DNA of 64,000 bases from NCBI GenBank assembly GCA_963921275.4, contig OZ001293.3, forward strand, positions 6,144,001 through 6,208,000. Direction: 5' to 3'. The notes beneath the pieces are model-generated. The model was not told the origin of the DNA, searched no databases, and saw only the letters and a list, made by a program, of their open reading frames with translations. This document shows positions 1 to 64,000 of this stretch, piece after piece (within the stretch, counting starts at the first letter, position 1; the number at the start of each line of letters is the position of its first letter). The translations under genes were made by a program, and so were the position numbers. This DNA comes from an uncultured Hormoscilla sp. (GTDB lineage: Bacteria > Cyanobacteriota > Cyanobacteriia > Cyanobacteriales > Desertifilaceae).

Positions 1-704
1 TTCGGAGGACACCACGATCGCTCTTGTCAATTTATGGTCCAACACAAGTATATAAAAAATCTGTTAAGTAAAAGTAGGTTCAATCATCGATTACACAATA
101 TTGACGAACCAATTTGGATGTTTTTCTTCCAAGTTATAGCTCAAACATTTAAAGAGCTCAATCCGGGTCAAGAATATATTCTTGATAGTTTCCCGGTGCC
201 AGTATGTGATAATATTAGGATTGATAGATGCCAAATTTATAACAAGGAAGAATATCGAGGGTATATTGCCAGTAAAAAACGTTATTTTTATGGATTAAGA
301 GTTCATATGTTGGTAAACAAAAATGGAAAGCCAATAGAATTTTATCTAGATCCTGGTAGTTATAATGATGTTAAAGTTTTGCAATCTTTTGGCTTTGACT
401 TACCATCAAATTCAATAGTTTATGGAGATAAAGCTTATAATGATTATCAATTAGAGGATTTACTAAAAGAGTCGTCAAGTATAATGTTAAAACCTTTGCG
501 AAAAAAGAACTCAAAAAGAAAAGAATCTTCTTGTTTTGAATATATACAAAAAGTAACAAGAAAACAAGTTGAAACCTGTTTTAGTCGAATCACAAATTTG
601 TTTCCCAAGTCAATTCATGCTGTTACATCTAAGGGATTAGAGTTGAAAATAATTCTCTTTATCATAGCTTTTTGTATCCAATTTTGATAGGTCGCAACTT
701 GAGT
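1..704 (+). mobile_element. IS982-family element, copy 1 (5' part outside the window); DDE transposase
   Basis: ORF 34..687 is nearly identical to the 274-aa ORFs at 60359 and 62923. Motifs ILDSFPVPVC, YFYGLRVH, YGDKAY. Right IR TAGGTCGCAACTTGAGT at 688-704. Confidence 0.85.
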
Positions 705-1110
705 TATCTTCTTAACAATGTTAAGTACAAGGGTGCTAAGGTGGTGTTTGCTGGTTAGGAACTTGCTCTCACTTCGCTGTCATCCGCCTCAAGTCGGTTA
801 AAACAGACTAAGAGAATAATGATTAAAATTTGTAGCCAACCTTGACCAAATGCGTTCCCGGGAGCCTCTTAACGAGGGGAAATGGTAAAAAATTAAGGGG
901 CAAAATCTCCTCGCCGAACAGTATTGACAACGGCGCGATCGCTCTATAGAGACCTTTTTGAGGCGATCGCGCCAACCCGGTTTCTGGCAAGGGCGATCGC
1001 GCGGGGTCCAGAAACCCGGTTTCTCTGTATTTTTGCTGGTATTGGAGAATATGCAGTTTAGATGGATGAAGGGTTATAATTAAATTAGAGATGAATAAGG
1101 AGGATGTAAA

Positions 1111-1956
1111 ATGGTCAAGTCTGGGTTACTATTGCGGACTGTACCAAACGATCCGGCTGCGGTGCTCGCTGAAACTGGCTGGCGATATGTAGAGGAAGTG
1201 CAGCCGGACGGTACTACTAAGAATATCCGCGTTCCTCTTACCTCTATGGAGTTTTTGCACCCACAGGAAGGATATCACTTGCCAAACAGTACTTTTCACG
1301 AAGATGTTATTATTGATGCGCGGGATATGCTGACCCGTCGCTATGGGAAGGACCCAACAGTGGCAATATTCAGCGACCTGTTGATCCTATGGGATATGCC
1401 CGATCTTGATCGGCACTGTCCTGACCTGTTCGTGGTGGTTGGCATCAACAACAAACAGCAGTATCGTACTAGCTTTGTAGTTGCTGATGAAGGAGTGCGA
1501 CCAGCTTTCGCTATGGAAGTGGTGTCGCCTCGCTACCGCAAGGAAGACCGGCAAATTAAAGTTTGGGAATACGAACAGGCCGGAATTCAAGAATATGTAA
1601 TTATCGATCGCCGCACCCAGCGCGGTCAAGTAATAGATGAGGTGCTGGGTTATCGGTTAGTAGCAGGACGCTACCTATCTCTCATTCCTGACGATGACGG
1701 ACGCATCCCCTGCGAGACGATCGGGTTGTGGGTCAGTATGCAGGATGGGCGTTTATTGCTGGAAGATATGCAAACAGCCGAAAGGTTGCTGACATCCCAA
1801 GCGAAATCTCAGGAATTGGAAGCGGAAAATCTGGAATTGAAAGCGAAATCTCAGGAATGGGAAGCTCAAAAGCAGGAATTGTCAGCGGAAAATCTGGAAT
1901 TGAAAACTCGTTTACGGAAACTGGAAGCTCAACAAGAAGGGCGTCAATCATCATAA
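1111..1956 (+). CDS. Uma2 (DUF820) family PD-(D/E)XK endonuclease-like protein with coiled-coil tail
   Basis: Motifs CPDLFVV, MEVVSP, YEQAGIQEYVIID; repetitive AKSQE tail; RBS AGGAGG upstream. Confidence 0.85.
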   Translation: MVKSGLLLRTVPNDPAAVLAETGWRYVEEVQPDGTTKNIRVPLTSMEFLHPQEGYHLPNSTFHEDVIIDARDMLTRRYGKDPTVAIFSDLLILWDMPDLDRHCPDLFVVVGINNKQQYRTSFVVADEGVRPAFAMEVVSPRYRKEDRQIKVWEYEQAGIQEYVIIDRRTQRGQVIDEVLGYRLVAGRYLSLIPDDDGRIPCETIGLWVSMQDGRLLLEDMQTAERLLTSQAKSQELEAENLELKAKSQEWEAQKQELSAENLELKTRLRKLEAQQEGRQSS

Positions 1957-2469
1957 GGGTAAAGGGTAAAGGGTAAAGGGGTAAAATACGATCGGCGCAG
2001 AACAGTATTGACAGCACCCCTGCCCGCACCGTTCCGGAAAAATCGCGCGTGAAAGGTCTTTTTGAGGTCATCGCTCCCAACCTGGTTTCTGGCAGAGGGG
2101 CGATAAAGCACGGCAATTACCACTGGCAGCCTGTGTGCCAGTTGCTGGCTAAAACGGGCGATCGCTCCCTTGTACGTGCCTACATGCCATTGACTCGTCT
2201 CTGGGGGTAGTTCGAGTAGAGCAGAGACATCGAAAGGATGCTAGCAGTGGCCACATAGACTCTAAGCAGGTTCGATGTCTCTGCCGGTGCTCTTGTTCCA
2301 GGGTCCGAGGCACACAGGAGACATCGCTGCCACATTTTTCTCACTCGTTCCGGAATGCTGCCAAGTTTAAGTGTTGATAACTAAAGTATGATTTCCAAGA
2401 ATTTTATATATTTTTCCGGAAATATATTCTCGCGCGTGGTATAATATTGATAGTGCAAACAAAAACATC

Positions 2470-3057
2470 ATGAGATATGCCACACCGAGAGAAGCGTCAC
2501 AAGTCCTTCAGGTCTCGGAAAAAACACTCCGAAACTGGGATAGAGACGGAAAAATACAGACAATTAGAACTCCCGCTGGTCATCGACGATACGACATCGA
2601 CTCCGTCATTAATCCAGACGGCTCCCCAAGAATCAGAATCCTCTACGCCAGAGTCAGTTCATATAAGCAAAAGTCAGACCTTGAACGGCAAGCCGACTAT
2701 TTGCAATCCTTGTTCACAGACGGAAAACTTGTCAAGGAAATCGGATCAGGACTCAACTACAAACGCAAAGGGTTTTTATCCATTCTGGGACAAGTCATGT
2801 CAGGAGATGTCAAAGAAGTTGTGGTCTGCCACAAAGACAGACTTGTCAGGTTTGGACTTGACCTTATCGAGTGGCTCTGTCAACAAAAAGATTGCCAACT
2901 CGTGGTTCTCAACCGAAGTGACCTATCTCCAGAACGAGAAATGGTTGAGGATATCCTTGCCATCGTCCATGTCTTCAGTTGCAGACTCTATGGACTCAGG
3001 AAGTACAAATCTGCTATCAAAGAAGATTCGAGTTTACCCAGAAACGGCATTAGCTAA
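2470..3057 (+). CDS. tnpA: IS607 TnpA serine recombinase with N-terminal MerR-type HTH
   Basis: TLRNWD, RTPAGHRRYD, catalytic YARVSS, EIGSGLNYKRKG, DRLVRFG, FSCRLYGLRKY. Confidence 0.93.
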   Translation: MRYATPREASQVLQVSEKTLRNWDRDGKIQTIRTPAGHRRYDIDSVINPDGSPRIRILYARVSSYKQKSDLERQADYLQSLFTDGKLVKEIGSGLNYKRKGFLSILGQVMSGDVKEVVVCHKDRLVRFGLDLIEWLCQQKDCQLVVLNRSDLSPEREMVEDILAIVHVFSCRLYGLRKYKSAIKEDSSLPRNGIS

Positions 3058-4168
3058 AACCTGGTTTCAATGGATATCAGTAGCCAGATGGTGCTTCAAT
3101 CAAGCCATTGCTATACTCAAAAATCAGAAGATTGGCAAATATGACCTACGCAAAACGGTCATGGATATGGCTCCATCTTGGGTAAGTCAAACCCCATATA
3201 GCCCACGCCAATTGGCGGTATTTCAGGCTTATGAGGCACACAAAGCAGCAAGAAAATCAGGAGGAGATGCTAAATTTCGCTCAGTACGTGAATCTGTTAA
3301 GTCTATCCGGTTTCAGAAAAATAACTGGAAAAAAAAAATTTTTTATCCAACACAGACCAAAGGATTAAGGTTCAAAGCAAGTGAGCCAATTATAGACAAA
3401 ATGCACCATGAGCCTACATTGGTACTAGACAGAGGACGTTGGTTTATCTGTTATGCCATAGACGTGCCTAAACTGGAACCATTAAACAGTGAGCTAGCCA
3501 TCGCCCTTGATCCAGGTGTCAGGACATTTCTAACTGGGTTTGACGGTCAAGAAATTTGGGAGGTTGGCAAGTCTGATATGGGTCGTATCTATCGGTTAGC
3601 CAGTCATCTCGATCGGCTAATGTCTCGAATCGGCTTATCTAAAGGACGCCAATTTAAGCGGCTACGGCACTGCCTGCGAAAGGCGGCACAAAAGATTCGG
3701 GTTAAGATTCGTAACTTGGTTGATGAACTGCATAAGAAAGCAGCCAACTATCTATGCACCAAGTACAAAGTCATATTTTTGCCTACATTTGAGGTTAAAA
3801 ATATGGTCAAACGAGGCAAGCGACGGTTGTCAACTAAGACAGCACGTAAAATGGTTACATGGTCTCATTACCGTTTTAAGCAAACGTTGAAGCATCAAGC
3901 AGCTAAATACGGCTGTGTTGTAGTAGACGTGACGGAAGAGTACACCAGCAAAACTTGCTCAAAATGTGGGCACATTCACATAAAGTTAGGAGGCAACAAA
4001 CGATTTATTTGTCCCTCATGTGGTCACACTATTAGTCGTGATATTAATGGCGCTTTCAACATTTTGTTGAAGGCTTTGAGAGATACCTCCGCATCTGGCC
4101 TGATAGCTTCATTCCAGATTGTGCCATACTCAGAAATTTCCGGCAATTACAAGATTTTTTCGGGTTAA
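2477..4168 (+). CDS. tnpB: IS607 TnpB RNA-guided nuclease, pro-Fanzor-like; true start uncertain because the frame overlaps tnpA
   Basis: RuvC-I ALDPGVRTF, VIFLPTF, VTEEYTSKTCSKCG, zinc finger CPSCG, RuvC-III RDINGAFNI. Confidence 0.9.
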   Translation: MPHREKRHKSFRSRKKHSETGIETEKYRQLELPLVIDDTTSTPSLIQTAPQESESSTPESVHISKSQTLNGKPTICNPCSQTENLSRKSDQDSTTNAKGFYPFWDKSCQEMSKKLWSATKTDLSGLDLTLSSGSVNKKIANSWFSTEVTYLQNEKWLRISLPSSMSSVADSMDSGSTNLLSKKIRVYPETALAKTWFQWISVARWCFNQAIAILKNQKIGKYDLRKTVMDMAPSWVSQTPYSPRQLAVFQAYEAHKAARKSGGDAKFRSVRESVKSIRFQKNNWKKKIFYPTQTKGLRFKASEPIIDKMHHEPTLVLDRGRWFICYAIDVPKLEPLNSELAIALDPGVRTFLTGFDGQEIWEVGKSDMGRIYRLASHLDRLMSRIGLSKGRQFKRLRHCLRKAAQKIRVKIRNLVDELHKKAANYLCTKYKVIFLPTFEVKNMVKRGKRRLSTKTARKMVTWSHYRFKQTLKHQAAKYGCVVVDVTEEYTSKTCSKCGHIHIKLGGNKRFICPSCGHTISRDINGAFNILLKALRDTSASGLIASFQIVPYSEISGNYKIFSG

Positions 4169-4199
4169 ATGTATCTGCGAAATGAAAAGCAGCTCGTTA

Positions 4200-4400
4200 T
4201 CGATCCGGCCTTTTTTACCGCCCTAATAGGCAAGACACAATAGCTTATGCATGGCCGCACTTCTAATTGCTCGCGCCCGCCTTACCCCTTTCCAGCAGGC
4301 GATCGTAAAATGCCGGGCGCACAGGGTTAAAACGTAGAGCTGACATGGCTGGCAGATATAATGCCCCGGCGTTGCTTCCCATTGCCGGTCTTACAGATTG
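4200..4400 (-). pseudogene. IS110-family transposase C-terminal remnant
   Basis: Minus strand reads ICKTGNG / ALYLPAMSALRFNPVRPAFYDRLLERGK / AAMHKLLCLAY across frameshifts. Confidence 0.7.
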
Positions 4401-4459
4401 GAAACGATCGGACTTAGTCGTAGCTAGCTAAAACAATCCGTGTTATCTAGAAAAAAGTG

Positions 4460-4588
4460 TTTGACTACGGCAATGCGTAGGCAACGCTTCAGCGTTGCCT
4501 ACAAACCTGCCTTGGTGTGACCCTAGCATGAGCGGATTTGACTACGGCAATGCGTAGGCAACGCTGAAGCGTTGACTACAAACCTGCC
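4460..4588. repeat. Two ~52-bp direct repeats with an internal hairpin
   Basis: TTTGACTACGGCAATGCGTAGGCAACGC-N4-GCGTTG(C/A)CTACAAACCTGCC at 4460-4511 and 4537-4588. Confidence 0.85.
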
Positions 4589-4738
4589 ATTCTCTTCGGC
4601 TAGTAGTTAGTCGCCGTCAATTCACCTACACCGAGAATCGACAGGAGAATTCAACCCCCAGCCCCCGCCCCCTCGCCCCAAGCCCTGCCTAAAACCAGAC
4701 GAGAGTATAAAGTGCGAATGCGGGCCAGCAGTTACCCA

Positions 4739-6325
4739 TCAACCAACAAACACCCTCAAACCACCCGGTCGAGCTAAATCACCCTCCAAACCCACACCCC
4801 GATGATTAGCTGCCAGATGTCGGACAATCTTATAAATCGACTCTATTTCTTCAGAGGCCCCAGCAGCATCTGCCAACTCTACCAGAGACATGGACTGCTT
4901 TTGCTCCTGTAAAGCTTGCATCACCCGACGCTGCAAGTCCAGAATCTCCGCCGCCGCCTTCTTACCAGCTTCCACACCGGGTTGGTGATAGGCGTTGATA
5001 TTTACCAGGGAACCGTACAAACCTACTGCCCGATCGTACAGGGCGATCAAAGCCCCCACCGTGCGAGGATTAACTTCTGGTATAGTGACAGTGATCGAAT
5101 CACGCTGATTTTCATACAAAGCCTTGCGAGTACCCTGCAAGAAACCAGACAGATAGTCTCCCGCCGTAACGCCCGCTTCCACTTCTGGAGAAGTTCCTTT
5201 GCGGTCCTCTAACACTTCGATGAAGGTGATAAAGAAATTGGGTACCCCTTCCCGCAGCTGCTGCACGAAGGCATGTTGGTCAGTAGAACCTTTGTTACCA
5301 TAGACAGCAATCCCCTGATGGACAATATTACCGTCGAGATCCTTCTCCTTACCCAGAGATTCCATGACCAACTGTTGCAGGTAGCGACTAAACAGCAGCA
5401 GACTGTCCTTATAGGGCAACACCACCATATTTTTTTCGCCCTTGCCGTTACCAGCGAAATACCAGGATAAGGCCAATAGGGCGGCAGGATTATTTTTCAG
5501 CTGCTGGATGCGGGTAGCAGAGTCCATTTCCTTAGCCCCGGCCAGCATCTGCTGGATATCGATGCCTTGCAAAGCAGCTGGCAACAACCCCACCGCTGAC
5601 ATCTCCGAAGTCCGTCCGCCTACCCAGTCATGCATGGGGAAGGTGGCCACCCAGCCTTCAGATTTTGCCAGTTTTTCCAGTTTGCTATCATGGCCAGTGA
5701 TGGCGACGAAGTGGGATGCATGGGGAATCTGTTGGGATTCATAGGCCTTTTGCAGCTCAATCATGCCGTTGCGGGTATCCGGCGTTCCCCCTGATTTGGA
5801 GATGACTAATACCAGGGTAGTATTAAGTCGGTGTTCCAACTCGATCAAAATGTCATCAATGCCAGCTGGATCGGTATTGTCTATAAAGTGAATTGCCAGA
5901 GGCGGGTCGATCGGGGCCAGGGCCTGGGCGACAAACTGAGGGCCCAGGGCAGATCCGCCAATCCCGATGGAGAGTATATCTGTGAATTTGGGGGCGTGGG
6001 GCGGATGGATCTCACCAGAGTGAACCTTGTGGACAAAAGATTCTATCTGTTCGAGAGTTTCGACAATTTCTTGTTTCAGGAGACCTGTGGGGGCCAAATC
6101 CGGGTTTCGCAGCCAGTAATGACCCACCATCCGGTTTTCGTCCGGGTTGGCGATCGCCCCCTTTTCCAAGGCCGCCATATCCGCAAAAGCCTTGTCCAAC
6201 TTGGGCCTCATGGCCTCAACGAAAGCATCATCAAACCCCATGCGGCTAACATCGAGGTAAAATCCCAACCCCTCGTGATAATAAAGCCAATCTTGATAGC
6301 GTTGCCAGAGTGTCGCGGCGTCCAT
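4739..6325 (-). CDS. pgi: Glucose-6-phosphate isomerase
   Basis: [49 protein letters not shown]. Likely start MDAATLW at 6325. Confidence 0.96.
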
Positions 6326-6811
6326 AGCTTCTCTCAACTCATTTTTGCCATCACCAGTTTAGCTGTGCGGTAGCGGTCAGTCGAGTCAACCCAATTATCC
6401 CATACCACCAGTTCCCAGAAAGCATGGGAATGGACAATTGCCAATTGCGCGATCCGAAGTGCCGCACGGCATGGGTAAGCCATTGTCCTGCGCGTGCAGC
6501 GCTGCGCTGGACTACGCGACACGCTGACGCTGTCGCGCTATGGACATGAATAAATCATCAACAATTCTCCTCGTTCCCTGGCTCCCACCTGGGAACGCTA
6601 TTCTCAATTAGCCATCTCTCAAACAAGACATGCTCCCTCAACTTCTACCTTTAGGTATTAGACCCTAATTTCTGTTTTGGACTAGCTTGGGAAAACTATC
6701 CAGCTGTCGGACGTCGGGAGTTGCGAGCAACGCTGGATGACTTGCCACCAGTAAGTTCATCCTTTAAGCAGCATTGTATATTACCACCGTTTTAATTAGG
6801 AGTCAACAACT

Positions 6812-7093
6812 ATGGCAAGAGGAGGTTTCCGCAAAAATGCACCGCTGTTCAAACCAACATGGAACTTGGGAGAAACTAAGACCATTAGGGTGCCTGTAGC
6901 CCTGGCCCAAGTCTTGCTGGCCCTTGCCAGAGAGATTGATAGATGCTGGCATGAATCTAAAAGCCAAAACCTGTCTGCCTCAGAGGCTCGTCGCCTAACT
7001 TGCGAACGCATCCAGCCAATTATAGATCAGTGTATTGACGAGTTGCAAGCTGTTCCTTTTGCAACAGATGAGCAGAAAGAGACTAGGCCATAG
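6812..7093 (+). CDS. Small hypothetical protein
   Basis: AGGAG RBS. KPTWNLGETKTIRVPVALA resembles small cyanobacterial hypothetical proteins. Confidence 0.55.
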   Translation: MARGGFRKNAPLFKPTWNLGETKTIRVPVALAQVLLALAREIDRCWHESKSQNLSASEARRLTCERIQPIIDQCIDELQAVPFATDEQKETRP

Positions 7094-7415
7094 GGTGTCA
7101 GTTATGTCAATGGGCAATAAAAGTAACTTTTATCACATTTACTTCCATGACTAGGGAATGTATAGTGAAGGAATAGGCTGGGATATGGGACGTTGACCAA
7201 TACCGGTACTGCCCGATGCTTTCCATCTAGAACATCGGTCAAGTATTGGCGATACCGGGTTTCTCGTGAGGTTCGCGATATAGCCCTCTGGGTAGATATG
7301 AATGGGGACGCTGATGAATGGGTTCCCTGGCGTCCCCAAGATTTACACGCAGCTGCGAGGTGATTTACTCCGGGAGCATGTAAATGAAAACAGATAGCAT
7401 GTCAGTTGTCAGTTG

Positions 7416-10289
7416 TCAATGCCAGAATTTTGAATTTTGAAGGGATGGTTGCTGGAAAATCTGCTCGAGTGCTTGTGAGAGGGTTTGAGCCATAACGATG
7501 CGGTTTTGGTAAACTACGATCACTCGCACTAATGTGGGTAGAGAGTTTTGGGTGGCTTCCAGGTACAGAGGTTCTACGTATAGCAGGGATTGTTCGATCG
7601 GGATGACCAAGAGATTACCCTGCACTGCTCGGGAACCCTGCTGATTCCACAGGGAAATTTGTTCGGAGATTTCTGGGTTTTGATTGATCAGGGCATCAAT
7701 TTGCTCTGAACCATAGATCAATTGCTGTTTAGGAAACTTGTACAGAAGTAGCTTACCATATTGCTTGCCATCGGAGCGACCCGCGAGCCAGGCGATCATG
7801 TTGTTGCGACTGACTGGTGTAAAGGGGTGCAGCAGGATAAATTCTTCTGCTGTTGCGGTCGGCAGCTTCATGATTAAGTAGTAGGGTTCGATCTCTTGGG
7901 TTTCATTCCCATAGATTTCTCGGGGCACCCGCCACTGGTCTTCCCGGTTGTAAAATACCTGGGGGTCTGTCATATGATAGGTTAACAAGCGCTCGGATTG
8001 AATGTTGAACAGGTCCTCGGGATAGCGAATATGGACTCGCAGGGTAATGGGCAGGGCCTCCAGAGGTTGGAACATATCGGGAAAAATTTCCGACCAGGTG
8101 GTAATAATTGGGTCTAGGGGGTCGGCTATGAAGAATTGCACCTCGCCGTTATAAGCGTCAATTATGACTTTGACCGAGTTGCGGATATAGTTAAAGGGGT
8201 GTTCTCCCGGGTCGGAATAGGGGTAGCGATCGCTCTTCGTATAAGCATCTACAATCCAGTAGAGATAATTGTTAGGCTGCCAGCGATCGTTGTCGTTATA
8301 CAAATCAGTGTTTGCAACCACCAGGTAAGGGTCGCTGTCGAACTGCAAGAAAGGGGCGATCGCCCGGATGCGCTGATCAATATTACGGCGGAACAGCACC
8401 TTGGTTTCCGGAGTGAAGTACCTAGTCAGCAGCATTTGCCAATTTTTCAGATACTTAGCAAACAATATTCTGCGCCACGCAGAATTAATAGGCACGCCAC
8501 CCGTGCCATCGTAATGGTTGTATTCATTTTCATCACCACTAGGATAGTCCAATTCCGGTTCCCAACTGGGTATCGTCACATAGTTATTGGTGAGTTCGCC
8601 GTAATAAATCTGGGGCTTGCCGATGGGAATACTATCACGAATTCGTTTACTTTTTGTCCAGAGGGTGCCTTTACCAGTTGCGTCGTCAACCCCCAGATCC
8701 TTAACAAAGTAGTCTGGCAGTCCTTCGGGAGTGGCGGTATTTACAGGAGACATGGTAAAGCCATAGCCGTGGGTGTAGACTAGGTGTTCGTTTACCCAGG
8801 TTTTCGCCTGGGAAGGAACATCAGAGTAGTCTAACTCCCGCGCTACCACGATCACCTGTTGCTTTTCTGCCCGGTCTGAATCTTTTGCTTTCAGGGTGTA
8901 GCGTTCGATATCAGCATCGTGGAATTTGTAGTAGAGGCGAATTTGTTGCAACTGGCGATTGGTTTGCAGGAGGGGACGAGTATCCCAGAGGCGAATGTTT
9001 TTAATGGTAAGTTGATTGTTTTGCAGGTCAGAGAATGTCAGATTACCTTGAGGATCGAAGGGTTTAACTTCAATATCTTCTAGACCAAAGGCCGCGCGTG
9101 TTCCTGAGATACTACGTTCGATGTAGGGGGTTTCCCGTTCCAATTCGTTGGGTTGTACGACCAGACGTTGCACCACTGCTGGCACCAGATAAGTGGTAGC
9201 ACCAGCAACTGCCAGAAACAATACGATCGCATAGACTACATAAGGCCATAGGTTCTTTTTTCTCGACAATAAAATCACTCGCACCAGCAGGATAATGACG
9301 ATCGCCCCTGCCAACCAACTGAGAAACGAGATCAGGGGCAACTGAGTAGTAACGTCGGTATAAGAAGCACCGTAAGTTACCCCTCGTGGAGAAGAGAGCA
9401 ATTCATAACGGGATAGCCAATAGCTGTAGGCGACGCTGAACATGACGCCAGCGCTATTCAGTTGCAAGTGGCGTCGTTGGCGGACTGAAAATCCCGGAAA
9501 TATCCCTTGAGACAAGCTGTTGCCCGATAGTAAGTATACTAGTGCGACAGCTACTAGAGTGAATACAGACAACACCACTAGCCAAAATTCCAGCAGGTGC
9601 AATACTGGCAAGGTGAAGACATAAAAGCTGATATCCTGGCCGAATAGCGGATCGCTACTGTTAAAGGGGGTGGGATGGAAATACTGTAATATCCTGGCCC
9701 AATGTCCGGACAGAATCAAACCAAAGCCTAAACTTATGGCAATGGCGATCGCGCTTAATACCCATTCTGCGGCCATGCAGATCCCTACTGGCAAACCCAA
9801 CAAAAAACCCAGTTCTATCGGGCTATCGGGCAGTTGCTGTATCGTCTGTAAAATTGATTCCGGTCGAAATCGCGGTGGCAGTTCTGGATAGGCCATCGTT
9901 GCTGACTGGTTCGGATGCCAATAATCGATCGCCACAGTTCCATATTGCAGTAACAGCAATCCCAAAACTAGAGTTAGTCCCAGCACCCAAAATATCAGCC
10001 ACTCTAAATAGATATTTTTCGGATTATCTTTATAGATTTCTCCTGATATTTTTTGTCTGTGCTTGAGTCGATTTGCTATTGCCAGATTTCCTAGCATTAG
10101 CATCCCCGACAACCACATCCCGATCGCCCACAGCATTCCCTGGGTTTTTATCCGCAACATAAATGCCGATAAATAACCTACTTCTTCAAACCATAACCCT
10201 TCTGCTACTAGATCTGATATCACGTCAATGGCAAACCACAGTCCCAGGAAGATCGCCCAACTGCTTCTTTTTTTCAACCATACTAACAT
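7416..10289 (-). CDS. UPF0182 family membrane protein
   Basis: 957 aa with N-terminal TM helices; [39 protein letters not shown]. Confidence 0.93.
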
Positions 10290-10363
10290 TGCTTGTTAAT
10301 TTATCCTTGCCAATTTTTAATTGCTAATTGTTAATTGTCAGCGCTCCAACTAACAACTTCCTT

Positions 10364-11662
10364 TTAGCTGTACTGCTGGCCGGATATTGCTTCCGTTTCC
10401 AGATTAAACAGCATTTTTAATGTTTCCATGGCGTGGCGTCTGGTCTCTATATCCTGCTGGGCCCGCAGCTGCACCATTGGGTCGTGAAGAATTTTATTGA
10501 CTATGCCACGAGTTAATGCCTCGATCACTTCTTGATGCTTTTCGGCAAATTCCGAACCCAACCTCGACAAAGCTTTTTCTAACTCTTGTTCCCGAATGGT
10601 TTCAATTTTGCTCCGCAAGCTATTGATTGTCGGCACCGTTTCCAGACTGCGCCACCAGACTTCAAAAGCTTCGCATTCTTCTTCTAACATCACTGCTGCT
10701 TCCTGAGCCATTTGACGGCGGCTTTCTGTATTTTGAGCTACCACCGCCTTCAAATCATCCACATTAAACGCCTGCACGTTACTCAGCTGATTCACATCGG
10801 CATCCACGTTGCGCGGCACCGAAATATCAAACAGCATCACCGAGCGATCGCCATCCAGCACTGCTTCTAGTTTAGCACGATTTAGCAGCGGCTGGGTCGC
10901 ACCCGTACTAGTAAACACTATATCCGAGGCCCCGATCGCGCTCATCATTTCCGAGAGGGGATATAATTGCAACTGGGAGTTGGGGAACTGACTTGCCAAT
11001 TCTTCCGCCCGCTGCATAGAACGATTGATAATTGAGATTTGAGTTGCCCCTTTGGCCAGCAGGTGTTGCACCAGCAAGCGAGACATTTTTCCCGCCCCCA
11101 CAATTGCGATCCGACTTGCTGCGAGATTTTCCGCCTTCACTTGGGCTAATTCTACCGCCGCCGAACTAATGGAAACCGCACCCGTACCAATATTTGTTTC
11201 CGTGCGGACTCTTTTCCCTGCCGTGATCGCCTGCTTCAACAGTCTATTGAGGATCCGTCCTACACCCTTATACTGCTGACCCAATTTGTGAGCTTGTTTC
11301 ACCTGAGAGAGAATTTGTCCTTCTCCTAACACCAGACTATCTAAACCAGCTGCAACCCGCATCAGGTGCATCACCGCGTCTTCCCGCAGTAAAATAAATA
11401 AATGAGGACGTAACTGATGGCCTGGCGTTTTGCTGCGATCGCCTATAAACTGGGTCACTTCCCAGACACCCTGTTGAGCAGAGTTCGTCACGATGTAAAT
11501 TTCTAGTCTATTGCAGGTGCTAACGATCGCCACTTCTTCTATGTGAGGATAGTTCTTCAGAGTTGCGATCACCCCTTCTATCTGCGGTTCGGGAATGCTA
11601 AGTTTTTCCCTTACTTCCACCGGGGCTGTCTTATGGCTTAAACCTACGACTGCAATGTTCAT
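10364..11662 (-). CDS. hemA: Glutamyl-tRNA reductase
   Basis: [44 protein letters not shown]. Likely start MNIAVVG. Confidence 0.96.
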
Positions 11663-11749
11663 ATGCTCCTGTTTAATTTTTCTGGGGGTCATCTGTACTG
11701 CATCGTTCATGATTCATTGCCCCGAGCAATAAACCATGAACAATGATTC

Positions 11750-12790
11750 CTAATGCAATTCCAGCCATTTGGGCTGATCTGACATATGGATAGTATCAAC
11801 AAATCTTGCTGTTTTTGACTGGCTGGAGATCACCAGACTTTGAGTCCGTGCGCCGCCGTGGAAATACCGCACCCCTTCCATCAAGGTTCCTGGAGTAATC
11901 CCGCAAGCTGCGAACAGCACTGTTTCGCCACTGGCTAACTCCTCAGCATTATAAACCTTATCTGGGTCTTCAATGCCCATTTCTTTGAGCCGAGCGATGT
12001 TGCTCTCTTTACTTTCGCCAATCAATCCCGTTTTGACTATTTCTGGATCGTAGATCAGCTGTCCTTGGAAGTGACCTCCCAAACAGCGCATGGCGGCGGC
12101 AGAGATTACTCCTTCTGGTGCCGCACCAATGCCCATCAGGGCGTGGATGTTAGTACCCGCAAAGGCACAACTCAGGGCCGCTGATACATCTCCATCGCTG
12201 ATCAGTCGCACCCTGGCACCCGCTTGGCGGATTTCCTCGATCAGGTCTTTGTGACGGGGACGGTCCATGACCACCACCACCAGTTCATCAACGGAGCGGT
12301 CCATGCAATCTGAGATGATTTTCAGGTTTTCCGTGGCTGATTTGCGGATATCTACATGGTTTTTTGCCGCCGGCGGTGCTGCCAGTTTTTTCATGTAGAA
12401 GTCTGGCGCTGCGAACAAACCGCCTTTTTCTGAGATTGCCAATACTGCCATTGAGCCCGGTTGCCCGTAAGCCACCAGGTTGGTGCCTTCACAGGGGTCA
12501 ACTGCGATGTCAATTTCAATCAGTTCGTCGGGATTGCAGAAATCTTTGGCATTTTCCTGGGTACAAATGCCCAATTCTTCACCGATGTAGAGCATGGGGG
12601 CTTCGTCCCGCTCTCCTTCACCGATCACGATGCGTCCCCGCATATAAATCTTGTTCATCCGCTCCCGCATGGCTTCGACTGCCACATGATCGGCGATGTT
12701 TTTGTCTCCTTTGCCCATCCACCGGGCCGAGGCGATCGCGGCTTGCTCCACCACCTCAATAATCTCTAGACCTATCGTACTCTCTATCAC
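11750..12790 (-). CDS. glpX: Class II fructose-1,6-/sedoheptulose-1,7-bisphosphatase
   Basis: [36 protein letters not shown]. Start approximate. Confidence 0.95.
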
Positions 12791-13182
12791 TGGATTTTCA
12801 GCCTCCTGAGTCAATCCCAATCTTAGATAATCGCATTTCTAAGGTATTAGTCTATCAGAATCCTGGTTCCTCTGATGACAAATGTTTATTACTATAAATG
12901 TTAAGTTTTGCTAATATCTGCTTCCGGTGTCTCCTGGGTGGTGCTCCTAGGGGTCGGGAGACACCGCCAGGCGGCAATTGTAGGCTGTTTTGACGCTGCT
13001 GGTCCCCCAGCCCGCCCAGCCTGTCTCCTGCTGCTGGTCATAGCCCCAAGCCCCGGGAGCATGTCTAGCTAAGAAAATAAGTATTTTTGCTCTCAGACAG
13101 GATCACCTACTAATTAGTATGGTGCTAACAACTGACAACTAACAACTAACAACTAACAACTAACAACTGACAGAGGTAAACA

Positions 13183-14030
13183 ATGACATTACTGACAATG
13201 GAAAACCTTTACAGTCGGCTATCAGAGGTTGGTTTGAGATCCAGTTTCATCCGGCGCCAGGTGCTGCCCGAATGGTGGGCTCCGGAACTGGAATCCCAAC
13301 TGGCAGCAGTTGCTGAAGCGGCGGTATATATTGCTATTCGATGCGGATTATATCTAGCTTCCGTCTTCAAACCAGACTCACCTATCATATTTAAGTATCG
13401 AGGTATACCCCAAGCAAAAAAAACTGATGGGACGACTGAATCTGTTCCCCTGATTGCACAAGGTCTGGCTGCGAATGTAGCCGAAATGGTGGCCTACACT
13501 TGTCAACCCGAATATCAGCCACTCCCTGATTCAGCATTGGAGATCCGCAGCTTAATTTTAAAGCATAACTATTGCGTATATTTGGACAGTTTATTACAAT
13601 TCTGTTGGAGTTACGGTGTGGGGGTTGTGTACTTTTCCCGATTTACCCAAAACCTTGAAAAAATCCCTGGCATGGTTGGCTATTTCTATGACCGCCCGGC
13701 GATCGTGCTTAGTGCTAAACAATTTTTTTCAGCCGAACTGCTGTTTATCCTGACCCACCAACTCCGTCCACCTGACTTTTTCCCTGAGAGATTGTGAATC
13801 AGGAACGATTATAGCAGATAAGAAAGTCGATCGAGATAGTGGAGATAATGTCGAAGCCGATGCGAATACATATGCTTACGAACTGTTGTTGGGCAAGTCT
13901 GATATTTGCTATCAAGCCCCTAGACATTGCAATGTGATCGCCCTGGCTGAGTTGGCTATCAAAAGCAGCAAAAGAGATGGCGTAGACCCGGGTTTTATTG
14001 CCCTAAATTACTCCTGGGAGAAAAGAAGGC
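13183..14030 (+). pseudogene. ImmA/IrrE-like metallopeptidase pseudogene
   Basis: LPEWW, FCWSYGVGV, RPAIVL, LFILTHQL (degenerate HExxH). A frameshift near 13760 is followed by EADANTYAYELLLG, and the gene ends at palindromic repeats. Confidence 0.55.
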
Positions 14031-14729
14031 ATGTTGGGTGCATCTCACTTTTGTCATCTAGCCCTCGATGTCTCGGCGATGTGCGATGCGCAGTGCGAAT
14101 AGCGCGTGCAGAGCACATCGGGAGTAGTGCGAATACGATGTCCCCAGTGCTCCTAGCGCTGGGGACATCGAGCTCTCCCGAGATATCGAAGCAGGCGGGC
14201 TTTGTATGTGTAGCCCCACCCTTTAGGGTTCCGGCGAGGAAGTTAAGCAAAAACGGGATGCACCCGATGTCAAGCTTCGCAAAGCTACCATAAAATTGCA
14301 ATTTTTACGTAATACAATTTGTAGTGCGGAAGATCGGTTCGAGGGATAAAAATAGGGAGTAGGAGAATGGGAAAACAGATTTTTATGTTCGCTCCCCACT
14401 CGGCACTCCCCAACTCCCCACTTTTTTTAACCGAGAAGTATTGCCACTGCATGGGCTTCGCGCATCGGACCCCCCCCGATCACCCGCTCGCCTACATTTT
14501 TCCCTTGCTAGCCAAAATCCGATCGCTCGTTCATTGTTAGCTCACCTAGGTGCGATCGGGGCACGAGGCACCGGTCATAACATATTGGTGACCGATAACC
14601 CACACCCGATCGGATATCAATAGAGAAAGGGATAGTCAGGATCGCCCAACAGTCAGGAGACCGATAAGTATTGGGGGCTGATATCCTCTTCTTATGGTAA
14701 AATGATACCACATACAGTATCGCAGACCA

Positions 14730-14960
14730 ATGAGTAAGTTACGTAAGCTGGTTGAACAGTTCCTTTCCAACCCAGCAGAGATAAGCTTTGAAGATGTTAA
14801 ATATGTACTTTCCGCATTTGAGTTTGAGGAAAAACGTTCCAAGGGAAGCCACCACATTTTTGCAGATTCTCAAGGACGAGTTTTAAAAGTTCCCAAAAAA
14901 TGTGGCAAAAAAGTCAAGCGAGTTTAGATCGAAAGAGGAGTTGAGTTGTTGAATTTATAA
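14730..14960 (+). pseudogene. hicA: HicA toxin with premature stop
   Basis: RSKGSHHIF motif; TAG at 14925-14927 followed by in-frame IERGVELLNL. Confidence 0.75.
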
Positions 14961-14985
14961 TTCTGGCAATAGGAGATGGAAAGTG

Positions 14986-15405
14986 ATGATGAATAATCAA
15001 GCAATGACGAAGGAGAAATTTAAATATGAACGGAAACAATTGGATTATTATCTCAACTTAAACTATCCCATTACTGTTTATCCCGATCGGGAATAAGGAG
15101 GGTATGTTGCTGAGATTAAAGACTTGCCTGGATGTCTGACTCAAGGCGATACTTTAGAAGAGACAATGAATAACATTGCAGAGGCGTGCCAACTTTGGAT
15201 TGAGACTGTTTATGATAGTGGTAAAGAGATTACGCTACCTAGTAAGGAGACTGATTATAGCGGTAAATTGCTATTGCAGATGCCGAAATCTCTACACCGT
15301 CGTTTGGCAAAAAAATCTGAAAGGGAAGGAGTTAGTATTAATCAATATATTTTGTTTCTATTGAGCAATGGAAATGAAAACAATTTTGCTCCTGGGAAAA
15401 ATTAA
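14986..15405 (+). pseudogene. hicB: HicB antitoxin with premature stop
   Basis: YYLNLNYPITVYPDRE*GGYVAEIKDLPGCLTQGDT...YSGKLLLQMPKSLH...EGVSINQY; in-frame TAA at 15094-15096. Confidence 0.85.
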
Positions 15406-15626
15406 GATTTACCCTCGACCGTCATTCAGACCGCGATCGGAGAACGAGGCACCGGTCATAACATATTGGTGACCGACGGCAAACACCCGATCGGAGATCC
15501 TGTTTGTCGGCGGTGGGGCGGTGGGTTAGGGTGTGGTCAAAAACAGTTGGCGACCGATCCCCCCCCTCCCCTCCAGCCCCCCCCTTGTTAAGCTATGCTT
15601 TACTCACATCTTTCTTAACATTTCTC

Positions 15627-17771
<2,145 letters not shown>

Positions 17772-17867
17772 CACAGGGAGTTCGATGTCTCTCGGGAGCG
17801 CTAATCGCACTACCCGAGAGACATCGAGGCGGGGTTTGCCAGTTCCTGGAATTGTCGCTCGTTACGT

Positions 17868-18377
17868 TTGGCTGTAACGAAACGCCAAGTCCGTGTTAAA
17901 TCTCTAGTCATAATAGCGGCTGGAGCAATGGGAGAAAAGCGAACAAATATGTGGCTATATAAGCTGGTAGCATCGAAGATTATTGGACGGATAATAGTCC
18001 GTCTTTTCCCTTTTAAGTTATTCGCTCAACGTTGGAGAGCAGCCTGTGTCAATAAAGAGGTTATAACTGATGATGTAATTCTAACTTATTTCAGGAATTT
18101 CAAAAAAAATGGTCATACACAAACACGTATTGGACTGGAGGTTCGAGCCAGTTATGGTAGTAAATTTGAAAAATTTGAACCAGCGATGAAACGTATTAAG
18201 GCTCCTACGCTTCTAATTTGGGGAGAAAACGATCCATTAGTTCCTTTATCTACAGGACATCTATTCAAAAAGTATATTCGAGAATCCCAATTTGTAGCTA
18301 TCCCTAATTGTGGTGATTTTCCTCATGAGGAATATCCTAATGCTGTTTGTTATAGCATCTTGAATTTTATATATTAA
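17868..18377 (+). pseudogene. Alpha/beta hydrolase, C-terminal part
   Basis: IKAPTLLIWGENDPLVP...IPNCGDFPHEEYP; no nucleophile elbow in the fragment. Confidence 0.7.
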
Positions 18378-18413
18378 TTTAAATAAAATTAACTGAGTGC
18401 AGGATAGGTAAAC

Positions 18414-19148
18414 ATGAACCTAATTGTAAAAATTGGAATAATTGGTGATTATAATGAAAGTTTTATACCTCATAAAGCGACTAACGATGCCCTCAATCAT
18501 GCTTCAAGATATCTCGGTATAAAAATCGAGATCCAATGGCTATCAACAGCTTTATTAGAACAAAATGTTGTCGAAAAATATCTGAAGCAATTTAATGCTC
18601 TCTGGTGTGCTCCGGGAAGCCCTTATCAAAGTCTAAAAGGGGCACTCAACGCAATTCAGTTTGCTAGAGAAAATGACTGGCCGTTTATAGGGACATGCGG
18701 TGGTTGTCAGCATGTAGTGATTGAATATGCCCGAAATGTTCTGGGATTTCAGGATGCTGAACATGCAGAATATAATCCATATGGATCGAGGTTGTTCATT
18801 TCGGCTTTGCCATGTTCTCTGGTGGGAAAAACCATGCGAATCAACTTAAACCCTAACTCGTTTGCGTATAGGATTTATAAAAGTACTGTCATTCAAGAAC
18901 AGTACTACTGCAATTTTGGTATCAATACAGCTTATCAAGCACTAATTCACGAGGGAGGTCTATTGATAACGGGTGTTGAAGAGGAGAGAGAAGCAAGGAT
19001 ATTAGAGTTACCAAATCATAACTTTTTTATAGCTACCTTGTTTGTTCCTCAACTAACATCATCACCAGACAATCCGCACCCCTTAATTGTTGCTTATTTA
19101 GAGCATGCTGCAAGGTTCAAAAAACGACACGAGGAAATCCCAGGTTAA
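18414..19148 (+). CDS. CTP synthase C-terminal-like class I glutamine amidotransferase (stand-alone)
   Basis: IGIIGDY, PGSPY, FIGTCGGCQH, IEYARNVLG, FFIATLFVPQ, PHPLI. Confidence 0.8.
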   Translation: MNLIVKIGIIGDYNESFIPHKATNDALNHASRYLGIKIEIQWLSTALLEQNVVEKYLKQFNALWCAPGSPYQSLKGALNAIQFARENDWPFIGTCGGCQHVVIEYARNVLGFQDAEHAEYNPYGSRLFISALPCSLVGKTMRINLNPNSFAYRIYKSTVIQEQYYCNFGINTAYQALIHEGGLLITGVEEEREARILELPNHNFFIATLFVPQLTSSPDNPHPLIVAYLEHAARFKKRHEEIPG

Positions 19149-19177
19149 TTATTAGATATTTTTTAGGAAGTTATATC

Positions 19178-19620
19178 ATGACAAAACACGAAAAGTAAAA
19201 CAGAACAGGAATAATTGCTGACTCTTCTACTTGAAAAGGAAGGAATTAAATTTTCTGAACCATATACCATAATGCGAAAAAAAGACATTAATGTCCCACC
19301 ATTATCTTTCGCTCAGGAACCTCTATGGCACTTTGAAAAAAATCAATTAAAGGTTTACTTAATGTAAGGGCATGAGAACAGAGATTGAAAGAAATTGTGC
19401 ATCGCCACGCAATACTGCGAACTACTTTTCCATCTGTAAATGAGCAACCACTACTATTGGTTTCTCCAAATTTAAACTCGATAATGTAAATAGTAGATCT
19501 TCAGGATTTCTATAATCCTATGGAAAGGTTATCTGAAGCTCAAAAACTGGAATCTCAGCAGCCTTTTTCTTTGGCACAATATCCTTTGTTTAGGGTAAAA
19601 CTCCTGCATCTGTCCAGAGA
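19178..19620 (+). pseudogene. Decayed NRPS condensation-domain N-terminus
   Basis: LSFAQEPLW, EIVHRHAILRTTFPSVNEQP, QPFSLAQYPLFRVKLLHL, interrupted by stops. Confidence 0.75.
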
Positions 19621-20283
19621 GTTCAATCTGCGCACTTTAAATTTAATCTTCCAATCATTCACCCCGATCGCTAGCAATAAAATTGCGAATAATTCCTTTT
19701 TCTCAAACAGACTTGCGTTATTTCAGCAATTTGGTATAGCATGGATACAGTGGTAAATTGCCCTAACTATGACTATTTATACCTAAGTCTGGCAAAATTG
19801 GCCGAAAGGGTAGGTTTTTCGCGGACTCAGTCTTCTTTAAGGGTCTCTTTTCCCCGGAAACACCCCAAGCAGAAGCACAATATTTTTTTGATACCTCTAG
19901 GAGTACGGTTGACAAATCAAGAAAAGATGGGAATGTCAAAAAAACCGTAAATAAAAGATTGTGGTGGGAAGAAGAGTAGGAAAAGCGACAAGATGACACT
20001 GAGAAAGGATGGAATTGTCGGGCGCTCGGGTATTTCTGATGAACCGGTAGTAAGAAGATCTGGGCCGTAGAAAATTGGCGATCGGGGTAGAAAAGAAAGT
20101 AATATGGGTAAGAGTTGTCAGGTTGTCAGGGGACCGGAGCGATCGCCCAAAGATGGAGATTGTAGGTAGGGTAGAGCGCCAGCGAAACCCAATATGAGCA
20201 TGGTAGGGTTGGGTTTCGTTCGGAAACCCAACCTACAAGAGCTAAAATGACAATGTTTTTAGTCGGTTTTCAACCGACTGTAG

Positions 20284-20905
20284 CTATGACGCGGGGGTTT
20301 GAACCTCCGGCGGGGTAACGGAACTCCGATTGCCCTTCCGTTTCTGCACAGAAGACTGGCGAATGGGAATCGAAATGGCGAACTCTGCCCCCTCACCTGG
20401 TGCGGAAATACATTCGAGAGTGCCTCCATGTTTTTCTACCACAATCTGGTAGCCCCCAACCTGCCCCAACCCCAAACCCGTGCCCTTGCCCACAGGTTTA
20501 GTAGTGAAGAAAGGGTTAAACAAATTCTTTTTCGCCGACTCGGTTATCCCCGGTCCATTATCGGCAATACGGATGGCGACGCGATCGCAATCAATCTTTT
20601 CTGCGCTCGTCCAAATAGTAGGAATAGGATTCTTTGATTGTCCCGACTCGGGAGTCTGTGGCGATGAACGATCGCTTAAACCATAAGCTTCTTCCAAGGC
20701 ATCGATCGCATTATTGAGTAGATTGATAAACACTTGGTTTAGTTGCCCGGGATAGCACTCAATGTAAAAGAGACTACCATACTCTTTAAGCACCTGAATT
20801 ATCGGATCGCCGCTCTGGTTTTTCAGCCGATTTTGCAGGAGCATTAAGGTACTGTCGATGCCAGAGTGAATGTCAGCTGCTTTCATATCTGATTCGTCCA
20901 ACCGC
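20284..20905 (-). pseudogene. Histidine kinase HATPase domain fragment
   Basis: QLNQVFINLLNNAID, IADNGPG, PFFTTKPVGKGTGLGL; N-terminus and H-box absent. Confidence 0.85.
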
Positions 20906-21095
20906 AGCTCCGATGTGCTCTGCTGCTGTGTCTCCTGGGAGCTCGATGTCCCCCGGGAGCGCTACTCGCACTACCCGGGGGACACCGAAGTCGCACTACC
21001 CAGGAGACACAGCGCGCTACTCGCACTGCGCGGAGCACATTAATCGCACATCGTGCAAAGATAGGACTATCTTGCGGATGCGATGGGCTCCATTT

Positions 21096-21358
21096 CAATA
21101 CTTCTCGGTTAACAATCTGTCATTGCGAGGGGGAAACCAAAACCGACATTTTAGGGCTCCAAGCGATGATCCCCCCGTTAGCGCAGCGGCCCGACGCCAG
21201 GAGGGCTAGCAATCTCACCGACGACGCCGGAGAACTCTTCATCTCATACGGGGCGGGGGGATTGCTTCGGGGGGGGGTTAACGAACATGAACACATAAAT
21301 TAATCGCTACGTACCCCCCCTCGCAATGACAAATAAAATCCTTAACCGAGAAGTATTG
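21096..21358. mobile_element. 263-bp MITE with 17-bp TIR and 10-bp target duplication
   Basis: CAATACTTCTCGGTTAA ... TTAACCGAGAAGTATTG; GGCTCCATTT on both sides (21086-21095, 21359-21368). Confidence 0.88.
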
Positions 21359-21380
21359 GGCTCCATTTTGCATCTGCATA

Positions 21381-22411
21381 TTAAAGGCGATCGCCAGTTT
21401 GGACATCAAACCAATGAATCCGATCGGGTGGCACAGCTAAGGTAAGTCGTTCTCCTTCCCAAGCTTGGTCATTAGGCAACAATACTCGCAGAGTCAACCC
21501 ATCTGCGATGTCCGACGGGCAGTGCGAGTAGCGCGCCCGGAGGGCATCGAAACCCTCAACCCTAAGCCTGATGAGATTGTGCATTCCCAAATTTTCCACC
21601 AAATCTACCGTTCCTTCAATCTTCTGAGGGTCTTCTGGGCGGGCGAGGCGGAGATGTTCAGGACGAATACCCAGTATAATGGACGGGGACATTTGGAGCA
21701 ACTCCCGCCCGTGCATGAGAAAGTCCCCCAAAACCGCAGCTTGTCGGTGGCATTGCAGTTGGAGTAAATTCATCTGGGGACTACCCACAAAAGAAGCGAC
21801 AAATTTATTAGCTGGATGGGTATAAATTTGCGTGGGGGTGTCTAGTTGCTGGACTATCCCATTGTTGAGAACTGCCACTTTATTAGAGAGAGTCATTGCC
21901 TCGGTCTGGTCGTGGGTGACGTAAATTACTGGCACTTGCTGGGATGCAAATATCTTTTTCATCTCAGCTCTTACCCGTTCTCGTAGTAGGGCATCCAGGT
22001 TACTCAGGGGTTCATCCAGTAAGAATACATCAGGACGACGCACGAGGGCGCGACCCAGAGCAACCCGTTGCCTTTGTCCCCCAGATAGTTGACCCGGTTT
22101 GCGGTCCATTAACGCTTCCAGTCCTAGCAGTTTAGCATATTCAGCGATCCGCTGTTTGATTTCAGAAGAGGGTACTTTTTTCAACTTCAGTCCCGATGCC
22201 AAGTTGTCATATACTTTCATGTGGGGATACAGGGCGTAGCTTTGAAACACCATCGCCATGTTGCGATCGCCCGGTTGGAGGTTTGTCACATCCCGCCCAC
22301 CGATTAATATCTTTCCCCGAGTAGGTTGTTCTAACCCTGCTATCATCCGCAGGGTCGTTGATTTGCCACAACCCGACGGTCCCAATAAGGTAAGAAATTC
22401 TCCATCTGCTA
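21381..22411 (-). pseudogene. 5'-truncated duplicate of the sugar ABC ATPase at 38068..39132
   Basis: Near-identical DNA; lacks the first ~27 codons; carries a 45-bp in-frame insert. Confidence 0.9.
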
Positions 22412-22718
22412 AATTCTTGCATTGGGAAACTCATCATCGGACAATGGTTTCAGAAGATCGACCATAGCAATGTAAATGCGCGACAGCTTATCAATCCTCC
22501 TATCGGAACCTGCTGGGTTAAAATTAAAAGGTGACTCCTGACTCTGGGGGGAGAATGCCTTGGCCGAAGCATTTCCCAGACATCGTCGCCGGAGCCCGCT
22601 AGCATCTATGAGATACATTGCAAAATATACTCACCACCAGAGCGTTCTAAATAAAACTCCAAAATTTTCCAAATAGGTCAATTTTTAACTATACATGTAC
22701 TTAGATGTTATAGTATAG

Positions 22719-22784
22719 GGGATTTAGGTGGGATTTAGGTGGGATTTAGGTGGGATTTAGGTGGGATTTAGGTGGGATTTAGGT
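22719..22784. repeat. 11-bp tandem repeat (GGGATTTAGGT) x6
   Basis: Read directly. Confidence 0.9.
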
Positions 22785-23050
22785 CGGGGCAGTATCTGAT
22801 AATATTCTTTTTTGCTTTGCAACTGTTGCGGTTGACAATCGCTGCTCTCACCTCTTGGTTTTGACCGAGCGAGCCAGTAATGAGGTAATCAAGCCAAAAT
22901 ACTTATTTACTTGCCAAAACATGCTCCCTCAAAACCGGTTGGTAAAGAAAAGAATTCAACTCACCGGCACTGCCGGAGCTTTCACGCTCAAATCACCGGC
23001 TGTACTTAATGGGTGTGGTCATGCGTCAGTTGGTTTCAGGGGCGGCGGCG

Positions 23051-23352
23051 CAATACTTCTCGGTATGTCGCGCTTCGGAGAAGTGGGGAGTGGGGAGTGG
23101 GGAGTGGAGTGGGGAGTGCGCTCGGTGGACGATACCGACGACGGCTCTCCCTTGTCCCTTGTCCCTTGTCCCTTGTCCCTTGTCCCTTCTCTCTTCTCTC
23201 AACTCCTCTCCGGCAAGTAGTTATCAGATTTCCAAATATATCAGATAACATCAACCATCGAGCGGGCAATACTTTCATGCTCTGTATGGGAGCAATTGTT
23301 TTTGATAAAATTCTGACTGCGCTATGAAAGCTCGCTTAACCGAGAAGCATTG
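23051..23352. mobile_element. Second, degenerate MITE with the same TIR family
   Basis: CAATACTTCTCGGT ... ACCGAGAAGCATTG; flanks GGCGGCG on both sides; contains GGGGAGT and CCCTTGT heptamer repeats. Confidence 0.7.
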
Positions 23353-23579
23353 GGCGGCGTGGGGCCTCTAACCAGGTAACTCCTGTGAAACCTGGTTATT
23401 GGTGGAGTCTGAGCTATCAACGGTCTGCATGACCACACCCTTTGAGTTATGAAAAGATAGGATTAGAGGAGCTGATGCAGGTGATGCTCACAACCGCGAA
23501 ATGGACAATTGCTGACGTTTCTGTGACCATTCTGGGTGGAGCAGGTGTTCCGGACTGTAGATGAGGTGTGGTCATTAAG

Positions 23580-24470
23580 GGCTGTGTATAGCATTGTTAT
23601 CACCGGCAGAATATGGACGATCGCAGTTGGGTTGGGAAGAGGAGGGAATGAGGAACTGATGCCATCAAACCCTTACTAGATAAGCGTTTGAAGCAAGTAG
23701 CGAAAAATTTTTGCTCCCAAGCCAAAAAAGGGTTGACAAATGATTTTTTGGCGTCTACTATAGGTAAAGTGCGGTAACCGCAGCATCAGCCCCCCCAGCC
23801 TAAAGACTGGGGCTACACTGAATAGAGGTTGTAGGCGATAGCTGGCTTCGTTGGCCGCGTCGGCCATCATTAGGCGCGCTCGGGCCTTCGGTAAATCTGA
23901 GGGATCTGGGCTGTGTATACTATTGTGATAGCTGGCAGAATATGGGAAATAACTGGCAGAATATGGGCGCTCGCAGTTGGCTCCCGAAGATGATCGAATG
24001 AAGATCGGATGCATTCAAACCCTTACTAGATAAGCGTTTGCAGTAAATGGCGAAAAAAAATTTGCTCCCAAGCCCAAAAAGGTTGACAAATGATTTTTTG
24101 ACGTCTACTATAGGTAAACTGCGGTAACCGCAGCATCAGCCCCCCAGCCTAAAGACTGGGGCTACACTGAATAGAGCGCCGGTTGTAGGCAAGCTGGCTT
24201 CGTTGGCCATTCGCGTCGGCCATCATTAGGGGTGCCTTCGGTAAATCTGAGGGATCTGGGCTGTGTATACTAGAGCTGGCAAAATCAGGGAGATAACCGG
24301 CAGAATCGGGGCGATCGCAGTTGGCTCCCGAAGATGCTCGAATGAAGAGCGGATGCCTACAAACCCTTACTAGATAAGCGTTTGCAGTAAATGGCAAAAA
24401 AATTTGCTCCCAAGCCCAAAAAGGGTTAACAAATGATTTTTCGGCGTTTACTATAGGTAAAGTGCAGTAA
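23580..24470 (+). repeat. Three tandem ~345-bp units, each with a sigma70-like promoter
   Basis: TTGACA-17-TACTAT at 23733 and 24083; TTAACA-17-TACTAT at 24426; shared CAAACCCTTACTAGATAAGCGTTTG. Confidence 0.85.
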
Positions 24471-24489
24471 CACTCTGACAAGATTTCCG

Positions 24490-24831
24490 ATGGTTTCCAA
24501 CCAGCAGCTCATTCACGACCAACCCCAACCAATAAGCTTTGAGTCAAATGGCTCCAAGTCGGAAAAAAGTGTGCGATCGCTCCTGCTCGACAGGCTTTTG
24601 TCCCCCGATAGCCAACCCGGACGCTATTTCGATGGAGAAGCGATGCAGCAATTGATTGCTAGCATTAAGGAAAACGGCATCTTACAGCCGTTGCTGGTGC
24701 GACCTGTGGGAGATAAGTATGAATTGGTTGCGGGGGAACGCCGGTTAAAAGCCGCTCGGACAGTGGGACTGACAGAAGTTCCGGTGACTGTGCGGGAGAT
24801 GACTATTGAGTCAGGAATAGATTATCGATAG
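24490..24831 (+). pseudogene. ParB N-terminal domain fragment
   Basis: SIKENGILQPLLVRP...YELVAGERRLKAA; the frame ends before the HTH. Confidence 0.85.
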
Positions 24832-24879
24832 AAGCAAAATTGAAAAATTAAGAATAACGAATAACAAGGATGGGTTTCA

Positions 24880-25203
24880 GTGATGACAAAAGATTGGCAG
24901 ATTGATTATCAACAAGCAAGGTTGGAAGAAATCCTAGAAGATGGTACAGTTCGTTGTCATCTTTCACCAAGAAACTGCAAAATCAAGGAAGGGCAGCAAG
25001 GATTCTGTGGGATCAAACAAGTATATGATGCTGGCAAACATTTGGAACTTAGCACTTTGATGATCACGGACATCAGTGATCATGAAGAGACAGCAATGAA
25101 GATCTCTGACTGGATGATGGAAAATCTTGATTCCACTAGCGACGTTGGCATAGGCGAAAACCTAGGGTTCGTGTCACCAGACGCAAGTCAGTACAATCCA
25201 TAA
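24880..25203 (+). pseudogene. Internally deleted AmmeMemoRadiSam-type radical SAM enzyme
   Basis: N-terminal VRCHLSPRNCKIKEGQQGFCG joined directly to the late segment GKHLELSTLMI...ISDWMMENL; CxxxCxxC core absent. Confidence 0.6.
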
Positions 25204-25600
25204 GGATTGACATGACCAAAATGCTTACTGTCACTGGTACAAGTAGTAGTTCCTTCTCCCCAGATCTCAGGCGAGCGAATCTCAAAGATAGCATTGATTA
25301 CCTCTGCGATCGCCTCTTTTGCTGCCACACTGGTTGAAAACAAAAACTGGCAAGTCGAGGAAAATTGGTTACCTTTTGTAACAAAGAGTATTTTTTTTAG
25401 TGGTTAGTATAAGATGTCTCTAGATTGGTATGAAGTAAATCCATGTGCCGTAACTCAAGTCTTAAGCGTGTCCACATACGCTGTCACTTTTTAACGGTTA
25501 TCGATGTTTAAAGGGCAAGTCAATATTAATTTCTTCTGACTCCTACAAGGTTAATTCTTCTCCTCAAGTTCCTCAAATCTATCCAAACTTAAAAGGTCTT

Positions 25601-26560
25601 TTGCTTTGTCGGATGCGAAGAGCAGAACATCTGAGAGATTTTATCGCAGAGCAGCTGCTTTCGCTCCAGGACTTATGCCACCCAGTATTCATTCGCAATG
25701 ACATTACAGATTCAGTGCCTGTCGAAAATCTGCCTAGCGTTTTCGACTTTTCGGTTGAGAAGGCGATTGATGAGATAAAAATGGTTCGAGATCTTGGGAT
25801 CAAACATTTTGTTGTGCGCCCTCGTCCTGATAAAGTATTGGCTGACGATCCACAAACTGTTCTGAAATTTGAAGCTGAAGTTATTGAAAAAATTGCTAAG
25901 GCTTGTCCTGATGTGATCAAGCTCATTAATGGATATTTCGGCATGACTAGAAGCAATGGTCATTATGGTAAGGTCAACGATGACGGTTCGGTTAATTTGG
26001 AGGAATCTTTGCGCGAGCTAACCGAACATGCAATTGTTCAAGGTCAGGCTGGAGGAGATATTATTATTTCACTCGGTCGTCTCGATAATGCTGTTAGCTC
26101 GATACGCACTGGACTTAACTCTGTTGGTTTACATAACGTCGCGATTCTTGCCTATTCAGTCAATTTTGGCTCCTCTTTAGCTCACGCTATGCTCGATGGA
26201 ACCGAAATGGCAGAGAATGCTTACACTCAGACTATAGCTAGCAAAATTGGTGTTGGAAATATTGAAGAGGCTTTGCGCCAAACAGCGATTGAAGTCGCTC
26301 AAGGCGCTGATTACCTTGGTGTCAAGCCAGCAACTATCTTTCTCGATGCCATCGCAAGGGTTAAGCAGGAGTTTAAGCTACCAGTTGCGACTTATATCGT
26401 TTCTAAGGAATATTGCATGGTGAAAGCAGCAGCTGAACGTGGCTGGATCAATGAGCATGACACTGTTATAGAATATATGCTTAGCATGAAGCGTGCTGGT
26501 GCTGACAAAATCTTCAGCTACTGGGTTCACGATCTAGTTCGCTGGTTAAGATCTGGTTGA
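25601..26560 (+). CDS. Divergent porphobilinogen synthase (HemB/ALAD) homologue
   Basis: RMRR, DLCHPVF, QGADYLGVKPA, YIVSKEYCMVKAAAERGWI, KRAGADKIFSY. Metal-ligand segment and first Lys are altered. Confidence 0.85.
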   Translation: MLCRMRRAEHLRDFIAEQLLSLQDLCHPVFIRNDITDSVPVENLPSVFDFSVEKAIDEIKMVRDLGIKHFVVRPRPDKVLADDPQTVLKFEAEVIEKIAKACPDVIKLINGYFGMTRSNGHYGKVNDDGSVNLEESLRELTEHAIVQGQAGGDIIISLGRLDNAVSSIRTGLNSVGLHNVAILAYSVNFGSSLAHAMLDGTEMAENAYTQTIASKIGVGNIEEALRQTAIEVAQGADYLGVKPATIFLDAIARVKQEFKLPVATYIVSKEYCMVKAAAERGWINEHDTVIEYMLSMKRAGADKIFSYWVHDLVRWLRSG

Positions 26561-26606
26561 TCGATCCAATTTTAAGATTGATTTAGAAATTAACTTTGAA
26601 GGAAAG

Positions 26607-27515
26607 ATGAGCGACGTGACTAATTCTACTCCAGGTGGCATTGCTACTCGACCGCTTGGTAAAACCGGCAGACGAGTAACTGTTATAGGCTTGGGTACAG
26701 CGCCGATTGGATTAAGTGGTTATCAAGATCCAAATTTCGACCAGAAACGGTCAGAGAAGGAGTCTTTATGTGCGATTGAAACTGCTATCGAGCACGGCAT
26801 TACTTTTTTCGATACGGCACCAGCTTATGGTAACAAAGTCCCCACCGATGGTTGGTCAACTGACCGAGCCTCAGAACGAATGCTTGGTTTGATACTCGGG
26901 CAATATCGCGCTGACCGAGAACAGCTTTTTATAGCCACTAAAAATATGTTCGATCAGATGGATGCTGACGGTATCCGTAGATCATTGGATTATAGTTTGA
27001 AGCTATTGCAGACTGACTACGTCGATCTCTTTCAAATTCATGGAATTGTTGCTAATTCTTTCCGAGCTGATAATTGGCGGCAGTTCGTTACTGATGAGGT
27101 ACTGCAGGTTTTTTTAGATTTACAAAAAGAAGGCAAAACTCGTTATATTGGCATTTCAGGATACCGTGAGGGAGGCTTATCCGCTGCGATTGAGAGTAAT
27201 TACTTCCAGACGGTTATGCCGCAATTCAATTACTTTTATCGAAGCCCCGAATGGGAGTTAGTCAAGCTGGCACAGCAACATAGAGTAGCTGTTATTCCAA
27301 TGCGTCCAGTCACTGGTGGTTTGTTTCAAAAGCTTCAAAAAGATTGGTTGTTAGAACAAGTACCTCCAATCAATCCATTCAAGATGGCAATGAAGTACAT
27401 TCTTCAGTTTGACTGCGTCTCGACCATTCCGGTAGGAATGCGCACCAGTCAAGAAGTTGAACAAAATGTGCGCTTGATCAAGAAACTTGATAGTGAGATG
27501 GGATTGTCTCGCTAA
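26607..27515 (+). CDS. Aldo/keto reductase
   Basis: RPLGKTG, FFDTAPAYG, SERMLG, FIATK, LQTDYVDLFQIH, GKTRYIGISG. Confidence 0.9.
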   Translation: MSDVTNSTPGGIATRPLGKTGRRVTVIGLGTAPIGLSGYQDPNFDQKRSEKESLCAIETAIEHGITFFDTAPAYGNKVPTDGWSTDRASERMLGLILGQYRADREQLFIATKNMFDQMDADGIRRSLDYSLKLLQTDYVDLFQIHGIVANSFRADNWRQFVTDEVLQVFLDLQKEGKTRYIGISGYREGGLSAAIESNYFQTVMPQFNYFYRSPEWELVKLAQQHRVAVIPMRPVTGGLFQKLQKDWLLEQVPPINPFKMAMKYILQFDCVSTIPVGMRTSQEVEQNVRLIKKLDSEMGLSR

Positions 27516-27595
27516 TTTCTTGAGGGCACCTAATTGCCCGTTTGTGATAACTGGTCGTATTTGATTGGCGATAGCCAATAGATTGAGATAGTAAC

Positions 27596-27871
27596 ATGAA
27601 CACACCCAACTATAGCAACGATATTTTTGAGCGTGTCGTCGATACATTACGAAGTTGTATTCCTAAACGTTCTCGCACAGCTGAAATGCAAATGGAAACT
27701 CAACTTACCGACTTCGGCATGGACTCACTTGTTTTTCTAGAATTTCTACTAGCTTTAGAGGCAGAGTTCGAGCTGAATCTTACTGGAGATGTTCTGAAAT
27801 TGAAGCAAGTGCTAACAGTTGGAGATGCAGTGGAATTAGTTAGCAACGAACTCACGAAGGTGAATATATGA
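27596..27871 (+). CDS. Acyl carrier protein
   Basis: GMDSL phosphopantetheine site, LEAEF, TVGD; 91 aa. Confidence 0.9.
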   Translation: MNTPNYSNDIFERVVDTLRSCIPKRSRTAEMQMETQLTDFGMDSLVFLEFLLALEAEFELNLTGDVLKLKQVLTVGDAVELVSNELTKVNI

Positions 27872-28809
27872 ATTCAACTCCCGTTGCTGCTATTGGAAAC
27901 TTAGGATATGCCCTTGGTGACTTATACCCGCTTCAAGTTTTGGATGTACTAGCAGATAATCAAAAGTTACTGACTGCACTCAAAGCTAAAGGCATTTTGC
28001 ATTTTGCTCAAGCTACTGATACTCCAGTTGAACTTGCTTATCGTGCAGCGCGTGAGACGCTTGATTCATCAGAGGTAAAAGCCAAAGACATTGAGGCGAT
28101 TGTTTATGCCTCAACCAGTTTCTGGAAAAAGCAGTTCTACTCTGAAAGGGATATAGCTTGGTTGATGAATCAGCTAGGCTTGGTAAATGCTTATCCAGTT
28201 GGCGTGTTCTTACCTGGTTGTGCCAATGCTATTTCATCAATGCGCGTAGCCATCAATATGATCCGCGCTGAAGATTACCGTAATGTTATGGTAGTGACCA
28301 CTGATAAAGTGATTCCAAGAGACAGTGTCAAACGTATAATGTGGCCGGATGTCTCTGTCTTATCTGATGCTGCTGCATCTTTTCTGGTTACACCAGGTAA
28401 CCAGGGTGAATTTAATGTGATTTCAGCCAGTAATAAAAGTACACCGTTGATGTGGGATCTCGACAATCAGAGTAATTTGGCTGCATTCCTAGTGTCAACG
28501 GTTAAAGGTGCGCAGCAGACAGTAGCAGAGGCACTGCAGTTAGCTAATGTCGCTCCCAGCAGCATCCGTACCTTATTAAGTAATAACTATAATAATGATG
28601 TCATGGGAATGATGGCACGCAAATGTGGATTAAATGAAGATCGAGTCTACCTTGGTAATGTATCGCGCTTCGCTCATGCGTACGCTGCCGACACCCTGAT
28701 TAATCTTAAGGATCACCTTAGTAAATCACATGCTAAACAGGGTGACTGTTTCATGCTTCTCGGTACGGGGCACAAGAACTGGGGAGCCGTTGTGTTGCAA
28801 AAAACTTGA
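27868..28809 (+). CDS. FabH/KAS III-like condensing or acyl-transfer enzyme
   Basis: Catalytic-position PGCAN, SDAAAS, AHAYAADTLINL, GxG...WGA; ATGA overlap with the ACP stop. Confidence 0.8.
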   Translation: MNSTPVAAIGNLGYALGDLYPLQVLDVLADNQKLLTALKAKGILHFAQATDTPVELAYRAARETLDSSEVKAKDIEAIVYASTSFWKKQFYSERDIAWLMNQLGLVNAYPVGVFLPGCANAISSMRVAINMIRAEDYRNVMVVTTDKVIPRDSVKRIMWPDVSVLSDAAASFLVTPGNQGEFNVISASNKSTPLMWDLDNQSNLAAFLVSTVKGAQQTVAEALQLANVAPSSIRTLLSNNYNNDVMGMMARKCGLNEDRVYLGNVSRFAHAYAADTLINLKDHLSKSHAKQGDCFMLLGTGHKNWGAVVLQKT

Positions 28810-28861
28810 TCGGCGTGACATCGTGAGACTATAAACACAAATCAGAAATTATAGATTGTCA

Positions 28862-29584
28862 ATGGAAAACATACAAGCCAAAACAAACAACACAGCCAAT
28901 GGAGGTAAAAATATAATAGCGCTAGATCACTTACGTAATGTCTTGAGCGTGCGCTATTCAGCTAGAGCATTCCTACCCGAGGTGCTGTCACGCGAACGGA
29001 TTGAGCGACTCCTCGAGGCTGCTGCGCTGTCGCCATCTTGGTGTAATACGCAGCCTTGGAAAGCTTATGTGGCTTCCAGTACGACTTTGAATGAGATCAG
29101 CAAGGATTTGGTTAAGGCGGCACGAGACCGCTGTGATACTCCTGATATCCCGTTTATCTCTGAATATCCAGAACCCTATCAAAGCCGTAAGCAAGAAGCT
29201 GACGAGGCATTGCGATTAGCCAGAGGTATTAATCCTACTGATTATCGTAGTCTAGTTCATGCAGTATATGCTAACTGGCGCTTCTTTGATGCCCCTCAGG
29301 CATTATTTTTAACCGTTCCTGCATCATTCGGTCCTTATGCTCTACTCGATCTGGGTTGTTTCTTACAGAGCTTCTTGCTGGCTTGCGTTACTGATAATCT
29401 AGCTGCCTGTCCACAAGCATCTCTAGCGCAATATCCTGAAGCAGTGCGACGAAACTTACCAATTGAGGCAGATGAATTGATTGCCTGCGGAGTTTCTTTC
29501 GGTGTCCCTGACCCTAATGCTGGTGCTAATAAATATAGAACTAGTCGCATTGGAGTTTCTGATTTTGTCCATTTCCAAGAGTAG
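28862..29584 (+). CDS. Nitroreductase-family flavoprotein
   Basis: RYSARAF, SPSWCNTQPW, FFDAP, DLGCFLQSFLL, ACPQAS. Confidence 0.9.
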   Translation: MENIQAKTNNTANGGKNIIALDHLRNVLSVRYSARAFLPEVLSRERIERLLEAAALSPSWCNTQPWKAYVASSTTLNEISKDLVKAARDRCDTPDIPFISEYPEPYQSRKQEADEALRLARGINPTDYRSLVHAVYANWRFFDAPQALFLTVPASFGPYALLDLGCFLQSFLLACVTDNLAACPQASLAQYPEAVRRNLPIEADELIACGVSFGVPDPNAGANKYRTSRIGVSDFVHFQE

Positions 29585-29613
29585 ATAAAACCTGCTCATA
29601 TAGTGACTTTTGA

Positions 29614-31275
29614 GTGATTAAAATGACTGTTCATATTCCAATGTCTGTTTGCTCAACTCCCAGTTGGCGTATTGGTGAGATTGCAAAGCTCCTTGCAGCC
29701 AATACGTATAATACACTGACTTACTTTGATGCATCAGGGATAGCTCAGATTCGATATTTCCCAGAGATTATGCAAGATGCTTTATCAACTTTGGCTCTGT
29801 TGCGCAAGATATGCAACTCAACTCAACTTGGTAACCGTTGTGCTATTGTCGGTAACCCCGGATATCCTTGGTTGTTAGTAGCGCTAGCCTGTATTGTAGC
29901 CAAGATAGAGATTGTTGCTATACCAGAGTCTTTAGAAGATAGTGAAGTTCAGGCTAGTCTTCAAGACTTATCACTAGACTTTGTGGCTACAGAAACTAAA
30001 TTCGCGAATTATAATGTTTTTCAGGGTCTACCACATCTGAATCTAGATAGCCTATTAAAATAAATCACCAGCATTGACTCGATTCCCGAACCACCCGAGG
30101 ATGGAGAATTTAGCTTGGTTGCATTCACATCAGGCTCGACTTCAACAGCTAAGGTTAAGTCATTTCGTGTTAATTCAGCTTCCACAGAATTGTTCATTGA
30201 TACTTTTGTCGAACTATATAGATTTACCCATGACGAAAACTGGATAGTATGCCATTCGTTTTCTCATATCGTTCACTTAGAATATGTGTTGGGAGGGTTA
30301 TGTTGGGGTTACAATATTACTATTACTGATCCACTTAGACTTGTCCTTAATGCCGCGCAACTCAAACCTTCAATTTTAGTAACAGTTCCTGGTGTGTACG
30401 AGCAGATAGTTGGGCTAATTAAGAGCAAGTTGCCCAAAAGTGGCCCGCGGAGAGCATTGATTAACAAGCTTCTGGAGCAGCCAGTTAGCGAAGAAACGCG
30501 ATTACTTGCGCAAACAATACAACCGATATTAATGCCTGAGATTAACAAGCTACTTGGTAACCAGCTAAAAGTTATGATCTTTGGTTCTGCCCCCTCTACA
30601 AAGGAACTTAAGCGTACCCTCATTCTATTCGGTTTGCCAGTTTACGAAGGGTATGGTATGTCTGAAACTAATATGTTGACCTGCAATTTACCAAATCAAT
30701 ATCGCTACAACACGGTTAATCCTGTCTGGCCCGGAGTTGAACTAAAACTTAATGAAAAAGGAGTTATTCAGGCTAAGCTTCAATGCAAGCGCACTAGCAG
30801 TTATCTCAATCTTACTACTGAGGAAAATGCCCAGACCTTTATTGGAGACGGTTGGATCGATACTGGAGATGTTGGTGAATTTGAAGATGGATTTTTAAGT
30901 ATCATTGGTCGTGTTAAGGAACTGATTATTACTAATCGTGGTGAGAATGTGAACCCCGCACCAATCGAGTTGAAGCTGAAGAAAATAGAAGGATTTAAAG
31001 ATGCTTTAGTTTTCGGTAACAATAAACCCTTTCTAGTCGCTGTACTAGCTCCATATCAAGCTAACTCCCCGTTAAACTCAGACCGGATTACAGCAGCAGT
31101 TACGGTGATTAATAAGAGCCTTCCTGTATCGGAGCGAATCCGCGACTACTTGCTTATCAAAGAGCCTTTCACTGAAGCCAATGGGCTACTAACCCGTTCT
31201 GGAAAGTCGCGCATATCTCTCATTGAAGAACGTTTTCAATCCGAAATTGAAGCACTTTATGAACGTCATAATTAA
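29614..31275 (+). pseudogene. AMP-dependent (acyl-CoA/ACP) ligase with one in-frame stop
   Basis: ORFs 29614..30063 and 30115..31275 share a frame; TAA at 30061-30063. Motifs FTSGST, YEGYGMSE, TGD, GRVKELI, GENVNP. Confidence 0.85.
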
Positions 31276-31291
31276 TAAAGTTGGAGTTACC

Positions 31292-32104
31292 ATGAGCGGC
31301 ATTTGTTCCCTACAAGGTGAGGTTATGAATAAAATTGATAACCTAGGTTGTAAAGTGATACTAGGAGACTTTGATTATGTTGCTAAACCGACGATTATTC
31401 GCGACTGCTTTGAGTTTACTTGGAACGAATGGGAAAGTAAGATTAATTACCTTCTTAAGACAATAGATCCTAAAATCACACCCTTGGTAAGCCTCTATGC
31501 TCGTGTCCGCGGAGTTCAGGAGGCTCAATTGCTGGAGCAGTTGTCACATGTTGCTAATAATTATCCTGACCTTGGTGTGTTGTTCCACTTTTTCGATGTC
31601 GAAGCCATGTCTCGTGCACTCGATATTTATCGAGGACGACCATTGATTAATTATGTTAGTGGAGAGAAATGGGCACTTGAGCGGATCTTACCGCTGCTTA
31701 AACGTCATCCAGTTCCAATAGTTATACAACCAATTGGTGACATGGGTATACCACCGACAGTGAACGAGCGTATGGAGATTATCCAGCATATTGCCAATAC
31801 TTTTACGCGAGTTGGCATCGACCGCCGAGATATATACGTTGATGGTCTAACTCCAGCACTTGGCACCCTTGAGTTTTCACTTCAAGTTAGCCTCAAAACA
31901 ATAACTGCTGCCAAGGAGGCAGGTTTCGAGACTATCTTATGGCCAGCAAACGCTGGTCTTGGACATCCTGACGGTAAATTTATTGCTGCTACTTATGCTG
32001 CAATGGCTGTACAAGCTGGCTTAGATCTAGCTGTCGTAGCATCGGCTGATAGAGAAATTTATACAGCTATTGCTCAAGCTAACCTAATTCTCCGAGATAG
32101 TTAG
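31292..32104 (+). CDS. Pterin-binding domain protein (MetH/AcsE/DHPS-like barrel)
   Basis: RPLINYVSGE, GIPPT..ER, GIDRRDIYVD, AVQAGLDLAV; GGAG RBS before ATG 31292. Confidence 0.7.
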   Translation: MSGICSLQGEVMNKIDNLGCKVILGDFDYVAKPTIIRDCFEFTWNEWESKINYLLKTIDPKITPLVSLYARVRGVQEAQLLEQLSHVANNYPDLGVLFHFFDVEAMSRALDIYRGRPLINYVSGEKWALERILPLLKRHPVPIVIQPIGDMGIPPTVNERMEIIQHIANTFTRVGIDRRDIYVDGLTPALGTLEFSLQVSLKTITAAKEAGFETILWPANAGLGHPDGKFIAATYAAMAVQAGLDLAVVASADREIYTAIAQANLILRDS

Positions 32105-32341
32105 ATGACAACTTCATTTCAAAAAGATCTCGAGTCTTTGCGTTCACAAATTGATGATATTGATAACAAGCTATTGGAGCTATTAGTGCACAGAGTCGAA
32201 ATTTCAAGCATCATTGCTAAGATGCTGAAGCTCCCTGAAGATTGGATATCAGAGTTATTCAAGATCGTCCTACTAGGTTGTAGAACTATTTCGCATGAGC
32301 GTCTCGAAAATGAACGATCAAGTCGAGAATATATTGACTAA
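32105..32341 (+). CDS. Chorismate mutase type II / PchB-like protein, probably internally deleted
   Basis: LESLRSQIDDIDNKLLELLVHR helix; the central RE-containing segment appears to be missing. Confidence 0.7.
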   Translation: MTTSFQKDLESLRSQIDDIDNKLLELLVHRVEISSIIAKMLKLPEDWISELFKIVLLGCRTISHERLENERSSREYID

Positions 32342-32368
32342 AAGACAACATTAGTTAAGGAGTTCAAA

Positions 32369-32650
32369 ATGACAATTCTTCGTGTTTTTCTGCAATCACC
32401 TCTTGACACTGTAGTTGGGGTGACAAAAGAAGAGACAAAATCGATTAATGCTGATACCGTTTACGGGGCTTTGATTGATCTATGTAACTCACATCCTAGC
32501 TTGCGGAATCGGTTGTTCAATGGCGAGCAGCTTAATCCATTTATTAACGTCTTTCTGAATGGTGAGTTGGTGCAACCCTATCAGTGCAAACAACAACCTA
32601 TTACTGACTATGACGAGCTATGTTTATTGTTTGCAATCCGCGGAGGTTGA
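32369..32650 (+). CDS. MoaD/ThiS ubiquitin-like sulfur carrier
   Basis: 93 aa; FINVFLNGE; C-terminal AIRGG. Confidence 0.88.
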   Translation: MTILRVFLQSPLDTVVGVTKEETKSINADTVYGALIDLCNSHPSLRNRLFNGEQLNPFINVFLNGELVQPYQCKQQPITDYDELCLLFAIRGG

Positions 32651-32652
32651 TC

Positions 32653-33066
32653 ATGATTGTGCCACAACATATCAGAAATCAAATTATTTTACATTGCCAA
32701 GAAAAGGCACCTTATCAGGCTTGTGGATTAGTTCTCTTTAACTCAGATGGTGTTGCTCAGTCGGTTGAGAAGGCGACTAATTACGGTGCCTGGCCTTACG
32801 GTTTCCATATTGCCCCCAAATCGCAGCTTAATGCCTTCCGTAGAGCACAGAAGAAAGGCTGGTCGATTGGGGGAGTTTATCATTGCCATGCAGTATCAGA
32901 GGCAATCCCAACCGGTCGAGACCTTGAACGTCCAGTTCCCCCTAATATCCTCTACATCATTGTTTCACTACTATTCCCAGATCGACCGGAAATTCGTGGT
33001 TTCACTTTAACCAATGGTGTCCCAAGTCCTATCGATCTCGACACTGGTAAATCGTTGATTCACTAG
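32653..33066 (+). CDS. JAB/Mov34 (M67) metallopeptidase
   Basis: PYQACGL (Q where E is usual) and YHCHAVSEAIPTGRD, a HxH-x10-D pattern. Confidence 0.85.
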   Translation: MIVPQHIRNQIILHCQEKAPYQACGLVLFNSDGVAQSVEKATNYGAWPYGFHIAPKSQLNAFRRAQKKGWSIGGVYHCHAVSEAIPTGRDLERPVPPNILYIIVSLLFPDRPEIRGFTLTNGVPSPIDLDTGKSLIH

Positions 33067-33122
33067 AGTTTACTAGTCCTACATAACTAACATGGATTTT
33101 GTCCTGTACTTAGGGTGAACCT

Positions 33123-34544
33123 ATGTCTATCATTCCCGATCGTATTAACTGGCTTCTTCACCAACAAGAACTCTATCAATTTCTTGTAACTTGTCAGCAT
33201 AATTTTACAGCCCAAGATAGCGAACGAATTATTAGTTTCTCTCAAGCCTTAAACCCACTCGATCCGCTAGCATTTTGTCAAGCAGCTTCTCCCACAAAAA
33301 ATCAATCATATTTTTATCTTGAAAATCCCAGAAAAAAGCAAGCAATAGCTGCTGTTGGAATCACCAAATCAACCACTATTGATTCTCCAAACCGCTTTCT
33401 CAAATCCCGGAAATTTGTTCAGTCTTGTCTTCAGAAAAATATTTGCACTGGCGATCTTCAATTGCCAGGTAGTGGACCATATTTTTTCTGTAATTTCACC
33501 TTCTTCGATTCTCCGGAAAATAGCGACCATTTGTTTCCCTCTGCTACTATTTTTTTACCTATTTTTTATGTATATATATCCAAAAAATGCTGTGTTTTAG
33601 TAGCTAATTTTATTGTCGATTTTAAACGAGATATAGAACTGACTTTCCAGGAAATTCAACAGCAATTTAAAGCTATCCGGAATGCTACTCGCAGTTCTAT
33701 TAACTTAACGTTTATACCACCAGAACAATTGATCCGAAAAGCCTCAGATCATCTTTCCAACTACCAAACATCAGTCATATAAATCTTAAAATCTATTCAC
33801 AAAAAGCAGGTTAGTAAAGTTGTACTTGCCCACACCCTCGATGTCATTTCCCTCATTCCCTTTGGAGTCTTTGAATCTCTTAATCGTCTGCGGCGGCGAC
33901 ATCCCAATTGCTATATCTTCTCTATTAGTAATGGCAACGATAACCACTTTATGGGTGCTAGTCCCGAACGTCTCCTTAGTATCCACAACCAAAAACTTGT
34001 TACCGATGTTCTTGCCGGTTCTGCACCCAGAGGGAAAATAACTTCAGAGGATATCAGCTTTGCCAACAGACTATTGCGGAGTGAAAAAGAGAGGCGAGAA
34101 CACCAAGCTGTGAGTGATTTTATCACCCAGCAGCTTTACCAACTAGGATTGCAACCCCTGCAGTCTCCGCTACAACTGTTGCAACTCTCTAATATTCAAC
34201 ATTTGTGGATGCAAATTCAAGCAAGCGTTCCAAGCGACCTCCATCCTCTCGATATAGTTGCCCAATTGCATCCCACTCCAGCAGTTGCCGGAGTTCCCAC
34301 TGAAATAGCCTGCGAACAAATTCGCCGCTACGAAACTTTTAATCGCACTCTCTATGCTGCGCCGGTAGGCTGGGTAGACTATCAAGGCAATGGAGAATTT
34401 ATTGTTGGTATTCGATCTGCCATGATTTCAGGAAATCGCGCCCGCCTTTATGCAGGAGCAGGCATTGTAGCTGGTTCCGATCCTAATAAGGAACTTGCAG
34501 AGGTTGAACTCAAACTACGATCGCTTTTGAGTGATTTGGGGTAG
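33123..34544 (+). pseudogene. menF: Isochorismate synthase (MenF-like) with one in-frame stop
   Basis: 33123..33782 and 33951..34544 share a frame; TAA at 33780-33782 then KVVLAH, GASPERL, LHPTPAVAG, GIRSA, AGAGIVAGS. Confidence 0.88.
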
Positions 34545-34727
34545 CTCGCCCCATTATCCCATTTTCCTAGGGTGTGTCATCAAATAGGGAGGAAAGTAGG
34601 ATAAACTCAAAAGCGCCACTGTCCAACCCCCCAAACCATGAGTGATATGAGCACCCGCCGCTATGCGTGATGATCAACAGAATTCTTGAGATAACATCAA
34701 AAACAGTTGAGCCAATTGAGGAAGAAG

Positions 34728-36890
34728 ATGAATCTAGCAAACCGGACAGAAGTCAGTCAAACCAAAAGTAGCTATGAGACTCAAAAAGGTATAATTATCC
34801 ATCGAACCATTGAAGCCTTGCCGGACTCAGGGACTATGGATGACCTAATTGAAGCTCTCAATGAATCGCGCGGAGTTTTATTATCCTCTAATTATGAAGT
34901 TCCTGGACGTTATCGTCGTTGGATGTTTGGTTTTATCAACGCCCCTCTTTCAATTAGCGCAATTGGTCGCTCTTTTCAAGTTTCTGCTCTAAACGAACGT
35001 GGACAAGTTATTTTGCCTTTTATTAGAGCGGCGGTTCAACAGTTGAGTGCGGTCGAGTCTATTTCGTTTGACGCAACTGAACTCTCCGGTTCGGTCTGTG
35101 TTACGACCGAGCGTTTCCCGGAAGAGATGCGCAGCAAACAGCCTTCAATTTTCTCGCTTTTACGTTGCTTGATCGAAGTTTTTTATAGCGACCAAGATCC
35201 TTATCTTGGTCTTTATGGTGCTTTCGGCTACGATCTCGCTTATCAATTTGAGAATGTAGAAAAACAAATACCACGCCTACCTGGACAACGTGACTTGGTG
35301 CTATTTATTCCCGATCAGATTTATGTTGTAGACCATTATCGAAATTCCGCCTTTATCAGTTATTATGACTTTGAAATCAATGGGAAATCTACTGTTGGCC
35401 TTAGTCGTGATGGTCTGAGCGTTCCCTATCATCCATCTACTCGGGTAAGTTGTAGCTGCGATCACGAACCAGGACAATACGCGGATTGCGTACGCCAGGC
35501 GCGAGAATACTTTCAGCGTGGCGATTTGTTTGAAGCCGTACCTGGCCAGACCTTTTTTGAACCAGCCAAATTGCCGCCGTCAGCAATTTTTAGGAGTTTG
35601 CGAGAACGCAATCCATCACCTTATCAATTCCTAATTAACCTGGGAGAGCAGGAGTATTTAGTTGGAGCCTCTCCGGAAATGTATGTGCGCGTCATTGGTC
35701 GGCAAATCGAAACCTGTCCCATTTCCGGCACAATTGATCGTGGCAACGATGCTATCGGCGATGCGACGCAGATACGTGAGCTGCTGAATTCCGAAAAAGA
35801 TGAATCTGAACTAACAATGTGTACCGATGTTGATCGCAATGATAAATCCCGGATTTGTATTCCAGGAACAGTTCGTGTAATTGGTCGCCGACAAATCGAA
35901 CTTTACTCTAAACTTATTCATACCGTCGATCACGTCGAGGGGAAACTGGCTGATGGCTACGATGCCCTAGACGGTTTTTTAACCCATACTTGGGCGGTGA
36001 CTGTGACTGGAGCTCCCAAGCTTTGGGCTATGCGTTTCCTTGAGGAACATGAACGTTCACCCCGCAATTGGTACGGTGGTGCCGTCGGCGTTATCGGATT
36101 CAATGGTGACCTAAATACAGGTCTAACATTACGGACAATCCACATTCAAAATGGTATTGCAAAAATTCGTGCTGGTGCAACGCTGCTTTACGATTCAGAT
36201 CCTAAGAAGGAAGAAGAAGAAATCTATCTAAAGGCTGAAATATTCTTAGAGATCGTTCGCGGCTCCAGCAACAGACAAACTCATAAGTGTATTGATCAAA
36301 GCAAAAAAAAGGGGATCGGTAAGCGAATTGTCTTAATCGATCACCAAGACTCTTTTGTTCATACTCTAGCTAACTATTTTCGCCAAAGCGGTGCAGAAGT
36401 CACTACCTTTCGTCCTGGTTTCGATATCGATTACCTCAAATCGGCTAAACCAGATCTTGTTGTCTTATCACCGGGACCTGGTCGTCCTAGTGACTTTTTG
36501 TTAAGCAATACGATCGCAATAGTGAGACAACTAAACTTGCCAATGTTTGGTGTATGCTTGGGACTTCAAGGAATTGTTGAATATTTTGGTGGCAAGCTTG
36601 GGATATTACCTTACCCAATGCACGGCAAGGCTTCTGAAGTGATTCTTCAGGAAAGCAAGCTCTTTGCTGGCCTACCGAAAAAGCTGAAAGTTGGTCGTTA
36701 TCACTCTATCTATGCTATCAAAGAGGAAGTACCACCGATACTTAAAGTTACAGCTATGACAGAAGATGGTATTGTAATGGCTGTAGAACATGAGTTCCTG
36801 CCAGTTTCTGCTGTGCAATTTCACCCAGAATCGATACTTACTTTAGAAGGTAATGTGGGTCTTAAGATTATTAATAATGCCATCCCTTAA
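34728..36890 (+). CDS. trpE: Fused anthranilate synthase TrpE(G)
   Basis: NPSPY, ASPEMYVRV, TCPISGT, TVTGAPK, AGATLL; GATase part DSFVHTL, LSPGPG, GVCLGLQ, QFHPES. Confidence 0.93.
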   Translation: MNLANRTEVSQTKSSYETQKGIIIHRTIEALPDSGTMDDLIEALNESRGVLLSSNYEVPGRYRRWMFGFINAPLSISAIGRSFQVSALNERGQVILPFIRAAVQQLSAVESISFDATELSGSVCVTTERFPEEMRSKQPSIFSLLRCLIEVFYSDQDPYLGLYGAFGYDLAYQFENVEKQIPRLPGQRDLVLFIPDQIYVVDHYRNSAFISYYDFEINGKSTVGLSRDGLSVPYHPSTRVSCSCDHEPGQYADCVRQAREYFQRGDLFEAVPGQTFFEPAKLPPSAIFRSLRERNPSPYQFLINLGEQEYLVGASPEMYVRVIGRQIETCPISGTIDRGNDAIGDATQIRELLNSEKDESELTMCTDVDRNDKSRICIPGTVRVIGRRQIELYSKLIHTVDHVEGKLADGYDALDGFLTHTWAVTVTGAPKLWAMRFLEEHERSPRNWYGGAVGVIGFNGDLNTGLTLRTIHIQNGIAKIRAGATLLYDSDPKKEEEEIYLKAEIFLEIVRGSSNRQTHKCIDQSKKKGIGKRIVLIDHQDSFVHTLANYFRQSGAEVTTFRPGFDIDYLKSAKPDLVVLSPGPGRPSDFLLSNTIAIVRQLNLPMFGVCLGLQGIVEYFGGKLGILPYPMHGKASEVILQESKLFAGLPKKLKVGRYHSIYAIKEEVPPILKVTAMTEDGIVMAVEHEFLPVSAVQFHPESILTLEGNVGLKIINNAIP

Positions 36891-36941
36891 CTGTAGCGAC
36901 CTGCAATCGAAATTGGCTCGACCCGCAATCAAGAGCTTTTT

Positions 36942-37060
36942 GAGACCACATTAATTGAGATTGAAGATGACCTCAGACCCACATTATTTGAGACTGAGAC
37001 CACATTAACTGACCCGGGTCGGCAGCGATCATTGCAGACCCACATTATCTGACACTGACT
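36942..37060 (-). mobile_element. Putative Tn7-like transposon end (four TnsB-site-like direct repeats)
   Basis: AGAC(C)CACATTA(A/T)(T/C)TGA at 36943, 36975, 36997 and 37036. The minus strand starts AGTCAGTGTCAGATAATGTG. Confidence 0.45.
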
Positions 37061-37130
37061 GGTTCAAAACGGTTTTCGTAGATAATCGGCGATCGCCTTT
37101 TTTGCCGCTACCTTAGTAGGGGCAGATCTA

Positions 37131-37382
37131 GCGAAGCTGGCCTGAAGGGCAATCTAGCTTGAAACCCTTACAGAACAAGGGTTTCAAAACTGAAAATTTG
37201 AGGATTGAATTTTGCAGCTTCTGGGCAGTTCCGGCAAAAATCGCCTTTCTGGGTTTGGGGTACTTTTGCCTGAAGGCTTTGACTGGCAATGATTTCAGAG
37301 ATTTAGTGAAGATGGCTCTTGGGAGCACCTCAAGCATTGAAAGCTGCAAAATTTCCTAGATTGCCCTTCATCGCAGCTTCGC
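37131..37382. repeat. 252-bp element bounded by 27-bp imperfect inverted repeats
   Basis: GCGAAGCTG-N3-TGAAGGGCAATCTAG and its reverse complement; inner palindrome TGAAACCCTT-N7-AAGGGTTTCA. Confidence 0.75.
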
Positions 37383-38067
37383 TATGTTTACCCCTATATC
37401 ATCGGATTTATAGGCAAGGCGATCGGAAACGTATGGGGTCACTGGCGGTAATTGGGCGGTAATTTCTCCTATTTATTCTTGGTGACAATCCGGAGAGTAA
37501 AAGGCGATCGCATTTAACCGCTCTTTACGAGCGTCCTTCCACCTCCTGAATGATAAAGTCTCTCTCTTGCGGTCGGCTACAGAACTGGGTGCTGCCTTTC
37601 ATACCTGCGGTGAAATACTCTTCCTTGCATACCCAATGACGATCGCCTTTCTCCGGTTCCACATAGCGACCAACGATAGTGAAATCGCCCTGCCAGTCCA
37701 ACCGATACAGAATGCGATCGCCGTGCCTGGGAGCGCGCTCGGTCGAGGGCAGTCTGGCGAGTCTCTGTTTCTGTTCTTGGCTCAGTCCCCGAGCAATTTG
37801 GTTCAGTCCCTCAATGCCATATAACTCCCGGATTACCTTCTCCTGGTGTCAGCTGCTTTCATATCTGATTCGTCCAACCGCAGCTCCGATGTGCTCTGCT
37901 GCTGTGTCTCCTGGGAGCTTGATGTCCCCCGGGAGCGCTAACCGCACTACCCGGGGGACATCGTAGTCGCACTACCCAGGAGACACAGCGCGCTCCATAT
38001 CGCAGGAGCACATTAATCGCACATCGTGCAAAGATAGGACTATCTTGCGGCATTTTGCATCTGCATA

Positions 38068-39132
38068 TTAAAGGCGATCGCCAGTTTGGACATCAAACCA
38101 ATGAATCCGATCGGGTGGCACAGCTAAGGTAAGTCGTTCTCCTTCCCAAGCTTGGTCATTAGGCAACAATACTCGCAGAGTTAACCCATCTGCACCCTCA
38201 ACCCTAAGCCTGATGAGATTGTGCATTCCCAAATTTTCCACCAAATCTACCGTTCCTTCAATCTTCTGAGGGTCTTCTGGGCGGGCGAGGCGGAGATGTT
38301 CAGGACGAATACCCAGTATAATGGACGGGGGCATTTGGAGCAACTCCCGCCCGTGCATGAGAAAGTCCCCCAAAACCGCAGCTTGTCGGTGGCATTGCAG
38401 TTGGAGTAAATTCATCTGGGGACTACCCACAAAAGAAGCGACAAATTTATTAGCTGGATGGGTATAAATTTGCGTGGGGGTGTCTAGTTGCTGGACTATC
38501 CCATTGTTGAGAACTGCCACTTTATTAGAGAGAGTCATTGCCTCGGTCTGGTCGTGGGTGACGTAAATTACTGGCACTTGCTGGGATGCAAATATCTTTT
38601 TCATCTCAGCTCTTACCCGTTCTCGTAGTAGGGCATCCAGGTTACTCAGGGGTTCATCCAGTAAGAATACATCAGGACGACGCACGAGGGCGCGACCCAG
38701 GGCAACCCGTTGCCTTTGTCCCCCAGATAGTTGACCCGGTTTGCGGTCCATTAACGCTTCCAGTCCTAGCAGTTTAGCACATTCAGCGATCCGCTGTTTG
38801 ATTTCAGAAGAGGGTACTTTTTTCAACTTCAGTCCCGATGCCAAGTTGTCATATACTTTCATGTGGGGATACAGGGCGTAGCTTTGAAACACCATCGCCA
38901 TGTTGCGATCGCCCGGTTTTAGGTTTGTCACATCCCGCCCACCGATTAATATCTTTCCCCGAGTAGGTTGTTCTAACCCTGCTATCATCCGCAGGGTCGT
39001 TGATTTGCCACAACCCGACGGTCCCAATAAGGTAAGAAATTCTCCATCTGCTACTTGCAAACTGATGTTATTTACTGGAACTACTTTCTGACTGTAGGTT
39101 TTGTTCAGATTAATTATTTCTACTTTGGCCAT
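38068..39132 (-). CDS. Carbohydrate ABC transporter ATPase (MalK-like)
   Basis: GPSGCGKS, LSGGQRQR, LLDEP, C-terminal TOBE-like region. Confidence 0.95.
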   Translation of the reverse strand: MAKVEIINLNKTYSQKVVPVNNISLQVADGEFLTLLGPSGCGKSTTLRMIAGLEQPTRGKILIGGRDVTNLKPGDRNMAMVFQSYALYPHMKVYDNLASGLKLKKVPSSEIKQRIAECAKLLGLEALMDRKPGQLSGGQRQRVALGRALVRRPDVFLLDEPLSNLDALLRERVRAEMKKIFASQQVPVIYVTHDQTEAMTLSNKVAVLNNGIVQQLDTPTQIYTHPANKFVASFVGSPQMNLLQLQCHRQAAVLGDFLMHGRELLQMPPSIILGIRPEHLRLARPEDPQKIEGTVDLVENLGMHNLIRLRVEGADGLTLRVLLPNDQAWEGERLTLAVPPDRIHWFDVQTGDRL

Positions 39133-39222
39133 GTTTTTCTGTGCTAATCGCTAATTGCTAATCGCTAATTCCTAGTGACCGGGGTCTTCCTGGGAATGAG
39201 GGTACAGGATAACCGATCTTTT

Positions 39223-40062
39223 TTAGCCTTTGACCGCCCCTGCTGTCAACCCCTGGACGATCTGGCGCCCGCATAAGAACAGTAACAATGCCAGAGGTAA
39301 TGTCCCTACTACTGTCGCCGCCGCGATCGGACCATAAGGGATTTCAAACACGGAACTCCCTCCTATTTGGGCGGCAGCAACGGGAAAGGTTTTCATGGTT
39401 TCCTGGGTCATAAATGTCAGGGCAAAGATAAATTCATTCCAGGCAAATATAAAGGTCAGAATTCCTGTTGTTACCAGGGCTGGTATGGTTATGGGCAGCA
39501 TGATTGTCGTCAAGATCTGCCAGGTATTGTAACCATCGACTTTGGCCGCATCTTCCAATTCCTTGGGCAATTGCTGGAAAAAACTCCGCATCACTAAAAT
39601 TGTCAGGGGCAAATTTATCCCCGTGTAGGGAATAATCAAGGCTAGATAGCTATTCCCCAATTTGAGTCCCTGGATGATTTCTAACAGTTCTAAAAATATT
39701 AACACAAAGGGGAATAGGGTGAGGGTTAATATGCCTGCCATAATTATTTGCTCCCTTTGGATGCGTAACCTTGCTAAAGCATAAGCAGCGGGCGTCCCGA
39801 TCGCCAAGCATGATAAGGTCGAACTGATGGACACTAAAGCACTATTAAAAAGATATCGGAGTAAGGGGCGACGGGTGAATAATTCAACATAGTGTTCTAG
39901 AGTTAACTGCTGCCAACTCGGGAAATAGACATTGGGAACTGCCGCGATCGCCTCATTCACTTTAACAGATGTCAGCACCTGCCATAACACGGGTCCTAAG
40001 CTAAATGCTATCAGTACTACCACTCCGAGGGGAAAGATAATTTTCTTGATGACCAAGTTCAT
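39223..40062 (-). CDS. Carbohydrate ABC permease (MalG-like)
   Basis: ELEDAAKVDG, FIFAWNEF, QGLTAGAVKG. Confidence 0.93.
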   Translation of the reverse strand: MNLVIKKIIFPLGVVVLIAFSLGPVLWQVLTSVKVNEAIAAVPNVYFPSWQQLTLEHYVELFTRRPLLRYLFNSALVSISSTLSCLAIGTPAAYALARLRIQREQIIMAGILTLTLFPFVLIFLELLEIIQGLKLGNSYLALIIPYTGINLPLTILVMRSFFQQLPKELEDAAKVDGYNTWQILTTIMLPITIPALVTTGILTFIFAWNEFIFALTFMTQETMKTFPVAAAQIGGSSVFEIPYGPIAAATVVGTLPLALLLFLCGRQIVQGLTAGAVKG

Positions 40063-40194
40063 AATTAACTGTTATCTTGTTATTTGTCAGTTGTTATTTG
40101 TTAGTTGTCACATCTCGGGTGCATCCCAATGCAAGTAATTAAGCCTGCGTGGGCTTTGTTTTCCTAGCCCCACCCGGTGAGGGCTGCGTGGTAA

Positions 40195-41094
40195 CTAATT
40201 AATCTGGGCACGGGATTTACTCAGACCCCAAAAAGCGATCGCCACTGCGAAGACCAGCAAGAGAAATGTCACCACAATTAAGGCAGCGCCATAACCAAAA
40301 TCCAGATAGCGCATGACTGTAGCATAGATATAGAGTGACACCATTTCCGTGGCTCCGCCCGGGCCGCCTCCAGTCATCACCTTAATCAGGTCAAAAATGC
40401 CAAAAGCTTGAGCAAAGCGGAATAGCAGGGCAATCAAAATTTGCGGCATTAATAGGGGTAAAGTGATGAAGGTAAAGTTTTGCCAGGGCGTCGCCCCATC
40501 AAGGGAATGAGCTTCGTAAAGGTCTGTGGGAATTGATTGTAGACCTGCTAGCAACAGTATACTAATAAAAGGCGTGGCTTTCCAAACATCAGCGGCGATC
40601 GCGGCCATCATTGCCGTATTTGGCATTCCCAGCCAGTTAATTCCTTGCTCAATTATCCCTAAACGCAGTAGAATATCGTTGACAACTCCAAACTGGTCGT
40701 TAAAAATCCAGGCCCAGGCAAGTCCAATCAAGGCCGTGGGCAATGCCCAAGGCAGGATAGCAATAGTGCGGACAAGATTGCGTCCTGGGAAGGGCCGATG
40801 CAAAATCATGGCAATAATCATCCCCAGTACCAGTTCCAAAAGCACTGACACGACTGTAAAGATAGTCGTATTCCACATCGCCTGCCAGAAGCGCCCGTCT
40901 CCCATCATCCGTTGGTAATTGGCCAAACCGGAGAAGACCGGTTGCAATTGGGTTCCCAGATTCTCCGCAAACAAACTCGACCAAAAGGAGCTTAAAATTG
41001 GGTAGGCATACACTAGCAATAGTAGCAGTAATGCGGGTATTACCAAAATCCAGCCCGTCCGCTGTTCCCGACTGTGGGTTTTATCTGCCTGCAT
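40195..41094 (-). CDS. Carbohydrate ABC permease (MalF-like)
   Basis: LAGLQSIP, LYEAHSLDGA, MTGGGP. Confidence 0.93.
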   Translation of the reverse strand: MQADKTHSREQRTGWILVIPALLLLLLVYAYPILSSFWSSLFAENLGTQLQPVFSGLANYQRMMGDGRFWQAMWNTTIFTVVSVLLELVLGMIIAMILHRPFPGRNLVRTIAILPWALPTALIGLAWAWIFNDQFGVVNDILLRLGIIEQGINWLGMPNTAMMAAIAADVWKATPFISILLLAGLQSIPTDLYEAHSLDGATPWQNFTFITLPLLMPQILIALLFRFAQAFGIFDLIKVMTGGGPGGATEMVSLYIYATVMRYLDFGYGAALIVVTFLLLVFAVAIAFWGLSKSRAQIN

Positions 41095-41113
41095 CGATTA
41101 TTTCCTCCCTGAC

Positions 41114-42397
41114 TTAGCTAGTTCCTAATAACCTGCGAGTTTCATCAGCAGCTGATTTCATCGCTTTGACAGGATCGAAGCGCCCTGTCAGTGCCCCACT
41201 CAGATAACGCTGCAAAATATCGGATGCCTGGGCATATTGGGGAATTTGCGGACGTAAGACAGCATTTTCTACTACTTCTAATAACTGTGGGTAGTGGGGA
41301 TATTTAGCAACAATTTCGGGATCGGTAAATAATGGACGGCGGGAAGGGACATAGCCAGTTTTCAGAATGAACTGACGCTGGGCTGCGGTACTGGTAAAAT
41401 ACTCGATCGCCTGCCAAGCTGCTTCAGGATATTTGGAGGTTTTGGATATCCCGAGTCCCCACCCGCCTAGACAAGCGCCGCCCTGCTTTTCTGGGGCAGA
41501 CACCATTGGTTTAATAGCAATTTTACCTGCTATGGGCGAGGTATTTTGATTCGCTAAGGACCAAACATAGGGCCAGTTTCTTAAGAACAATGTTTCCCCA
41601 TTTTGGAAGAGGCGGCGCGTTTCTTCTTCGGCGTAGGTAGTGACTCCTGGAGGAGAAACTCCCCGATCGATTGTCGAAATTAGAAACTTAATAGCTGCGA
41701 TCGCTTCTGGTTTGTCCAGTCCCACTGCGAGAGTTTCCGGGTCAACCCAAAAGCCACCAAAACCAGCCAGTACCTCAGTAAACATGGCAGCTAAACCTTC
41801 GTATTGCTTCCCTTGCCAGACGTATCCCCAGGTAGCTGCCCCATTTCCTTGTAATGCTTGAGAAATATCAATTAAATCGGAAAAAGTTTCTGGCGGGTTT
41901 AGTTTCGCTGCTGCCAGCAGGTCTTGTCGATAGTATAGCATCCCGACATCTGATTGAAAAGGTATGCGATACAGTTTGCCCTCGTATATGCTAGCTTCGA
42001 CATCTTTCTCTAGGAAGGCGCTCAAGTCTGAGGCATTAATGCGATCGGTCAGATCCAGCAGCCACCCCGCAGCGGCAAATTTGGGAACCCAAACTACATC
42101 CATCATAATCAGATCGTAGGGAGAATCACCCAACAAAAAGGCCGACGTGTAGAGGTCTTCCTGTAAATTTGTGTCATTGGGTGCCTCAATTAAGTTAATT
42201 TTGATATCTGGGTACTCTGTTTCAAATTCTTTGACCAGTACCTCCTGCCAAACTGGTACTTCTAGGGCATTAATCAAGATGCTGAGTGTGACGGTTCGCT
42301 GTTGCTGGGCAATTCCTACTGAAATGCCGCGCAGCAAAGTTACAACCAGTATGGTAGCGATGAACAATTTTAAGATCCGAGACATTATCTGTAGCAA
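41114..42397 (-). CDS. Carbohydrate ABC substrate-binding protein
   Basis: Signal-like N-terminus; DVVWVPKFAAAGWL, LYYRQDLL, FLRNWPY. Confidence 0.92.
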   Translation of the reverse strand: MLQIMSRILKLFIATILVVTLLRGISVGIAQQQRTVTLSILINALEVPVWQEVLVKEFETEYPDIKINLIEAPNDTNLQEDLYTSAFLLGDSPYDLIMMDVVWVPKFAAAGWLLDLTDRINASDLSAFLEKDVEASIYEGKLYRIPFQSDVGMLYYRQDLLAAAKLNPPETFSDLIDISQALQGNGAATWGYVWQGKQYEGLAAMFTEVLAGFGGFWVDPETLAVGLDKPEAIAAIKFLISTIDRGVSPPGVTTYAEEETRRLFQNGETLFLRNWPYVWSLANQNTSPIAGKIAIKPMVSAPEKQGGACLGGWGLGISKTSKYPEAAWQAIEYFTSTAAQRQFILKTGYVPSRRPLFTDPEIVAKYPHYPQLLEVVENAVLRPQIPQYAQASDILQRYLSGALTGRFDPVKAMKSAADETRRLLGTS

Positions 42398-42515
42398 TTT
42401 AAGTTCGTAGTAAGGACTTTAGTCCTTTGCCGTTCGTAGTAAGGACTTTAGTCATTCAGGTAAGTAGCCTAGAAACCAAGTTTTTTGTCAAAACCTGGTT
42501 TCTTAATGCAAGCAT

Positions 42516-43442
42516 TCAGATGAGCCCTTTAGGCTTCACGCTTCGATGCGATGCGCGAAGCGCATCGAAATCCTGAGTGCTGGGCACTGCAAACTGCTGC
42601 TCCAGCTGTTTATAATAGGGCACATTAATGATCTGTTCAAACTCTTGGAAGTTAACGAGCGCGTCAAACCCAGAGGTAGTTCCATGTTGCTTCAAATGAC
42701 TCAAGCAATTTATCATGGCCTTAGTAGCAGAGAACATACCGGAAAGGGGATATACTACAATTTTGAAACCTAATTCTTGTAGTTCTTTGCCCGATAGACA
42801 AGGTGTTTTGCCCCCTTCTATCATGTTGGCAAACAAGGGCGCATCCTCAAAGGCAGAGGCGATCGCCTTCAGGTCTTCTAGGGACTGGGGAGCTTCAATG
42901 AAGACTATATCAGCACCGGCGTCAAAATAAGCTTGACCCCGGCGAATTGCTGCTTCTAAACCCAGGGGTGCCCGGGCATCCGTCCGACCAATGATTACCA
43001 GACCACTTTCGCCCCTAGCATGGACTGCTGCTTTGATTTTCTCGACATGTTCGCTCATCGGAATTACGCGCTTGCCCTCAAAATGACCGCATTTCTTCGG
43101 CCAGCACTGGTCTTCTAGGATAATGCCAGCAACGCCTAACTGCACAACATCTGTAACGGTCCGGATCACATTCAGCGGGTTACCATAACCGGTATCAATA
43201 TCAGCGACTAGGGGGATATTTACAGACTGAGCGATCCTGCCCACACTGTAGAGCATTTCCGTGGCCGTGAGGAAACCGTAGTCCGGCTGACCGAGGGTGG
43301 AGCCAGAAATGCCGAAGCCGCTAGTGAACACTGCTTCAAAACCTAATTGCTCAGTCAGTTTCGCGCCGATGCAGTCGTAGACGCCAGGCAGAATGAGAAT
43401 TCCCGGTTGTTCTAGGATTTTTCTGAGTTGATGACCAGACAT
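42516..43442 (-). CDS. Isocitrate lyase/PEP mutase family enzyme (PrpB-like)
   Basis: ADIDTGYG, EDQCWPKKCGH, GRTDA, ANMIEGGKTP. Confidence 0.9.
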   Translation of the reverse strand: MSGHQLRKILEQPGILILPGVYDCIGAKLTEQLGFEAVFTSGFGISGSTLGQPDYGFLTATEMLYSVGRIAQSVNIPLVADIDTGYGNPLNVIRTVTDVVQLGVAGIILEDQCWPKKCGHFEGKRVIPMSEHVEKIKAAVHARGESGLVIIGRTDARAPLGLEAAIRRGQAYFDAGADIVFIEAPQSLEDLKAIASAFEDAPLFANMIEGGKTPCLSGKELQELGFKIVVYPLSGMFSATKAMINCLSHLKQHGTTSGFDALVNFQEFEQIINVPYYKQLEQQFAVPSTQDFDALRASHRSVKPKGLI

Positions 43443-43748
43443 ATACTTCCCTCTAGAGGGGACAAGGAATACGTTACTACACTCTTGGACAATTTGTCAG
43501 GGAGTAGCTAATGGCTAAATGATTGCTGTCTCGTTACTGAATGATTACTCAGTAATGCCGAACGAGTCACTACAGTGCGGGATGCCTTGCTGTCTTGACA
43601 GCGGGAGTACTTGCCGCACTACGGTTCCCGACTGCCGCACTACGGTTCACCCAATTCGATGTCGTCCAGCCTGGGAAGTATCTGGAGCTCGTTCGTAGTC
43701 AGCACGCTATGGCTGCGCTCCCGCAAGGGATACGGACTTAGCTCACCG

Positions 43749-43868
43749 GGAAACACTAAAGTGTTTACTACAAACGGCGGAAACACTAAAGTGTTTACTA
43801 CAAACGGCGGAAACACTAAAGTGTTTACTACAAACGGCGGAAACACTAAAGTGTTTACTACAAACGGC
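43749..43868. repeat. 30-bp perfect tandem repeat x4 with internal palindrome
   Basis: GGAAACACTAAAGTGTTTACTACAAACGGC. Related to the reverse complement of GTTCGTAGTAAGGACTTTAGTC, seen twice at 42403-42453. Confidence 0.9.
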
Positions 43869-43954
43869 GATATTATGACAATGTAATTTGCGCACATCCG
43901 CCGATGTTGCCGCTCAACCTTGTCTCACAATAACTTAGCCCCGGAGTTCTGGCT

Positions 43955-44752
43955 ATGACTACATTGGAATTGTTGGAATTGTCGCTTCTCGCTGGTGGGG
44001 GGCTATTGGCTGGAATTCTCGCAGGTTTTCTGGGCATCGGTGGCGGCACGGTTTTGGTGCCCCTTCTAGTAGCCTTGGCTTACCAACCCGTGCAAGCGGT
44101 GGCAACCAGTAGCCTGGTCATCTTAGTAACCGCTACTTCTGGTAGCATCCAAAACTGGTTGATGGGCACCCTCAGTTTCCAGCGGGTGATTTACCTGGGA
44201 TTGCCAGCTTTATTGACAGCACCGGTGGGTGCTTATGTAGCCAATTATCTTAAACCTTACATACTTCTATTGGGGTTTGGGCTGTTTCTGGTGCTGAATA
44301 TCTTTTTAGTGGAAGTGCGCAAAAGCATCACCAGTGATGAAGAAGGGGCAATGCACCAACCCTTTAACCCAATTATGGTGCGCATCTTAACTGGCAGTAC
44401 AGCTGGTCTGATGGCAGGGATGTTCGGAGTTGGTGGCGGGGTGATTATGGTGCCCCTGCAAATCGTGCTGTTGGGAGAAACGATTAAAGTAGCGATTCAG
44501 ACAAGTCTGGGCGTGATTGCGATCGCGGCCACTTCTGCTTGTGTGGGCCACGGCCTGCAAAATCCTGATAATCTCTTGCTGTTGCCCGGTCTGGTTCTGG
44601 GCATGGGGGGACTGGTGGGTGCCCAGATTAGCACTCGCTTTCTACCCAGACTACCCGATGAAGTTATTACCATCGCTTTTCGCAGTTTCCTGGCAATCAT
44701 GGCAATCTATATTTTATGGGAAGCTTGGAATAGTTATCGGCTGGGGCTGTAG
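43955..44752 (+). CDS. TauE/SafE family membrane protein
   Basis: Two G(I/V)GGG repeats, AVATS; hydrophobic throughout. Confidence 0.88.
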   Translation: MTTLELLELSLLAGGGLLAGILAGFLGIGGGTVLVPLLVALAYQPVQAVATSSLVILVTATSGSIQNWLMGTLSFQRVIYLGLPALLTAPVGAYVANYLKPYILLLGFGLFLVLNIFLVEVRKSITSDEEGAMHQPFNPIMVRILTGSTAGLMAGMFGVGGGVIMVPLQIVLLGETIKVAIQTSLGVIAIAATSACVGHGLQNPDNLLLLPGLVLGMGGLVGAQISTRFLPRLPDEVITIAFRSFLAIMAIYILWEAWNSYRLGL

Positions 44753-44899
44753 GACAGTCAATCGTCCGTTGCTAGTTGGTTTGACATAATGGATAAAACA
44801 AGTTATGATGAATTAAGGATATCAATACAGTTACGATAACCAGATCGCCTTGCCCGATCTCTTCATACAACTTCGCAACAATTAATAATAACCGACAAG

Positions 44900-45928
44900 A
44901 TGACAGATTACCAATTATCAATGGGACGCCGCAAATTGCTTGGGATAGGGGCGATCGCCCTCGGGAGTGGCCTGCTGACGGCTTGCAGCAATGGCAAGGA
45001 GAAAACGGAAGATGGTCTCGATCGGGTTGAGTATACCACAGACTGGTACGCTCAAGCGGAACATGGGGGTTTCTACCAAGCTGTAGCCACGGGAATTTAT
45101 CGAGAACATGGTCTGGATGCTACCATCAAAATGGGCGGACCGCAAGTCAATGGCACTCAATTGTTGATGGGCGGTGTGGTAGATTTCATGATGGGAAGTG
45201 GTGACGGTGCCATTATGGCTGTGGCAGAGGGGATTCCTAAAATTACAGTAGCAGCAATCTTTCAAAAACATCCCCGAGTTTTAATCGCCCATCCAGGGGT
45301 CAAGAACGACTCCCTGGAACAACTGAAGGGCAAGCCAATATTTGTTTCCGCAGGTCCGGTAGGCTATTGGTCATTTTTGCAGGCGAAATACGGGTTCACA
45401 GAAGACCAAAGACGTCCCTATAATTTTAATGTTAGTCCATTTTTGTTGGATAAAAATGCGGTGCAGCAAGGATACTTCTCTTCTGAACCTTTTACCGTGC
45501 AACAAGCAGGAGTTGAACCAGTAATTTTCTTGTTAGCAGATTCCGGTTACAATCCTTATGCTACTACTATAGATACTCAAATAGAATTGGTAGAAAAAAA
45601 ACCGGACTTGGTGCAGCGGTTTGTGGATGGGTCAATTAAAGGTTGGTATAGCTATCTGGAAAATCCGGTCCCAGGAAATGAACTGATTAAAAAAGATTAT
45701 CCCCAGATGACAGATAAATTGCTAGCCTATGGTTTCACGAAGATGAAAGAATATGGGATGGTGGACTCTGGAGATGCGAAAACCCTAGGAATAGGGGCGA
45801 TGACCGAGGAACGTTGGCAGTCGTTTTTTGATATCATGGTAGAAGCAGGTCTGTTAAAGCCAGATACTAACTACAAAAAAGTCTACACGCTGGAATTCGT
45901 CAACAAAGGAGTAAAATATTACCTGTAG
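44900..45928 (+). CDS. NMT1/THI5-like ABC substrate-binding lipoprotein
   Basis: RR plus LTAC lipobox; WYAQAEHGGFYQA; GGPQVN. Confidence 0.88.
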   Translation: MTDYQLSMGRRKLLGIGAIALGSGLLTACSNGKEKTEDGLDRVEYTTDWYAQAEHGGFYQAVATGIYREHGLDATIKMGGPQVNGTQLLMGGVVDFMMGSGDGAIMAVAEGIPKITVAAIFQKHPRVLIAHPGVKNDSLEQLKGKPIFVSAGPVGYWSFLQAKYGFTEDQRRPYNFNVSPFLLDKNAVQQGYFSSEPFTVQQAGVEPVIFLLADSGYNPYATTIDTQIELVEKKPDLVQRFVDGSIKGWYSYLENPVPGNELIKKDYPQMTDKLLAYGFTKMKEYGMVDSGDAKTLGIGAMTEERWQSFFDIMVEAGLLKPDTNYKKVYTLEFVNKGVKYYL

Positions 45929-45989
45929 GGTGGGCACCGCCCACCAGATATCGGGAAATAATTAACAATCAAAATTAAAATTAACAAAA

Positions 45990-46742
45990 ATGAGGGAAAA
46001 ACCAGCAATTTCTATAACTCATATAAACAAGGTTTACCGAAATGGAACGGTAGCTTTGCAAGACATGAGTATGGAGATAAAAGAATCTCAATTCGTGAGT
46101 TTATTGGGGCCTTCAGGGTGCGGCAAGAGTACGGTGCTGCGGCTGATTGCTGGATTGGAAAAGGCGAGTTATGGTAAGATAGAGTGGGGCGATCGCGCCT
46201 GGAACCAAAAGTTGGCATTCGTGTTTCAGGAAGCGGCCCTGATGCCCTGGGAAACGGTAAGGGAGAATGTCCGTTTGCCTTTGAAACTAGCAGGAAAATC
46301 TCAAAAAGAGTCAAGTAGAGCGGTACGGGAAGCATTAGATTTGGTAGGATTAAAGGGATGGGAACACAGCTATCCCCGCCAGTTGTCGGGGGGGATGAAA
46401 ATGCGAGTCTCGATCGCCCGGGCGCTGATTACGGAACCGATGGTATTATTAATGGACGAGCCGTTTGGGGCCCTGGATGAAATTACTCGGAGTAAACTGA
46501 ACGACGATCTGCTGTCTTTATGGAGTCAGAAACGCTGGATGATCGTGTTTGTCACCCATAATATTTATGAAGCGGTATATCTATCAAATCGGGTAATAGT
46601 CATGGCGGCCCGTCCGGGACGAGTGGTGGCAGATATCCCTATTGATGCCCCGTATCCGCGCACGGAAGAGTTTAGAACTTCCTCATTGTATAATAAATAT
46701 TGCCGTGAGGTGGCGCGTTGGTTGGCAGAAGCGATAAAGTAA
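45990..46742 (+). CDS. ABC ATPase (TauB/SsuB-like)
   Basis: GPSGCGKS, LSGGMKMR, MDEPFGALD. Confidence 0.93.
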   Translation: MREKPAISITHINKVYRNGTVALQDMSMEIKESQFVSLLGPSGCGKSTVLRLIAGLEKASYGKIEWGDRAWNQKLAFVFQEAALMPWETVRENVRLPLKLAGKSQKESSRAVREALDLVGLKGWEHSYPRQLSGGMKMRVSIARALITEPMVLLMDEPFGALDEITRSKLNDDLLSLWSQKRWMIVFVTHNIYEAVYLSNRVIVMAARPGRVVADIPIDAPYPRTEEFRTSSLYNKYCREVARWLAEAIK

Positions 46743-46743
46743 T

Positions 46744-47439
46744 ATGAGTAGAGTTACTATCCTCGAACCCGATCGATCCTATACTTTTCGCAGCTACTTC
46801 GAGATGGCCTACGAACCGGAGGACATTTTAGCTGAGTTGGGTTACTCTTTTGGGCGCAGGACTGTTAATTTACCCCAGTTTGAAGGGCCACTTGATCGCC
46901 TGGATAATCTAAAATCTAGAATAGCAGAAAGCTTGCCCTATGTCAGTCTGACTAGCGAGGCGGCGAGACGTGAATTGCTGATTGCGCCCATCTTGCTGGA
47001 TGTGCTACATTACACTCAGGCCCAGTTACGGATTGAATATCCCCTCAAGGTCAACGATCGACTCAAGGGGGATCTAGACTATTATCTGTATACTAGGAGT
47101 AGAATCTTGGTAGTAGAAGCGAAGAATGCTGATTTATCCAGGGGGTTTACGCAACTTGCTGTGGAACTAATCGCTTTAGATATCTGGACAGAGTCTGATG
47201 AACCTATGTTAACAGGCGCAGTATCGACGGGAGATATCTGGCAATTTGGACAGTGCGATCGCGCCCAAAAACAGATTACCCAAGATTTGAATTTGTATCG
47301 CGTTCCTTCTGACTTGGAACCATTGCTGAGAATTATCGTTGCGGTCCTGCGATTGCGCGGAGCGCACGCTACGCGATTGCGCGGAGCGCACGCTACGCGA
47401 TTGCGCGGAGCGCACGCTACGCGATTGGCATCTGACTGA
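46744..47439 (+). CDS. Hypothetical PD-(D/E)XK-like protein with a 24-bp x3 tandem-repeat tail
   Basis: SEAARRELLIAPIL, GDLDY, VVEAK, QLAVEL, STGDIWQF; tail RLRGAHAT x3. Confidence 0.75.
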   Translation: MSRVTILEPDRSYTFRSYFEMAYEPEDILAELGYSFGRRTVNLPQFEGPLDRLDNLKSRIAESLPYVSLTSEAARRELLIAPILLDVLHYTQAQLRIEYPLKVNDRLKGDLDYYLYTRSRILVVEAKNADLSRGFTQLAVELIALDIWTESDEPMLTGAVSTGDIWQFGQCDRAQKQITQDLNLYRVPSDLEPLLRIIVAVLRLRGAHATRLRGAHATRLRGAHATRLASD

Positions 47440-47447
47440 AGATAAAT

Positions 47448-48257
47448 ATGAACAATCGTTTCAATATAAACAAGCTATTTTCTCTTGACGTTATCGCCCC
47501 GGTTGTAGTGGGCATTATCGCCTTGCTAATCTGGGAAATCGGGGTGCGGGTCAGTGGAATCCCCTATTATTTACTGCCCAGTCCGTCATTGGTGCTGCAA
47601 ACCCTGATCAGTGACTGGAATGAATTGTTTGCTTCCCTGCTGATTACGCTGAAAATTACTGTGGTTGCCTTTGTTGTGGCAGCTATTTCGGGTTTGGCGA
47701 TCGCGATCTTATTTGCCCAGAGTAAGTGGATCGAACGCAGCTTTTTTCCCTACGCAGTGATTTTACAAACCATGCCCATTGTGGCGATCGCCCCTTTAAT
47801 CATCATCTGGTTGAGAGATAATACCTTTGGGGCCTTAGTCCTCTGTGCCTGGATAGTAGCATTCTTCCCGATCGTTTCCAATACTACCCTGGGACTGAAT
47901 ACGGTTGACTCTAACCTGAGCGACCTGTTTAAGCTATATAAAGCATCTCGCTGGCAAACTCTGCTATACTTGCGCTTGCCCAGTGCCTTGCCCTATTTCC
48001 TGGCTGGACTCAGGATTAGTGGTGGGTTATCATTGATCGGGGCAGTAGTGGCAGAATTTGTGGCCGGGACCGGAGGGGCCCGATCGGGACTGGCCTATCA
48101 AATTCTCAATGCTAGCTATAATCTCCAAATACCCCGCATGTTCGCCGCCCTGTTGCTGATTACCATGTTGGGGGTGATAATATTTGTGGTGTTGATGCTT
48201 GTCTCTGACTTGTTACTCCGAAACTGGCACGAAAGCGCGCTCGCCAAGGAACGATGA
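47448..48257 (+). CDS. ABC permease (TauC/SsuC-like)
   Basis: PIVAIAPL, LRLPSALPY, GAVVAEF. Confidence 0.92.
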   Translation: MNNRFNINKLFSLDVIAPVVVGIIALLIWEIGVRVSGIPYYLLPSPSLVLQTLISDWNELFASLLITLKITVVAFVVAAISGLAIAILFAQSKWIERSFFPYAVILQTMPIVAIAPLIIIWLRDNTFGALVLCAWIVAFFPIVSNTTLGLNTVDSNLSDLFKLYKASRWQTLLYLRLPSALPYFLAGLRISGGLSLIGAVVAEFVAGTGGARSGLAYQILNASYNLQIPRMFAALLLITMLGVIIFVVLMLVSDLLLRNWHESALAKER

Positions 48258-48334
48258 GTTCGGAGTTCACCAGATGTAGGGTGGGCATCGCCCACCGTTG
48301 AGCAAATTGAGCAAAAGTTAAGTGGGATCGATAT

Positions 48335-49660
48335 ATGCAATTTAATGACACGAAATACTGGTTAAAAAATGTTCGCGTACCGGCATCTTTGCTGGCAGAA
48401 GTGCCAGAAAATGCCGAGGGTACTTGGGAAGACTTGGTGATGGTCGATCTGGAAGTCAGAGATGGGGCGATCGGGCAAATAATTGCCAGCAGTCAGAGCC
48501 CAGAAACCGGAAATTTGCCCTATTATAATTTACGGGGCGGTCAACTATGGCCTTGTTTTGTAGATCTTCATACCCACCTGGATAAAGGACATGTCTGGGA
48601 TCGATCGCCCAACCCCGACGGCACCTTTAATAGCGCCATAGAAACTTGCCATCGCGATGCGGAACAATATTGGGACGCCGAAGATATCTATCGGCGGATG
48701 GAATTTGGGCTCAAATGCAGTTACGCCCACGGTACTAAAGCCATTAAAACCCATCTGGATTACCTTGGCAAGCATCTGCCTGATAGCTGGGAAGTTTTCA
48801 CAACCCTACGGGAAGAATGGCAAGATAAAATAATCCTGCAAGGGGTTTCTCTCCTAACGCTAGATATGTTTTTGACGCCAGAGGGAGAAAAATTAGCCGA
48901 CAAACTTGCGGAAATTGGCGGGATCGTGGGGGGAATGCCCCAGATGAATGCAGATTTAGACAAGCAGTTAGACCGGGTTTTTTCCCTGGCAACGGAACGG
49001 AATCTCGATCTAGATTTCCACACCGACGAAAGCGGGAACCCCGAGGCCATGACCGTCCGCCACGTAGCAGCAGCAGCCCTACGTCACCAATTCTCTGGTA
49101 AAATTATCTGCGGACATTGCTGTAGCTTGGCAGTACAGTCCCCAGAGGAAGTGAAGCAAACTTTGGAGTTGGTAAAAGAGGCGGGTATTGCAATTGTTAG
49201 CTTGCCCACGTGCAATCTTTACCTGCAAGACCGACAACCCGGTAGGACACCCCGCTGGCGAGGAGTGACTTTATTACAGGAAATCAAAGCTGCTGGTATT
49301 CCTGTAGCTTTAGCAAGTGATAATTGTCGCGACCCCTTCTACGGTTTTGGCGATCGCGATATGTTGGAAGTATTCACAATGGCAGTCCGCATCGGTCACC
49401 TAGACATGCCCTATGGTGACTGGCCGAGGGCAGTTACCTCCACCCCCGCTGACTTGATGAGATTGCCAGAAGTTGGGAAAATAGAAGAGGGTGGACCGGC
49501 AGATTTGATTCTGTTCAAAGGGCGGACCTATAGCGAACTACTCTCCCGTCGGCAGGGCGATCGCTTGGTCTTGCGCCGGGGGAAAGCAATCAATCGCACT
49601 TTACCAGATTATACAGGGTTAGACGATCTCACCGCCCGATCGGAATGCACGAACAATTAG
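48335..49660 (+). CDS. codA: Cytosine deaminase (amidohydrolase)
   Basis: DLHTHLDK, DFHTDES, GHCCSL, ASDNCRDPFY. Confidence 0.9.
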   Translation: MQFNDTKYWLKNVRVPASLLAEVPENAEGTWEDLVMVDLEVRDGAIGQIIASSQSPETGNLPYYNLRGGQLWPCFVDLHTHLDKGHVWDRSPNPDGTFNSAIETCHRDAEQYWDAEDIYRRMEFGLKCSYAHGTKAIKTHLDYLGKHLPDSWEVFTTLREEWQDKIILQGVSLLTLDMFLTPEGEKLADKLAEIGGIVGGMPQMNADLDKQLDRVFSLATERNLDLDFHTDESGNPEAMTVRHVAAAALRHQFSGKIICGHCCSLAVQSPEEVKQTLELVKEAGIAIVSLPTCNLYLQDRQPGRTPRWRGVTLLQEIKAAGIPVALASDNCRDPFYGFGDRDMLEVFTMAVRIGHLDMPYGDWPRAVTSTPADLMRLPEVGKIEEGGPADLILFKGRTYSELLSRRQGDRLVLRRGKAINRTLPDYTGLDDLTARSECTNN

Positions 49661-50188
49661 CAATTGGGCGACCCAGTCGCCCAGGGCTACACGCTACTTC
49701 GTATTGCAAGATGTAATTAATAACGATAGCACAGTATCTCAATCAAATTATTCAGTTGGTCTATTTCCCAACTATCTTCATTGTGAGAGATTGTGTCACA
49801 CTGTGTTATGGGCAAAAATAGACGCTCTTTGCAGTTTGTGAAATGTGCGATCGCGTATACTTGAGAACATCTTTGTGGCGAAAACAATCGTGAGGAAACG
49901 CGCTCGATGACAGTTCAACTTGCGCGACGCTTTCTTTACGTATATCAGCGCGTCACCAAGCAACAAATAATACAGAAAGTTAGGCGGCCATCAAGCCCTG
50001 GGTTAAGTTATCAACCAGTGATAAGCGACCTCTACGAAGGAGATATATGACTCGCTGTGCAGATTTTCTCTCGAACTCGCACTCGAAATCCATTATTGAC
50101 AAGGGTGGTCAGCAGATGGTAGTCGGAGAGGTTGATTGTGCCAGTTTGACGAGTATGATGTATAATAAAAGTAGATGGTAATCCAAAA

Positions 50189-50749
50189 GTGAGCGTATCT
50201 GCCATGAAGACTCTCGTAAAATGGTCTGTAGAAGACTATCATCACATGATCGAAACAGGGCTTTTGTCCGATCGCTCTGTAGAATTGTTAGCAGGTGAAA
50301 TTATAGAAATGAGTCCGGAAACTCCTATTCACTACAGCACAGCAAAGGAAAGTTCTAAATACTTAGAAAGATTGCTAGAAGGGGTTGCTGAGGTTCGTTT
50401 CAACGGACCAATTACTTTAGCAGACTCGGAACCAGAACCCGATATTGCCATTGTGCGGTTACCAGCATCTGTCTATAAAAAGCGTCACCCTCTTGCTGAC
50501 GACATATTTTGGATTATCGAGGTAGCTAAAACTAGCTTGAAAAAAGACTTGGATCTTAAATCTACTATCTACGCTAAGGCGGGTATTCAAGAATATTGGG
50601 TTTTAGATTTATCCGCCAAGCAGATGGCCGTGTTTAGAGATCCTCAAGATGGAAAGTATATCGCCAAACATACTCTTACAGGAGGAGAAATTACACCTCT
50701 TGCCTTTGGACAAATTAGAGTCTCGATCGAGAGACTTTTAAACGATTAA
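50189..50749 (+). CDS. Uma2 (DUF820) family protein
   Basis: WSVEDYH, SEPEPDI, IIEVAKTSL, YAKAGIQEYW. Confidence 0.9.
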   Translation: MSVSAMKTLVKWSVEDYHHMIETGLLSDRSVELLAGEIIEMSPETPIHYSTAKESSKYLERLLEGVAEVRFNGPITLADSEPEPDIAIVRLPASVYKKRHPLADDIFWIIEVAKTSLKKDLDLKSTIYAKAGIQEYWVLDLSAKQMAVFRDPQDGKYIAKHTLTGGEITPLAFGQIRVSIERLLND

Positions 50750-51182
50750 GAACGCTAAATAACTAACTAGAGTAAGCCGTCAGGAGTTGTGCAACTGGAA
50801 TTTTAGGGCTCAGCCCTTACCCTTTCCTCAAACTCCATTTTACTTCAGTACCCTTAACCCAACCTTTTATAAATCCCTCATCTGCGGCCCTTCCCATCGG
50901 CACCCATTGAGGCGGTTTGTTCGGAGGCTTCCGAAGCGATCGTATAGGGACCGACTCGGACCTTACAGTTGACCGACGGCGGATGAGGATCGCGGAGTTT
51001 CACCAATGCATTCGGTGGGTAGCGCCACCACAGGGCAGCAAGCATGGCGTGCATGGTCCGGCTACTCGAACCTTCGCCCGGGCGGGCTATATTACATGCA
51101 TCGTGCGATGCGGCTATCAACTACAAGTGAGCTACGATGCCTTCCGGACGCACGGCGAAAACCCGGAAGGCATCGCACCTGC

Positions 51183-51398
51183 GTCGGGCTTTAGCTCCCC
51201 CTTAGGGCCTTTTCCGTCACCGGTTGCAACTCGTGGGAGTAACTGTCCTACCGCACCGGGGTCGGGCTTTAGCTCCCCCTTAGGGCCTTTTCCGTCACCG
51301 GTTGCAACTCGTGGGAGTAACTGTCCTACCGCACCGGGGTCGGGCTTTAGCTCCCCCTTAGGGCCTTTTCGAGCACCGGTTGTAACTCGTGGGAGTAA
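51183..51398. repeat. 78-bp tandem repeat, about 2.8 copies
   Basis: Units start at 51183, 51261 and 51339 with GTCGGGCTTTAGCTCCCCCTTAGGGCC; open on both strands. Confidence 0.9.
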
Positions 51399-51650
51399 GG
51401 GTAGCGATCGACATGTAGTGATGGCACAACTACTAACCCGATAAACATTTGTTGTCATCATGCACAAAATACGTGGCTCCTCACATTTTAAGTTGACAGA
51501 AGAGCGCTCTTCTGTCACTCTAGGCCGAAGGCGAACCGAGAACGCTGCAATTCCCCTGACAATGGAGCCGATAGTGCTTGACGATCACCGATTAGAAGAG
51601 TTATAATCAGCCTGCGATGGAAGAGTGTAACAAATCAGGAGACAGAGGAA

Positions 51651-52070
51651 ATGGGCTACGTTTTTGCAGAAATAGAGTTAAGCAATCCCAGACAGCAAGA
51701 TTTAACCCCCTTGAACGTTAGGGCTTTGGCCGATACAGGTGCGCTGATGTGTATTCCCGAACATATTGCCCTTCAACTCAGCCTCGAAACAGAATCTTTT
51801 CGGGAAGTCTCGGTAGCAGACGGGAGAAAAATAAGAGTTCCCTATGTCGGCCCCATCAAAGTCGCTTTTGGGCAACGATTTTGCTATGTTGGGGCATTAG
51901 TCTTTGGTGATGAGGTACTGCTAGGTGCAGTGCCGATGGAAGATATGGACTTAGTCGTTAACCCTGGAGGTCAGGAAGTCACTGTTAACCCCAACAATCC
52001 CAATATACCACACGCACGAGTTAAGCTCACTAACCTATGCTCAATTGAGTTAACCCCCCGGAACGGGTAA
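51651..52070 (+). CDS. Clan AA (retropepsin-like) aspartic protease
   Basis: ALADTGA, VADGR, VLLGAVPMEDMDL; GAGG RBS. Confidence 0.85.
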   Translation: MGYVFAEIELSNPRQQDLTPLNVRALADTGALMCIPEHIALQLSLETESFREVSVADGRKIRVPYVGPIKVAFGQRFCYVGALVFGDEVLLGAVPMEDMDLVVNPGGQEVTVNPNNPNIPHARVKLTNLCSIELTPRNG

Positions 52071-52253
52071 AGCATCTATATGGGGGGAAAACTCGCAAGT
52101 CGCGGCCCGACAGATGTCTTCGTCCATGACTGCGATCGCGAGGTAGAAGCTATCTACAGTGACTACTTTCTCCACCCGGAAAACTTAGTTTACCAAGTCG
52201 ATCGCTTGCAGCACTACAAAATCGGGAGCAGAGTTTTCCAGATAGCTAATTGA
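52060..52253 (+). pseudogene. C-terminal fragment of a DUF579-like (polysaccharide methyltransferase) protein
   Basis: SIYMGGKLASRGPTDVFVHDCDREVEAIYSDYFL. Confidence 0.55.
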
Positions 52254-52276
52254 GAAGATTGAAAATTGATTCTTCA

Positions 52277-53536
52277 TTATCTACAGTTTTGAATTACCTC
52301 TGCCAAAGCTTTGAGATGTTCCTCTCCAGTAAATTTGCTGTTAATCAATTCTCGACCAGCATTAGCTAGGTTGCTGCGCAGTTCTTCATCATCCAAAAGG
52401 AGGGCGATCGCCTCTGACAGGGCCGCCGCATTATTCGGTTTCACCAGAATCCCTGTTTTTCCAGGAATAACCCAGGTATCAATTCCCCCCACAGCCGATG
52501 CTACCACAGCCGCACCATTCCGCAGCGCTTCCGCCGCCACAGTCCCCAAAGGTTCGCCCCAGATCGAAGGGACGACAACAATATCAGCTTCCCCGTAGAG
52601 GCGATCGACCTCTTCATAACTTAAATGTCCGAGATATTGGATGGAGATCCATGGATTCTTTGACTCTACCTGATAAACTAACTTCAGACAATCGGACCAG
52701 TAACTCTCATTTTCCACCACCCCGACAATTTTAAAGACAATTTTCTCCTTTACCTGGAGATAGCAGAGGGCTTCGATGGCCAAGTGCAGACCCTTTTCCC
52801 AAGTAATTCTGCCAGCCCAGGCGATCGCTGGCGCTGCGGCAGTCGAGCGCTGTATTCTCTTATTGCTGGGTCGCACCTGTCGAGGTAACACATATGTTTT
52901 CTCGGAAATATCCGGCAAATTCGCGATCAGAATCTCCTTCATAAACTCACTGATCACAACAATAGCGTCAACCCCGCCTAAGGATTTTAGCAGTGAGATC
53001 CGAGCCTCCAGGTCGCCATCGGCAAAATTTCTCTGGGCATGTCGCTTCACACAATCTCCCGCTGCGATATTGTCCAGACAGGCTTGTGAAAGCGGTTGAT
53101 AGCAAACGATATCTGCTTGATTTCTCCGGGCCCTTAACTCCGTTAAGCAGGTGGGGAAGTGGTCGTGAATGTACCATAAAATCAGGTACTTTCGGTCCGG
53201 TTGGTTTAAGGCTTGAATCACCCGCCCGTCGAAGATATTGTGAACGTAGACAAGATCGGGATTGATTTCTCTGACCGCATCCAGTACCCGATCGGGCACT
53301 TCAGCATCGCCATCCCGGTTACCCAGACCCGGAATAAATGTATGGGATATCTCCGAAGGCATGGTGCCGTGGACCCCATCATAAAGCAGATGAGAACTTA
53401 TCCCCATCGGCATCAGGAGTTGGGCAAGACTGATAATATATTCCTCCGTACCGCCAAACTTCCCCCCCTTCTCATTGATATGTAGAATGGAACGCACTCC
53501 TAATCGCGCGATCGTTTCTTGATTTTTTGTCATCAT
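52277..53536 (-). CDS. Glycosyltransferase family 4
   Basis: GGTEEY, GRITWEKG, PSIWGEPLGTVAAEA, SAVGG. Confidence 0.9.
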   Translation of the reverse strand: MMTKNQETIARLGVRSILHINEKGGKFGGTEEYIISLAQLLMPMGISSHLLYDGVHGTMPSEISHTFIPGLGNRDGDAEVPDRVLDAVREINPDLVYVHNIFDGRVIQALNQPDRKYLILWYIHDHFPTCLTELRARRNQADIVCYQPLSQACLDNIAAGDCVKRHAQRNFADGDLEARISLLKSLGGVDAIVVISEFMKEILIANLPDISEKTYVLPRQVRPSNKRIQRSTAAAPAIAWAGRITWEKGLHLAIEALCYLQVKEKIVFKIVGVVENESYWSDCLKLVYQVESKNPWISIQYLGHLSYEEVDRLYGEADIVVVPSIWGEPLGTVAAEALRNGAAVVASAVGGIDTWVIPGKTGILVKPNNAAALSEAIALLLDDEELRSNLANAGRELINSKFTGEEHLKALAEVIQNCR

Positions 53537-53996
53537 TCATCTGGTAGTGGTTGCCAAGTGGGCGATCTCAAACCTTCACCCTCTGGTATTCTATCAGCGA
53601 TGGCGTTCCTTGCCATTATTGGCCTATCGCGCAGGGGCAGATTGCTTCGTGCCTCGCAACAAGCTCCGGAGCGCTAGCGCTATCGGCTGTCATGTATATT
53701 CACCAATACCTTTAGTGACAACGGAGTGTGGTCAAAAGTAGTTGTATTAGTGGAGAACAGGGAACGGGGAACTCTTAACACCGAACCCTTGCCAACTGGT
53801 GCCAGGTCACGCCCGTTTCCCTCGTGACCTCAAAGCCGCAGTCGGAACTATAGGGGTGCGGTCATGCATTTGTTGCATTAGTAGAGCAATTTTAGACTCT
53901 CACCGGTAGCGGGCGCTCCCTCCCCAGCCTCCCCAATCGGCGCGGGGGGGAGCAACTTGCCCCCGGGGGGCTGGGGGGGCTCCTCTTACCAACGGG

Positions 53997-56370
53997 GTTA
54001 AACTAAGCCAGGGTGTTACCACCCCAAGGAGTCTTCAGAACCGGACGATCTGCTTTTCACCTCAGGAGGCTCCTCAACAATGCCACCCAAGTCATGGGTA
54101 CGACTCCTACCACTACCATCTCTGGTCGTCTTCTGATCGTGACAATGCTTATGCAGCAACTGTAGGTTATTATATTGATCCGACCCACCTAATGAAAGTG
54201 GTTTAATATGGTCAACTTCCCACTTGTCACTATTTGTGAACGTTAGTCCTAATTCTCGGCAGTTACCTTTCTGCATCTTCATGAGCTTCGCAACTCGTGT
54301 TCCCACATCTGGGCTCTTACCGAGTCTTGTACTCCAGTAAACGAGCTCACCGTTATATGGGCTTACATCACCTTTTACTTTGACATGTCTTACTATCTCT
54401 ACACTACTGTGCTTCAACAGCTCAACTTCCTTACTTTCATCTTTCGATCTGAACAGCCATTGACCATCCTTGTCTATTGACCAGTCATTCTTGGCCATCC
54501 ATTCTCCAGACTTATTCGGGTGTCGTCTTTTCGCCCATCTCCACAAAACCTTCCACAAGTAATCGTCCAGATCACTATACGTTTCCTTGCTCACTCCTGT
54601 TCTGAAGTAATTAGCCCATCCACGTATCAGAGGATTCAGCTTCATTATCAGCTCCTCCTGAGACTTTCTGTCATCTATCTCTTTCTGATGACTTTCCTTG
54701 TGCTAAAGAACGGATTTCTCACTCGGCTTGATTAGTGTTTTGAATCCTAGGATCTTCCCTTTACACCTTCCAGACTTGTTCTTGACTACCTGATATTGTC
54801 TCACATTGAATCCCAGGAAATCAAATCCCGCGTCTTCTGCGTGTAACCTATGAGCAATCCTAGTCTTCTCAGGCTTAAGTTCAAGTCCTATTCCTCTCAG
54901 CCATTCAGCTATAACCTTCTGCGCCTTCTCCACCACTTCCCGACTTTTATGTATGACTACAAAGTCATGTATCTGACCACAGTCAACTCTGTCTTTTTTC
55001 GTTCAGGCACCAGAGTCATAACTTTTTCCTCTAGTCCATGCAGAGCAACGTTTGCCAGCAATGGTGAAATCACTCCTCCTTGTGGTGTACCTTCATTCGT
55101 TGCACACCAATTCCTCCCATCTATCACACCAGCAGTCAGCCAAGCGCGTATTTGTCTACGAAAGATAGATGAAGTATTCACTTTTGTCAACAGCGCTTCA
55201 TGGCCTATCTTATCGAAGCATTTAGCTATGTCAGCATCAAGAACCCATTTAGCTTTCTTGTTGATCGCTGAGCATATTGCTTCGATTGCATCATGACATC
55301 CTCGACCTGACCTAAATCCATAGGAATTACCTTCTTTCCTTAGCTTCCCATTCTGGTTCTAATGCCTGTTTCAGTAATCCCTGTAGTGCGCGGTCGTACA
55401 TCACCGGTATTCCCAATGGACGTAACTCTTTCCTACCTGGTTTAGGTATCCAAACCCTTCGAGTCGGCTTAACCTTCTTCCAAGTCTTAAGTTGTCCTAC
55501 CAGTTCGAGACGCTCGTTAGGTTTCAGCTCTTTTATACCGTCTACCCCAGCCGTCTTCTTTCCCTGGTTATCTTGTGTTACTCGTCGTACCGCTAGACAG
55601 TTGGCAGACCAAGACTTCACTAATAGCCTCTGGAGTTTGCGAACTTTCCGCTTATTACCTTCCTGAGTCGCTCTGTAAATCCGCTTTTGCAAAAGACTAA
55701 CCGCTCCAATTTTGGCCACGGTAGATCTTTCCATTCATACATCGGCTTTCCCGTGTTCATAACGTTTTCACTGCTACAAGTAGCTTCACATTTGACATCA
55801 TTGTGAGGGCGTCAGCGTATCCATACCTATTACAGGTAGGCTTTTGCTTCTCCACGAAATCCTTCCCGGCTATGACCTGGCATATGTAACCAGATGTTGC
55901 GTCTTTGGTGACTACCAGATGTGATCGACCTCTAGATCTGGAGTACATAACCGGTTTACTTCGTTCCTACAGATGATTGATCATGACCTTAGATGGATTC
56001 TATGTACCGGGTTTATTGTCGGTGCTTGTTAGTCGGCCTACGATCCACTAACGACCTCTATCCTTTCCCTTTTGGGCCAGTGTTTCAGCCTTATTACACT
56101 GGTTGTGTGTGACGACACTGCAAATCTTCGCTTCATGCTCACCATAGTCACTTGCTCGACGTTAACCGATTTAGGCTATCAGTCATTGCGCCTTCTATTC
56201 CCGCTTTACGGATTGATGCCAAGTCGCTACCGTAGGGAATATGCTGTCACTCCTGCACCTGGAGGGGTGGACTTTCACCACCATCATCTGTAAGTTGTCG
56301 GCGACTATCGTCGCCTCTAGCGGTCCCCAAATTGACTTGTGTCAACTTGGGGACACTAAACGAATCGCAC
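53997..56370 (-). mobile_element. Group II intron with disrupted RT/maturase/HNH ORF
   Basis: 5' GTGCGATTCG at 56370; domain V GAGCCTCCTGAGGTGAAAAG...CGGTTC; domain VI ending TTTAAC at 53997. Confidence 0.88.
54016..55760 (-). pseudogene. Group II intron reverse transcriptase/maturase, multiply frameshifted
   Basis: KTAGVDG, RPLGIP, GTPQGGVISPLLANV, FDFLGF, GWANYF, HNH DHIKP...LLHKHCH. Confidence 0.92.
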
Positions 56371-56487
56371 CGCAAGACCACACCCTTACCAGGCAGATCC
56401 TGGTAAGGAGTAACCCAGAGAATGTGAAATAGTGTAAACTGTCCGCAGAACCTCTAGCATATCACAATTATCAATTCCCAAAAAAGC

Positions 56488-57561
56488 ATGAAAGCATTAA
56501 TTCTATCAGGAGGAAAAGGAACTCGCTTGCGTCCACTCACCTATACGGGGGCCAAGCAGCTCGTTCCTGTTGCGAATAAGCCGATTTTGTGGTATGGTAT
56601 TGAAGGTATAGTGGCAACCGGAATTACGGATATTGGCATTATCATTAGTCCGGAAACGGGTGCAGAGGTGAAGGAGAAAACCGGACCAGGCGATCGCTTC
56701 GGGGCCCGGATAACTTATATCCTCCAGGAAGAACCTGCTGGTTTGGCCCACGCTGTTAAGGTGGCTCAACCCTTTTTAGGGGATTCTCTTTTTATCATGT
56801 ATCTGGGGGATAACTTGATTGAAAATGATATCAACCCCTTTTTACAGACTTTTCAACAACAAAGTCTGGATAGTTTGATTCTCTTGCATCAAGTACCTAA
56901 TCCTAGTGCTTTTGGTGTTGCTAAGGTGGACGATCGGGGACGGGTTTTGCAGCTGATCGAAAAACCGAAAGTGCCCCCTTCTAATTTAGCATTGGTGGGG
57001 ATTTACTTCTTTTCCAGCGCTATTCATGGGGCGATCGCCTCTATCAAACCCTCTGCTAGGGGGGAACTAGAAATTACTGATGCCATTCAAAAATTGATCG
57101 ATCGCTCGCAGCAAGTAGAATCATGTCAGATAGATGGTTGGTGGCTGGATACCGGCAAAAAAGACGATCTACTAGAAGCAAACCGGATTATTCTCGATAC
57201 CCGCTTAACTGCTGCTGTTAGGGGTGAGATTGATGACCGGAGTCAAGCGATCGGGAGAGTGGAAATTGGCGAGGGAACTAAAATAGTTAACTCTACTATT
57301 CGGGGCCCAGTGGCGATCGGGAGCAACTGCCAGATAGAAAATTGCTTTATCGGTCCTTATAGTAGTATAGCAGATGAAGTCAGGTTGCTGGACACAGATT
57401 TAGAGCATAGCGTGATTTTGCAGGGGGCTCAAATTGTGGGAATAGAACAGCGCATTGTTGATAGCGTCATCGGACAGCGAGCCCATTTGACCCTTGCCTC
57501 CCGACGCCCGAAAGCCCTAAGATTTATGATCGGGGATGACTGTCAAATTGCCCTCGTATGA
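56488..57561 (+). CDS. rfbA: Glucose-1-phosphate thymidylyltransferase (long form)
   Basis: GGKGTRLRPLT, KQLVPVANKP, RGELEITD, WLDTG. Confidence 0.92.
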   Translation: MKALILSGGKGTRLRPLTYTGAKQLVPVANKPILWYGIEGIVATGITDIGIIISPETGAEVKEKTGPGDRFGARITYILQEEPAGLAHAVKVAQPFLGDSLFIMYLGDNLIENDINPFLQTFQQQSLDSLILLHQVPNPSAFGVAKVDDRGRVLQLIEKPKVPPSNLALVGIYFFSSAIHGAIASIKPSARGELEITDAIQKLIDRSQQVESCQIDGWWLDTGKKDDLLEANRIILDTRLTAAVRGEIDDRSQAIGRVEIGEGTKIVNSTIRGPVAIGSNCQIENCFIGPYSSIADEVRLLDTDLEHSVILQGAQIVGIEQRIVDSVIGQRAHLTLASRRPKALRFMIGDDCQIALV

Positions 57562-57765
57562 TATGATGGGAATGGAAAAAGGAAAATTGACAAGGGATAT
57601 AAGCAGTCGCTCATTGAAAATGCATAGGTCGATAGATGATTAGACGATCGGGTTATGGATTAGTTTACAGGATGGTCGCGATCTAACTGGGTTATCCATT
57701 AAATACTTAAATCCGTTCGCGACATATCTTCCCGGGGTGCCGGGCGAAGCATTACGAACGGCTTT

Positions 57766-60700
57766 TTAGTTTCTAAGAGGCTGGAACTGACTGCTTTCTC
57801 TATGGGACTCGCTATGACTATCTATGCAAGCCTCGGCGTCCTCTTTACTCAAGGGCTTGGAGAAGAGATATCCCTGCCCTTGTTCGCAGTTTAACATCTT
57901 CAAATGTGCCAATTGCTCCGTTGTTTCTATCCCTTCGGCAATTACATCCATACCTAAAGTGTGGGCCAGGGTGACAATAGTTCTGACAATCTCGAAATGC
58001 TCGTCATCAGCATGCATCTGCATCACAAAAGAACGGTCAATTTTTAAGGTGTTCACCGGAAAACGGTGCAAATAACTCAAGGATGAGTAGCCCGTGCCAA
58101 AGTCATCCAAACTTAACTTAATATTCCTGGATCTCAGTTGCAACAGCATGTTTCTGGCATTCTGAGCATTTTCCATCAGCACCGTTTCGGTGATCTCTAG
58201 CTTCACAGCAGGACCAGATAGACCAGTTTCAGCCAGAATCAGGTCTATCTGGGGGATTAAATCCGGTTCTCGTAGCTGTTTGCCAGAAAGATTGACGCTG
58301 ATGGTCAATGGTGAGTGTTGCGGATATTGGATCTGCCAAGCCCGGAGTTGACGACAAGCCTCTCGCAACACCCACTGACCGATGGGTATAATTAACCCGG
58401 TTTCTTCGGCTACGGGAATGAACTTTCCTGGGGAGATAAAGCCTCGTTCCGGATGCTGCTAGCGAATCAATGCCTCGAAACCAGCTAACTTACCAGTTAC
58501 TAGGCAAACGATCTGCTGGTAATAAACTAAAAATTCCTGACGCTCGATCGCCCGTCGCAGATCGGGTTTCCAACTGCAAGCGGGCCACAACTTGTTGATG
58601 CATTTGGGTATCAAACAGGGCATAACGAGCCTTGCCCTGTTTCTTAGCACGATACATAGCCGTGTCAGCATCCCGCAGGATATATTCGGGTTGGTCGTAA
58701 CCTGTCGTACTCAAGGCAATGCCAATGCTAGTATTAGTGAAAACTTCATAACCCTGGAGATAGAAAGGTTCTGCAAGGTGCTTGTTGATCCTCTGGGCCA
58801 GGTCGATCGCCTCAGTTTTAGACTCGATATCTGCAAGCAAAATAGCGAACTCATCTCCTCCCAGTCGGGCGAGAGTATCAGTTGGGAGCATCTTTTGCAG
58901 GCGCTGGGCAAAGGCAATCAGCAATTGGTCTCCCACCATATGTCCGAGACACTATCGTTGACCACATTGAAGTCATCAATATCTAAGAAAAGTACGGCAA
59001 ACAAGTAGTCTCCACCTTGTTGATAACGCTGCAAAGCGATAGCGAGTCGGTTCACAAACAAAGTAAGGGATAGCAGGTTGGTGAGGGAGTCGTAAAAAGC
59101 ATTGTGGCGTAGTTGCTCCTCAGCCCGCAGGCGATCAGTGATATCTTCGGAAATACCGAGTAAATATTCGGGTTGACCGTTGCGATCCTAGAGGGGCACC
59201 TTGACAGTGTGGAGAAACCTGCGGCCCAAACTGTGAAAGTCGATCGGTTCTGCGGGAATATCCTCAGCAGTGCCCCGTGCAAAGGTTTGCAGGTCTTTTT
59301 GACGGAAAAAGTCTGCCTGTTCTTTGGGGAAAAAGTCGTAGTCGGTTTTGCCCAGCACTTGCCTTTGAAGTTAATCAAGAGCATGAGTTCGCAGGTTCTG
59401 TTCAACAGCTTAAATGTGCCAAATTGGTCTTTTTTCCCATCTTTGACAAAAACCGAGACTGGCAGATGATCGATAATCGTTTGCAAAAAGTTGCGAGTCT
59501 GGCGGATTTCTGTTTCGGCCCGCAGGCGATCGCTGATATCCAAAATTTGGGCAATACAATGAAGCGGCTCACCCCGAGCATCTCGGAGAACAGTCACATT
59601 GAGGATGGTATTCACCACTTTGCCATCCTTAGTAAGGTAGCGCTTTTCGATTTGAAAATGGGGTATAACTCCAAGCAACAACTTTTGGGTCATGACTTTG
59701 CTGATGCCTAGATCGTCGTATGGGGGTAATATCTATCCAACTGCGGGTCAGCAGTTCTTCAGCATTGTAGCCAAGAGTGTCGCATAAAGCCTGATTGACG
59801 CGGACGAACTTGCCATCAGGCGTGGCGATCGCCATTCCGATCGGGGCCATCTCAAAGATCAGCCGTAATTGCTCGGAACTTTTTCTTAACGCCTCGGAAG
59901 CTTCCTGGCGATCGGTAATATCGGTTTGGATACCGACAAAGTGGGTAAGATGTCCCTGGCCATTCCGGACTGGGGAAATGTTGAGTTCATTCCAAAAGGG
60001 GGTGCCATCTTTACGATAATTTCTGAGTCTGACATGGAATTCTCTGGCCTCTCGAATGGCCGCTCGCACCTGCTCCAGTTCTGGCTGGTCTCTGTCACCG
60101 GCCTGCAAGAAGCGACAGTTGCGACCGATAGCTTCTGCCGCACTATAGCCTGTGATCCGCTTCATTAGCAGGATTGACATAAATAACCTAAGTTGCGACC
60201 TATTAAAAAAAATATGAATTACCCACTTAGACTTTACAGATATTTGAGATATTTCGTAGCTTTTGATACAAAATTATATTTTTTTTGTGCTAGACGGCGG
60301 GTTGGCTGTTTATAGGTTATAATGTACTAAAATAATAGTTAATTGCTGGGGGATGTAGATGATGGAAGATATGATTACAACAATTTTTGTTCTTTGTGAC
60401 GAGCTACTAAAAGCGTTAAATATAAAAGAAGATCCACAAGTAAAAATGAACAATGCCGAAGTGATGACAGTCGGATTAGTTGCTGCATATTTTTTCGGAG
60501 GACACCACGATCGCTCTTGTCAATTTATGGTCCAACACAAGTATATAAAAAATCTGTTAAGTAAAAGTAGGTTCAATCGTCGATTACACAATATTGACGA
60601 ACCAATTTGGATGTTTTTCTTCCAAGTTATAGCTCAAACATTTAAAGAGCTCAATCCGGGTCAAGAATATATTCTTGATAGTTTCCCGGTGCCAGTATGT

Positions 60701-62088
60701 GATAATATTAGGATTGATAGATGCCAAATTTATAACAAGGAAGAATATCGAGGGTATATTGCCAGTAAAAAACGTTATTTTTATGGATTAAGAGTTCATA
60801 TGTTGGTAAACAAAAATGGAAAGCCAATAGAATTTTATCTAGATCCTGGTAGTTATAATGATGTTAAAGTTTTGCAATCTTTTGGCTTTGACTTACCATC
60901 AAATTCAATAGTTTATGGAGATAAAGCTTATAATGATTATCAATTAGAGGATTTACTAAAAGAGTCGTCAAGTATAATGTTAAAACCTTTGCGAAAAAAG
61001 AACTCAAAAAGAAAAGAATATTCTTGTTTTGAATATATACAAAAAGTAACAAAAAAACAAGTTGAAACCTGTTTTAGTCGAATCACAAATTTGTTTCCCA
61101 AGTCAATTCATGCTGTTACATCTAAGGGATTAGAGTTGAAAATAATTCTCTTTATCATAGCTTTTTGTATCCAATTTTTATAGGTCGCAACTTGAGTTAA
61201 ATAATGGGATTATCTGGGGCCGTGGCGTCGGTGATGATAATGCCGTTGGCATTGTGGGCGATCGCCCGTTCCATTAGGTGCAGGCGTTCGATGGACTGCT
61301 GGTGGGCAACTACTGTTGCCAGCAGCTGGGCGATCGCCTGCAAGAAATTAACCTCATCTGCGGTGAACTGCCGTTTTTTAGGACTGTGGGCACTCAAGAC
61401 ACCAAAGGGTTGTTCCCCGTAGGGAATGATGACGCTGATGCCACTTACCACTCGGTGATTGTGCAGCAGGGGCGTACCGCTGAACCTGGTTTCGACCCGC
61501 AGGTCTTCTACTATTACCGGCTGTAGGGAATGAAGAGTATAACCTGCTTGGGAATTTCTCACCCCTACCAGGCAACTGCCCGCCAGTCCTGGAAGCCAGC
61601 CAACGCCCGATCGCAAGAGAAATGCCTGACCGTTGGGTAACAGTTCCAGCACCTGAGAATACTCCACCTCCAGGGTTTGGGCCACCAGGGCAACAGCTTC
61701 TGACATCAGCAGGTCCAGGTTCGTAGCGGCCAGGGCCATTTGACCCAATTTAGCCACGGCTGCTTGTTGGCGGGCACGAGATTGCAGTTGAGTCTCTGCC
61801 CGCTTGCGGTCTGTTATTTCTTGTTGCAGTTGTCTATTGGCTTCTTCCAATTGGGCTGTCAGATCCGAGATTAGCTGTTCTTGGTTCAATCTGCCCGGAG
61901 TCGGCTTTGCTTGAGAGCGCCTATTGACAAGCTGCGGCCAGTACCAGATTACTACAGAAAGTAAAATCCATCCTACCAGGTATCCCACTTCTACCACGAC
62001 GGTTCGATCGGCTTTGCTGAAAAATGTAGAGACATCTGATATCTGACCTAGCGAGACAAGAGCAATTTTCTCAGGCAAAAAGCTGCAC
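57766..62088 (-). pseudogene. GAF-LOV-PAS-PAS-GGDEF-EAL signalling protein, shattered
   Basis: GAF in 61197..62114, GRNCRFLQ LOV in 59629..60180, PAS pieces, RLGGDEF, FEALIR*, DDFGTGYSS; IS982 insertion plus several frameshifts and stops. Confidence 0.9.
60186..61197 (+). mobile_element. IS982-family element, copy 2 (complete, 1012 bp; transposase 60359..61183)
   Basis: IRL ACCTAAGTTGCGACCTA, IRR TAGGTCGCAACTTGAGT; 6-bp TSD TAAATA. Confidence 0.92.
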
Positions 62089-63955
62089 GTTAACCTAAGC
62101 GCCCATGTTGCCATGACCGCTCGGCTCCAAAACCGTACATGAGAGTTTCCAATTTATACGGCTCCGAGCGTAATACTATCCTGGTTTTGGATACTGCTCC
62201 CGGATTTGACGGGTTCCCGCGATGTACTATGGTCGAGATCAACATGCTTAGGTGCGGAGGCAAGTGGCTTTCATTATTTGACTGGCAGCTCTGTAACTTC
62301 AGTTATGTACTTTTGCAGGTTCACACTCATGCCTCGGTCAAAATGCCGGGTTCATAGTGTATTAGTGTTACTCAAGACGTTACTTTGACATTACCGTGCT
62401 GGCGTCTGCATATCCCGCGCATTACTACGGGCTTTGGCTTTTCTAGCAATCTTTCTATCTATGACTTACTGTTCGGTAGATGCGTCTTTGGTGATCTGCT
62501 GGGGAGGGTACCTGAATGGGTTACAACGTTGCCGATGACTGATTTGTTTGTGACCTTAGATGGATACTGTACGCTGGGTTTATTGTCAGTGCTTATTGGT
62601 CGGGGGCTCAACCGCCAATGACCATTATCCTTATCCTTTTGGACGTTGGGCATGAGGCCTTTTCCCAATTCTCTGTTCACGACGTTTGCATGTCTTCTGC
62701 TCATCATGGCCACTCGCTCGACGTACACAGTTTAGGTTACCAGTAAGAACGCTTTTCATCCTTGCTTTACGGATTGTTGCGATCGCTACCGTAGGGGAAG
62801 TGCTTTCACTCCTGCACCTGGAGGGGTGGACTTGATTACTCTCACCACCATCAATTACCAGTTGTCAGGTTCTGATTTCTCGGTTCCTGCGGTCCATCCT
62901 CTCTACTAACTCAAGTTGCGACCTATAAAAATTGGATACAAAAAGCTATGATAAAGAGAATTATTTTCAACTCTAATCCCTTAGATGTAACAGCATGAAT
63001 TGACTTGGGAAACAAATTTGTGATTCGACTAAAACAGGTTTTAACTTGTTTTCTTGTTACTTTTTGTATATATTCAAAACAAGAATATTCTTTTCTTTTT
63101 GAGTTCTTTTTTCGCAAAGGTTTTAACATTATACTTGACGACTCTTTTAGTAAATCCTCTAATTGATAATCATTATAAGCTTTATCTCCATAAACTATTG
63201 AATTTGATGGTAAGTCAAAGCCAAAAGATTGCAAAACTTTAACATCATTATAACTACCAGTATCTAGATAAAATTCTATTGGCTTTCCATTTTTGTTTAC
63301 CAACATATGAACTCTTAATTCATAAAAATAACGTTTTTTACTGGCAATATACCCTCGATATTCTTCCTTGTTATAAATTTGGCATCTATCAATCCTAATA
63401 TTATCACATACTGGCACCGGGAAACTATCAAGAATATATTCTTGACCCGGATTGAGCTCTTTAAATGTTTGAGCTATAACTTGGAAGAAAAACATCCAAA
63501 TTGGTTCGTCAATATTGTGTAATCGACGATTGAACCTACTTTTACTTAACAGATTTTTTATATACTTGTGTTCGACCATAAATTGACAAGAGCGATCGTG
63601 GTGTCCTCCGAAAAAATATGCAGCAACTAATCCGACTGTCATCACTTCGGCATTGTTCATTTTTACTTGTGGCTCTTCTTTTATATTTAACGCTTTTAGT
63701 AGCTCGTCACAAAGAACAAAAATTGTTGTAATCATATCTTCCATCATCTACATCCCCCAGCAATTAACTATTATTTTAGTACATTATAACCTATAAACAG
63801 CCAACCCGCCGTCTAGCACAAAAAAAATATAATTTTGTATCAAAAGCTACGAAATATCCTAAATATCTGTAAAGTCTAAGTGGGTAATTCATATTTTTTT
63901 TAATAGGTCGCAACTTAGGTTACTAGCAGTGAGATTTCGGACTAACGAGTTGCAC
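62089..63955 (-). mobile_element. ORF-less group II intron interrupted by IS982
   Basis: 5' GTGCAACTCGTT; domain V GAGCCGTATAAATTGGAAACTCTCATGTACGGTTT; 3' end GGTTAAC. Shares CACTCCTGCACCTGGAGGGGTGGACTT with the other intron. Confidence 0.82.
62909..63920 (-). mobile_element. IS982-family element, copy 3 (complete; transposase 62923..63747)
   Basis: Same IRs as copy 2; 5-bp TSD TACTA. Confidence 0.92.
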
Positions 63956-64000
63956 AATCCCTTTCGGAGTGAGGATTTTACTTCGATGTCTTTGGGGTTT

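Follow-up and report, generated by a model that had tools for sequence, protein, structure and literature searches.

Does the long open frame of the nuclease gene in this window (the whole 64,000-nucleotide stretch of DNA that was analysed, from an uncultured Hormoscilla sp.), which lies across nearly all of a transposase gene, encode a longer protein, and if so, what is the hidden part and how did it arise? Our reading, to which we give a probability of about three in four, is that the locus holds an IS607 transposon of cyanobacteria that was copied recently and encodes a pro-Fanzor TnpB; that 581 of the 588 nt of tnpA are shared with the tnpB open frame; and that the shared part is likely translated and predicted to fold into an N-terminal domain of the Fanzor2 type. 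The frame of the element is as follows.

2372 to 4177, + strand: IS607 element with a TG at each end (2372-2373 and 4176-4177), from the blastn ends of five full copies and empty alleles in same-genus genomes
2437 to 2445, + strand: extended -10-like motif TGGTATAAT, 5' of the tnpA and tnpB start codons, a candidate promoter
2470 to 3057, + strand: tnpA, IS607 serine recombinase (MerR-type HTH and resolvase domains), 195 aa, from Pfam MerR and Resolvase and model NF033518
2477 to 4168, + strand: tnpB open frame of pro-Fanzor type, 563 aa, free of internal stops and intact in four of the five full copies

The genome holds five full copies and one partial copy at ~99.5% identity (blastn), and near-identical copies occur in same-genus genomes; the flanks differ among the five full copies and two of the insertion sites are empty in relatives. 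The mobility of the element is recent. Aligning the other copies, proposed in the original prediction as a means of fixing the ends, gave 2372-4177. Empty alleles of two sister copies, from same-genus genomes, carry a single TG where filled alleles have one TG at each junction, and assign the G at 2371 to the target, not the element. They also display IS607 hallmarks—a 2-nt crossover, no inverted repeats, no target duplication—with TG, not the textbook GG, as crossover dinucleotide. Left-junction and right-end dinucleotides agree in all 14 relatives with both ends known (seven TG, seven AG; left ends chosen by eye), AG being the crossover of the sister group and TG that of the window element's family. 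We read this as a variant of IS607, since transposase and crossover geometry are those of IS607. RNA-run contigs of relatives provide matches that likewise end at 4177 in four runs (16 runs had a share of 0.05-0.17, and the contigs in the four examined all came from relatives 90-95% identical). For the copies at C1:196 kb and C1:1400 kb, four genomes were searched and gave no empty allele; relatives' genomes gave no clean one for the copy in the window.

An intact tnpB paired with an intact serine recombinase had been noticed, and both are present: tnpA is intact in all five full copies and its product scores 196 bits against the IS607 transposase model NF033518 (cut-off 110). Motifs resembling TGGTATAAT also lie 5' of tnpA in relatives; a promoter scan returned two sites against 4.0 expected, and the motif at 2437-2445 was not among them. 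A single transcript with two start codons 7 nt apart would yield either TnpA or the 563-aa TnpB. If its chemistry is that of other IS607s, TnpA would cut the element out in circular form and integrate it through a crossover at TG.

The nuclease itself is recognizable from its active-site residues.

3509 to 3517, + strand: RuvC-I DPG with predicted catalytic D345, from sequence and PDB alignments
3782 to 3784, + strand: P436 at the canonical RuvC-II Glu position, from alignment with ISDra2 TnpB
3935 to 3937, + strand: predicted alternative catalytic Glu, E487, aligned with ApmFz2 E467
3956 to 4042, + strand: zinc finger C494, C497, C512 and C515 with RuvC-III D522, from motif positions

The three motifs first noticed are all there—DPG at aa 345, IFLP at the canonical Glu site (aa 433-436) and TEEYTSKTC with the alternative Glu (aa 486-494)—together with RD at 521-522 and CxxC pairs at 494/497 and 512/515. 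PDB alignments place D345, E487 and D522 on D324, E467 and D501 of the mimivirus Fanzor2 ApmFz2 (numbered as in PMC11832414), and E487 is invariant in alignments A1 and A5. The product matches the published pro-Fanzor regular expression, with the catalytic Glu six residues ahead of the zinc finger; it lacks the canonical D-hydrophobic-G and canonical Glu, and its scores with NF038280 and NF038281 are below cut-off. DPG together with the alternative Glu is not chance, being found in less than 1% of TnpB homologues by the account in PMC10711439. ApmFz2 is the best PDB match both by sequence (E 9e-26, vs 3.6e-10 for ISDra2 TnpB) and by fold of a template-free model. The phylogeny suggested as a check put the window TnpB beside viral Fanzor2-like proteins, on the DPG side of a branch (support 98/97) separating 30 DPG rows from 15 non-DPG TnpBs; five of 50 rows had been removed as lacking the RuvC-I anchor (L029, L046, L163, L173, L174), and ApmFz2 is not in this tree. 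Under a midpoint root the cyanobacterial rows nest among viral ones. A viral scan found matches with an alignment as query and none with the single TnpB protein. Related loci in the genome collection are all cyanobacterial (26 of 26), and the window copy has a cyanobacterial chromosome context rather than the eukaryotic or eukaryote-virus host by which Fanzor2 is recognized. By its sequence, then, the window TnpB is a pro-Fanzor, a kind already known, as had been proposed; describing it as compact is misleading, for the open frame has 563 codons, the front third of them within tnpA.

Cutting would be directed by an RNA from the end of the gene.

2369 to 2373, + strand: left-junction target motif AAG-TG, the predicted TAM (host DNA plus crossover dinucleotide)
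4052 to 4177, + strand: predicted scaffold of the omegaRNA, sharing sequence with the 3' end of tnpB, its own 5' end uncertain
4178 to 4197, + strand: predicted guide in the right flank, role and length modelled on ISXfa1 and ApmFz2

The omegaRNA had been placed at about 4050-4177, which is about right: its end is at 4177 and a predicted core, 4056-4089 plus 4171-4175, is conserved and covaries. Hairpins are predicted at 4056-60/4066-70 and 4078-80/4087-89, the loop 4082-86 of the latter pairing with 4171-75 as a pseudoknot. In the core 98.1% of cells are paired, with two-sided change in 6 of 13 pairs; for the pseudoknot the figure is 99%, with two-sided change in one of five pairs, the other four being invariant and within coding sequence. 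An alternative pseudoknot partner, 4112-4116, was dropped as not conserved. Single-sequence folding is weak (z of -2.5 for 4050-4177, -1.2 to +0.6 for three shorter pieces), RNAalifold recovered no conserved stems within 4090-4165 across two subgroups, and Rfam had no matches in 1-6500. At the left junction all five full copies read RRG-TG (RRG precedes TG at a background of 4.9%) and the empty alleles of the two sister copies read G-TG; a purine stands two bases 5' of TG at all 16 distinct sites, against a background of 54%. The TAM is accordingly predicted as R(C/G)TG. The first base past the terminal dinucleotide varies among 31 distinct flanks (T13 C9 G5 A4). Together with a guide taken from the flank, the omegaRNA, at about 4052-4177 with TG at its end, would target R(C/G)TG followed by the guide match for cutting. 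This would also be the scar left after excision, so that recombination would bring the element back; the occupied site, with TCTG ahead of the guide match, would escape.

It is possible, if unlikely, that the family is as we describe it and that the nuclease of this one copy is impaired or has no target. Among full copies the window copy alone has changes at nt 3335, 3336 and 3339, giving KI at aa 287-288 where the four sisters have GN and ApmFz2 GT. Its two flanks are non-contiguous in relatives, as if from two insertion sites: in G003/G004 the left flank is followed by different sequence, and in G001 something else stands ahead of the right flank, so that a natural scar target for its own guide may not exist. 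Set against this, no catalytic or zinc-finger residue is altered, the changes fall within a long run of A where a sequencing error may explain them, and protein could come from three sisters whose 563-aa frames are intact.

We turn to the front of the frame.

2477 to 3057, + strand: dual-coding stretch, tnpB being read in the +1 frame relative to tnpA over 581 of the latter's 588 nt

The tnpB ORF begins 7 nt past the tnpA ATG, and over tnpA its frame has no stops where a mean of 11 is expected. None of 20,000 synonymous recodings of tnpA, by genome or uniform codon use, left the +1 frame open, though with tnpA's own codon usage the chance is 0.3-1.4%; two of 639 genome ORFs have an open +1 frame. 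Across 34 DPG-type loci of 32% to 55% GC, 17 cyanobacterial and 17 on viral contigs (five of these GVMAG-labelled), the +1 frame is open after codon 30 in every one, while the +2 frame has 4-30 stops; in 11 of them tnpA has internal stops, and there too the +1 frame is open. These counts over loci include kin and hence are not independent. Of 27 non-own IS607 loci, chosen as controls by the tnpA model alone, 21 have a closed +1 frame (6-19 stops) and DPG in 0 of 8 readable RuvC-I motifs, whereas the six open ones have it in 3 of 3; where a downstream ORF was called in closed-frame controls (11 loci), it overlaps tnpA by at most 32 nt. Synonymous third-position identity in tnpA (28 sequences) is 0.74 at TnpA 106-120 and 136-150, and 0.45-0.58 in the other windows ahead of the core. 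Residues 1-99 evolve as though tnpA alone were under selection and have pLDDT below 50; they look like an unconstrained linker, open only to let the ribosome get to residue 100. We consider it likely that the overlapping part is translated. Our literature search found no published statement of a tnpA/tnpB overprint or of a TG core, though figures, ISfinder entries and subscription papers might show the overlap.

The constrained segments correspond to two protein motifs.

2774 to 2836, + strand: overprinted motif 1, aa 100-120 (PFW...S..LW), a predicted ordered helix, pLDDT 88/72, at the start of the predicted Fanzor2-like N-terminal domain
2897 to 2926, + strand: overprinted motif 2, aa 141-150 (NSWF...), from tnpA codons QLVVL, by profile alignment, pLDDT 88

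In the template-free model aa 100-539 superpose on ApmFz2 53-518 (Z 27.7, rmsd 3.5, 400 residues), aa 100-178 falling on its N-terminal domain, 53-130; ISDra2 TnpB superposes from aa 176 only (334 residues). Residue 100, paired with ApmFz2 residue 53, opens motif 1, where synonymous freedom in tnpA falls. The PFW motif is retained at the N-terminus of viral proteins without tnpA. A profile aligns NSWF with ApmFz2 N82-S83-W84-Y85, of which N82 and S83 touch the omegaRNA pseudoknot as described in PMC11832414; the corresponding parts of the window TnpB, aa 100-120 and 141-150, would lie against the nuclease core and touch the pseudoknot in the same way. A profile of the N-terminal domain alone found no ApmFz2 match in the PDB at E up to 10, so the sequence match needs the adjoining core as anchor. 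The thumb-equivalent aa 156-175 have pLDDT below 50. The mimivirus Fanzor2 locus was sought with a degenerate motif, with no matches. The hidden front part of the window TnpB, as modelled, likely forms a Fanzor2-type N-terminal domain.

Another account would make this a short, ordinary pro-Fanzor TnpB of ~390-400 aa, starting at Met165 or Met172, and the open +1 frame a non-functional relic or by-product of tnpA codon bias. Both methionines are present, canonical TnpBs function without the domain, RefSeq gives the Oscillatoria HE19RPO copy 402 aa (WP_254565193.1) against an open frame of 558, and the miss of ApmFz2 by the domain-only profile fits. We think it improbable, in view of the open frame throughout so wide a GC range and over dead tnpA genes, synonymous constraint exactly on the two overprinted motifs, PFW in tnpA-less viral proteins and the superposition on ApmFz2. 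No more probable is a real domain reached not from ATG 2477 but by programmed +1 frameshifting from tnpA, conceivably yielding a TnpA-HTH/TnpB fusion, or from an internal start. This would suit the unconstrained residues 1-99, the +1 stops at codons 18-29 of several loci, the missing ATG at the tnpB start position in L017, L019 and L025, the TTG codons 17 and 33 codons upstream of PFW, and L005, a natural in-frame tnpA-tnpB fusion through an indel; yet most loci are open from codon 2 or earlier, for which an internal start has no need, and 14 of the 18 loci listed have an ATG 100-113 codons 5' of PFW.

As to origin, the Fanzor2-type domain probably arose inside another gene. TnpA is a normal IS607 recombinase, homologous over its full length to tnpA of 21 non-overlapping loci; its frame is therefore the older, and the N-terminal domain likely arose by overprinting, later to be retained when eukaryotic and viral Fanzor2s lost tnpA. 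The reverse, in which a Fanzor2 domain was there first and tnpA came to overlie it by overprinting or recombination, or an element that came to cyanobacteria from viruses, is very improbable despite the nesting of cyanobacterial rows within viral ones and a direction of transfer that PMC10711439 says cannot be ascertained, for the end-to-end homology of TnpA makes the recombinase frame older and the direction of host transfer has no bearing on that.

Taken together, and with moderate confidence, we propose that the Fanzor2 N-terminal domain originated de novo from the +1 frame of an IS607 transposase gene; that it is still dual-coded in cyanobacterial pro-Fanzors and giant-virus elements, became an RNA-binding part of the nuclease and was freed at the loss of tnpA; that the disordered "NLS" leader of Fanzor2 is a remnant of the unconstrained first 100 codons; and that in the same clade crossover, omegaRNA 3' end and TAM switched together from GG to TG or AG, with TAMs R(C/G)TG and RGAG. 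If true, a structured nuclease domain was born by overprinting within another essential gene of the same transposon, which is rare and testable by mutation; the source of the Fanzor2 domain would be explained; and annotation in databases often leaves pro-Fanzors short by 150-180 residues, in which case clones built on those entries would be without the domain. New TAMs are predicted from the TG and AG crossovers, which go against the rule, stated for IS607, that the dinucleotide is "strictly GG". Being multi-copy, with intact genes and defined ends, the element is ready for testing.

Among known systems, the pro-Fanzors (TnpB2) share with the window TnpB, by the account in PMC10711439, DPG, a Glu six residues ahead of the zinc finger, an IS607 TnpA partner, cyanobacterial relatives and a clade with viral Fanzor2-like proteins; that paper gives them a GG crossover, unlike the TG here. 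In its main text and supplement we found no mention of a tnpA/tnpB overlap, and in its main text none of an N-terminal domain; the enzyme it assayed is ISXfa1 TnpB. The three papers found under the term "pro-Fanzor" yielded no assay of a cyanobacterial one. IS607, ISXfa1 and CboIStron resemble the window element, on the descriptions in PMC6188088, PMC13565253 and 10.1101/2023.11.20.567912, in a serine recombinase with N-terminal HTH, no terminal inverted repeats, a 2-nt crossover and a downstream tnpB whose ORF "often" overlaps, but the strict GG target stated for the family (PMC6188088, PMC13565253) differs from TG here and AG in the sister group. The IS607 TnpB of ISFba1, from what PMC11061315 provides, has a purine-rich TAM, AGGAG, that matches its left flank and ends in AG like that sister group; at 387 aa it is without the N-terminal domain and aligns with our model from aa 178 only. 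ISDra2 TnpB (IS200/605, PDB 8H1J) has the same WED-REC-RuvC-zinc-finger core and an omegaRNA over the gene end, but a canonical Glu, a Y1 transposase, no N-terminal domain and a weaker match. The nearest counterpart by structure is ApmFz2/L79 (PDB 9B0L), with ~25% identity. From the description in PMC11832414, which regards the N-terminal domain as peculiar to Fanzor2 structures and is silent on where it came from, ApmFz2 differs in its TAM, GGG, and in an omegaRNA scaffold of ~205 nt mostly past the ORF, against a predicted ~110-125 nt inside it here; the two are alike in the register of the catalytic triad, the placing of domain 53-130 on aa 100-178, the NSW motif, a pseudoknot adjoining the guide (predicted in our element) and a disordered N-terminal leader.

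The transposon at 2372-4177 (+) is certainly an IS607 element of the pro-Fanzor kind, already known, in which TnpB carries DPG at RuvC-I and an alternative Glu. Both its genes are intact, as originally predicted, and its TnpA passes the IS607 transposase model (196 bits, cut-off 110).

1-687, IS982 transposase, truncated where the window begins
1111-1956, Uma2-family endonuclease
2271-2326, dispersed repeat of ~56 nt, dozens of matches in the genome
2470-3057 (+), tnpA, intact, 195 aa
2477-4168 (+), tnpB open reading frame, intact, 563 aa
4460-4588, two palindromic 52-nt repeats, 77 nt between
4739-6337 (-), open reading frame presumably resembling glucose-6-phosphate isomerase

The TnpB motifs start at aa 345 (DPG), 433 (IFLP), 486 (TEEYTSKTC) and 521 (RD). 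Its closest solved relative is the mimivirus Fanzor2, ApmFz2 (PDB 9B0L; E 9e-26, against 3.6e-10 for ISDra2 TnpB), on whose D324, E467 and D501 its D345, E487 and D522 align; P436 falls on the canonical Glu position in alignment with solved relatives, and the protein fits the defining pro-Fanzor regular expression of PMC10711439. The RuvC tree, of 45 rows after 5 of 50 were dropped, sets 30 DPG rows (9 cyanobacterial-type, 21 viral) apart from 15 non-DPG TnpBs with branch support of 98/97. The original prediction, which read a Fanzor-like rearrangement from DPG, IFLP and a Glu before the zinc finger and called for a phylogeny, is thus borne out by the motifs, the TnpA score, the published expression, the top structure match and the tree. 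In the species-level genome collection, every related locus (26/26) is cyanobacterial.

The tnpB frame starts 7 nt past the tnpA ATG, 581 nt being common to both, and is read as the +1 frame of tnpA. This frame is conserved open, with constraint on two motifs, PFW and NSWF/SWF. Synonymous recoding of TnpA with genome or uniform codon use puts about 11 stops in +1 and leaves it open in 0 of 20000 cases; among 639 long genome ORFs, 2 stay open for an equal length, and if the codon use is that of tnpA itself, which is already skewed, an open +1 frame has a chance of 0.3-1.4%. Among 90 loci fetched by TnpB queries, 35 have a near-full same-strand tnpA, and in 34 of these +1 is free of stops after codon 30, the +2 frame having 4-30; the sole exception, L079, has 25 stops in +1 and a non-DPG TnpB. 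Half of the open-frame loci (17/34) lie on viral contigs, five of them GVMAG-labelled, and in 11 of the 34 tnpA has internal stops, +1 being open regardless. So that TnpB should play no part in the choice of loci, 30 control loci were drawn by the tnpA model alone. Of the 27 outside this genome, 21 have a closed +1 frame, with DPG in none of eight readable RuvC-I motifs, and six an open one, with DPG in all three readable motifs and PFW-like and SWF motifs in all four sequences listed. At least one close relative is called in RefSeq at 402 aa where the open frame is 558.

At the related locus L005 (1494-3194) an indel joins the N-terminal half of tnpA in frame to the tnpB frame, directly before the PFW motif. 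In the GVMAG-labelled L066 the tnpA-like gene runs on the other strand, and the DPG protein, of 585 aa, carries a WW variant of PFW. Overlapping elements of other cyanobacteria (L157, L160, L147) encode TnpBs lacking the zinc-finger cysteines (EAYTSKTVSWTG), L157 and L160 retaining DPG and the alternative Glu.

Synonymous third-position conservation in tnpA peaks, at 0.74, over TnpA 106-120 and 136-150 (TnpB aa 104-118 and 134-148), and is 0.45-0.58 in other windows before the TnpB core; the first 100 tnpB codons vary as though tnpA alone counted. The fold and placement of the overlapped domain are predicted from a template-free model (91 sequences, aa 91-545, pLDDT 86.8), in which only aa 101-120 and 141-150 of the extension are ordered and the thumb-equivalent stretch is modelled without confidence. 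The model aligns with ApmFz2 from aa 100 on residue 53 onward (Z 27.7, rmsd 3.5, 400 residues), a range also obtained with the first structure model, residue 53 being the first of the ApmFz2 N-terminal domain (PMC11832414); with ISDra2 TnpB, alignment begins at aa 176 (Z 25.2, 334 residues). Profile alignments place NSWF on N82-S83-W84-Y85 of ApmFz2, whose N82 and S83 touch the pseudoknot in the cryo-EM structure (PMC11832414). A profile of the N-terminal domain alone did not match ApmFz2 at E up to 10. Several viral proteins without a same-strand tnpA start with the PFW motif. Since the TnpAs of overlapping elements are ordinary homologues of non-overlapping ones, the recombinase frame is the older, and from these comparisons we infer that the Fanzor2-type N-terminal domain would have arisen by overprinting; the overprinted domain is likely functional. 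Short tnpA/tnpB overlaps are already known in the literature; searches covering passages of article text found no paper that states a gene-length one, derives the Fanzor2 domain from overprinting or describes a TG crossover.

By blastn this genome holds five full copies at ~99.5% identity (tnpA intact in 5/5, the tnpB frame in 4/5), a right-half copy and a left-end fragment. The ends, for which an alignment of copies was originally proposed, are set by empty alleles: those of two sister copies in same-genus genomes each read G-TG-flank, with one TG, and in filled alleles a TG stands at either junction, so that TG (2372-2373, 4176-4177) is well supported as the crossover dinucleotide. Of 17 related loci compared, with left ends chosen by eye, three lack a right end; in the other 14 the two dinucleotides agree (7 TG, 7 AG). 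A sister group (L017-L026) has AG at both junctions, RG-AG left flanks at 8/8 loci, and a tnpA without ATG at the position aligned to the window tnpA start. This element thus differs from the IS607 literature, in which GG is given (PMC6188088; PMC10711439 supplement; CboIStron preprint 10.1101/2023.11.20.567912), 'strictly' so in the review PMC13565253; the TAM of ISFba1 ends in AG (PMC11061315), and precedent for non-GG ends therefore exists.

At aa 287-288 the window copy alone reads KI instead of the GN of its sister copies, the product of three private substitutions within an A run (3335-3339), which may be genuine or sequencing error. Its flanks (2371, 4178) belong to two separate RRG-TG sites, not contiguous in same-genus genomes (L092, L093, L096, L097, L108); this points to two insertions having rearranged with each other. 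The right-half copy (L127:1402-3114 (-); G000:C1:3756378-3757316), probably a one-off deletion, continues the reading frame of a Radical SAM N-terminus (PF04055); in the resulting 570-aa ORF the last ~310 aa come from the C-terminal part of TnpB, every RuvC residue included, and the intact right end lies after it. The left-end fragment (L103:341-456 (-); G000:C1:2430341-2430455) is 116 bp with a C-TG junction. The genome's seven TnpB matches above the cut-off are all either copies of the element or its relative L129 (G000:C1:3054906-3056372), a second, distant pro-Fanzor (33% identity) whose tnpA is ruined and whose 490-codon open frame retains SWF.

Insertion sites of all five full copies are RRG-TG (background 4.9%), a purine lies two bases 5' of TG at 16/16 distinct TG-group sites (background 54%), and the element's own right end is TCTG. 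In ISXfa1 the fixed flank base belongs to the scaffold (PMC10711439); by analogy, the TAM here would be R(C/G)TG, marking the empty site and sparing the filled one. The base just 3' of the terminal TG varies across 31 distinct flanks, and the predicted guide would therefore begin at 4178. TnpB would be translated from 2477, and the nuclease would cut the excision scar, recombination then restoring the element, as reported for other IS607 TnpBs; its TAM and nuclease activity are testable predictions.

An RNA structure is predicted at the right end, where the alignment of 20 sequences breaks off abruptly after GTATC(T/A)G. Hairpins 4056-60/4066-70 and 4078-80/4087-89 covary, and the second loop (4082-86) can pair with 4171-75 as a predicted pseudoknot, four of whose five pairs are invariant. 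The 13 core pairs are formed in 98.1% of alignment cells, a level reached by 0/500 shuffles (slid controls 34-43%), and six of them show both-sided change, though the structure was taken from the same alignment of kindred sequences that scored it and the core region is also coding. The predicted layout is the pseudoknot arrangement described for ISXfa1 and ApmFz2 (PMC10711439, PMC11832414).

What the first reader, a model, noticed from the sequence alone, without database searches (positions are those of the whole stretch)
25601..36890. Unfamiliar biosynthetic cluster combining chorismate/anthranilate supply, an ACP-FabH-ligase module, a sulfur-carrier/JAB pair and a HemB paralogue
Seen: 12 tightly packed, co-oriented genes - HemB-like, AKR, ACP, FabH-like, nitroreductase, AMP ligase, pterin-binding, CM/PchB-like, MoaD/ThiS, JAB, MenF, TrpE(G). 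Known: anthranilate + ligase + FabH-like enzyme is the logic of Pseudomonas alkylquinolone synthesis (PqsA/PqsD). A sulfur carrier with a JAMM protease occurs in thioquinolobactin (QbsE/QbsD) and the CysO/Mec system. Isochorismate synthase + PchB gives salicylate. Inference: a pathway to an aromatic, possibly N- or S-heterocyclic, metabolite or cofactor. I do not recognise this gene set as a described cluster. It is the best candidate for a new system in this window.
Basis: partly seen in the sequence, partly recalled or inferred. Interest (0 to 1): 0.9.

Follow-up and report, generated by a model that had tools for sequence, protein, structure and literature searches.

The report
Repurposed heme enzyme in biosynthetic cluster
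This is a broken cyanobacterial copy of a rare gene cluster that is intact in unrelated bacteria and contains a rebuilt heme-pathway enzyme (HemB), which likely joins anthranilate, aminolevulinate and sulfur into a small ring-shaped metabolite that has not yet been isolated.

Summary
The 12 genes exist, but this copy is damaged: in-frame TAA stops split the AMP ligase and menF (same letters in 4 of 4 runs of one study), the AroQ gene lacks 27 core residues, and moeZ is missing. The same gene order is intact, with moeZ and usually no menF, in G1329, L011/L022, L012 and L024, three times behind luxR-rsaM-luxI, and in Blastococcus over two contigs. An Acinetobacter transposon keeps a sulfur-free core: HemB-like, ACP, KAS III, ligase, trpE/trpG. 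The HemB paralogue keeps one Schiff-base lysine and the P-site Ser/Tyr but lost the second lysine and metal ligands and gained invariant Arg156/Lys211. The FabH-like protein is a Cys-His-Asp acyltransferase like NatS/ChlB3/CerJ, not PqsD. The JAB has Gln for the catalytic Glu in 5 of 5. Best guess (35%): an NRPS-free route to a 2-(2-aminophenyl)thiazole from anthraniloyl-ACP, ALA and MoaD-thiocarboxylate. No description found in 10 paper searches; MIBiG could not be checked.

The parts
24490..24831 (+). ParB N-terminal fragment (not part of the cluster; left flank)
   Evidence: PF02195 E 4.9e-22, residues 28-105 only
24880..25203 (+). remnant of an AmmeMemoRadiSam-type radical SAM gene with an internal deletion of about 500 bases; left boundary of the insertion
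   Evidence: TIGR04337 partial; intact 408-aa copy in congener G004 (L025), joint at window 25008-25010
25601..26560 (+). HemB (porphobilinogen synthase) paralogue with one Schiff-base lysine; start uncertain (homology begins about 25577, first ATG 25613)
   Evidence: PF00490 E 1.4e-63; model pLDDT 83.9, Z 33.0 to 1W1Z; residue census
26607..27515 (+). aldo/keto reductase
   Evidence: PF00248 E 8.5e-39; 71% to L022
27596..27871 (+). acyl carrier protein (GMDSL motif)
   Evidence: PF00550; 60% to L022
27868..28809 (+). KAS III-fold acyltransferase with Cys118-His270-Asp275
   Evidence: invariant in 24 of 24; top fold matches NatS Z 35.8, ChlB3 34.4, CerJ 33.6
28856..29584 (+). FMN nitroreductase-family protein, nearest solved relatives NfnB-like
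   Evidence: PF00881; 3GR3 E 1e-30, 2WZV NfnB E 3.8e-25
29614..31275 (+). adenylate-forming ligase, broken by in-frame TAA at 30061-30063
   Evidence: 57% over 549 aa to the intact L022 ligase; stop seen in 4 of 4 runs
31292..32104 (+). pterin-binding (MeTr/DHPS-fold) protein; fused to AroQ in Blastococcus
   Evidence: PRK07535 E 1.5e-29, below cut-off; L022 homologue hits 2YCI E 1.1e-14; fusion ORF
32105..32341 (+). AroQ (chorismate mutase/pyruvate lyase fold) with a 27-residue internal deletion
   Evidence: PF01817 residues 1-28 of 80 only; alignment
32369..32650 (+). MoaD/ThiS-type sulfur carrier ending in AIRGG
   Evidence: PF02597, SAMP1; AIRGG invariant in 5 of 5
32653..33066 (+). JAB/JAMM protein with HxH-x7-T-x2-D but Gln in place of the catalytic Glu
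   Evidence: PF14464; QACG in 5 of 5 against EACG in 2KKS
33123..34544 (+). isochorismate synthase (MenF-like), broken by in-frame TAA at 33780-33782; not conserved part of the cluster
   Evidence: TIGR00543; 43% to the genome's own menF
34707..36890 (+). fused anthranilate synthase TrpE(G), PISGT motif; likely start ATG 34728
   Evidence: PRK13566 1115 bits (cut-off 645), TIGR01815 1067 (739)

Best explanation
The window holds a damaged copy of a rare, mobile biosynthetic cluster that is intact in other bacteria and likely makes an aryl-thiazole from anthranilate, 5-aminolevulinate (ALA) and sulfur without an NRPS. Proposed steps: (1) TrpE(G) makes anthranilate (family assignment shown; activity inferred). 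(2) The ligase loads it on the ACP (inferred; substrate not shown). (3) The Cys-His-Asp KAS III moves the aroyl group onto an amine, likely the C5 amine of ALA (triad and fold shown; acceptor inferred). (4) The HemB paralogue binds this N-aroyl-ALA as an iminium on Lys238 through its kept P-site, with the aryl group in the rebuilt A-site, and closes the ring (residues shown; chemistry inferred). (5) MoeZ charges MoaD as a thiocarboxylate that attacks the iminium carbon, as in ThiG and BexX (recalled), giving the thiazole sulfur; the Glu-to-Gln JAB would free MoaD from a thioester rather than cut an amide (inferred). The sulfur-free Acinetobacter core would then give the oxazole, and isochorismate synthase plus AroQ a salicyl analogue. 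AKR, nitroreductase and the pterin-fold protein are tailoring steps of unknown order. In Proteobacteria the operon would be under AHL quorum sensing. In this cyanobacterium the ligase, AroQ and menF are broken, so it likely makes nothing.
For: Order conserved in G1329 (15 genes, all intact), L011/L022, L012, L024 and Blastococcus; luxR-DUF4902-luxI upstream in L022, L024, G1329, palindrome AACTGTCAACCTTAACAGTT 16/20 before luxI in L022. Minimal core HemB-like+ACP+KAS III+ligase+trpE/trpG in an Acinetobacter TniABQ element; PMC1326220 (passages) lists anthranilate synthase I and II and a putative ALA dehydratase in island AbaG1. Three kinds of amino-chorismate enzyme accompany the cluster. HemB census: K238 and S264 in 43 of 43; Y303 in 15 of 15 family-1; A-side Lys is K in 16 of 16 canonical but N in 14 of 15 and 12 of 12; metal ligand columns 108 and 118 aromatic in 27 of 27; new R156 and K211 in 27 of 27. 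KAS III: C118, H270, D275 invariant in 24 of 24, H-x4-D spacing as in ChlB3 His296/Asp301 (PMC9573744 passages), first His replaced by Asn as in Pau29 (PMC4425429 passages), top folds NatS, ChlB3, CerJ. Same aryl acid + ligase + ACP + KAS III + cyclising hydrolase layout as caboxamycin (PMC5481532 passages). The ALA-like antibiotic alaremycin binds the PBGS pocket (PMC9356726 passages). Isochorismate synthase is attached twice (window, Blastococcus), as expected if either aryl cap fits.
Against: No product, activity or expression was seen. No ALA synthase is in the cluster, so ALA is inferred only from the kept P-site. The ligase's best family matches are fatty-acid, malonate and o-succinylbenzoate ligases (FadD11 E 7e-29, MatB E 1.5e-13), not aryl-acid ligases, all weak. 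Family-2 HemB-like proteins lack the P-site Tyr and occur in Photorhabdus, Xenorhabdus, Klebsiella, Streptomyces and others where no close KAS III was returned, so the enzyme may serve other chemistry. The sulfur module travels with the pterin-fold protein, AroQ, AKR and nitroreductase, not with the HemB paralogue alone, so the pterin-fold protein or the ligase may be the sulfur acceptor. The thiazole needs no redox step, which leaves two conserved oxidoreductases unexplained.
Confidence: 0.35

Rival explanations
1. Same core, different ring: the aniline nitrogen condenses with the ALA ketone to give a 4-quinolone or 1,4-benzodiazepinone, and sulfur is added later as a thiocarboxylic acid or S-methyl thioester, as in thioquinolobactin, PDTC or yatakemycin.
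For: Amino-chorismate supply is in every version while isochorismate synthase is in only two, which suits a role for the aniline N. Ligase + MoaD + JAB + MoeZ is the thioacid kit (PMC6006322 passages). A methyl-folate-fold protein is present.
Against: The type III CoA-transferase that PMC6006322 names as conserved in those clusters is not among the ORFs of any locus read. Only one ligase is present and it is kept in the sulfur-free version.
Confidence: 0.2
2. The acyl unit is not anthranilate or the HemB paralogue's substrate is not ALA: the ligase loads an aliphatic acid, the KAS III acylates anthranilate or an ADIC-derived amine, and the one-lysine barrel acts as a class I aldolase-type cyclase on another keto acid.
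For: Ligase nearest FadD11/MatB/MenE; pterin-fold-AroQ fusion in Blastococcus and a PhzE-like synthase there point to separate processing of a chorismate-derived ring; next fold matches after PBGS are class I aldolases (Z 18).
Against: P-site Lys, Ser and Tyr of PBGS are fully kept in family 1; the ligase matches are all weak and do not fix a substrate.
Confidence: 0.2
3. The HemB paralogue is not a catalyst of the pathway but a decoy or detoxifying binder for a product that mimics ALA and inhibits heme synthesis (alaremycin-like).
For: It cannot be a working PBGS (second Lys and metal ligands lost); ALA mimics that bind PBGS exist; it is the first gene of the operon.
Against: New invariant Arg156 and Lys211 across two families about 25% identical look like a rebuilt active site; the alaremycin cluster uses an MFS exporter and has no hemB in it; a resistance copy would be expected to stay active.
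Confidence: 0.12
4. PqsA/PqsD-like route: Claisen extension of anthraniloyl with malonyl to 2-aminobenzoylacetate, then a quinolone, or a Knorr condensation with ALA to a pyrroloquinolinone.
For: Anthranilate synthase + ligase + FabH fold; PqsC and PqsD are among the fold matches (Z 32.4, 31.4); a one-lysine PBGS suits a pre-activated beta-keto partner.
Against: The His/Asn pair needed for decarboxylative condensation is replaced by Asn239/His270 with Asp275, the pattern of non-condensing acyltransferases.
Confidence: 0.1
5. A chance gathering of unrelated genes, or a cofactor/primary pathway.
For: The window's copy is broken and lies among decayed genes.
Against: Same order in five independent loci from three phyla; housekeeping hemB, menF, trpE and trpG lie elsewhere in G000; luxI/luxR linkage; patchy spread (1 of 401, 2 of 301, 1 of 201 genomes).
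Confidence: 0.03

Closest known systems
Benzoxazole clusters (caboxamycin cbxA-I, nataxazole natL1/natAC1/natS/natAM; PMC5481532, passages read)
   Same: Aryl acid supply from chorismate, AMP ligase, free ACP, KAS III-like acyltransferase (NatS is the top fold match) and one barrel enzyme for ring closure.
   Different: No amidohydrolase, isochorismatase or DHHA dehydrogenase; a HemB paralogue and a MoaD/JAB/MoeZ module instead; KAS III only 19% identical to NatS.
Thiocarboxylic acid pathways (thioquinolobactin qbs, PDTC pdt, thioplatensimycin; PMC6006322, passages read) and chuangxinmycin cxnE/cxnF (PMC5925218, passages read)
   Same: Sulfur carrier, JAMM protein, MoeZ-type activator, adenylate ligase.
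   Different: No type III CoA-transferase; carrier not capped; JAMM has Gln for Glu; MoeZ has the rhodanese domain at the N-terminus; ACP and KAS III present.
Porphobilinogen synthase (HemB/ALAD)
   Same: Fold (Z 33.0, rmsd 2.7, 288 residues), P-side Lys, Ser, Tyr.
   Different: A-side Lys, Zn/Mg ligands, lid Arg/Gln and allosteric Glu replaced; below NCBIfam cut-off (227 vs 297 bits); hosts keep a canonical hemB.
ThiG (thiamin thiazole) and BexX (2-thiosugar) - recalled, paper not held
   Same: Barrel enzyme with one Schiff-base lysine working with a ubiquitin-fold thiocarboxylate.
   Different: Different barrel family; no ThiG or BexX among the 50 fold matches shown; pairing with MoaD untested.
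Pseudomonas PqsA/PqsD alkylquinolones (recalled)
   Same: Anthranilate synthase, ligase, FabH fold, quorum-sensing link.
   Different: Triad Cys-His-Asp, not Cys-His-Asn; ACP present; one KAS III only.
Acinetobacter baumannii island AbaG1 (PMC1326220, passages read)
   Same: Lists anthranilate synthase I and II and a putative ALA dehydratase; its protein CAJ76999 is in HemB-like family 2.
   Different: Described only as island cargo; no pathway or product proposed in the passages read; no sulfur module in L014.

Membership tests
Porphobilinogen synthase (HemB) | PBGS TIM-barrel fold | tested here: met
   Z 33.0, rmsd 2.7, 288 aligned to 1W1Z; next match Z 18.2
Porphobilinogen synthase (HemB) | P-side Schiff-base Lys and P-side carboxylate Ser/Tyr (K246, S272, Y311 in 1B4E; roles recalled) | tested here: met
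   K238, S264, Y303 in 15 of 15 family-1 proteins
Porphobilinogen synthase (HemB) | second (A-side) active-site Lys | tested here: not met
   N in 14 and H in 1 of 15; K in 16 of 16 canonical
Porphobilinogen synthase (HemB) | Cys- or Asp-rich metal site and lid Arg/Gln | tested here: not met
   columns 108/110/118 are Y/G/Y, 194 L, 211 K; PRK09283 227 bits against cut-off 297
Porphobilinogen synthase (HemB) | condenses two ALA | not testable with these tools
   needs an assay
CerJ/ChlB3/NatS KAS III-like acyltransferases | Cys-His-Asp triad, first His of condensing enzymes lost | tested here: met
   C118, H270, D275 invariant in 24 of 24, N239 in at least 90%; definition
CerJ/ChlB3/NatS KAS III-like acyltransferases | nearest fold among thiolase-fold proteins | tested here: inconclusive
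   NatS 35.8, ChlB3 34.4, CerJ 33.6, but BioZ 33.5 and FabH 33.4 tie with CerJ; identities 16-20%
CerJ/ChlB3/NatS KAS III-like acyltransferases | acyl transfer to O, N or S | not testable with these tools
   needs an assay
PqsA/PqsD alkylquinolone pathway | anthranilate supply and ligase | tested here: inconclusive
   TrpE(G) above cut-off; ligase substrate not assignable
PqsA/PqsD alkylquinolone pathway | condensing Cys-His-Asn triad | tested here: not met
   Cys118-Asn239-His270
Thiocarboxylic acid pathways (qbs, pdt, ptm) | acyl-CoA synthetase plus sulfur carrier and activator | tested here: met
   in the intact loci; activator missing and ligase broken in the window
Thiocarboxylic acid pathways (qbs, pdt, ptm) | type III CoA-transferase in the cluster | tested here: not met
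   every ORF between HemB-like and trpE(G) is assigned to another family; a gene elsewhere in the genomes was not sought
QbsD/CxnF-type carrier-uncapping JAMM | capped carrier and E-x(n)-HxH-x7-S-x2-D motif | tested here: not met
   carrier ends in GG in 5 of 5; Gln for Glu in 5 of 5; motif
Benzoxazole clusters (cbx, nat) | ligase + ACP + KAS III-like enzyme | tested here: met
Benzoxazole clusters (cbx, nat) | 3-hydroxyanthranilate genes (isochorismatase, DHHA dehydrogenase) and amidohydrolase | tested here: not met
   none among the ORFs of the window, L022 or L051
Any characterised MIBiG cluster | gene-set match | not testable with these tools

The most novel reading that the evidence does not exclude
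Porphobilinogen synthase has been recruited into specialised metabolism as a one-lysine heterocyclase: it turns N-aroyl-ALA into an aryl-oxazole, or, with sulfur from a MoaD thiocarboxylate, into an aryl-thiazole, giving bacteria an NRPS-free, cysteine-free route to the pyochelin-type aryl-azole motif, spread by mobile elements from lake bacteria to Acinetobacter and, as a second family, Photorhabdus and Streptomyces.
Probability: 0.3. Interest if true: 0.88.

Novelty: new variant of a known kind. Interest (0 to 1): 0.64.

Why it matters
I know of no described case of a HemB paralogue acting as a biosynthetic enzyme of a natural product (my knowledge, plus searches). Two families of such proteins with a rebuilt active site, a JAMM that consistently lacks its catalytic Glu, and a complete quorum-sensing-linked 15-gene unit in a single-contig genome make the pathway directly testable. 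If right it adds a new way to make azole rings and a new sulfur-insertion enzyme, and explains long-unassigned cargo of Acinetobacter island AbaG1.

Tried and rejected
Sequencing error as cause of the two stops: rejected. TAA read-through: rejected. General drift of the window's proteins: not shown; private changes at otherwise invariant columns are in the range of other members (HemB-like 4 of 119, KAS III 3 of 62, ligase 11 of 130), so decay looks recent; one of them, D106N, hits a residue that is Asp in the other 42 of 43. Independent recruitment of the window's TrpE(G): unresolved; it differs at 144 of 403 columns fixed in three proteobacterial cluster copies yet groups with them at 98/99 in a 15-row tree without alphaproteobacterial outgroups. 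Intact cyanobacterial copy: not found in those searched; G063 has only a lone TrpE(G), 85% identical, 164 weaker matches were not listed. Viral contigs, phages, plasmids: no close member. Contexts of HemB-like family 2 outside Acinetobacter: not reached (searches found no further genome; 0 of 401 actinomycetes, a search without a positive control). The 1.25-kb ABC-ATPase repeat flanking the region is not a specific insertion scar: partial copies occur in congeners without the cluster. Promoter scan no better than shuffles. No RNA holder listed. menF region barely covered by relatives in runs X5-X8: not used as evidence. Complex prediction of MoaD with the HemB-like and pterin-fold proteins: tool not available, no result. 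ESM Atlas gave only ALAD and pterin-binding clusters. Earlier findings of this scan: nothing. Ten paper searches (listings only unless cited) showed no description of the cluster; most subscription journals are not held. PMC5552033: main text and 3 supplements searched, no hits, one scanned file unreadable.

Full report
What is in the window. The window is G000:C1:6144001-6208000 of a 7.0-Mb genome whose gene content is cyanobacterial. Between 25601 and 36890 lie twelve co-oriented genes, with gaps of -4 to 186 bases, matching ALAD, aldo/keto reductase, ACP, KAS III, nitroreductase, AMP ligase, pterin-binding, chorismate mutase II, ThiS, Prok-JAB, isochorismate synthase and fused TrpE(G). G+C is 37-46% per gene against 47% for the genome. 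The genome has its own intact hemB, menF, trpE and trpG elsewhere, so these are extra copies.

The copy is damaged. The ligase has an in-frame TAA at codon 150 and menF at codon 220. Contigs of 4 of 4 runs (3 samples, one study, perhaps the source) span both places without a difference. The AroQ gene lacks 27 residues present in 3 of 3 homologues; by comparison with E. coli chorismate mutase (recalled numbering) these hold Lys39, Asp48, Arg51 and Glu52. There is no MoaD activator in the cluster; a JAB-MoeZ pair at C1:4372416-4374162 could act in trans. Otherwise the proteins have not drifted more than their relatives, so the loss looks recent. Directly upstream is a radical SAM gene with a 500-base deletion that is whole in congener G004. 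None of the listed matches in four congeners falls inside the cluster (164 weaker matches not listed), the KAS III has no close match in 100 relatives, and the HemB-like profile matches only G000 among 401 genomes of the phylum. Related copies do exist in sequencing data: a second, about 90% identical copy in the same runs, and 80-100% pieces in runs of four other studies, one contig skipping 30745-32566 (that joint is weak evidence).

The cluster is conserved elsewhere. A KAS III profile (A1) found 11 loci in genome contigs and 3 in metagenomes. L011 (Propionivibrio MAG; identical in DNA to L022), L012 (Polynucleobacter MAG) and L024 have the same order from HemB-like to JAB, then a rhodanese-ThiF protein (MoeZ type; PRK08762 458 bits, cut-off 449) and TrpE(G), and no menF. 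G1329, one of 2 hits among 301 genomes of G461's family, has all 15 genes intact on a single contig. L022, L024 and G1329 have luxR, DUF4902 (RsaM-like; label recalled) and luxI directly upstream. Blastococcus has the first four genes at one contig end and the rest at another, with pterin-fold and AroQ in one ORF, MoeZ, and on the opposite strand an isochorismate synthase and a PhzE-like protein (the PhzE label rests on its short N-terminus, low TrpE scores and my recall of PhzE). L014 (Acinetobacter MAG) has only a distant HemB-like gene, ACP, KAS III and ligase, facing trpG and trpE, inside a TniABQ element with a CBASS locus. The other seven loci (Nostocales, 30-35%) are different clusters. 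Source names for members include Fluviibacter phosphoraccumulans, A. baumannii and A. schindleri. So the core is HemB-like + ACP + KAS III + ligase + an amino-chorismate enzyme; AKR, nitroreductase, pterin-fold, AroQ, MoaD, JAB and MoeZ form an extension; isochorismate synthase is optional.

The HemB paralogue. Nineteen proteins at 42-100% identity stand apart from canonical HemB at 36% or less (120 of 313 listed), and a profile search of 1.84 billion representatives put only three rows above 280 bits. The model has the PBGS fold (pLDDT 83.9; Z 33.0). In a census of 15 family-1, 12 family-2 and 16 canonical proteins, Lys238 and Ser264 are kept in 43 of 43 and Tyr303 in all family-1; these align to K246, S272, Y311 of E. 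coli 1B4E, the P-site by my recall. The A-side lysine is Asn (14 of 15, 12 of 12), the metal ligands are aromatic residues, and Arg156 and Lys211 are new and invariant in 27 of 27. Family 2 (38 proteins) includes the AbaG1 protein and proteins named from Photorhabdus, Xenorhabdus, Pantoea, Klebsiella, Streptomyces, Rathayibacter and Sphingobium. Both families lie on one side of the branch to canonical HemB (100, FastTree, long-branch warning). This is not a working PBGS; it looks like an enzyme that still holds one 4-oxo acid on a lysine and has a new pocket for an aromatic partner (inference).

The other catalysts. The KAS III has Cys118, His270, Asp275 invariant in 24 of 24, with Asn at the first His, the pattern of the acyltransferases CerJ, ChlB3 and Pau29 (passages of PMC4425429 and PMC9573744); its top fold matches are NatS, ChlB3, CerJ, though BioZ and FabH tie with CerJ. 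MoaD ends in AIRGG in 5 of 5, so needs no uncapping; the JAB keeps HxH-x7-T-x2-D but has Gln for the catalytic Glu in 5 of 5. The pterin-fold protein is nearest methyl-folate methyltransferases, weakly, and no corrinoid partner is in the cluster. The ligase cannot be assigned a substrate.

Mechanism. Shown: gene set, order, residues, damage. Inferred: anthraniloyl-ACP is made and transferred to the amine of ALA; the HemB paralogue holds the product as a Lys238 iminium; MoaD-thiocarboxylate adds sulfur at that carbon as in ThiG and BexX (recalled; paper not held); ring closure gives 2-(2-aminophenyl)thiazole-5-propanoate; the Glu-less JAB releases MoaD from a thioester. This explains a sulfur-free version (oxazole) and the optional salicylate genes, and parallels the caboxamycin layout (PMC5481532 passages). 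It leaves AKR, nitroreductase and the pterin-fold protein unexplained, and the pairing of MoaD with the HemB paralogue could not be tested. I give it 0.35; a quinolone or diazepinone with a thioacid 0.2; a different acyl unit or keto acid 0.2; a decoy role 0.12; Pqs-type Claisen chemistry 0.1. That the intact cluster is a dedicated pathway using anthranilate or ADIC I put near 0.9.

Novelty. It fails membership of HemB, Pqs, thiocarboxylic-acid and benzoxazole families on defining features, while working most like the last. Ten full-text searches of the held library showed no paper on this gene set; PMC1326220 (passages) mentions the Acinetobacter genes as island cargo only. MIBiG and most subscription journals could not be checked, and I allow about 15% that the product is already known. 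Verdict: a real, apparently undescribed cluster with an unusual repurposed enzyme, represented in this window by a recently broken copy. Interest 0.64.

Noticed in passing
window 23599-24471: Three imperfect copies of a roughly 350-base non-coding unit (84-86% alike), also in congeners, just before the ParB fragment.
   Followed up: no
window 20871-22411 and 37847-39053: 1.25-kb direct repeat (95%) of a sugar ABC ATPase gene flanking the region; partial copies also in G002 and G004 without the cluster.
   Followed up: partly
G000:C1:6353836-6354830: Second canonical (Zn-type, two-lysine) hemB with a frameshift, besides the intact one at C1:2704257.
   Followed up: partly
L047:9039-11264 (G063): Lone TrpE(G) 85% identical to the window's, with no cluster genes within the 33 kb fetched.
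   Followed up: partly
L017-L021: A conserved Nostocales cluster with a 30-35% relative of the KAS III: FrhB-like, EPSP synthase-like, Zn dehydrogenase, adenylation protein, class III aminotransferase and a gene I recall as an amidinotransferase.
   Followed up: no
P0327-P0364: HemB-like family 2 (363-422 aa) in Photorhabdus, Xenorhabdus, Pantoea, Klebsiella, Streptomyces, Rathayibacter, Sphingobium; neighbours outside Acinetobacter unknown.
   Followed up: partly
L014:2332-20885: TniABQ element carrying the minimal cluster and a CBASS locus (Cap4-SAVED, JAB with normal Glu, ThiF-domain protein).
   Followed up: no
L022:835-5380: Double-GTPase system (DO-GTPase1/2, GAP1) upstream of luxR.
   Followed up: no
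L034:6560-7747: Pterin-fold and AroQ domains in one 395-aa ORF in Blastococcus; single genome.
   Followed up: partly
runs X1-X4 on window 32668-32762 and 35855-36716: A second, about 90% identical copy of the JAB and trpE(G) region at higher depth in the same samples.
   Followed up: no
L030 (CP056086.1): Ralstonia megaplasmid cluster with a 26% KAS III relative, two ACPs, desaturases, carbamoyltransferase and a tRNA-ligase-like gene; in 114 Ralstonia records.
   Followed up: no
window 43749-43869: Short tandem repeat with an exact 60-base period component (GGNTKVFTTN in one frame).
   Followed up: no

Follow-up and report, generated by a model that had tools for sequence, protein, structure and literature searches.

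Porphobilinogen synthase (PBGS, HemB) carries out a Knorr condensation for which both of its lysines are needed, as described in the accessible part of PMC7242693. For the human enzyme, the available portion of PMC7725820 has Lys252 taking the P-side Schiff base first and the P-side ALA supplying the ring nitrogen, and that of PMC13465085 assigns Ser279, Tyr318, Lys199 and Lys252 to the substrate in the P-site and Arg209, Arg221 and Zn to the substrate in the A-site. PBGS is treated as a one-reaction family, and a rebuilt branch at the head of a biosynthetic cluster would be a case of this fold serving a different condensation.

The Pqs alkylquinolone and aurachin routes are anthranilate/ADIC pathways with ACP and FabH-like enzymes. 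A tetrapyrrole-pathway enzyme fold is reused in secondary metabolism in the alaremycin cluster (almABCE), where the reused enzyme is an ALA synthase and the accessible part of PMC9356726 gives no PBGS homologue. The thioquinolobactin (qbs), PDTC (pdt) and thioplatensimycin clusters combine a sulfur carrier, MoeZ, a JAMM protein and an acyl-activating enzyme, and no HemB-like enzyme is mentioned for these pathways in the available portions of PMC6006322 and PMC5925218; the latter also describes BexX, which is homologous to ThiG and receives its sulfur from carrier proteins.

Within the window, the whole 64,000-nucleotide stretch of DNA that was analysed, we find a HemB-like TIM-barrel protein, here named HemB*, that is a conserved, cluster-dedicated PBGS offshoot heading an undescribed mobile biosynthetic cluster across several phyla. 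It shares with PBGS the fold, the N-terminal arm, the P-side lysine and the Ser/Tyr carboxylate clamp, but it is encoded in a biosynthetic cluster, with a canonical hemB elsewhere in the genome, and scores below the NCBIfam cut-off. With the class I Schiff-base aldolases (DERA, DHDPS) it has in common a TIM barrel with a reactive lysine, although at 11-15% identity, and with HemB* descending from PBGS, this likeness is one of presumed mechanism. The cluster resembles qbs, pdt and thioplatensimycin in its sulfur carrier, MoeZ, JAMM protein and acyl-activating enzyme, but it has no recognised type III CoA-transferase, its ThiS ends in a free Gly-Gly, and Gln replaces the JAMM Glu in five of five cases. 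As in the Pqs and aurachin systems there are a dedicated anthranilate synthase, a ligase, a FabH-fold enzyme and a link to quorum sensing; the difference lies in a single KSIII-like gene with a Cys/His/Asp set, in HemB* itself, and in the reductase, chorismate mutase, MeTr-like barrel and sulfur carriers, and no PqsE-like gene was recognised in the HemB* cluster. The literature searched, which took in few subscription journals and no supplements, held no description of a HemB paralogue in such a cluster, nor of this gene set.

Sequence and Fold of HemB*

The gene occupies 25601-26560 (+) and encodes 319 residues from a TTG start, or 315 from an ATG at 25613, in a frame free of stops and frameshifts. 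The sequence-only reading had called the ORF otherwise intact, which holds for the open frame but not for the protein as a whole, given three private changes (R3C, D110N and A152G) and the lack of an ATG at the start site of P0003-type homologues. Contigs from three public runs, which may be the assembly's own source, show 0 differences over 24400-26741 and are also identical letter for letter over 29780-30930 and 32778-34889. Sequencing error behind Asn188, Asn110 and the two stops described below was ruled out on these 0 differences, a check that is not independent of the source of the assembly.

HemB* matches Pfam PF00490 (ALAD) with 215 bits against a cut-off of 24.6, all 24 of its PDB sequence matches are ALAD, and it is ~33% identical to the PBGS of E. 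coli (1i8j/1b4e) and Chlorobium (1w1z), with the N-terminal arm retained. The AlphaFold model has a mean pLDDT of 87, with the lid residues 211-218 poorly modelled (<50), and compares with PBGS at a Foldseek TM of 0.88 and a VIA Z of 37.8 (rmsd 2.3 Å over 312 residues). Second in the fold ranking is deoxyribose-phosphate aldolase (DERA, Z 18.7), and DHDPS is also listed (Z 14.8). An ESM Atlas search with the clade member P0005 returned general ALAD clusters only. Against the NCBIfam equivalog for PBGS (NF006762), HemB* scores 227 bits, below the cut-off of 297, in the range of P0005 (229), P0015 (272) and P0017 (237), whereas the canonical HemB of the window's genome scores 530. The latter, at C1:2704245, groups with two named cyanobacterial HemBs, which makes a cyanobacterial origin of the genome likely, and a canonical hemB is present besides HemB* in all five genomes tested (the window's own, G001-G003 and G524). 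That HemB* could be the housekeeping HemB was ruled out by the separate canonical hemB and the sub-cut-off equivalog score. In the databases, members of the clade go by 'porphobilinogen synthase' or 'hypothetical protein', names that keep them hidden. Separately, the window's genome has another canonical-type hemB at G000:C1:6353842-6354800 (L002, L004), interrupted by a frameshift, and several other genomes of the phylum have a hemB match with one internal stop.

A Rebuilt Active Site

E. coli residue numbers are given here as the count from the 1b4e alignment plus one, and their correspondence to the human PBGS numbers is our assumption. The motifs quoted in the sequence-only reading were found as described: NGYFGMTRSNGHYG forms residues 110-123, YSVN residues 185-188 and GVKPA residues 240-244. 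In the 1b4e alignment Asn188 (26162-26164, +) falls on Lys195, the first PBGS lysine, and Lys242 (26324-26326, +) falls on Lys247, the P-side Schiff-base lysine. The Lys195 column holds Asn in 24 of 25 clade rows, some of which are near-copies, and in all 19 further members that cover it, against Lys in 101/101 canonical HemBs, a comparison set made up of those nearest to the query (P0020-P0120). The His at this position in P0005 was set aside as a likely read error, Asn being found in 13/13 covering members of its cluster. Of the PBGS lysine pair HemB* has kept only the second, conserved in 19/19 covering rows, and the protein presents a TIM barrel with a lysine at the Schiff-base position, as class I aldolases do.

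The P-side carboxylate clamp (E. coli Ser273 and Tyr312) is retained as Ser268 and Tyr307 in 19/19 covering rows, and Tyr185, Tyr265 and Val267 are kept as well. On the A side both arginines are gone (Arg205 to Leu198, Arg216 to Thr211) and the Zn cysteines are replaced by Tyr112, Gly114 and Tyr122. Seen against the human enzyme, the P-site set is kept except for Lys199 and the A-site set is lost. The earlier proposal of a remodelled metal segment stands for the three cysteine positions but not for the quoted Asn110 (25928-25930, +), a private change in a family whose motif is DGYFG, with Asp at position 110 in 23/24 clade rows and 20/20 further members as well as in canonical HemB. The remodelling is also broader than had been noticed, taking in the A-side arginines and five new basic residues that are invariant in the clade (Arg73, Arg160, His195, Lys215 and Lys269). 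Gln220, Ser165, Phe79, Tyr201 (now Ala), Phe204 (now Met), Glu232 and Gly274 of PBGS are replaced too. In all, 24 positions are conserved within the clade and within canonical HemBs yet differ between them, concentrated at the active-site columns of the 1b4e alignment, and 11 of these are invariant in 101/101 canonical proteins (F79R, S165L, Met-to-Arg160, K195N, P203A, F204M, R205L, Q220K, E232Q, D236E and G274K).

From these residues, synthesis of porphobilinogen by HemB* cannot be expected. With the clamp kept, the substrate to be expected is a ketone carrying a carboxylate at a distance of three bonds, a spacing that ALA, 2-oxoglutarate and prephenate all share. If, as we assume, Phe79, Tyr201, Phe204 and Gly274 line the P pocket, then the added positive charge and the lost aromatics near it would favour a substrate bulkier and more anionic than ALA.

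The earlier label of a single-Lys enzyme is not established, because the new invariant lysines could take over a catalytic role. Lys215 (26243-26245, +), at the lid glutamine (Gln220), is present in 22/22 clade rows, and Lys269 (26405-26407, +), adjoining Ser268 and replacing Gly274, in 21/21; the same columns are Gln and Gly, respectively, in 101/101 canonical HemBs. HemB* might on this evidence still be a two-lysine enzyme, with Lys215 (or Lys269) as second Schiff-base site or general base and the substrate in a new orientation. We give this rather little credence, as a lysine on the lid or at the anion clamp, which is where we presume Gln220 and Gly274 of PBGS to lie, more simply binds a carboxylate or phosphate.

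Quite improbable, too, in our view is a non-catalytic role, in which HemB* would either capture an ALA-like antimetabolite from the cluster, as a decoy or for self-protection, or act as a scaffold for the reductase. The place of hemB* as first gene of the operon and the canonical hemB that always accompanies it (5/5 genomes tested) are consistent with such a role, and ALA mimics that inhibit PBGS exist, for example alaremycin (PMC9356726, accessible part). However, a decoy for an ALA mimic should retain the ALA sites and not rebuild them, a resistant PBGS is impossible without Lys195 and both arginines, and the strict invariance of the five new basic residues better matches catalysis.

The Clade and Its Distribution

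A homologue search gave 314 matches, and among the best 120 a group of 18 (P0002-P0019) is 42-82% identical to HemB* and is followed by ordinary HemB at 31-36%. A profile search of 1.84 billion representatives recovered two full-length members at 607 and 529 bits, with the next full-length protein at 260, and three partial proteins among the best 150 profile matches also bear the clade motifs. A quick IQ-TREE tree was built from 64 rows: 21 from the clade and 43 others chosen by hand, of which 9 were degenerate HemBs. It gives the clade an SH-aLRT of 100, a stem of ~2.2 changes/site and short inner branches. This phylogeny, with the column counts above (Asn 24/25, Lys 101/101), upholds the suggestion that the K-to-N change marks a cluster-linked clade and is not decay; the finding named in advance as speaking for decay, close homologues that keep both lysines, was not seen in the clade sequences. 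The first lysine is kept in 234 of the 246 rows not labelled as clade, and three of the exceptions are in fact clade members. Other HemB-like representatives without one or both lysines (P0163, P0168, P0187, P0194, P0202, P0220, P0221, P0241 and P0261) sit on long, scattered end branches.

The clade comprises ~20 protein clusters from several bacterial phyla, and occurs in a cyanobacterium, Betaproteobacteria, Blastococcus and metagenomes; P0298 is recorded from the cultured Fluviibacter phosphoraccumulans and another member from a Bryobacteraceae bin. A clade-level score (596 bits; next 271) was obtained for a single genome among 401 of the phylum, the window's own, and 401 genomes of the family of G003 gave one match at E 1e-110. 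A GTDB pattern scan found three loci and missed that of G524, so that it is not exhaustive. Among viral contigs, 50 pattern matches included no relative of HemB*, and the 663 matching plasmid records were all <60%, the best among the matches listed being 32%.

Between L006 and L009, pN is 0.03 against a pS of 0.75, and between the window and L009 these values are 0.14 and 0.87. HemB* is under purifying selection, with synonymous sites saturated and the protein conserved. In the comparisons of the window and of the proteobacterial loci it outranks every other cluster gene in conservation, and against L012 it is level with the reductase. That HemB* is simply an ordinary HemB in decay might be read from the decaying cluster of the window and from D110N and R3C in its HemB*, but the substitutions are common to ~20 protein clusters across phyla under purifying selection and the cluster is whole in G524, L006, L009 and L011. 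We regard this explanation as refuted for the HemB* family, with a vanishingly small chance of being correct, and as remaining only for the three private changes of the window copy. The clade is a real and rare PBGS branch, neofunctionalised and outside HemB membership, one that probably still works in the manner of a Schiff-base aldolase.

Composition of the Cluster

Eight distinct loci were compared: the window, Blastococcus (L005 and L023), the Polynucleobacter bin L006, L009, L010, L011, L012 and G524; L009 and the Propionivibrio bin L007 are identical and count as one locus. The Blastococcus cluster lies on two contigs, L005 ending and L023 beginning in consecutive genes. In its complete form the cluster has 12 genes in ~11 kb, and G524 carries it in a closed 2.3 Mb genome. 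That the HemB homologue heads a cluster, as proposed from the window, is borne out by the conservation of that cluster in the homologous loci. HemB*, the reductase and the ACP are adjacent in 7/8 loci; in the exception, L012, a BacA-like prephenate decarboxylase is inserted between them (an automatic lead with score 0.97 and TM 0.81; its Pfam PDT match is sub-cut-off). A relationship between this protein and the pterin barrel of the cluster was considered and rejected.

In the window the partner most tightly co-conserved with HemB* is an aldo-keto reductase (26607-27515, +) with invariant catalytic residues D69, Y74, K112 and H145. It belongs to a matching small family of 27 members, 8 of which are on contigs of the same size as that of a HemB* homologue. 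There follow an acyl carrier protein (27596-27871, +), a KSIII/FabH-fold enzyme (27868-28809, +) with invariant C118, H270 and D275 and without the FabH His and Asn, a nitroreductase-family flavoprotein (28856-29584, +) and an acyl-AMP ligase (29614-31275, +), which has an in-frame TAA at 30061-30063 and is unbroken in the homologous loci. The ligase bears a weak likeness to fatty-acyl ligases and carboxylic acid reductase domains, below every family cut-off, and had 0 matches in the PDB at E 1e-15. Next come a pterin-binding (MeTr-like) TIM barrel (31292-32104, +), the remnant of an AroQ chorismate mutase (32105-32341, +), in which a 27-residue internal deletion takes out the Lys and the Arg-Glu active-site stretch, a ThiS/MoaD sulfur carrier (32369-32650, +) and a JAB/JAMM protein (32653-33066, +). 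A second isochorismate synthase (33123-34544, +), with an in-frame TAA at 33780-33782, occupies the place that MoeZ has in other loci, and a fused TrpE-TrpG of the clade 3 anthranilate synthase family (34707-36890, +), not found in 20 relatives, completes the set. A host-owned trpEG beside the island was ruled out (0 matches at E 1e-100 in the 20 relatives), and assignment of the fusion as an ADC synthase is disfavoured by its PISGT against the PIKGT of the 8hx6 alignment.

Among the seven loci that are long enough, the KSIII-like enzyme and the ligase are found in 7/7, the nitroreductase, MeTr-like barrel, chorismate mutase, ThiS and JAB protein in 6/7 and MoeZ in 5/7. An amino-chorismate synthase lies beside every one of the seven, and each has a gene that handles prephenate. 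The TrpEGs of the window, L011 and L012 pass the cut-off for clade 3 anthranilate synthase at a mutual likeness of only 40-48%; other cluster genes of the window are 52-76% identical to those of L009. Blastococcus has a PhzE-like gene instead, on the opposite strand (match to 3r74, which we take to be PhzE, at E 1e-151). The divergent TrpEGs and this PhzE-like gene therefore indicate that the amino-aromatic supply was recruited more than once. An extra isochorismate synthase is present in Blastococcus as in the window. Upstream of the cluster, luxR, DUF4902 and luxI are found in L009, L011 and G524, and no ALA-forming gene was recognised among the labelled ORFs of the loci. Neighbours of the defence-island type (SIR2 plus HerA, double-GTPase/GAP1, PRTase-CE with an ORC-CDC6-like NTPase, a WYL protein and a DNA methylase) occur at L005 1-2890, L009 600-7554, L025 1150-4169 and L026 5159-10190.

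The sulfur carrier, MoeZ, JAMM protein and acyl ligase of the qbs/pdt cassette occur together in 5/7 long loci, the window being without MoeZ, and no ORF of the 12-gene run was recognised as a type III CoA-transferase. In all five sequences of the JAB/JAMM protein (window, L006, L009, L011 and L023) Gln stands in place of the catalytic Glu, with HxH and Asp kept, and its ThiS partner, ending in Gly-Gly, needs no trimming. It is a matter of speculation that the Gln-type JAB and the MeTr-like barrel might serve as a Zn thiolate activator for S-methylation. In Blastococcus the barrel and the chorismate mutase share one open frame (L023 6560-7747, -), hinting that the two act together.

In the 16.4 kb examined of the 27 kb contig L012 (34% GC), genes for an acyl-CoA dehydrogenase, a cupin, a TPP enzyme and ETF-like proteins take the place of the sulfur genes, and every rebuilt active-site residue of HemB* is kept. 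This locus bears on the notion of a sulfur insertion of the ThiG/BexX type, in which a thiocarboxylated ThiS would deliver sulfur to a ketone on Lys242 to give a thiazole, thiophene or thio-sugar-like product, as the frequency of ThiS and JAB (6/7) and MoeZ (5/7) in the long loci might suggest. Yet L012 retains the rebuilt site with no sulfur carrier genes in the part examined, and ThiS is among the least conserved genes of the cluster where HemB* is the most conserved; we hold sulfur insertion to be very unlikely. As regards homology to ThiG, the PDB sequence matches are ALAD in 24/24 cases and ALAD heads the fold list.

Proposed Reaction

Beyond a conserved, rebuilt and clustered enzyme, every step set out below is our inference. 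As in the sequence-only reading, the most plausible role of HemB* is that of a condensing enzyme that uses a partner other than ALA, and in the form that we prefer, whose chance of being right we put at about half, it would be a metal-free Schiff-base aldolase that joins a keto acid on Lys242 to an amino-aromatic partner by a C-C bond and closes an N-heterocycle. Anthranilate or ADIC would come from the amino-chorismate synthase, whereas prephenate or an arylpyruvate would be the contribution of the chorismate mutase or, in L012, of the BacA-like enzyme. Lys242 would form an imine with a 4-oxo-acid-shaped ketone, its distal carboxylate held by Ser268 and Tyr307 as in PBGS. Candidates with that spacing are 2-oxoglutarate and prephenate, and Arg73, Lys269 and His195, together with the room left by Tyr201-to-Ala and Phe204-to-Met, would suit a bulkier and more anionic substrate than ALA. 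C-C bond formation would take place with the partner held in the second half-site, which has no Zn, lysine or arginines, and the amine of the partner would then displace Lys242 and close the ring by Friedlaender/Knorr logic; DHDPS closes a nitrogen ring by transimination from one lysine. The reductase, ligase, ACP, KSIII-like transferase, flavoprotein and sulfur carriers would process partner or product, the outcome being possibly a thioacid or an S-methyl thioester.

Such an aldolase explains why both chorismate branches are present and why no ALA-forming gene was recognised. Counting against it, the ligase passes no family cut-off, so an aryl substrate is not indicated by it, and the Blastococcus cluster extends over two contigs, with its amino-chorismate gene on the opposite strand. 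Lys195 of PBGS may also be a general acid/base. HemB* shows no recognised replacement for this lysine, and PBGS needs both of its lysines (PMC7242693, accessible part). A fuller version, which we offer only tentatively and think improbable as a whole, would have HemB* as a Friedlaender-type synthase that condenses an anthranilate-derived partner with prephenate or arylpyruvate to an aryl-quinoline carboxylate, converted into a thioacid or S-methyl thioester via the sulfur carriers, the Glu-to-Gln JAB and the MeTr-like barrel, in a pathway controlled by quorum sensing and passed between four or more phyla.

The least departure from PBGS chemistry would be a hetero-Knorr pyrrole synthase, in which ALA on Lys242 gives the ring nitrogen. 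An arylpyruvate or β-ketoacyl-ACP would occupy the rebuilt A half-site and enolise without a Schiff base, yielding a 3-aryl- or 3-acyl-pyrrole for ACP loading and transfer to anthranilate. The kept Lys242, Ser268, Tyr307, Tyr185, Tyr265 and Val267 are consistent with this, as is a swap of charge in the A-site, where the Arg205/Arg216 acetate clamp, Zn and Ser165 are lost, Arg160 is gained nearby and Tyr112, Tyr122, Leu158 and Leu198 make the site hydrophobic. The KSIII-like enzyme, moreover, has a Cys/His/Asp set resembling that of aroyl transferases of the CloN2/ChlB6 kind. On the other side, Phe79, Tyr201, Phe204 and Gly274 of the P pocket are changed too, and no ALA-forming gene was recognised in the clusters, whereas the alaremycin cluster has an ALAS homologue (PMC9356726, accessible part). 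We consider a pyrrole synthase of this kind unlikely, and retain the Schiff-base aldolase as the preferred reading. HemB* could serve as a biocatalyst in mixed Knorr or Friedlaender reactions, and the small cluster, the closed genome G524 and the cultured species for P0298 make both the enzyme and its product directly testable.

State of the Window Copy

The cluster of the window lies on an island at about 25140-37830, with 43.1% GC against 47.2% for the genome, that is absent from 4/4 same-genus genomes, three of which match a flank at 94-100%. On a stricter count of private changes, other full-length HemB* members have 0-4 and the distant branch 10-17. Given the two stops, the mutase deletion, the absent MoeZ and the private changes of HemB*, the pathway in the window is therefore likely dead or dying; to judge from the sequence, this cluster is decaying and probably no longer makes its product, with the HemB* family alive elsewhere.

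The same runs contain a second copy of the cluster that is not in the assembly. It is ~86% identical and several times deeper, corresponds to 26654-33017 and 34773-36890 of the window, matches neither hemB* nor the isochorismate synthase at the 85% level, and may belong to a co-cultured organism or an unassembled replicon. At the edge of the island a short ORF (24880-25203), which we presume to derive from a radical SAM gene, resembles two ends of a gene and has no Pfam match; G407 has ~500 more bases between its two pieces matching this stretch, and the ORF is therefore an internal deletion. A gene for a sugar ABC ATPase flanks the island as a 99% duplicate (21381-22385 and 38068-39132), the left copy having a truncated start and a short insert. 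Further upstream, an ORF at 16488-17771 appears by eye to begin like a glyceraldehyde-3-phosphate dehydrogenase and to continue like an acetate kinase, adjoins what we take, also by eye, to be transposase-like remains (15739-16515), and looks like rearrangement debris.
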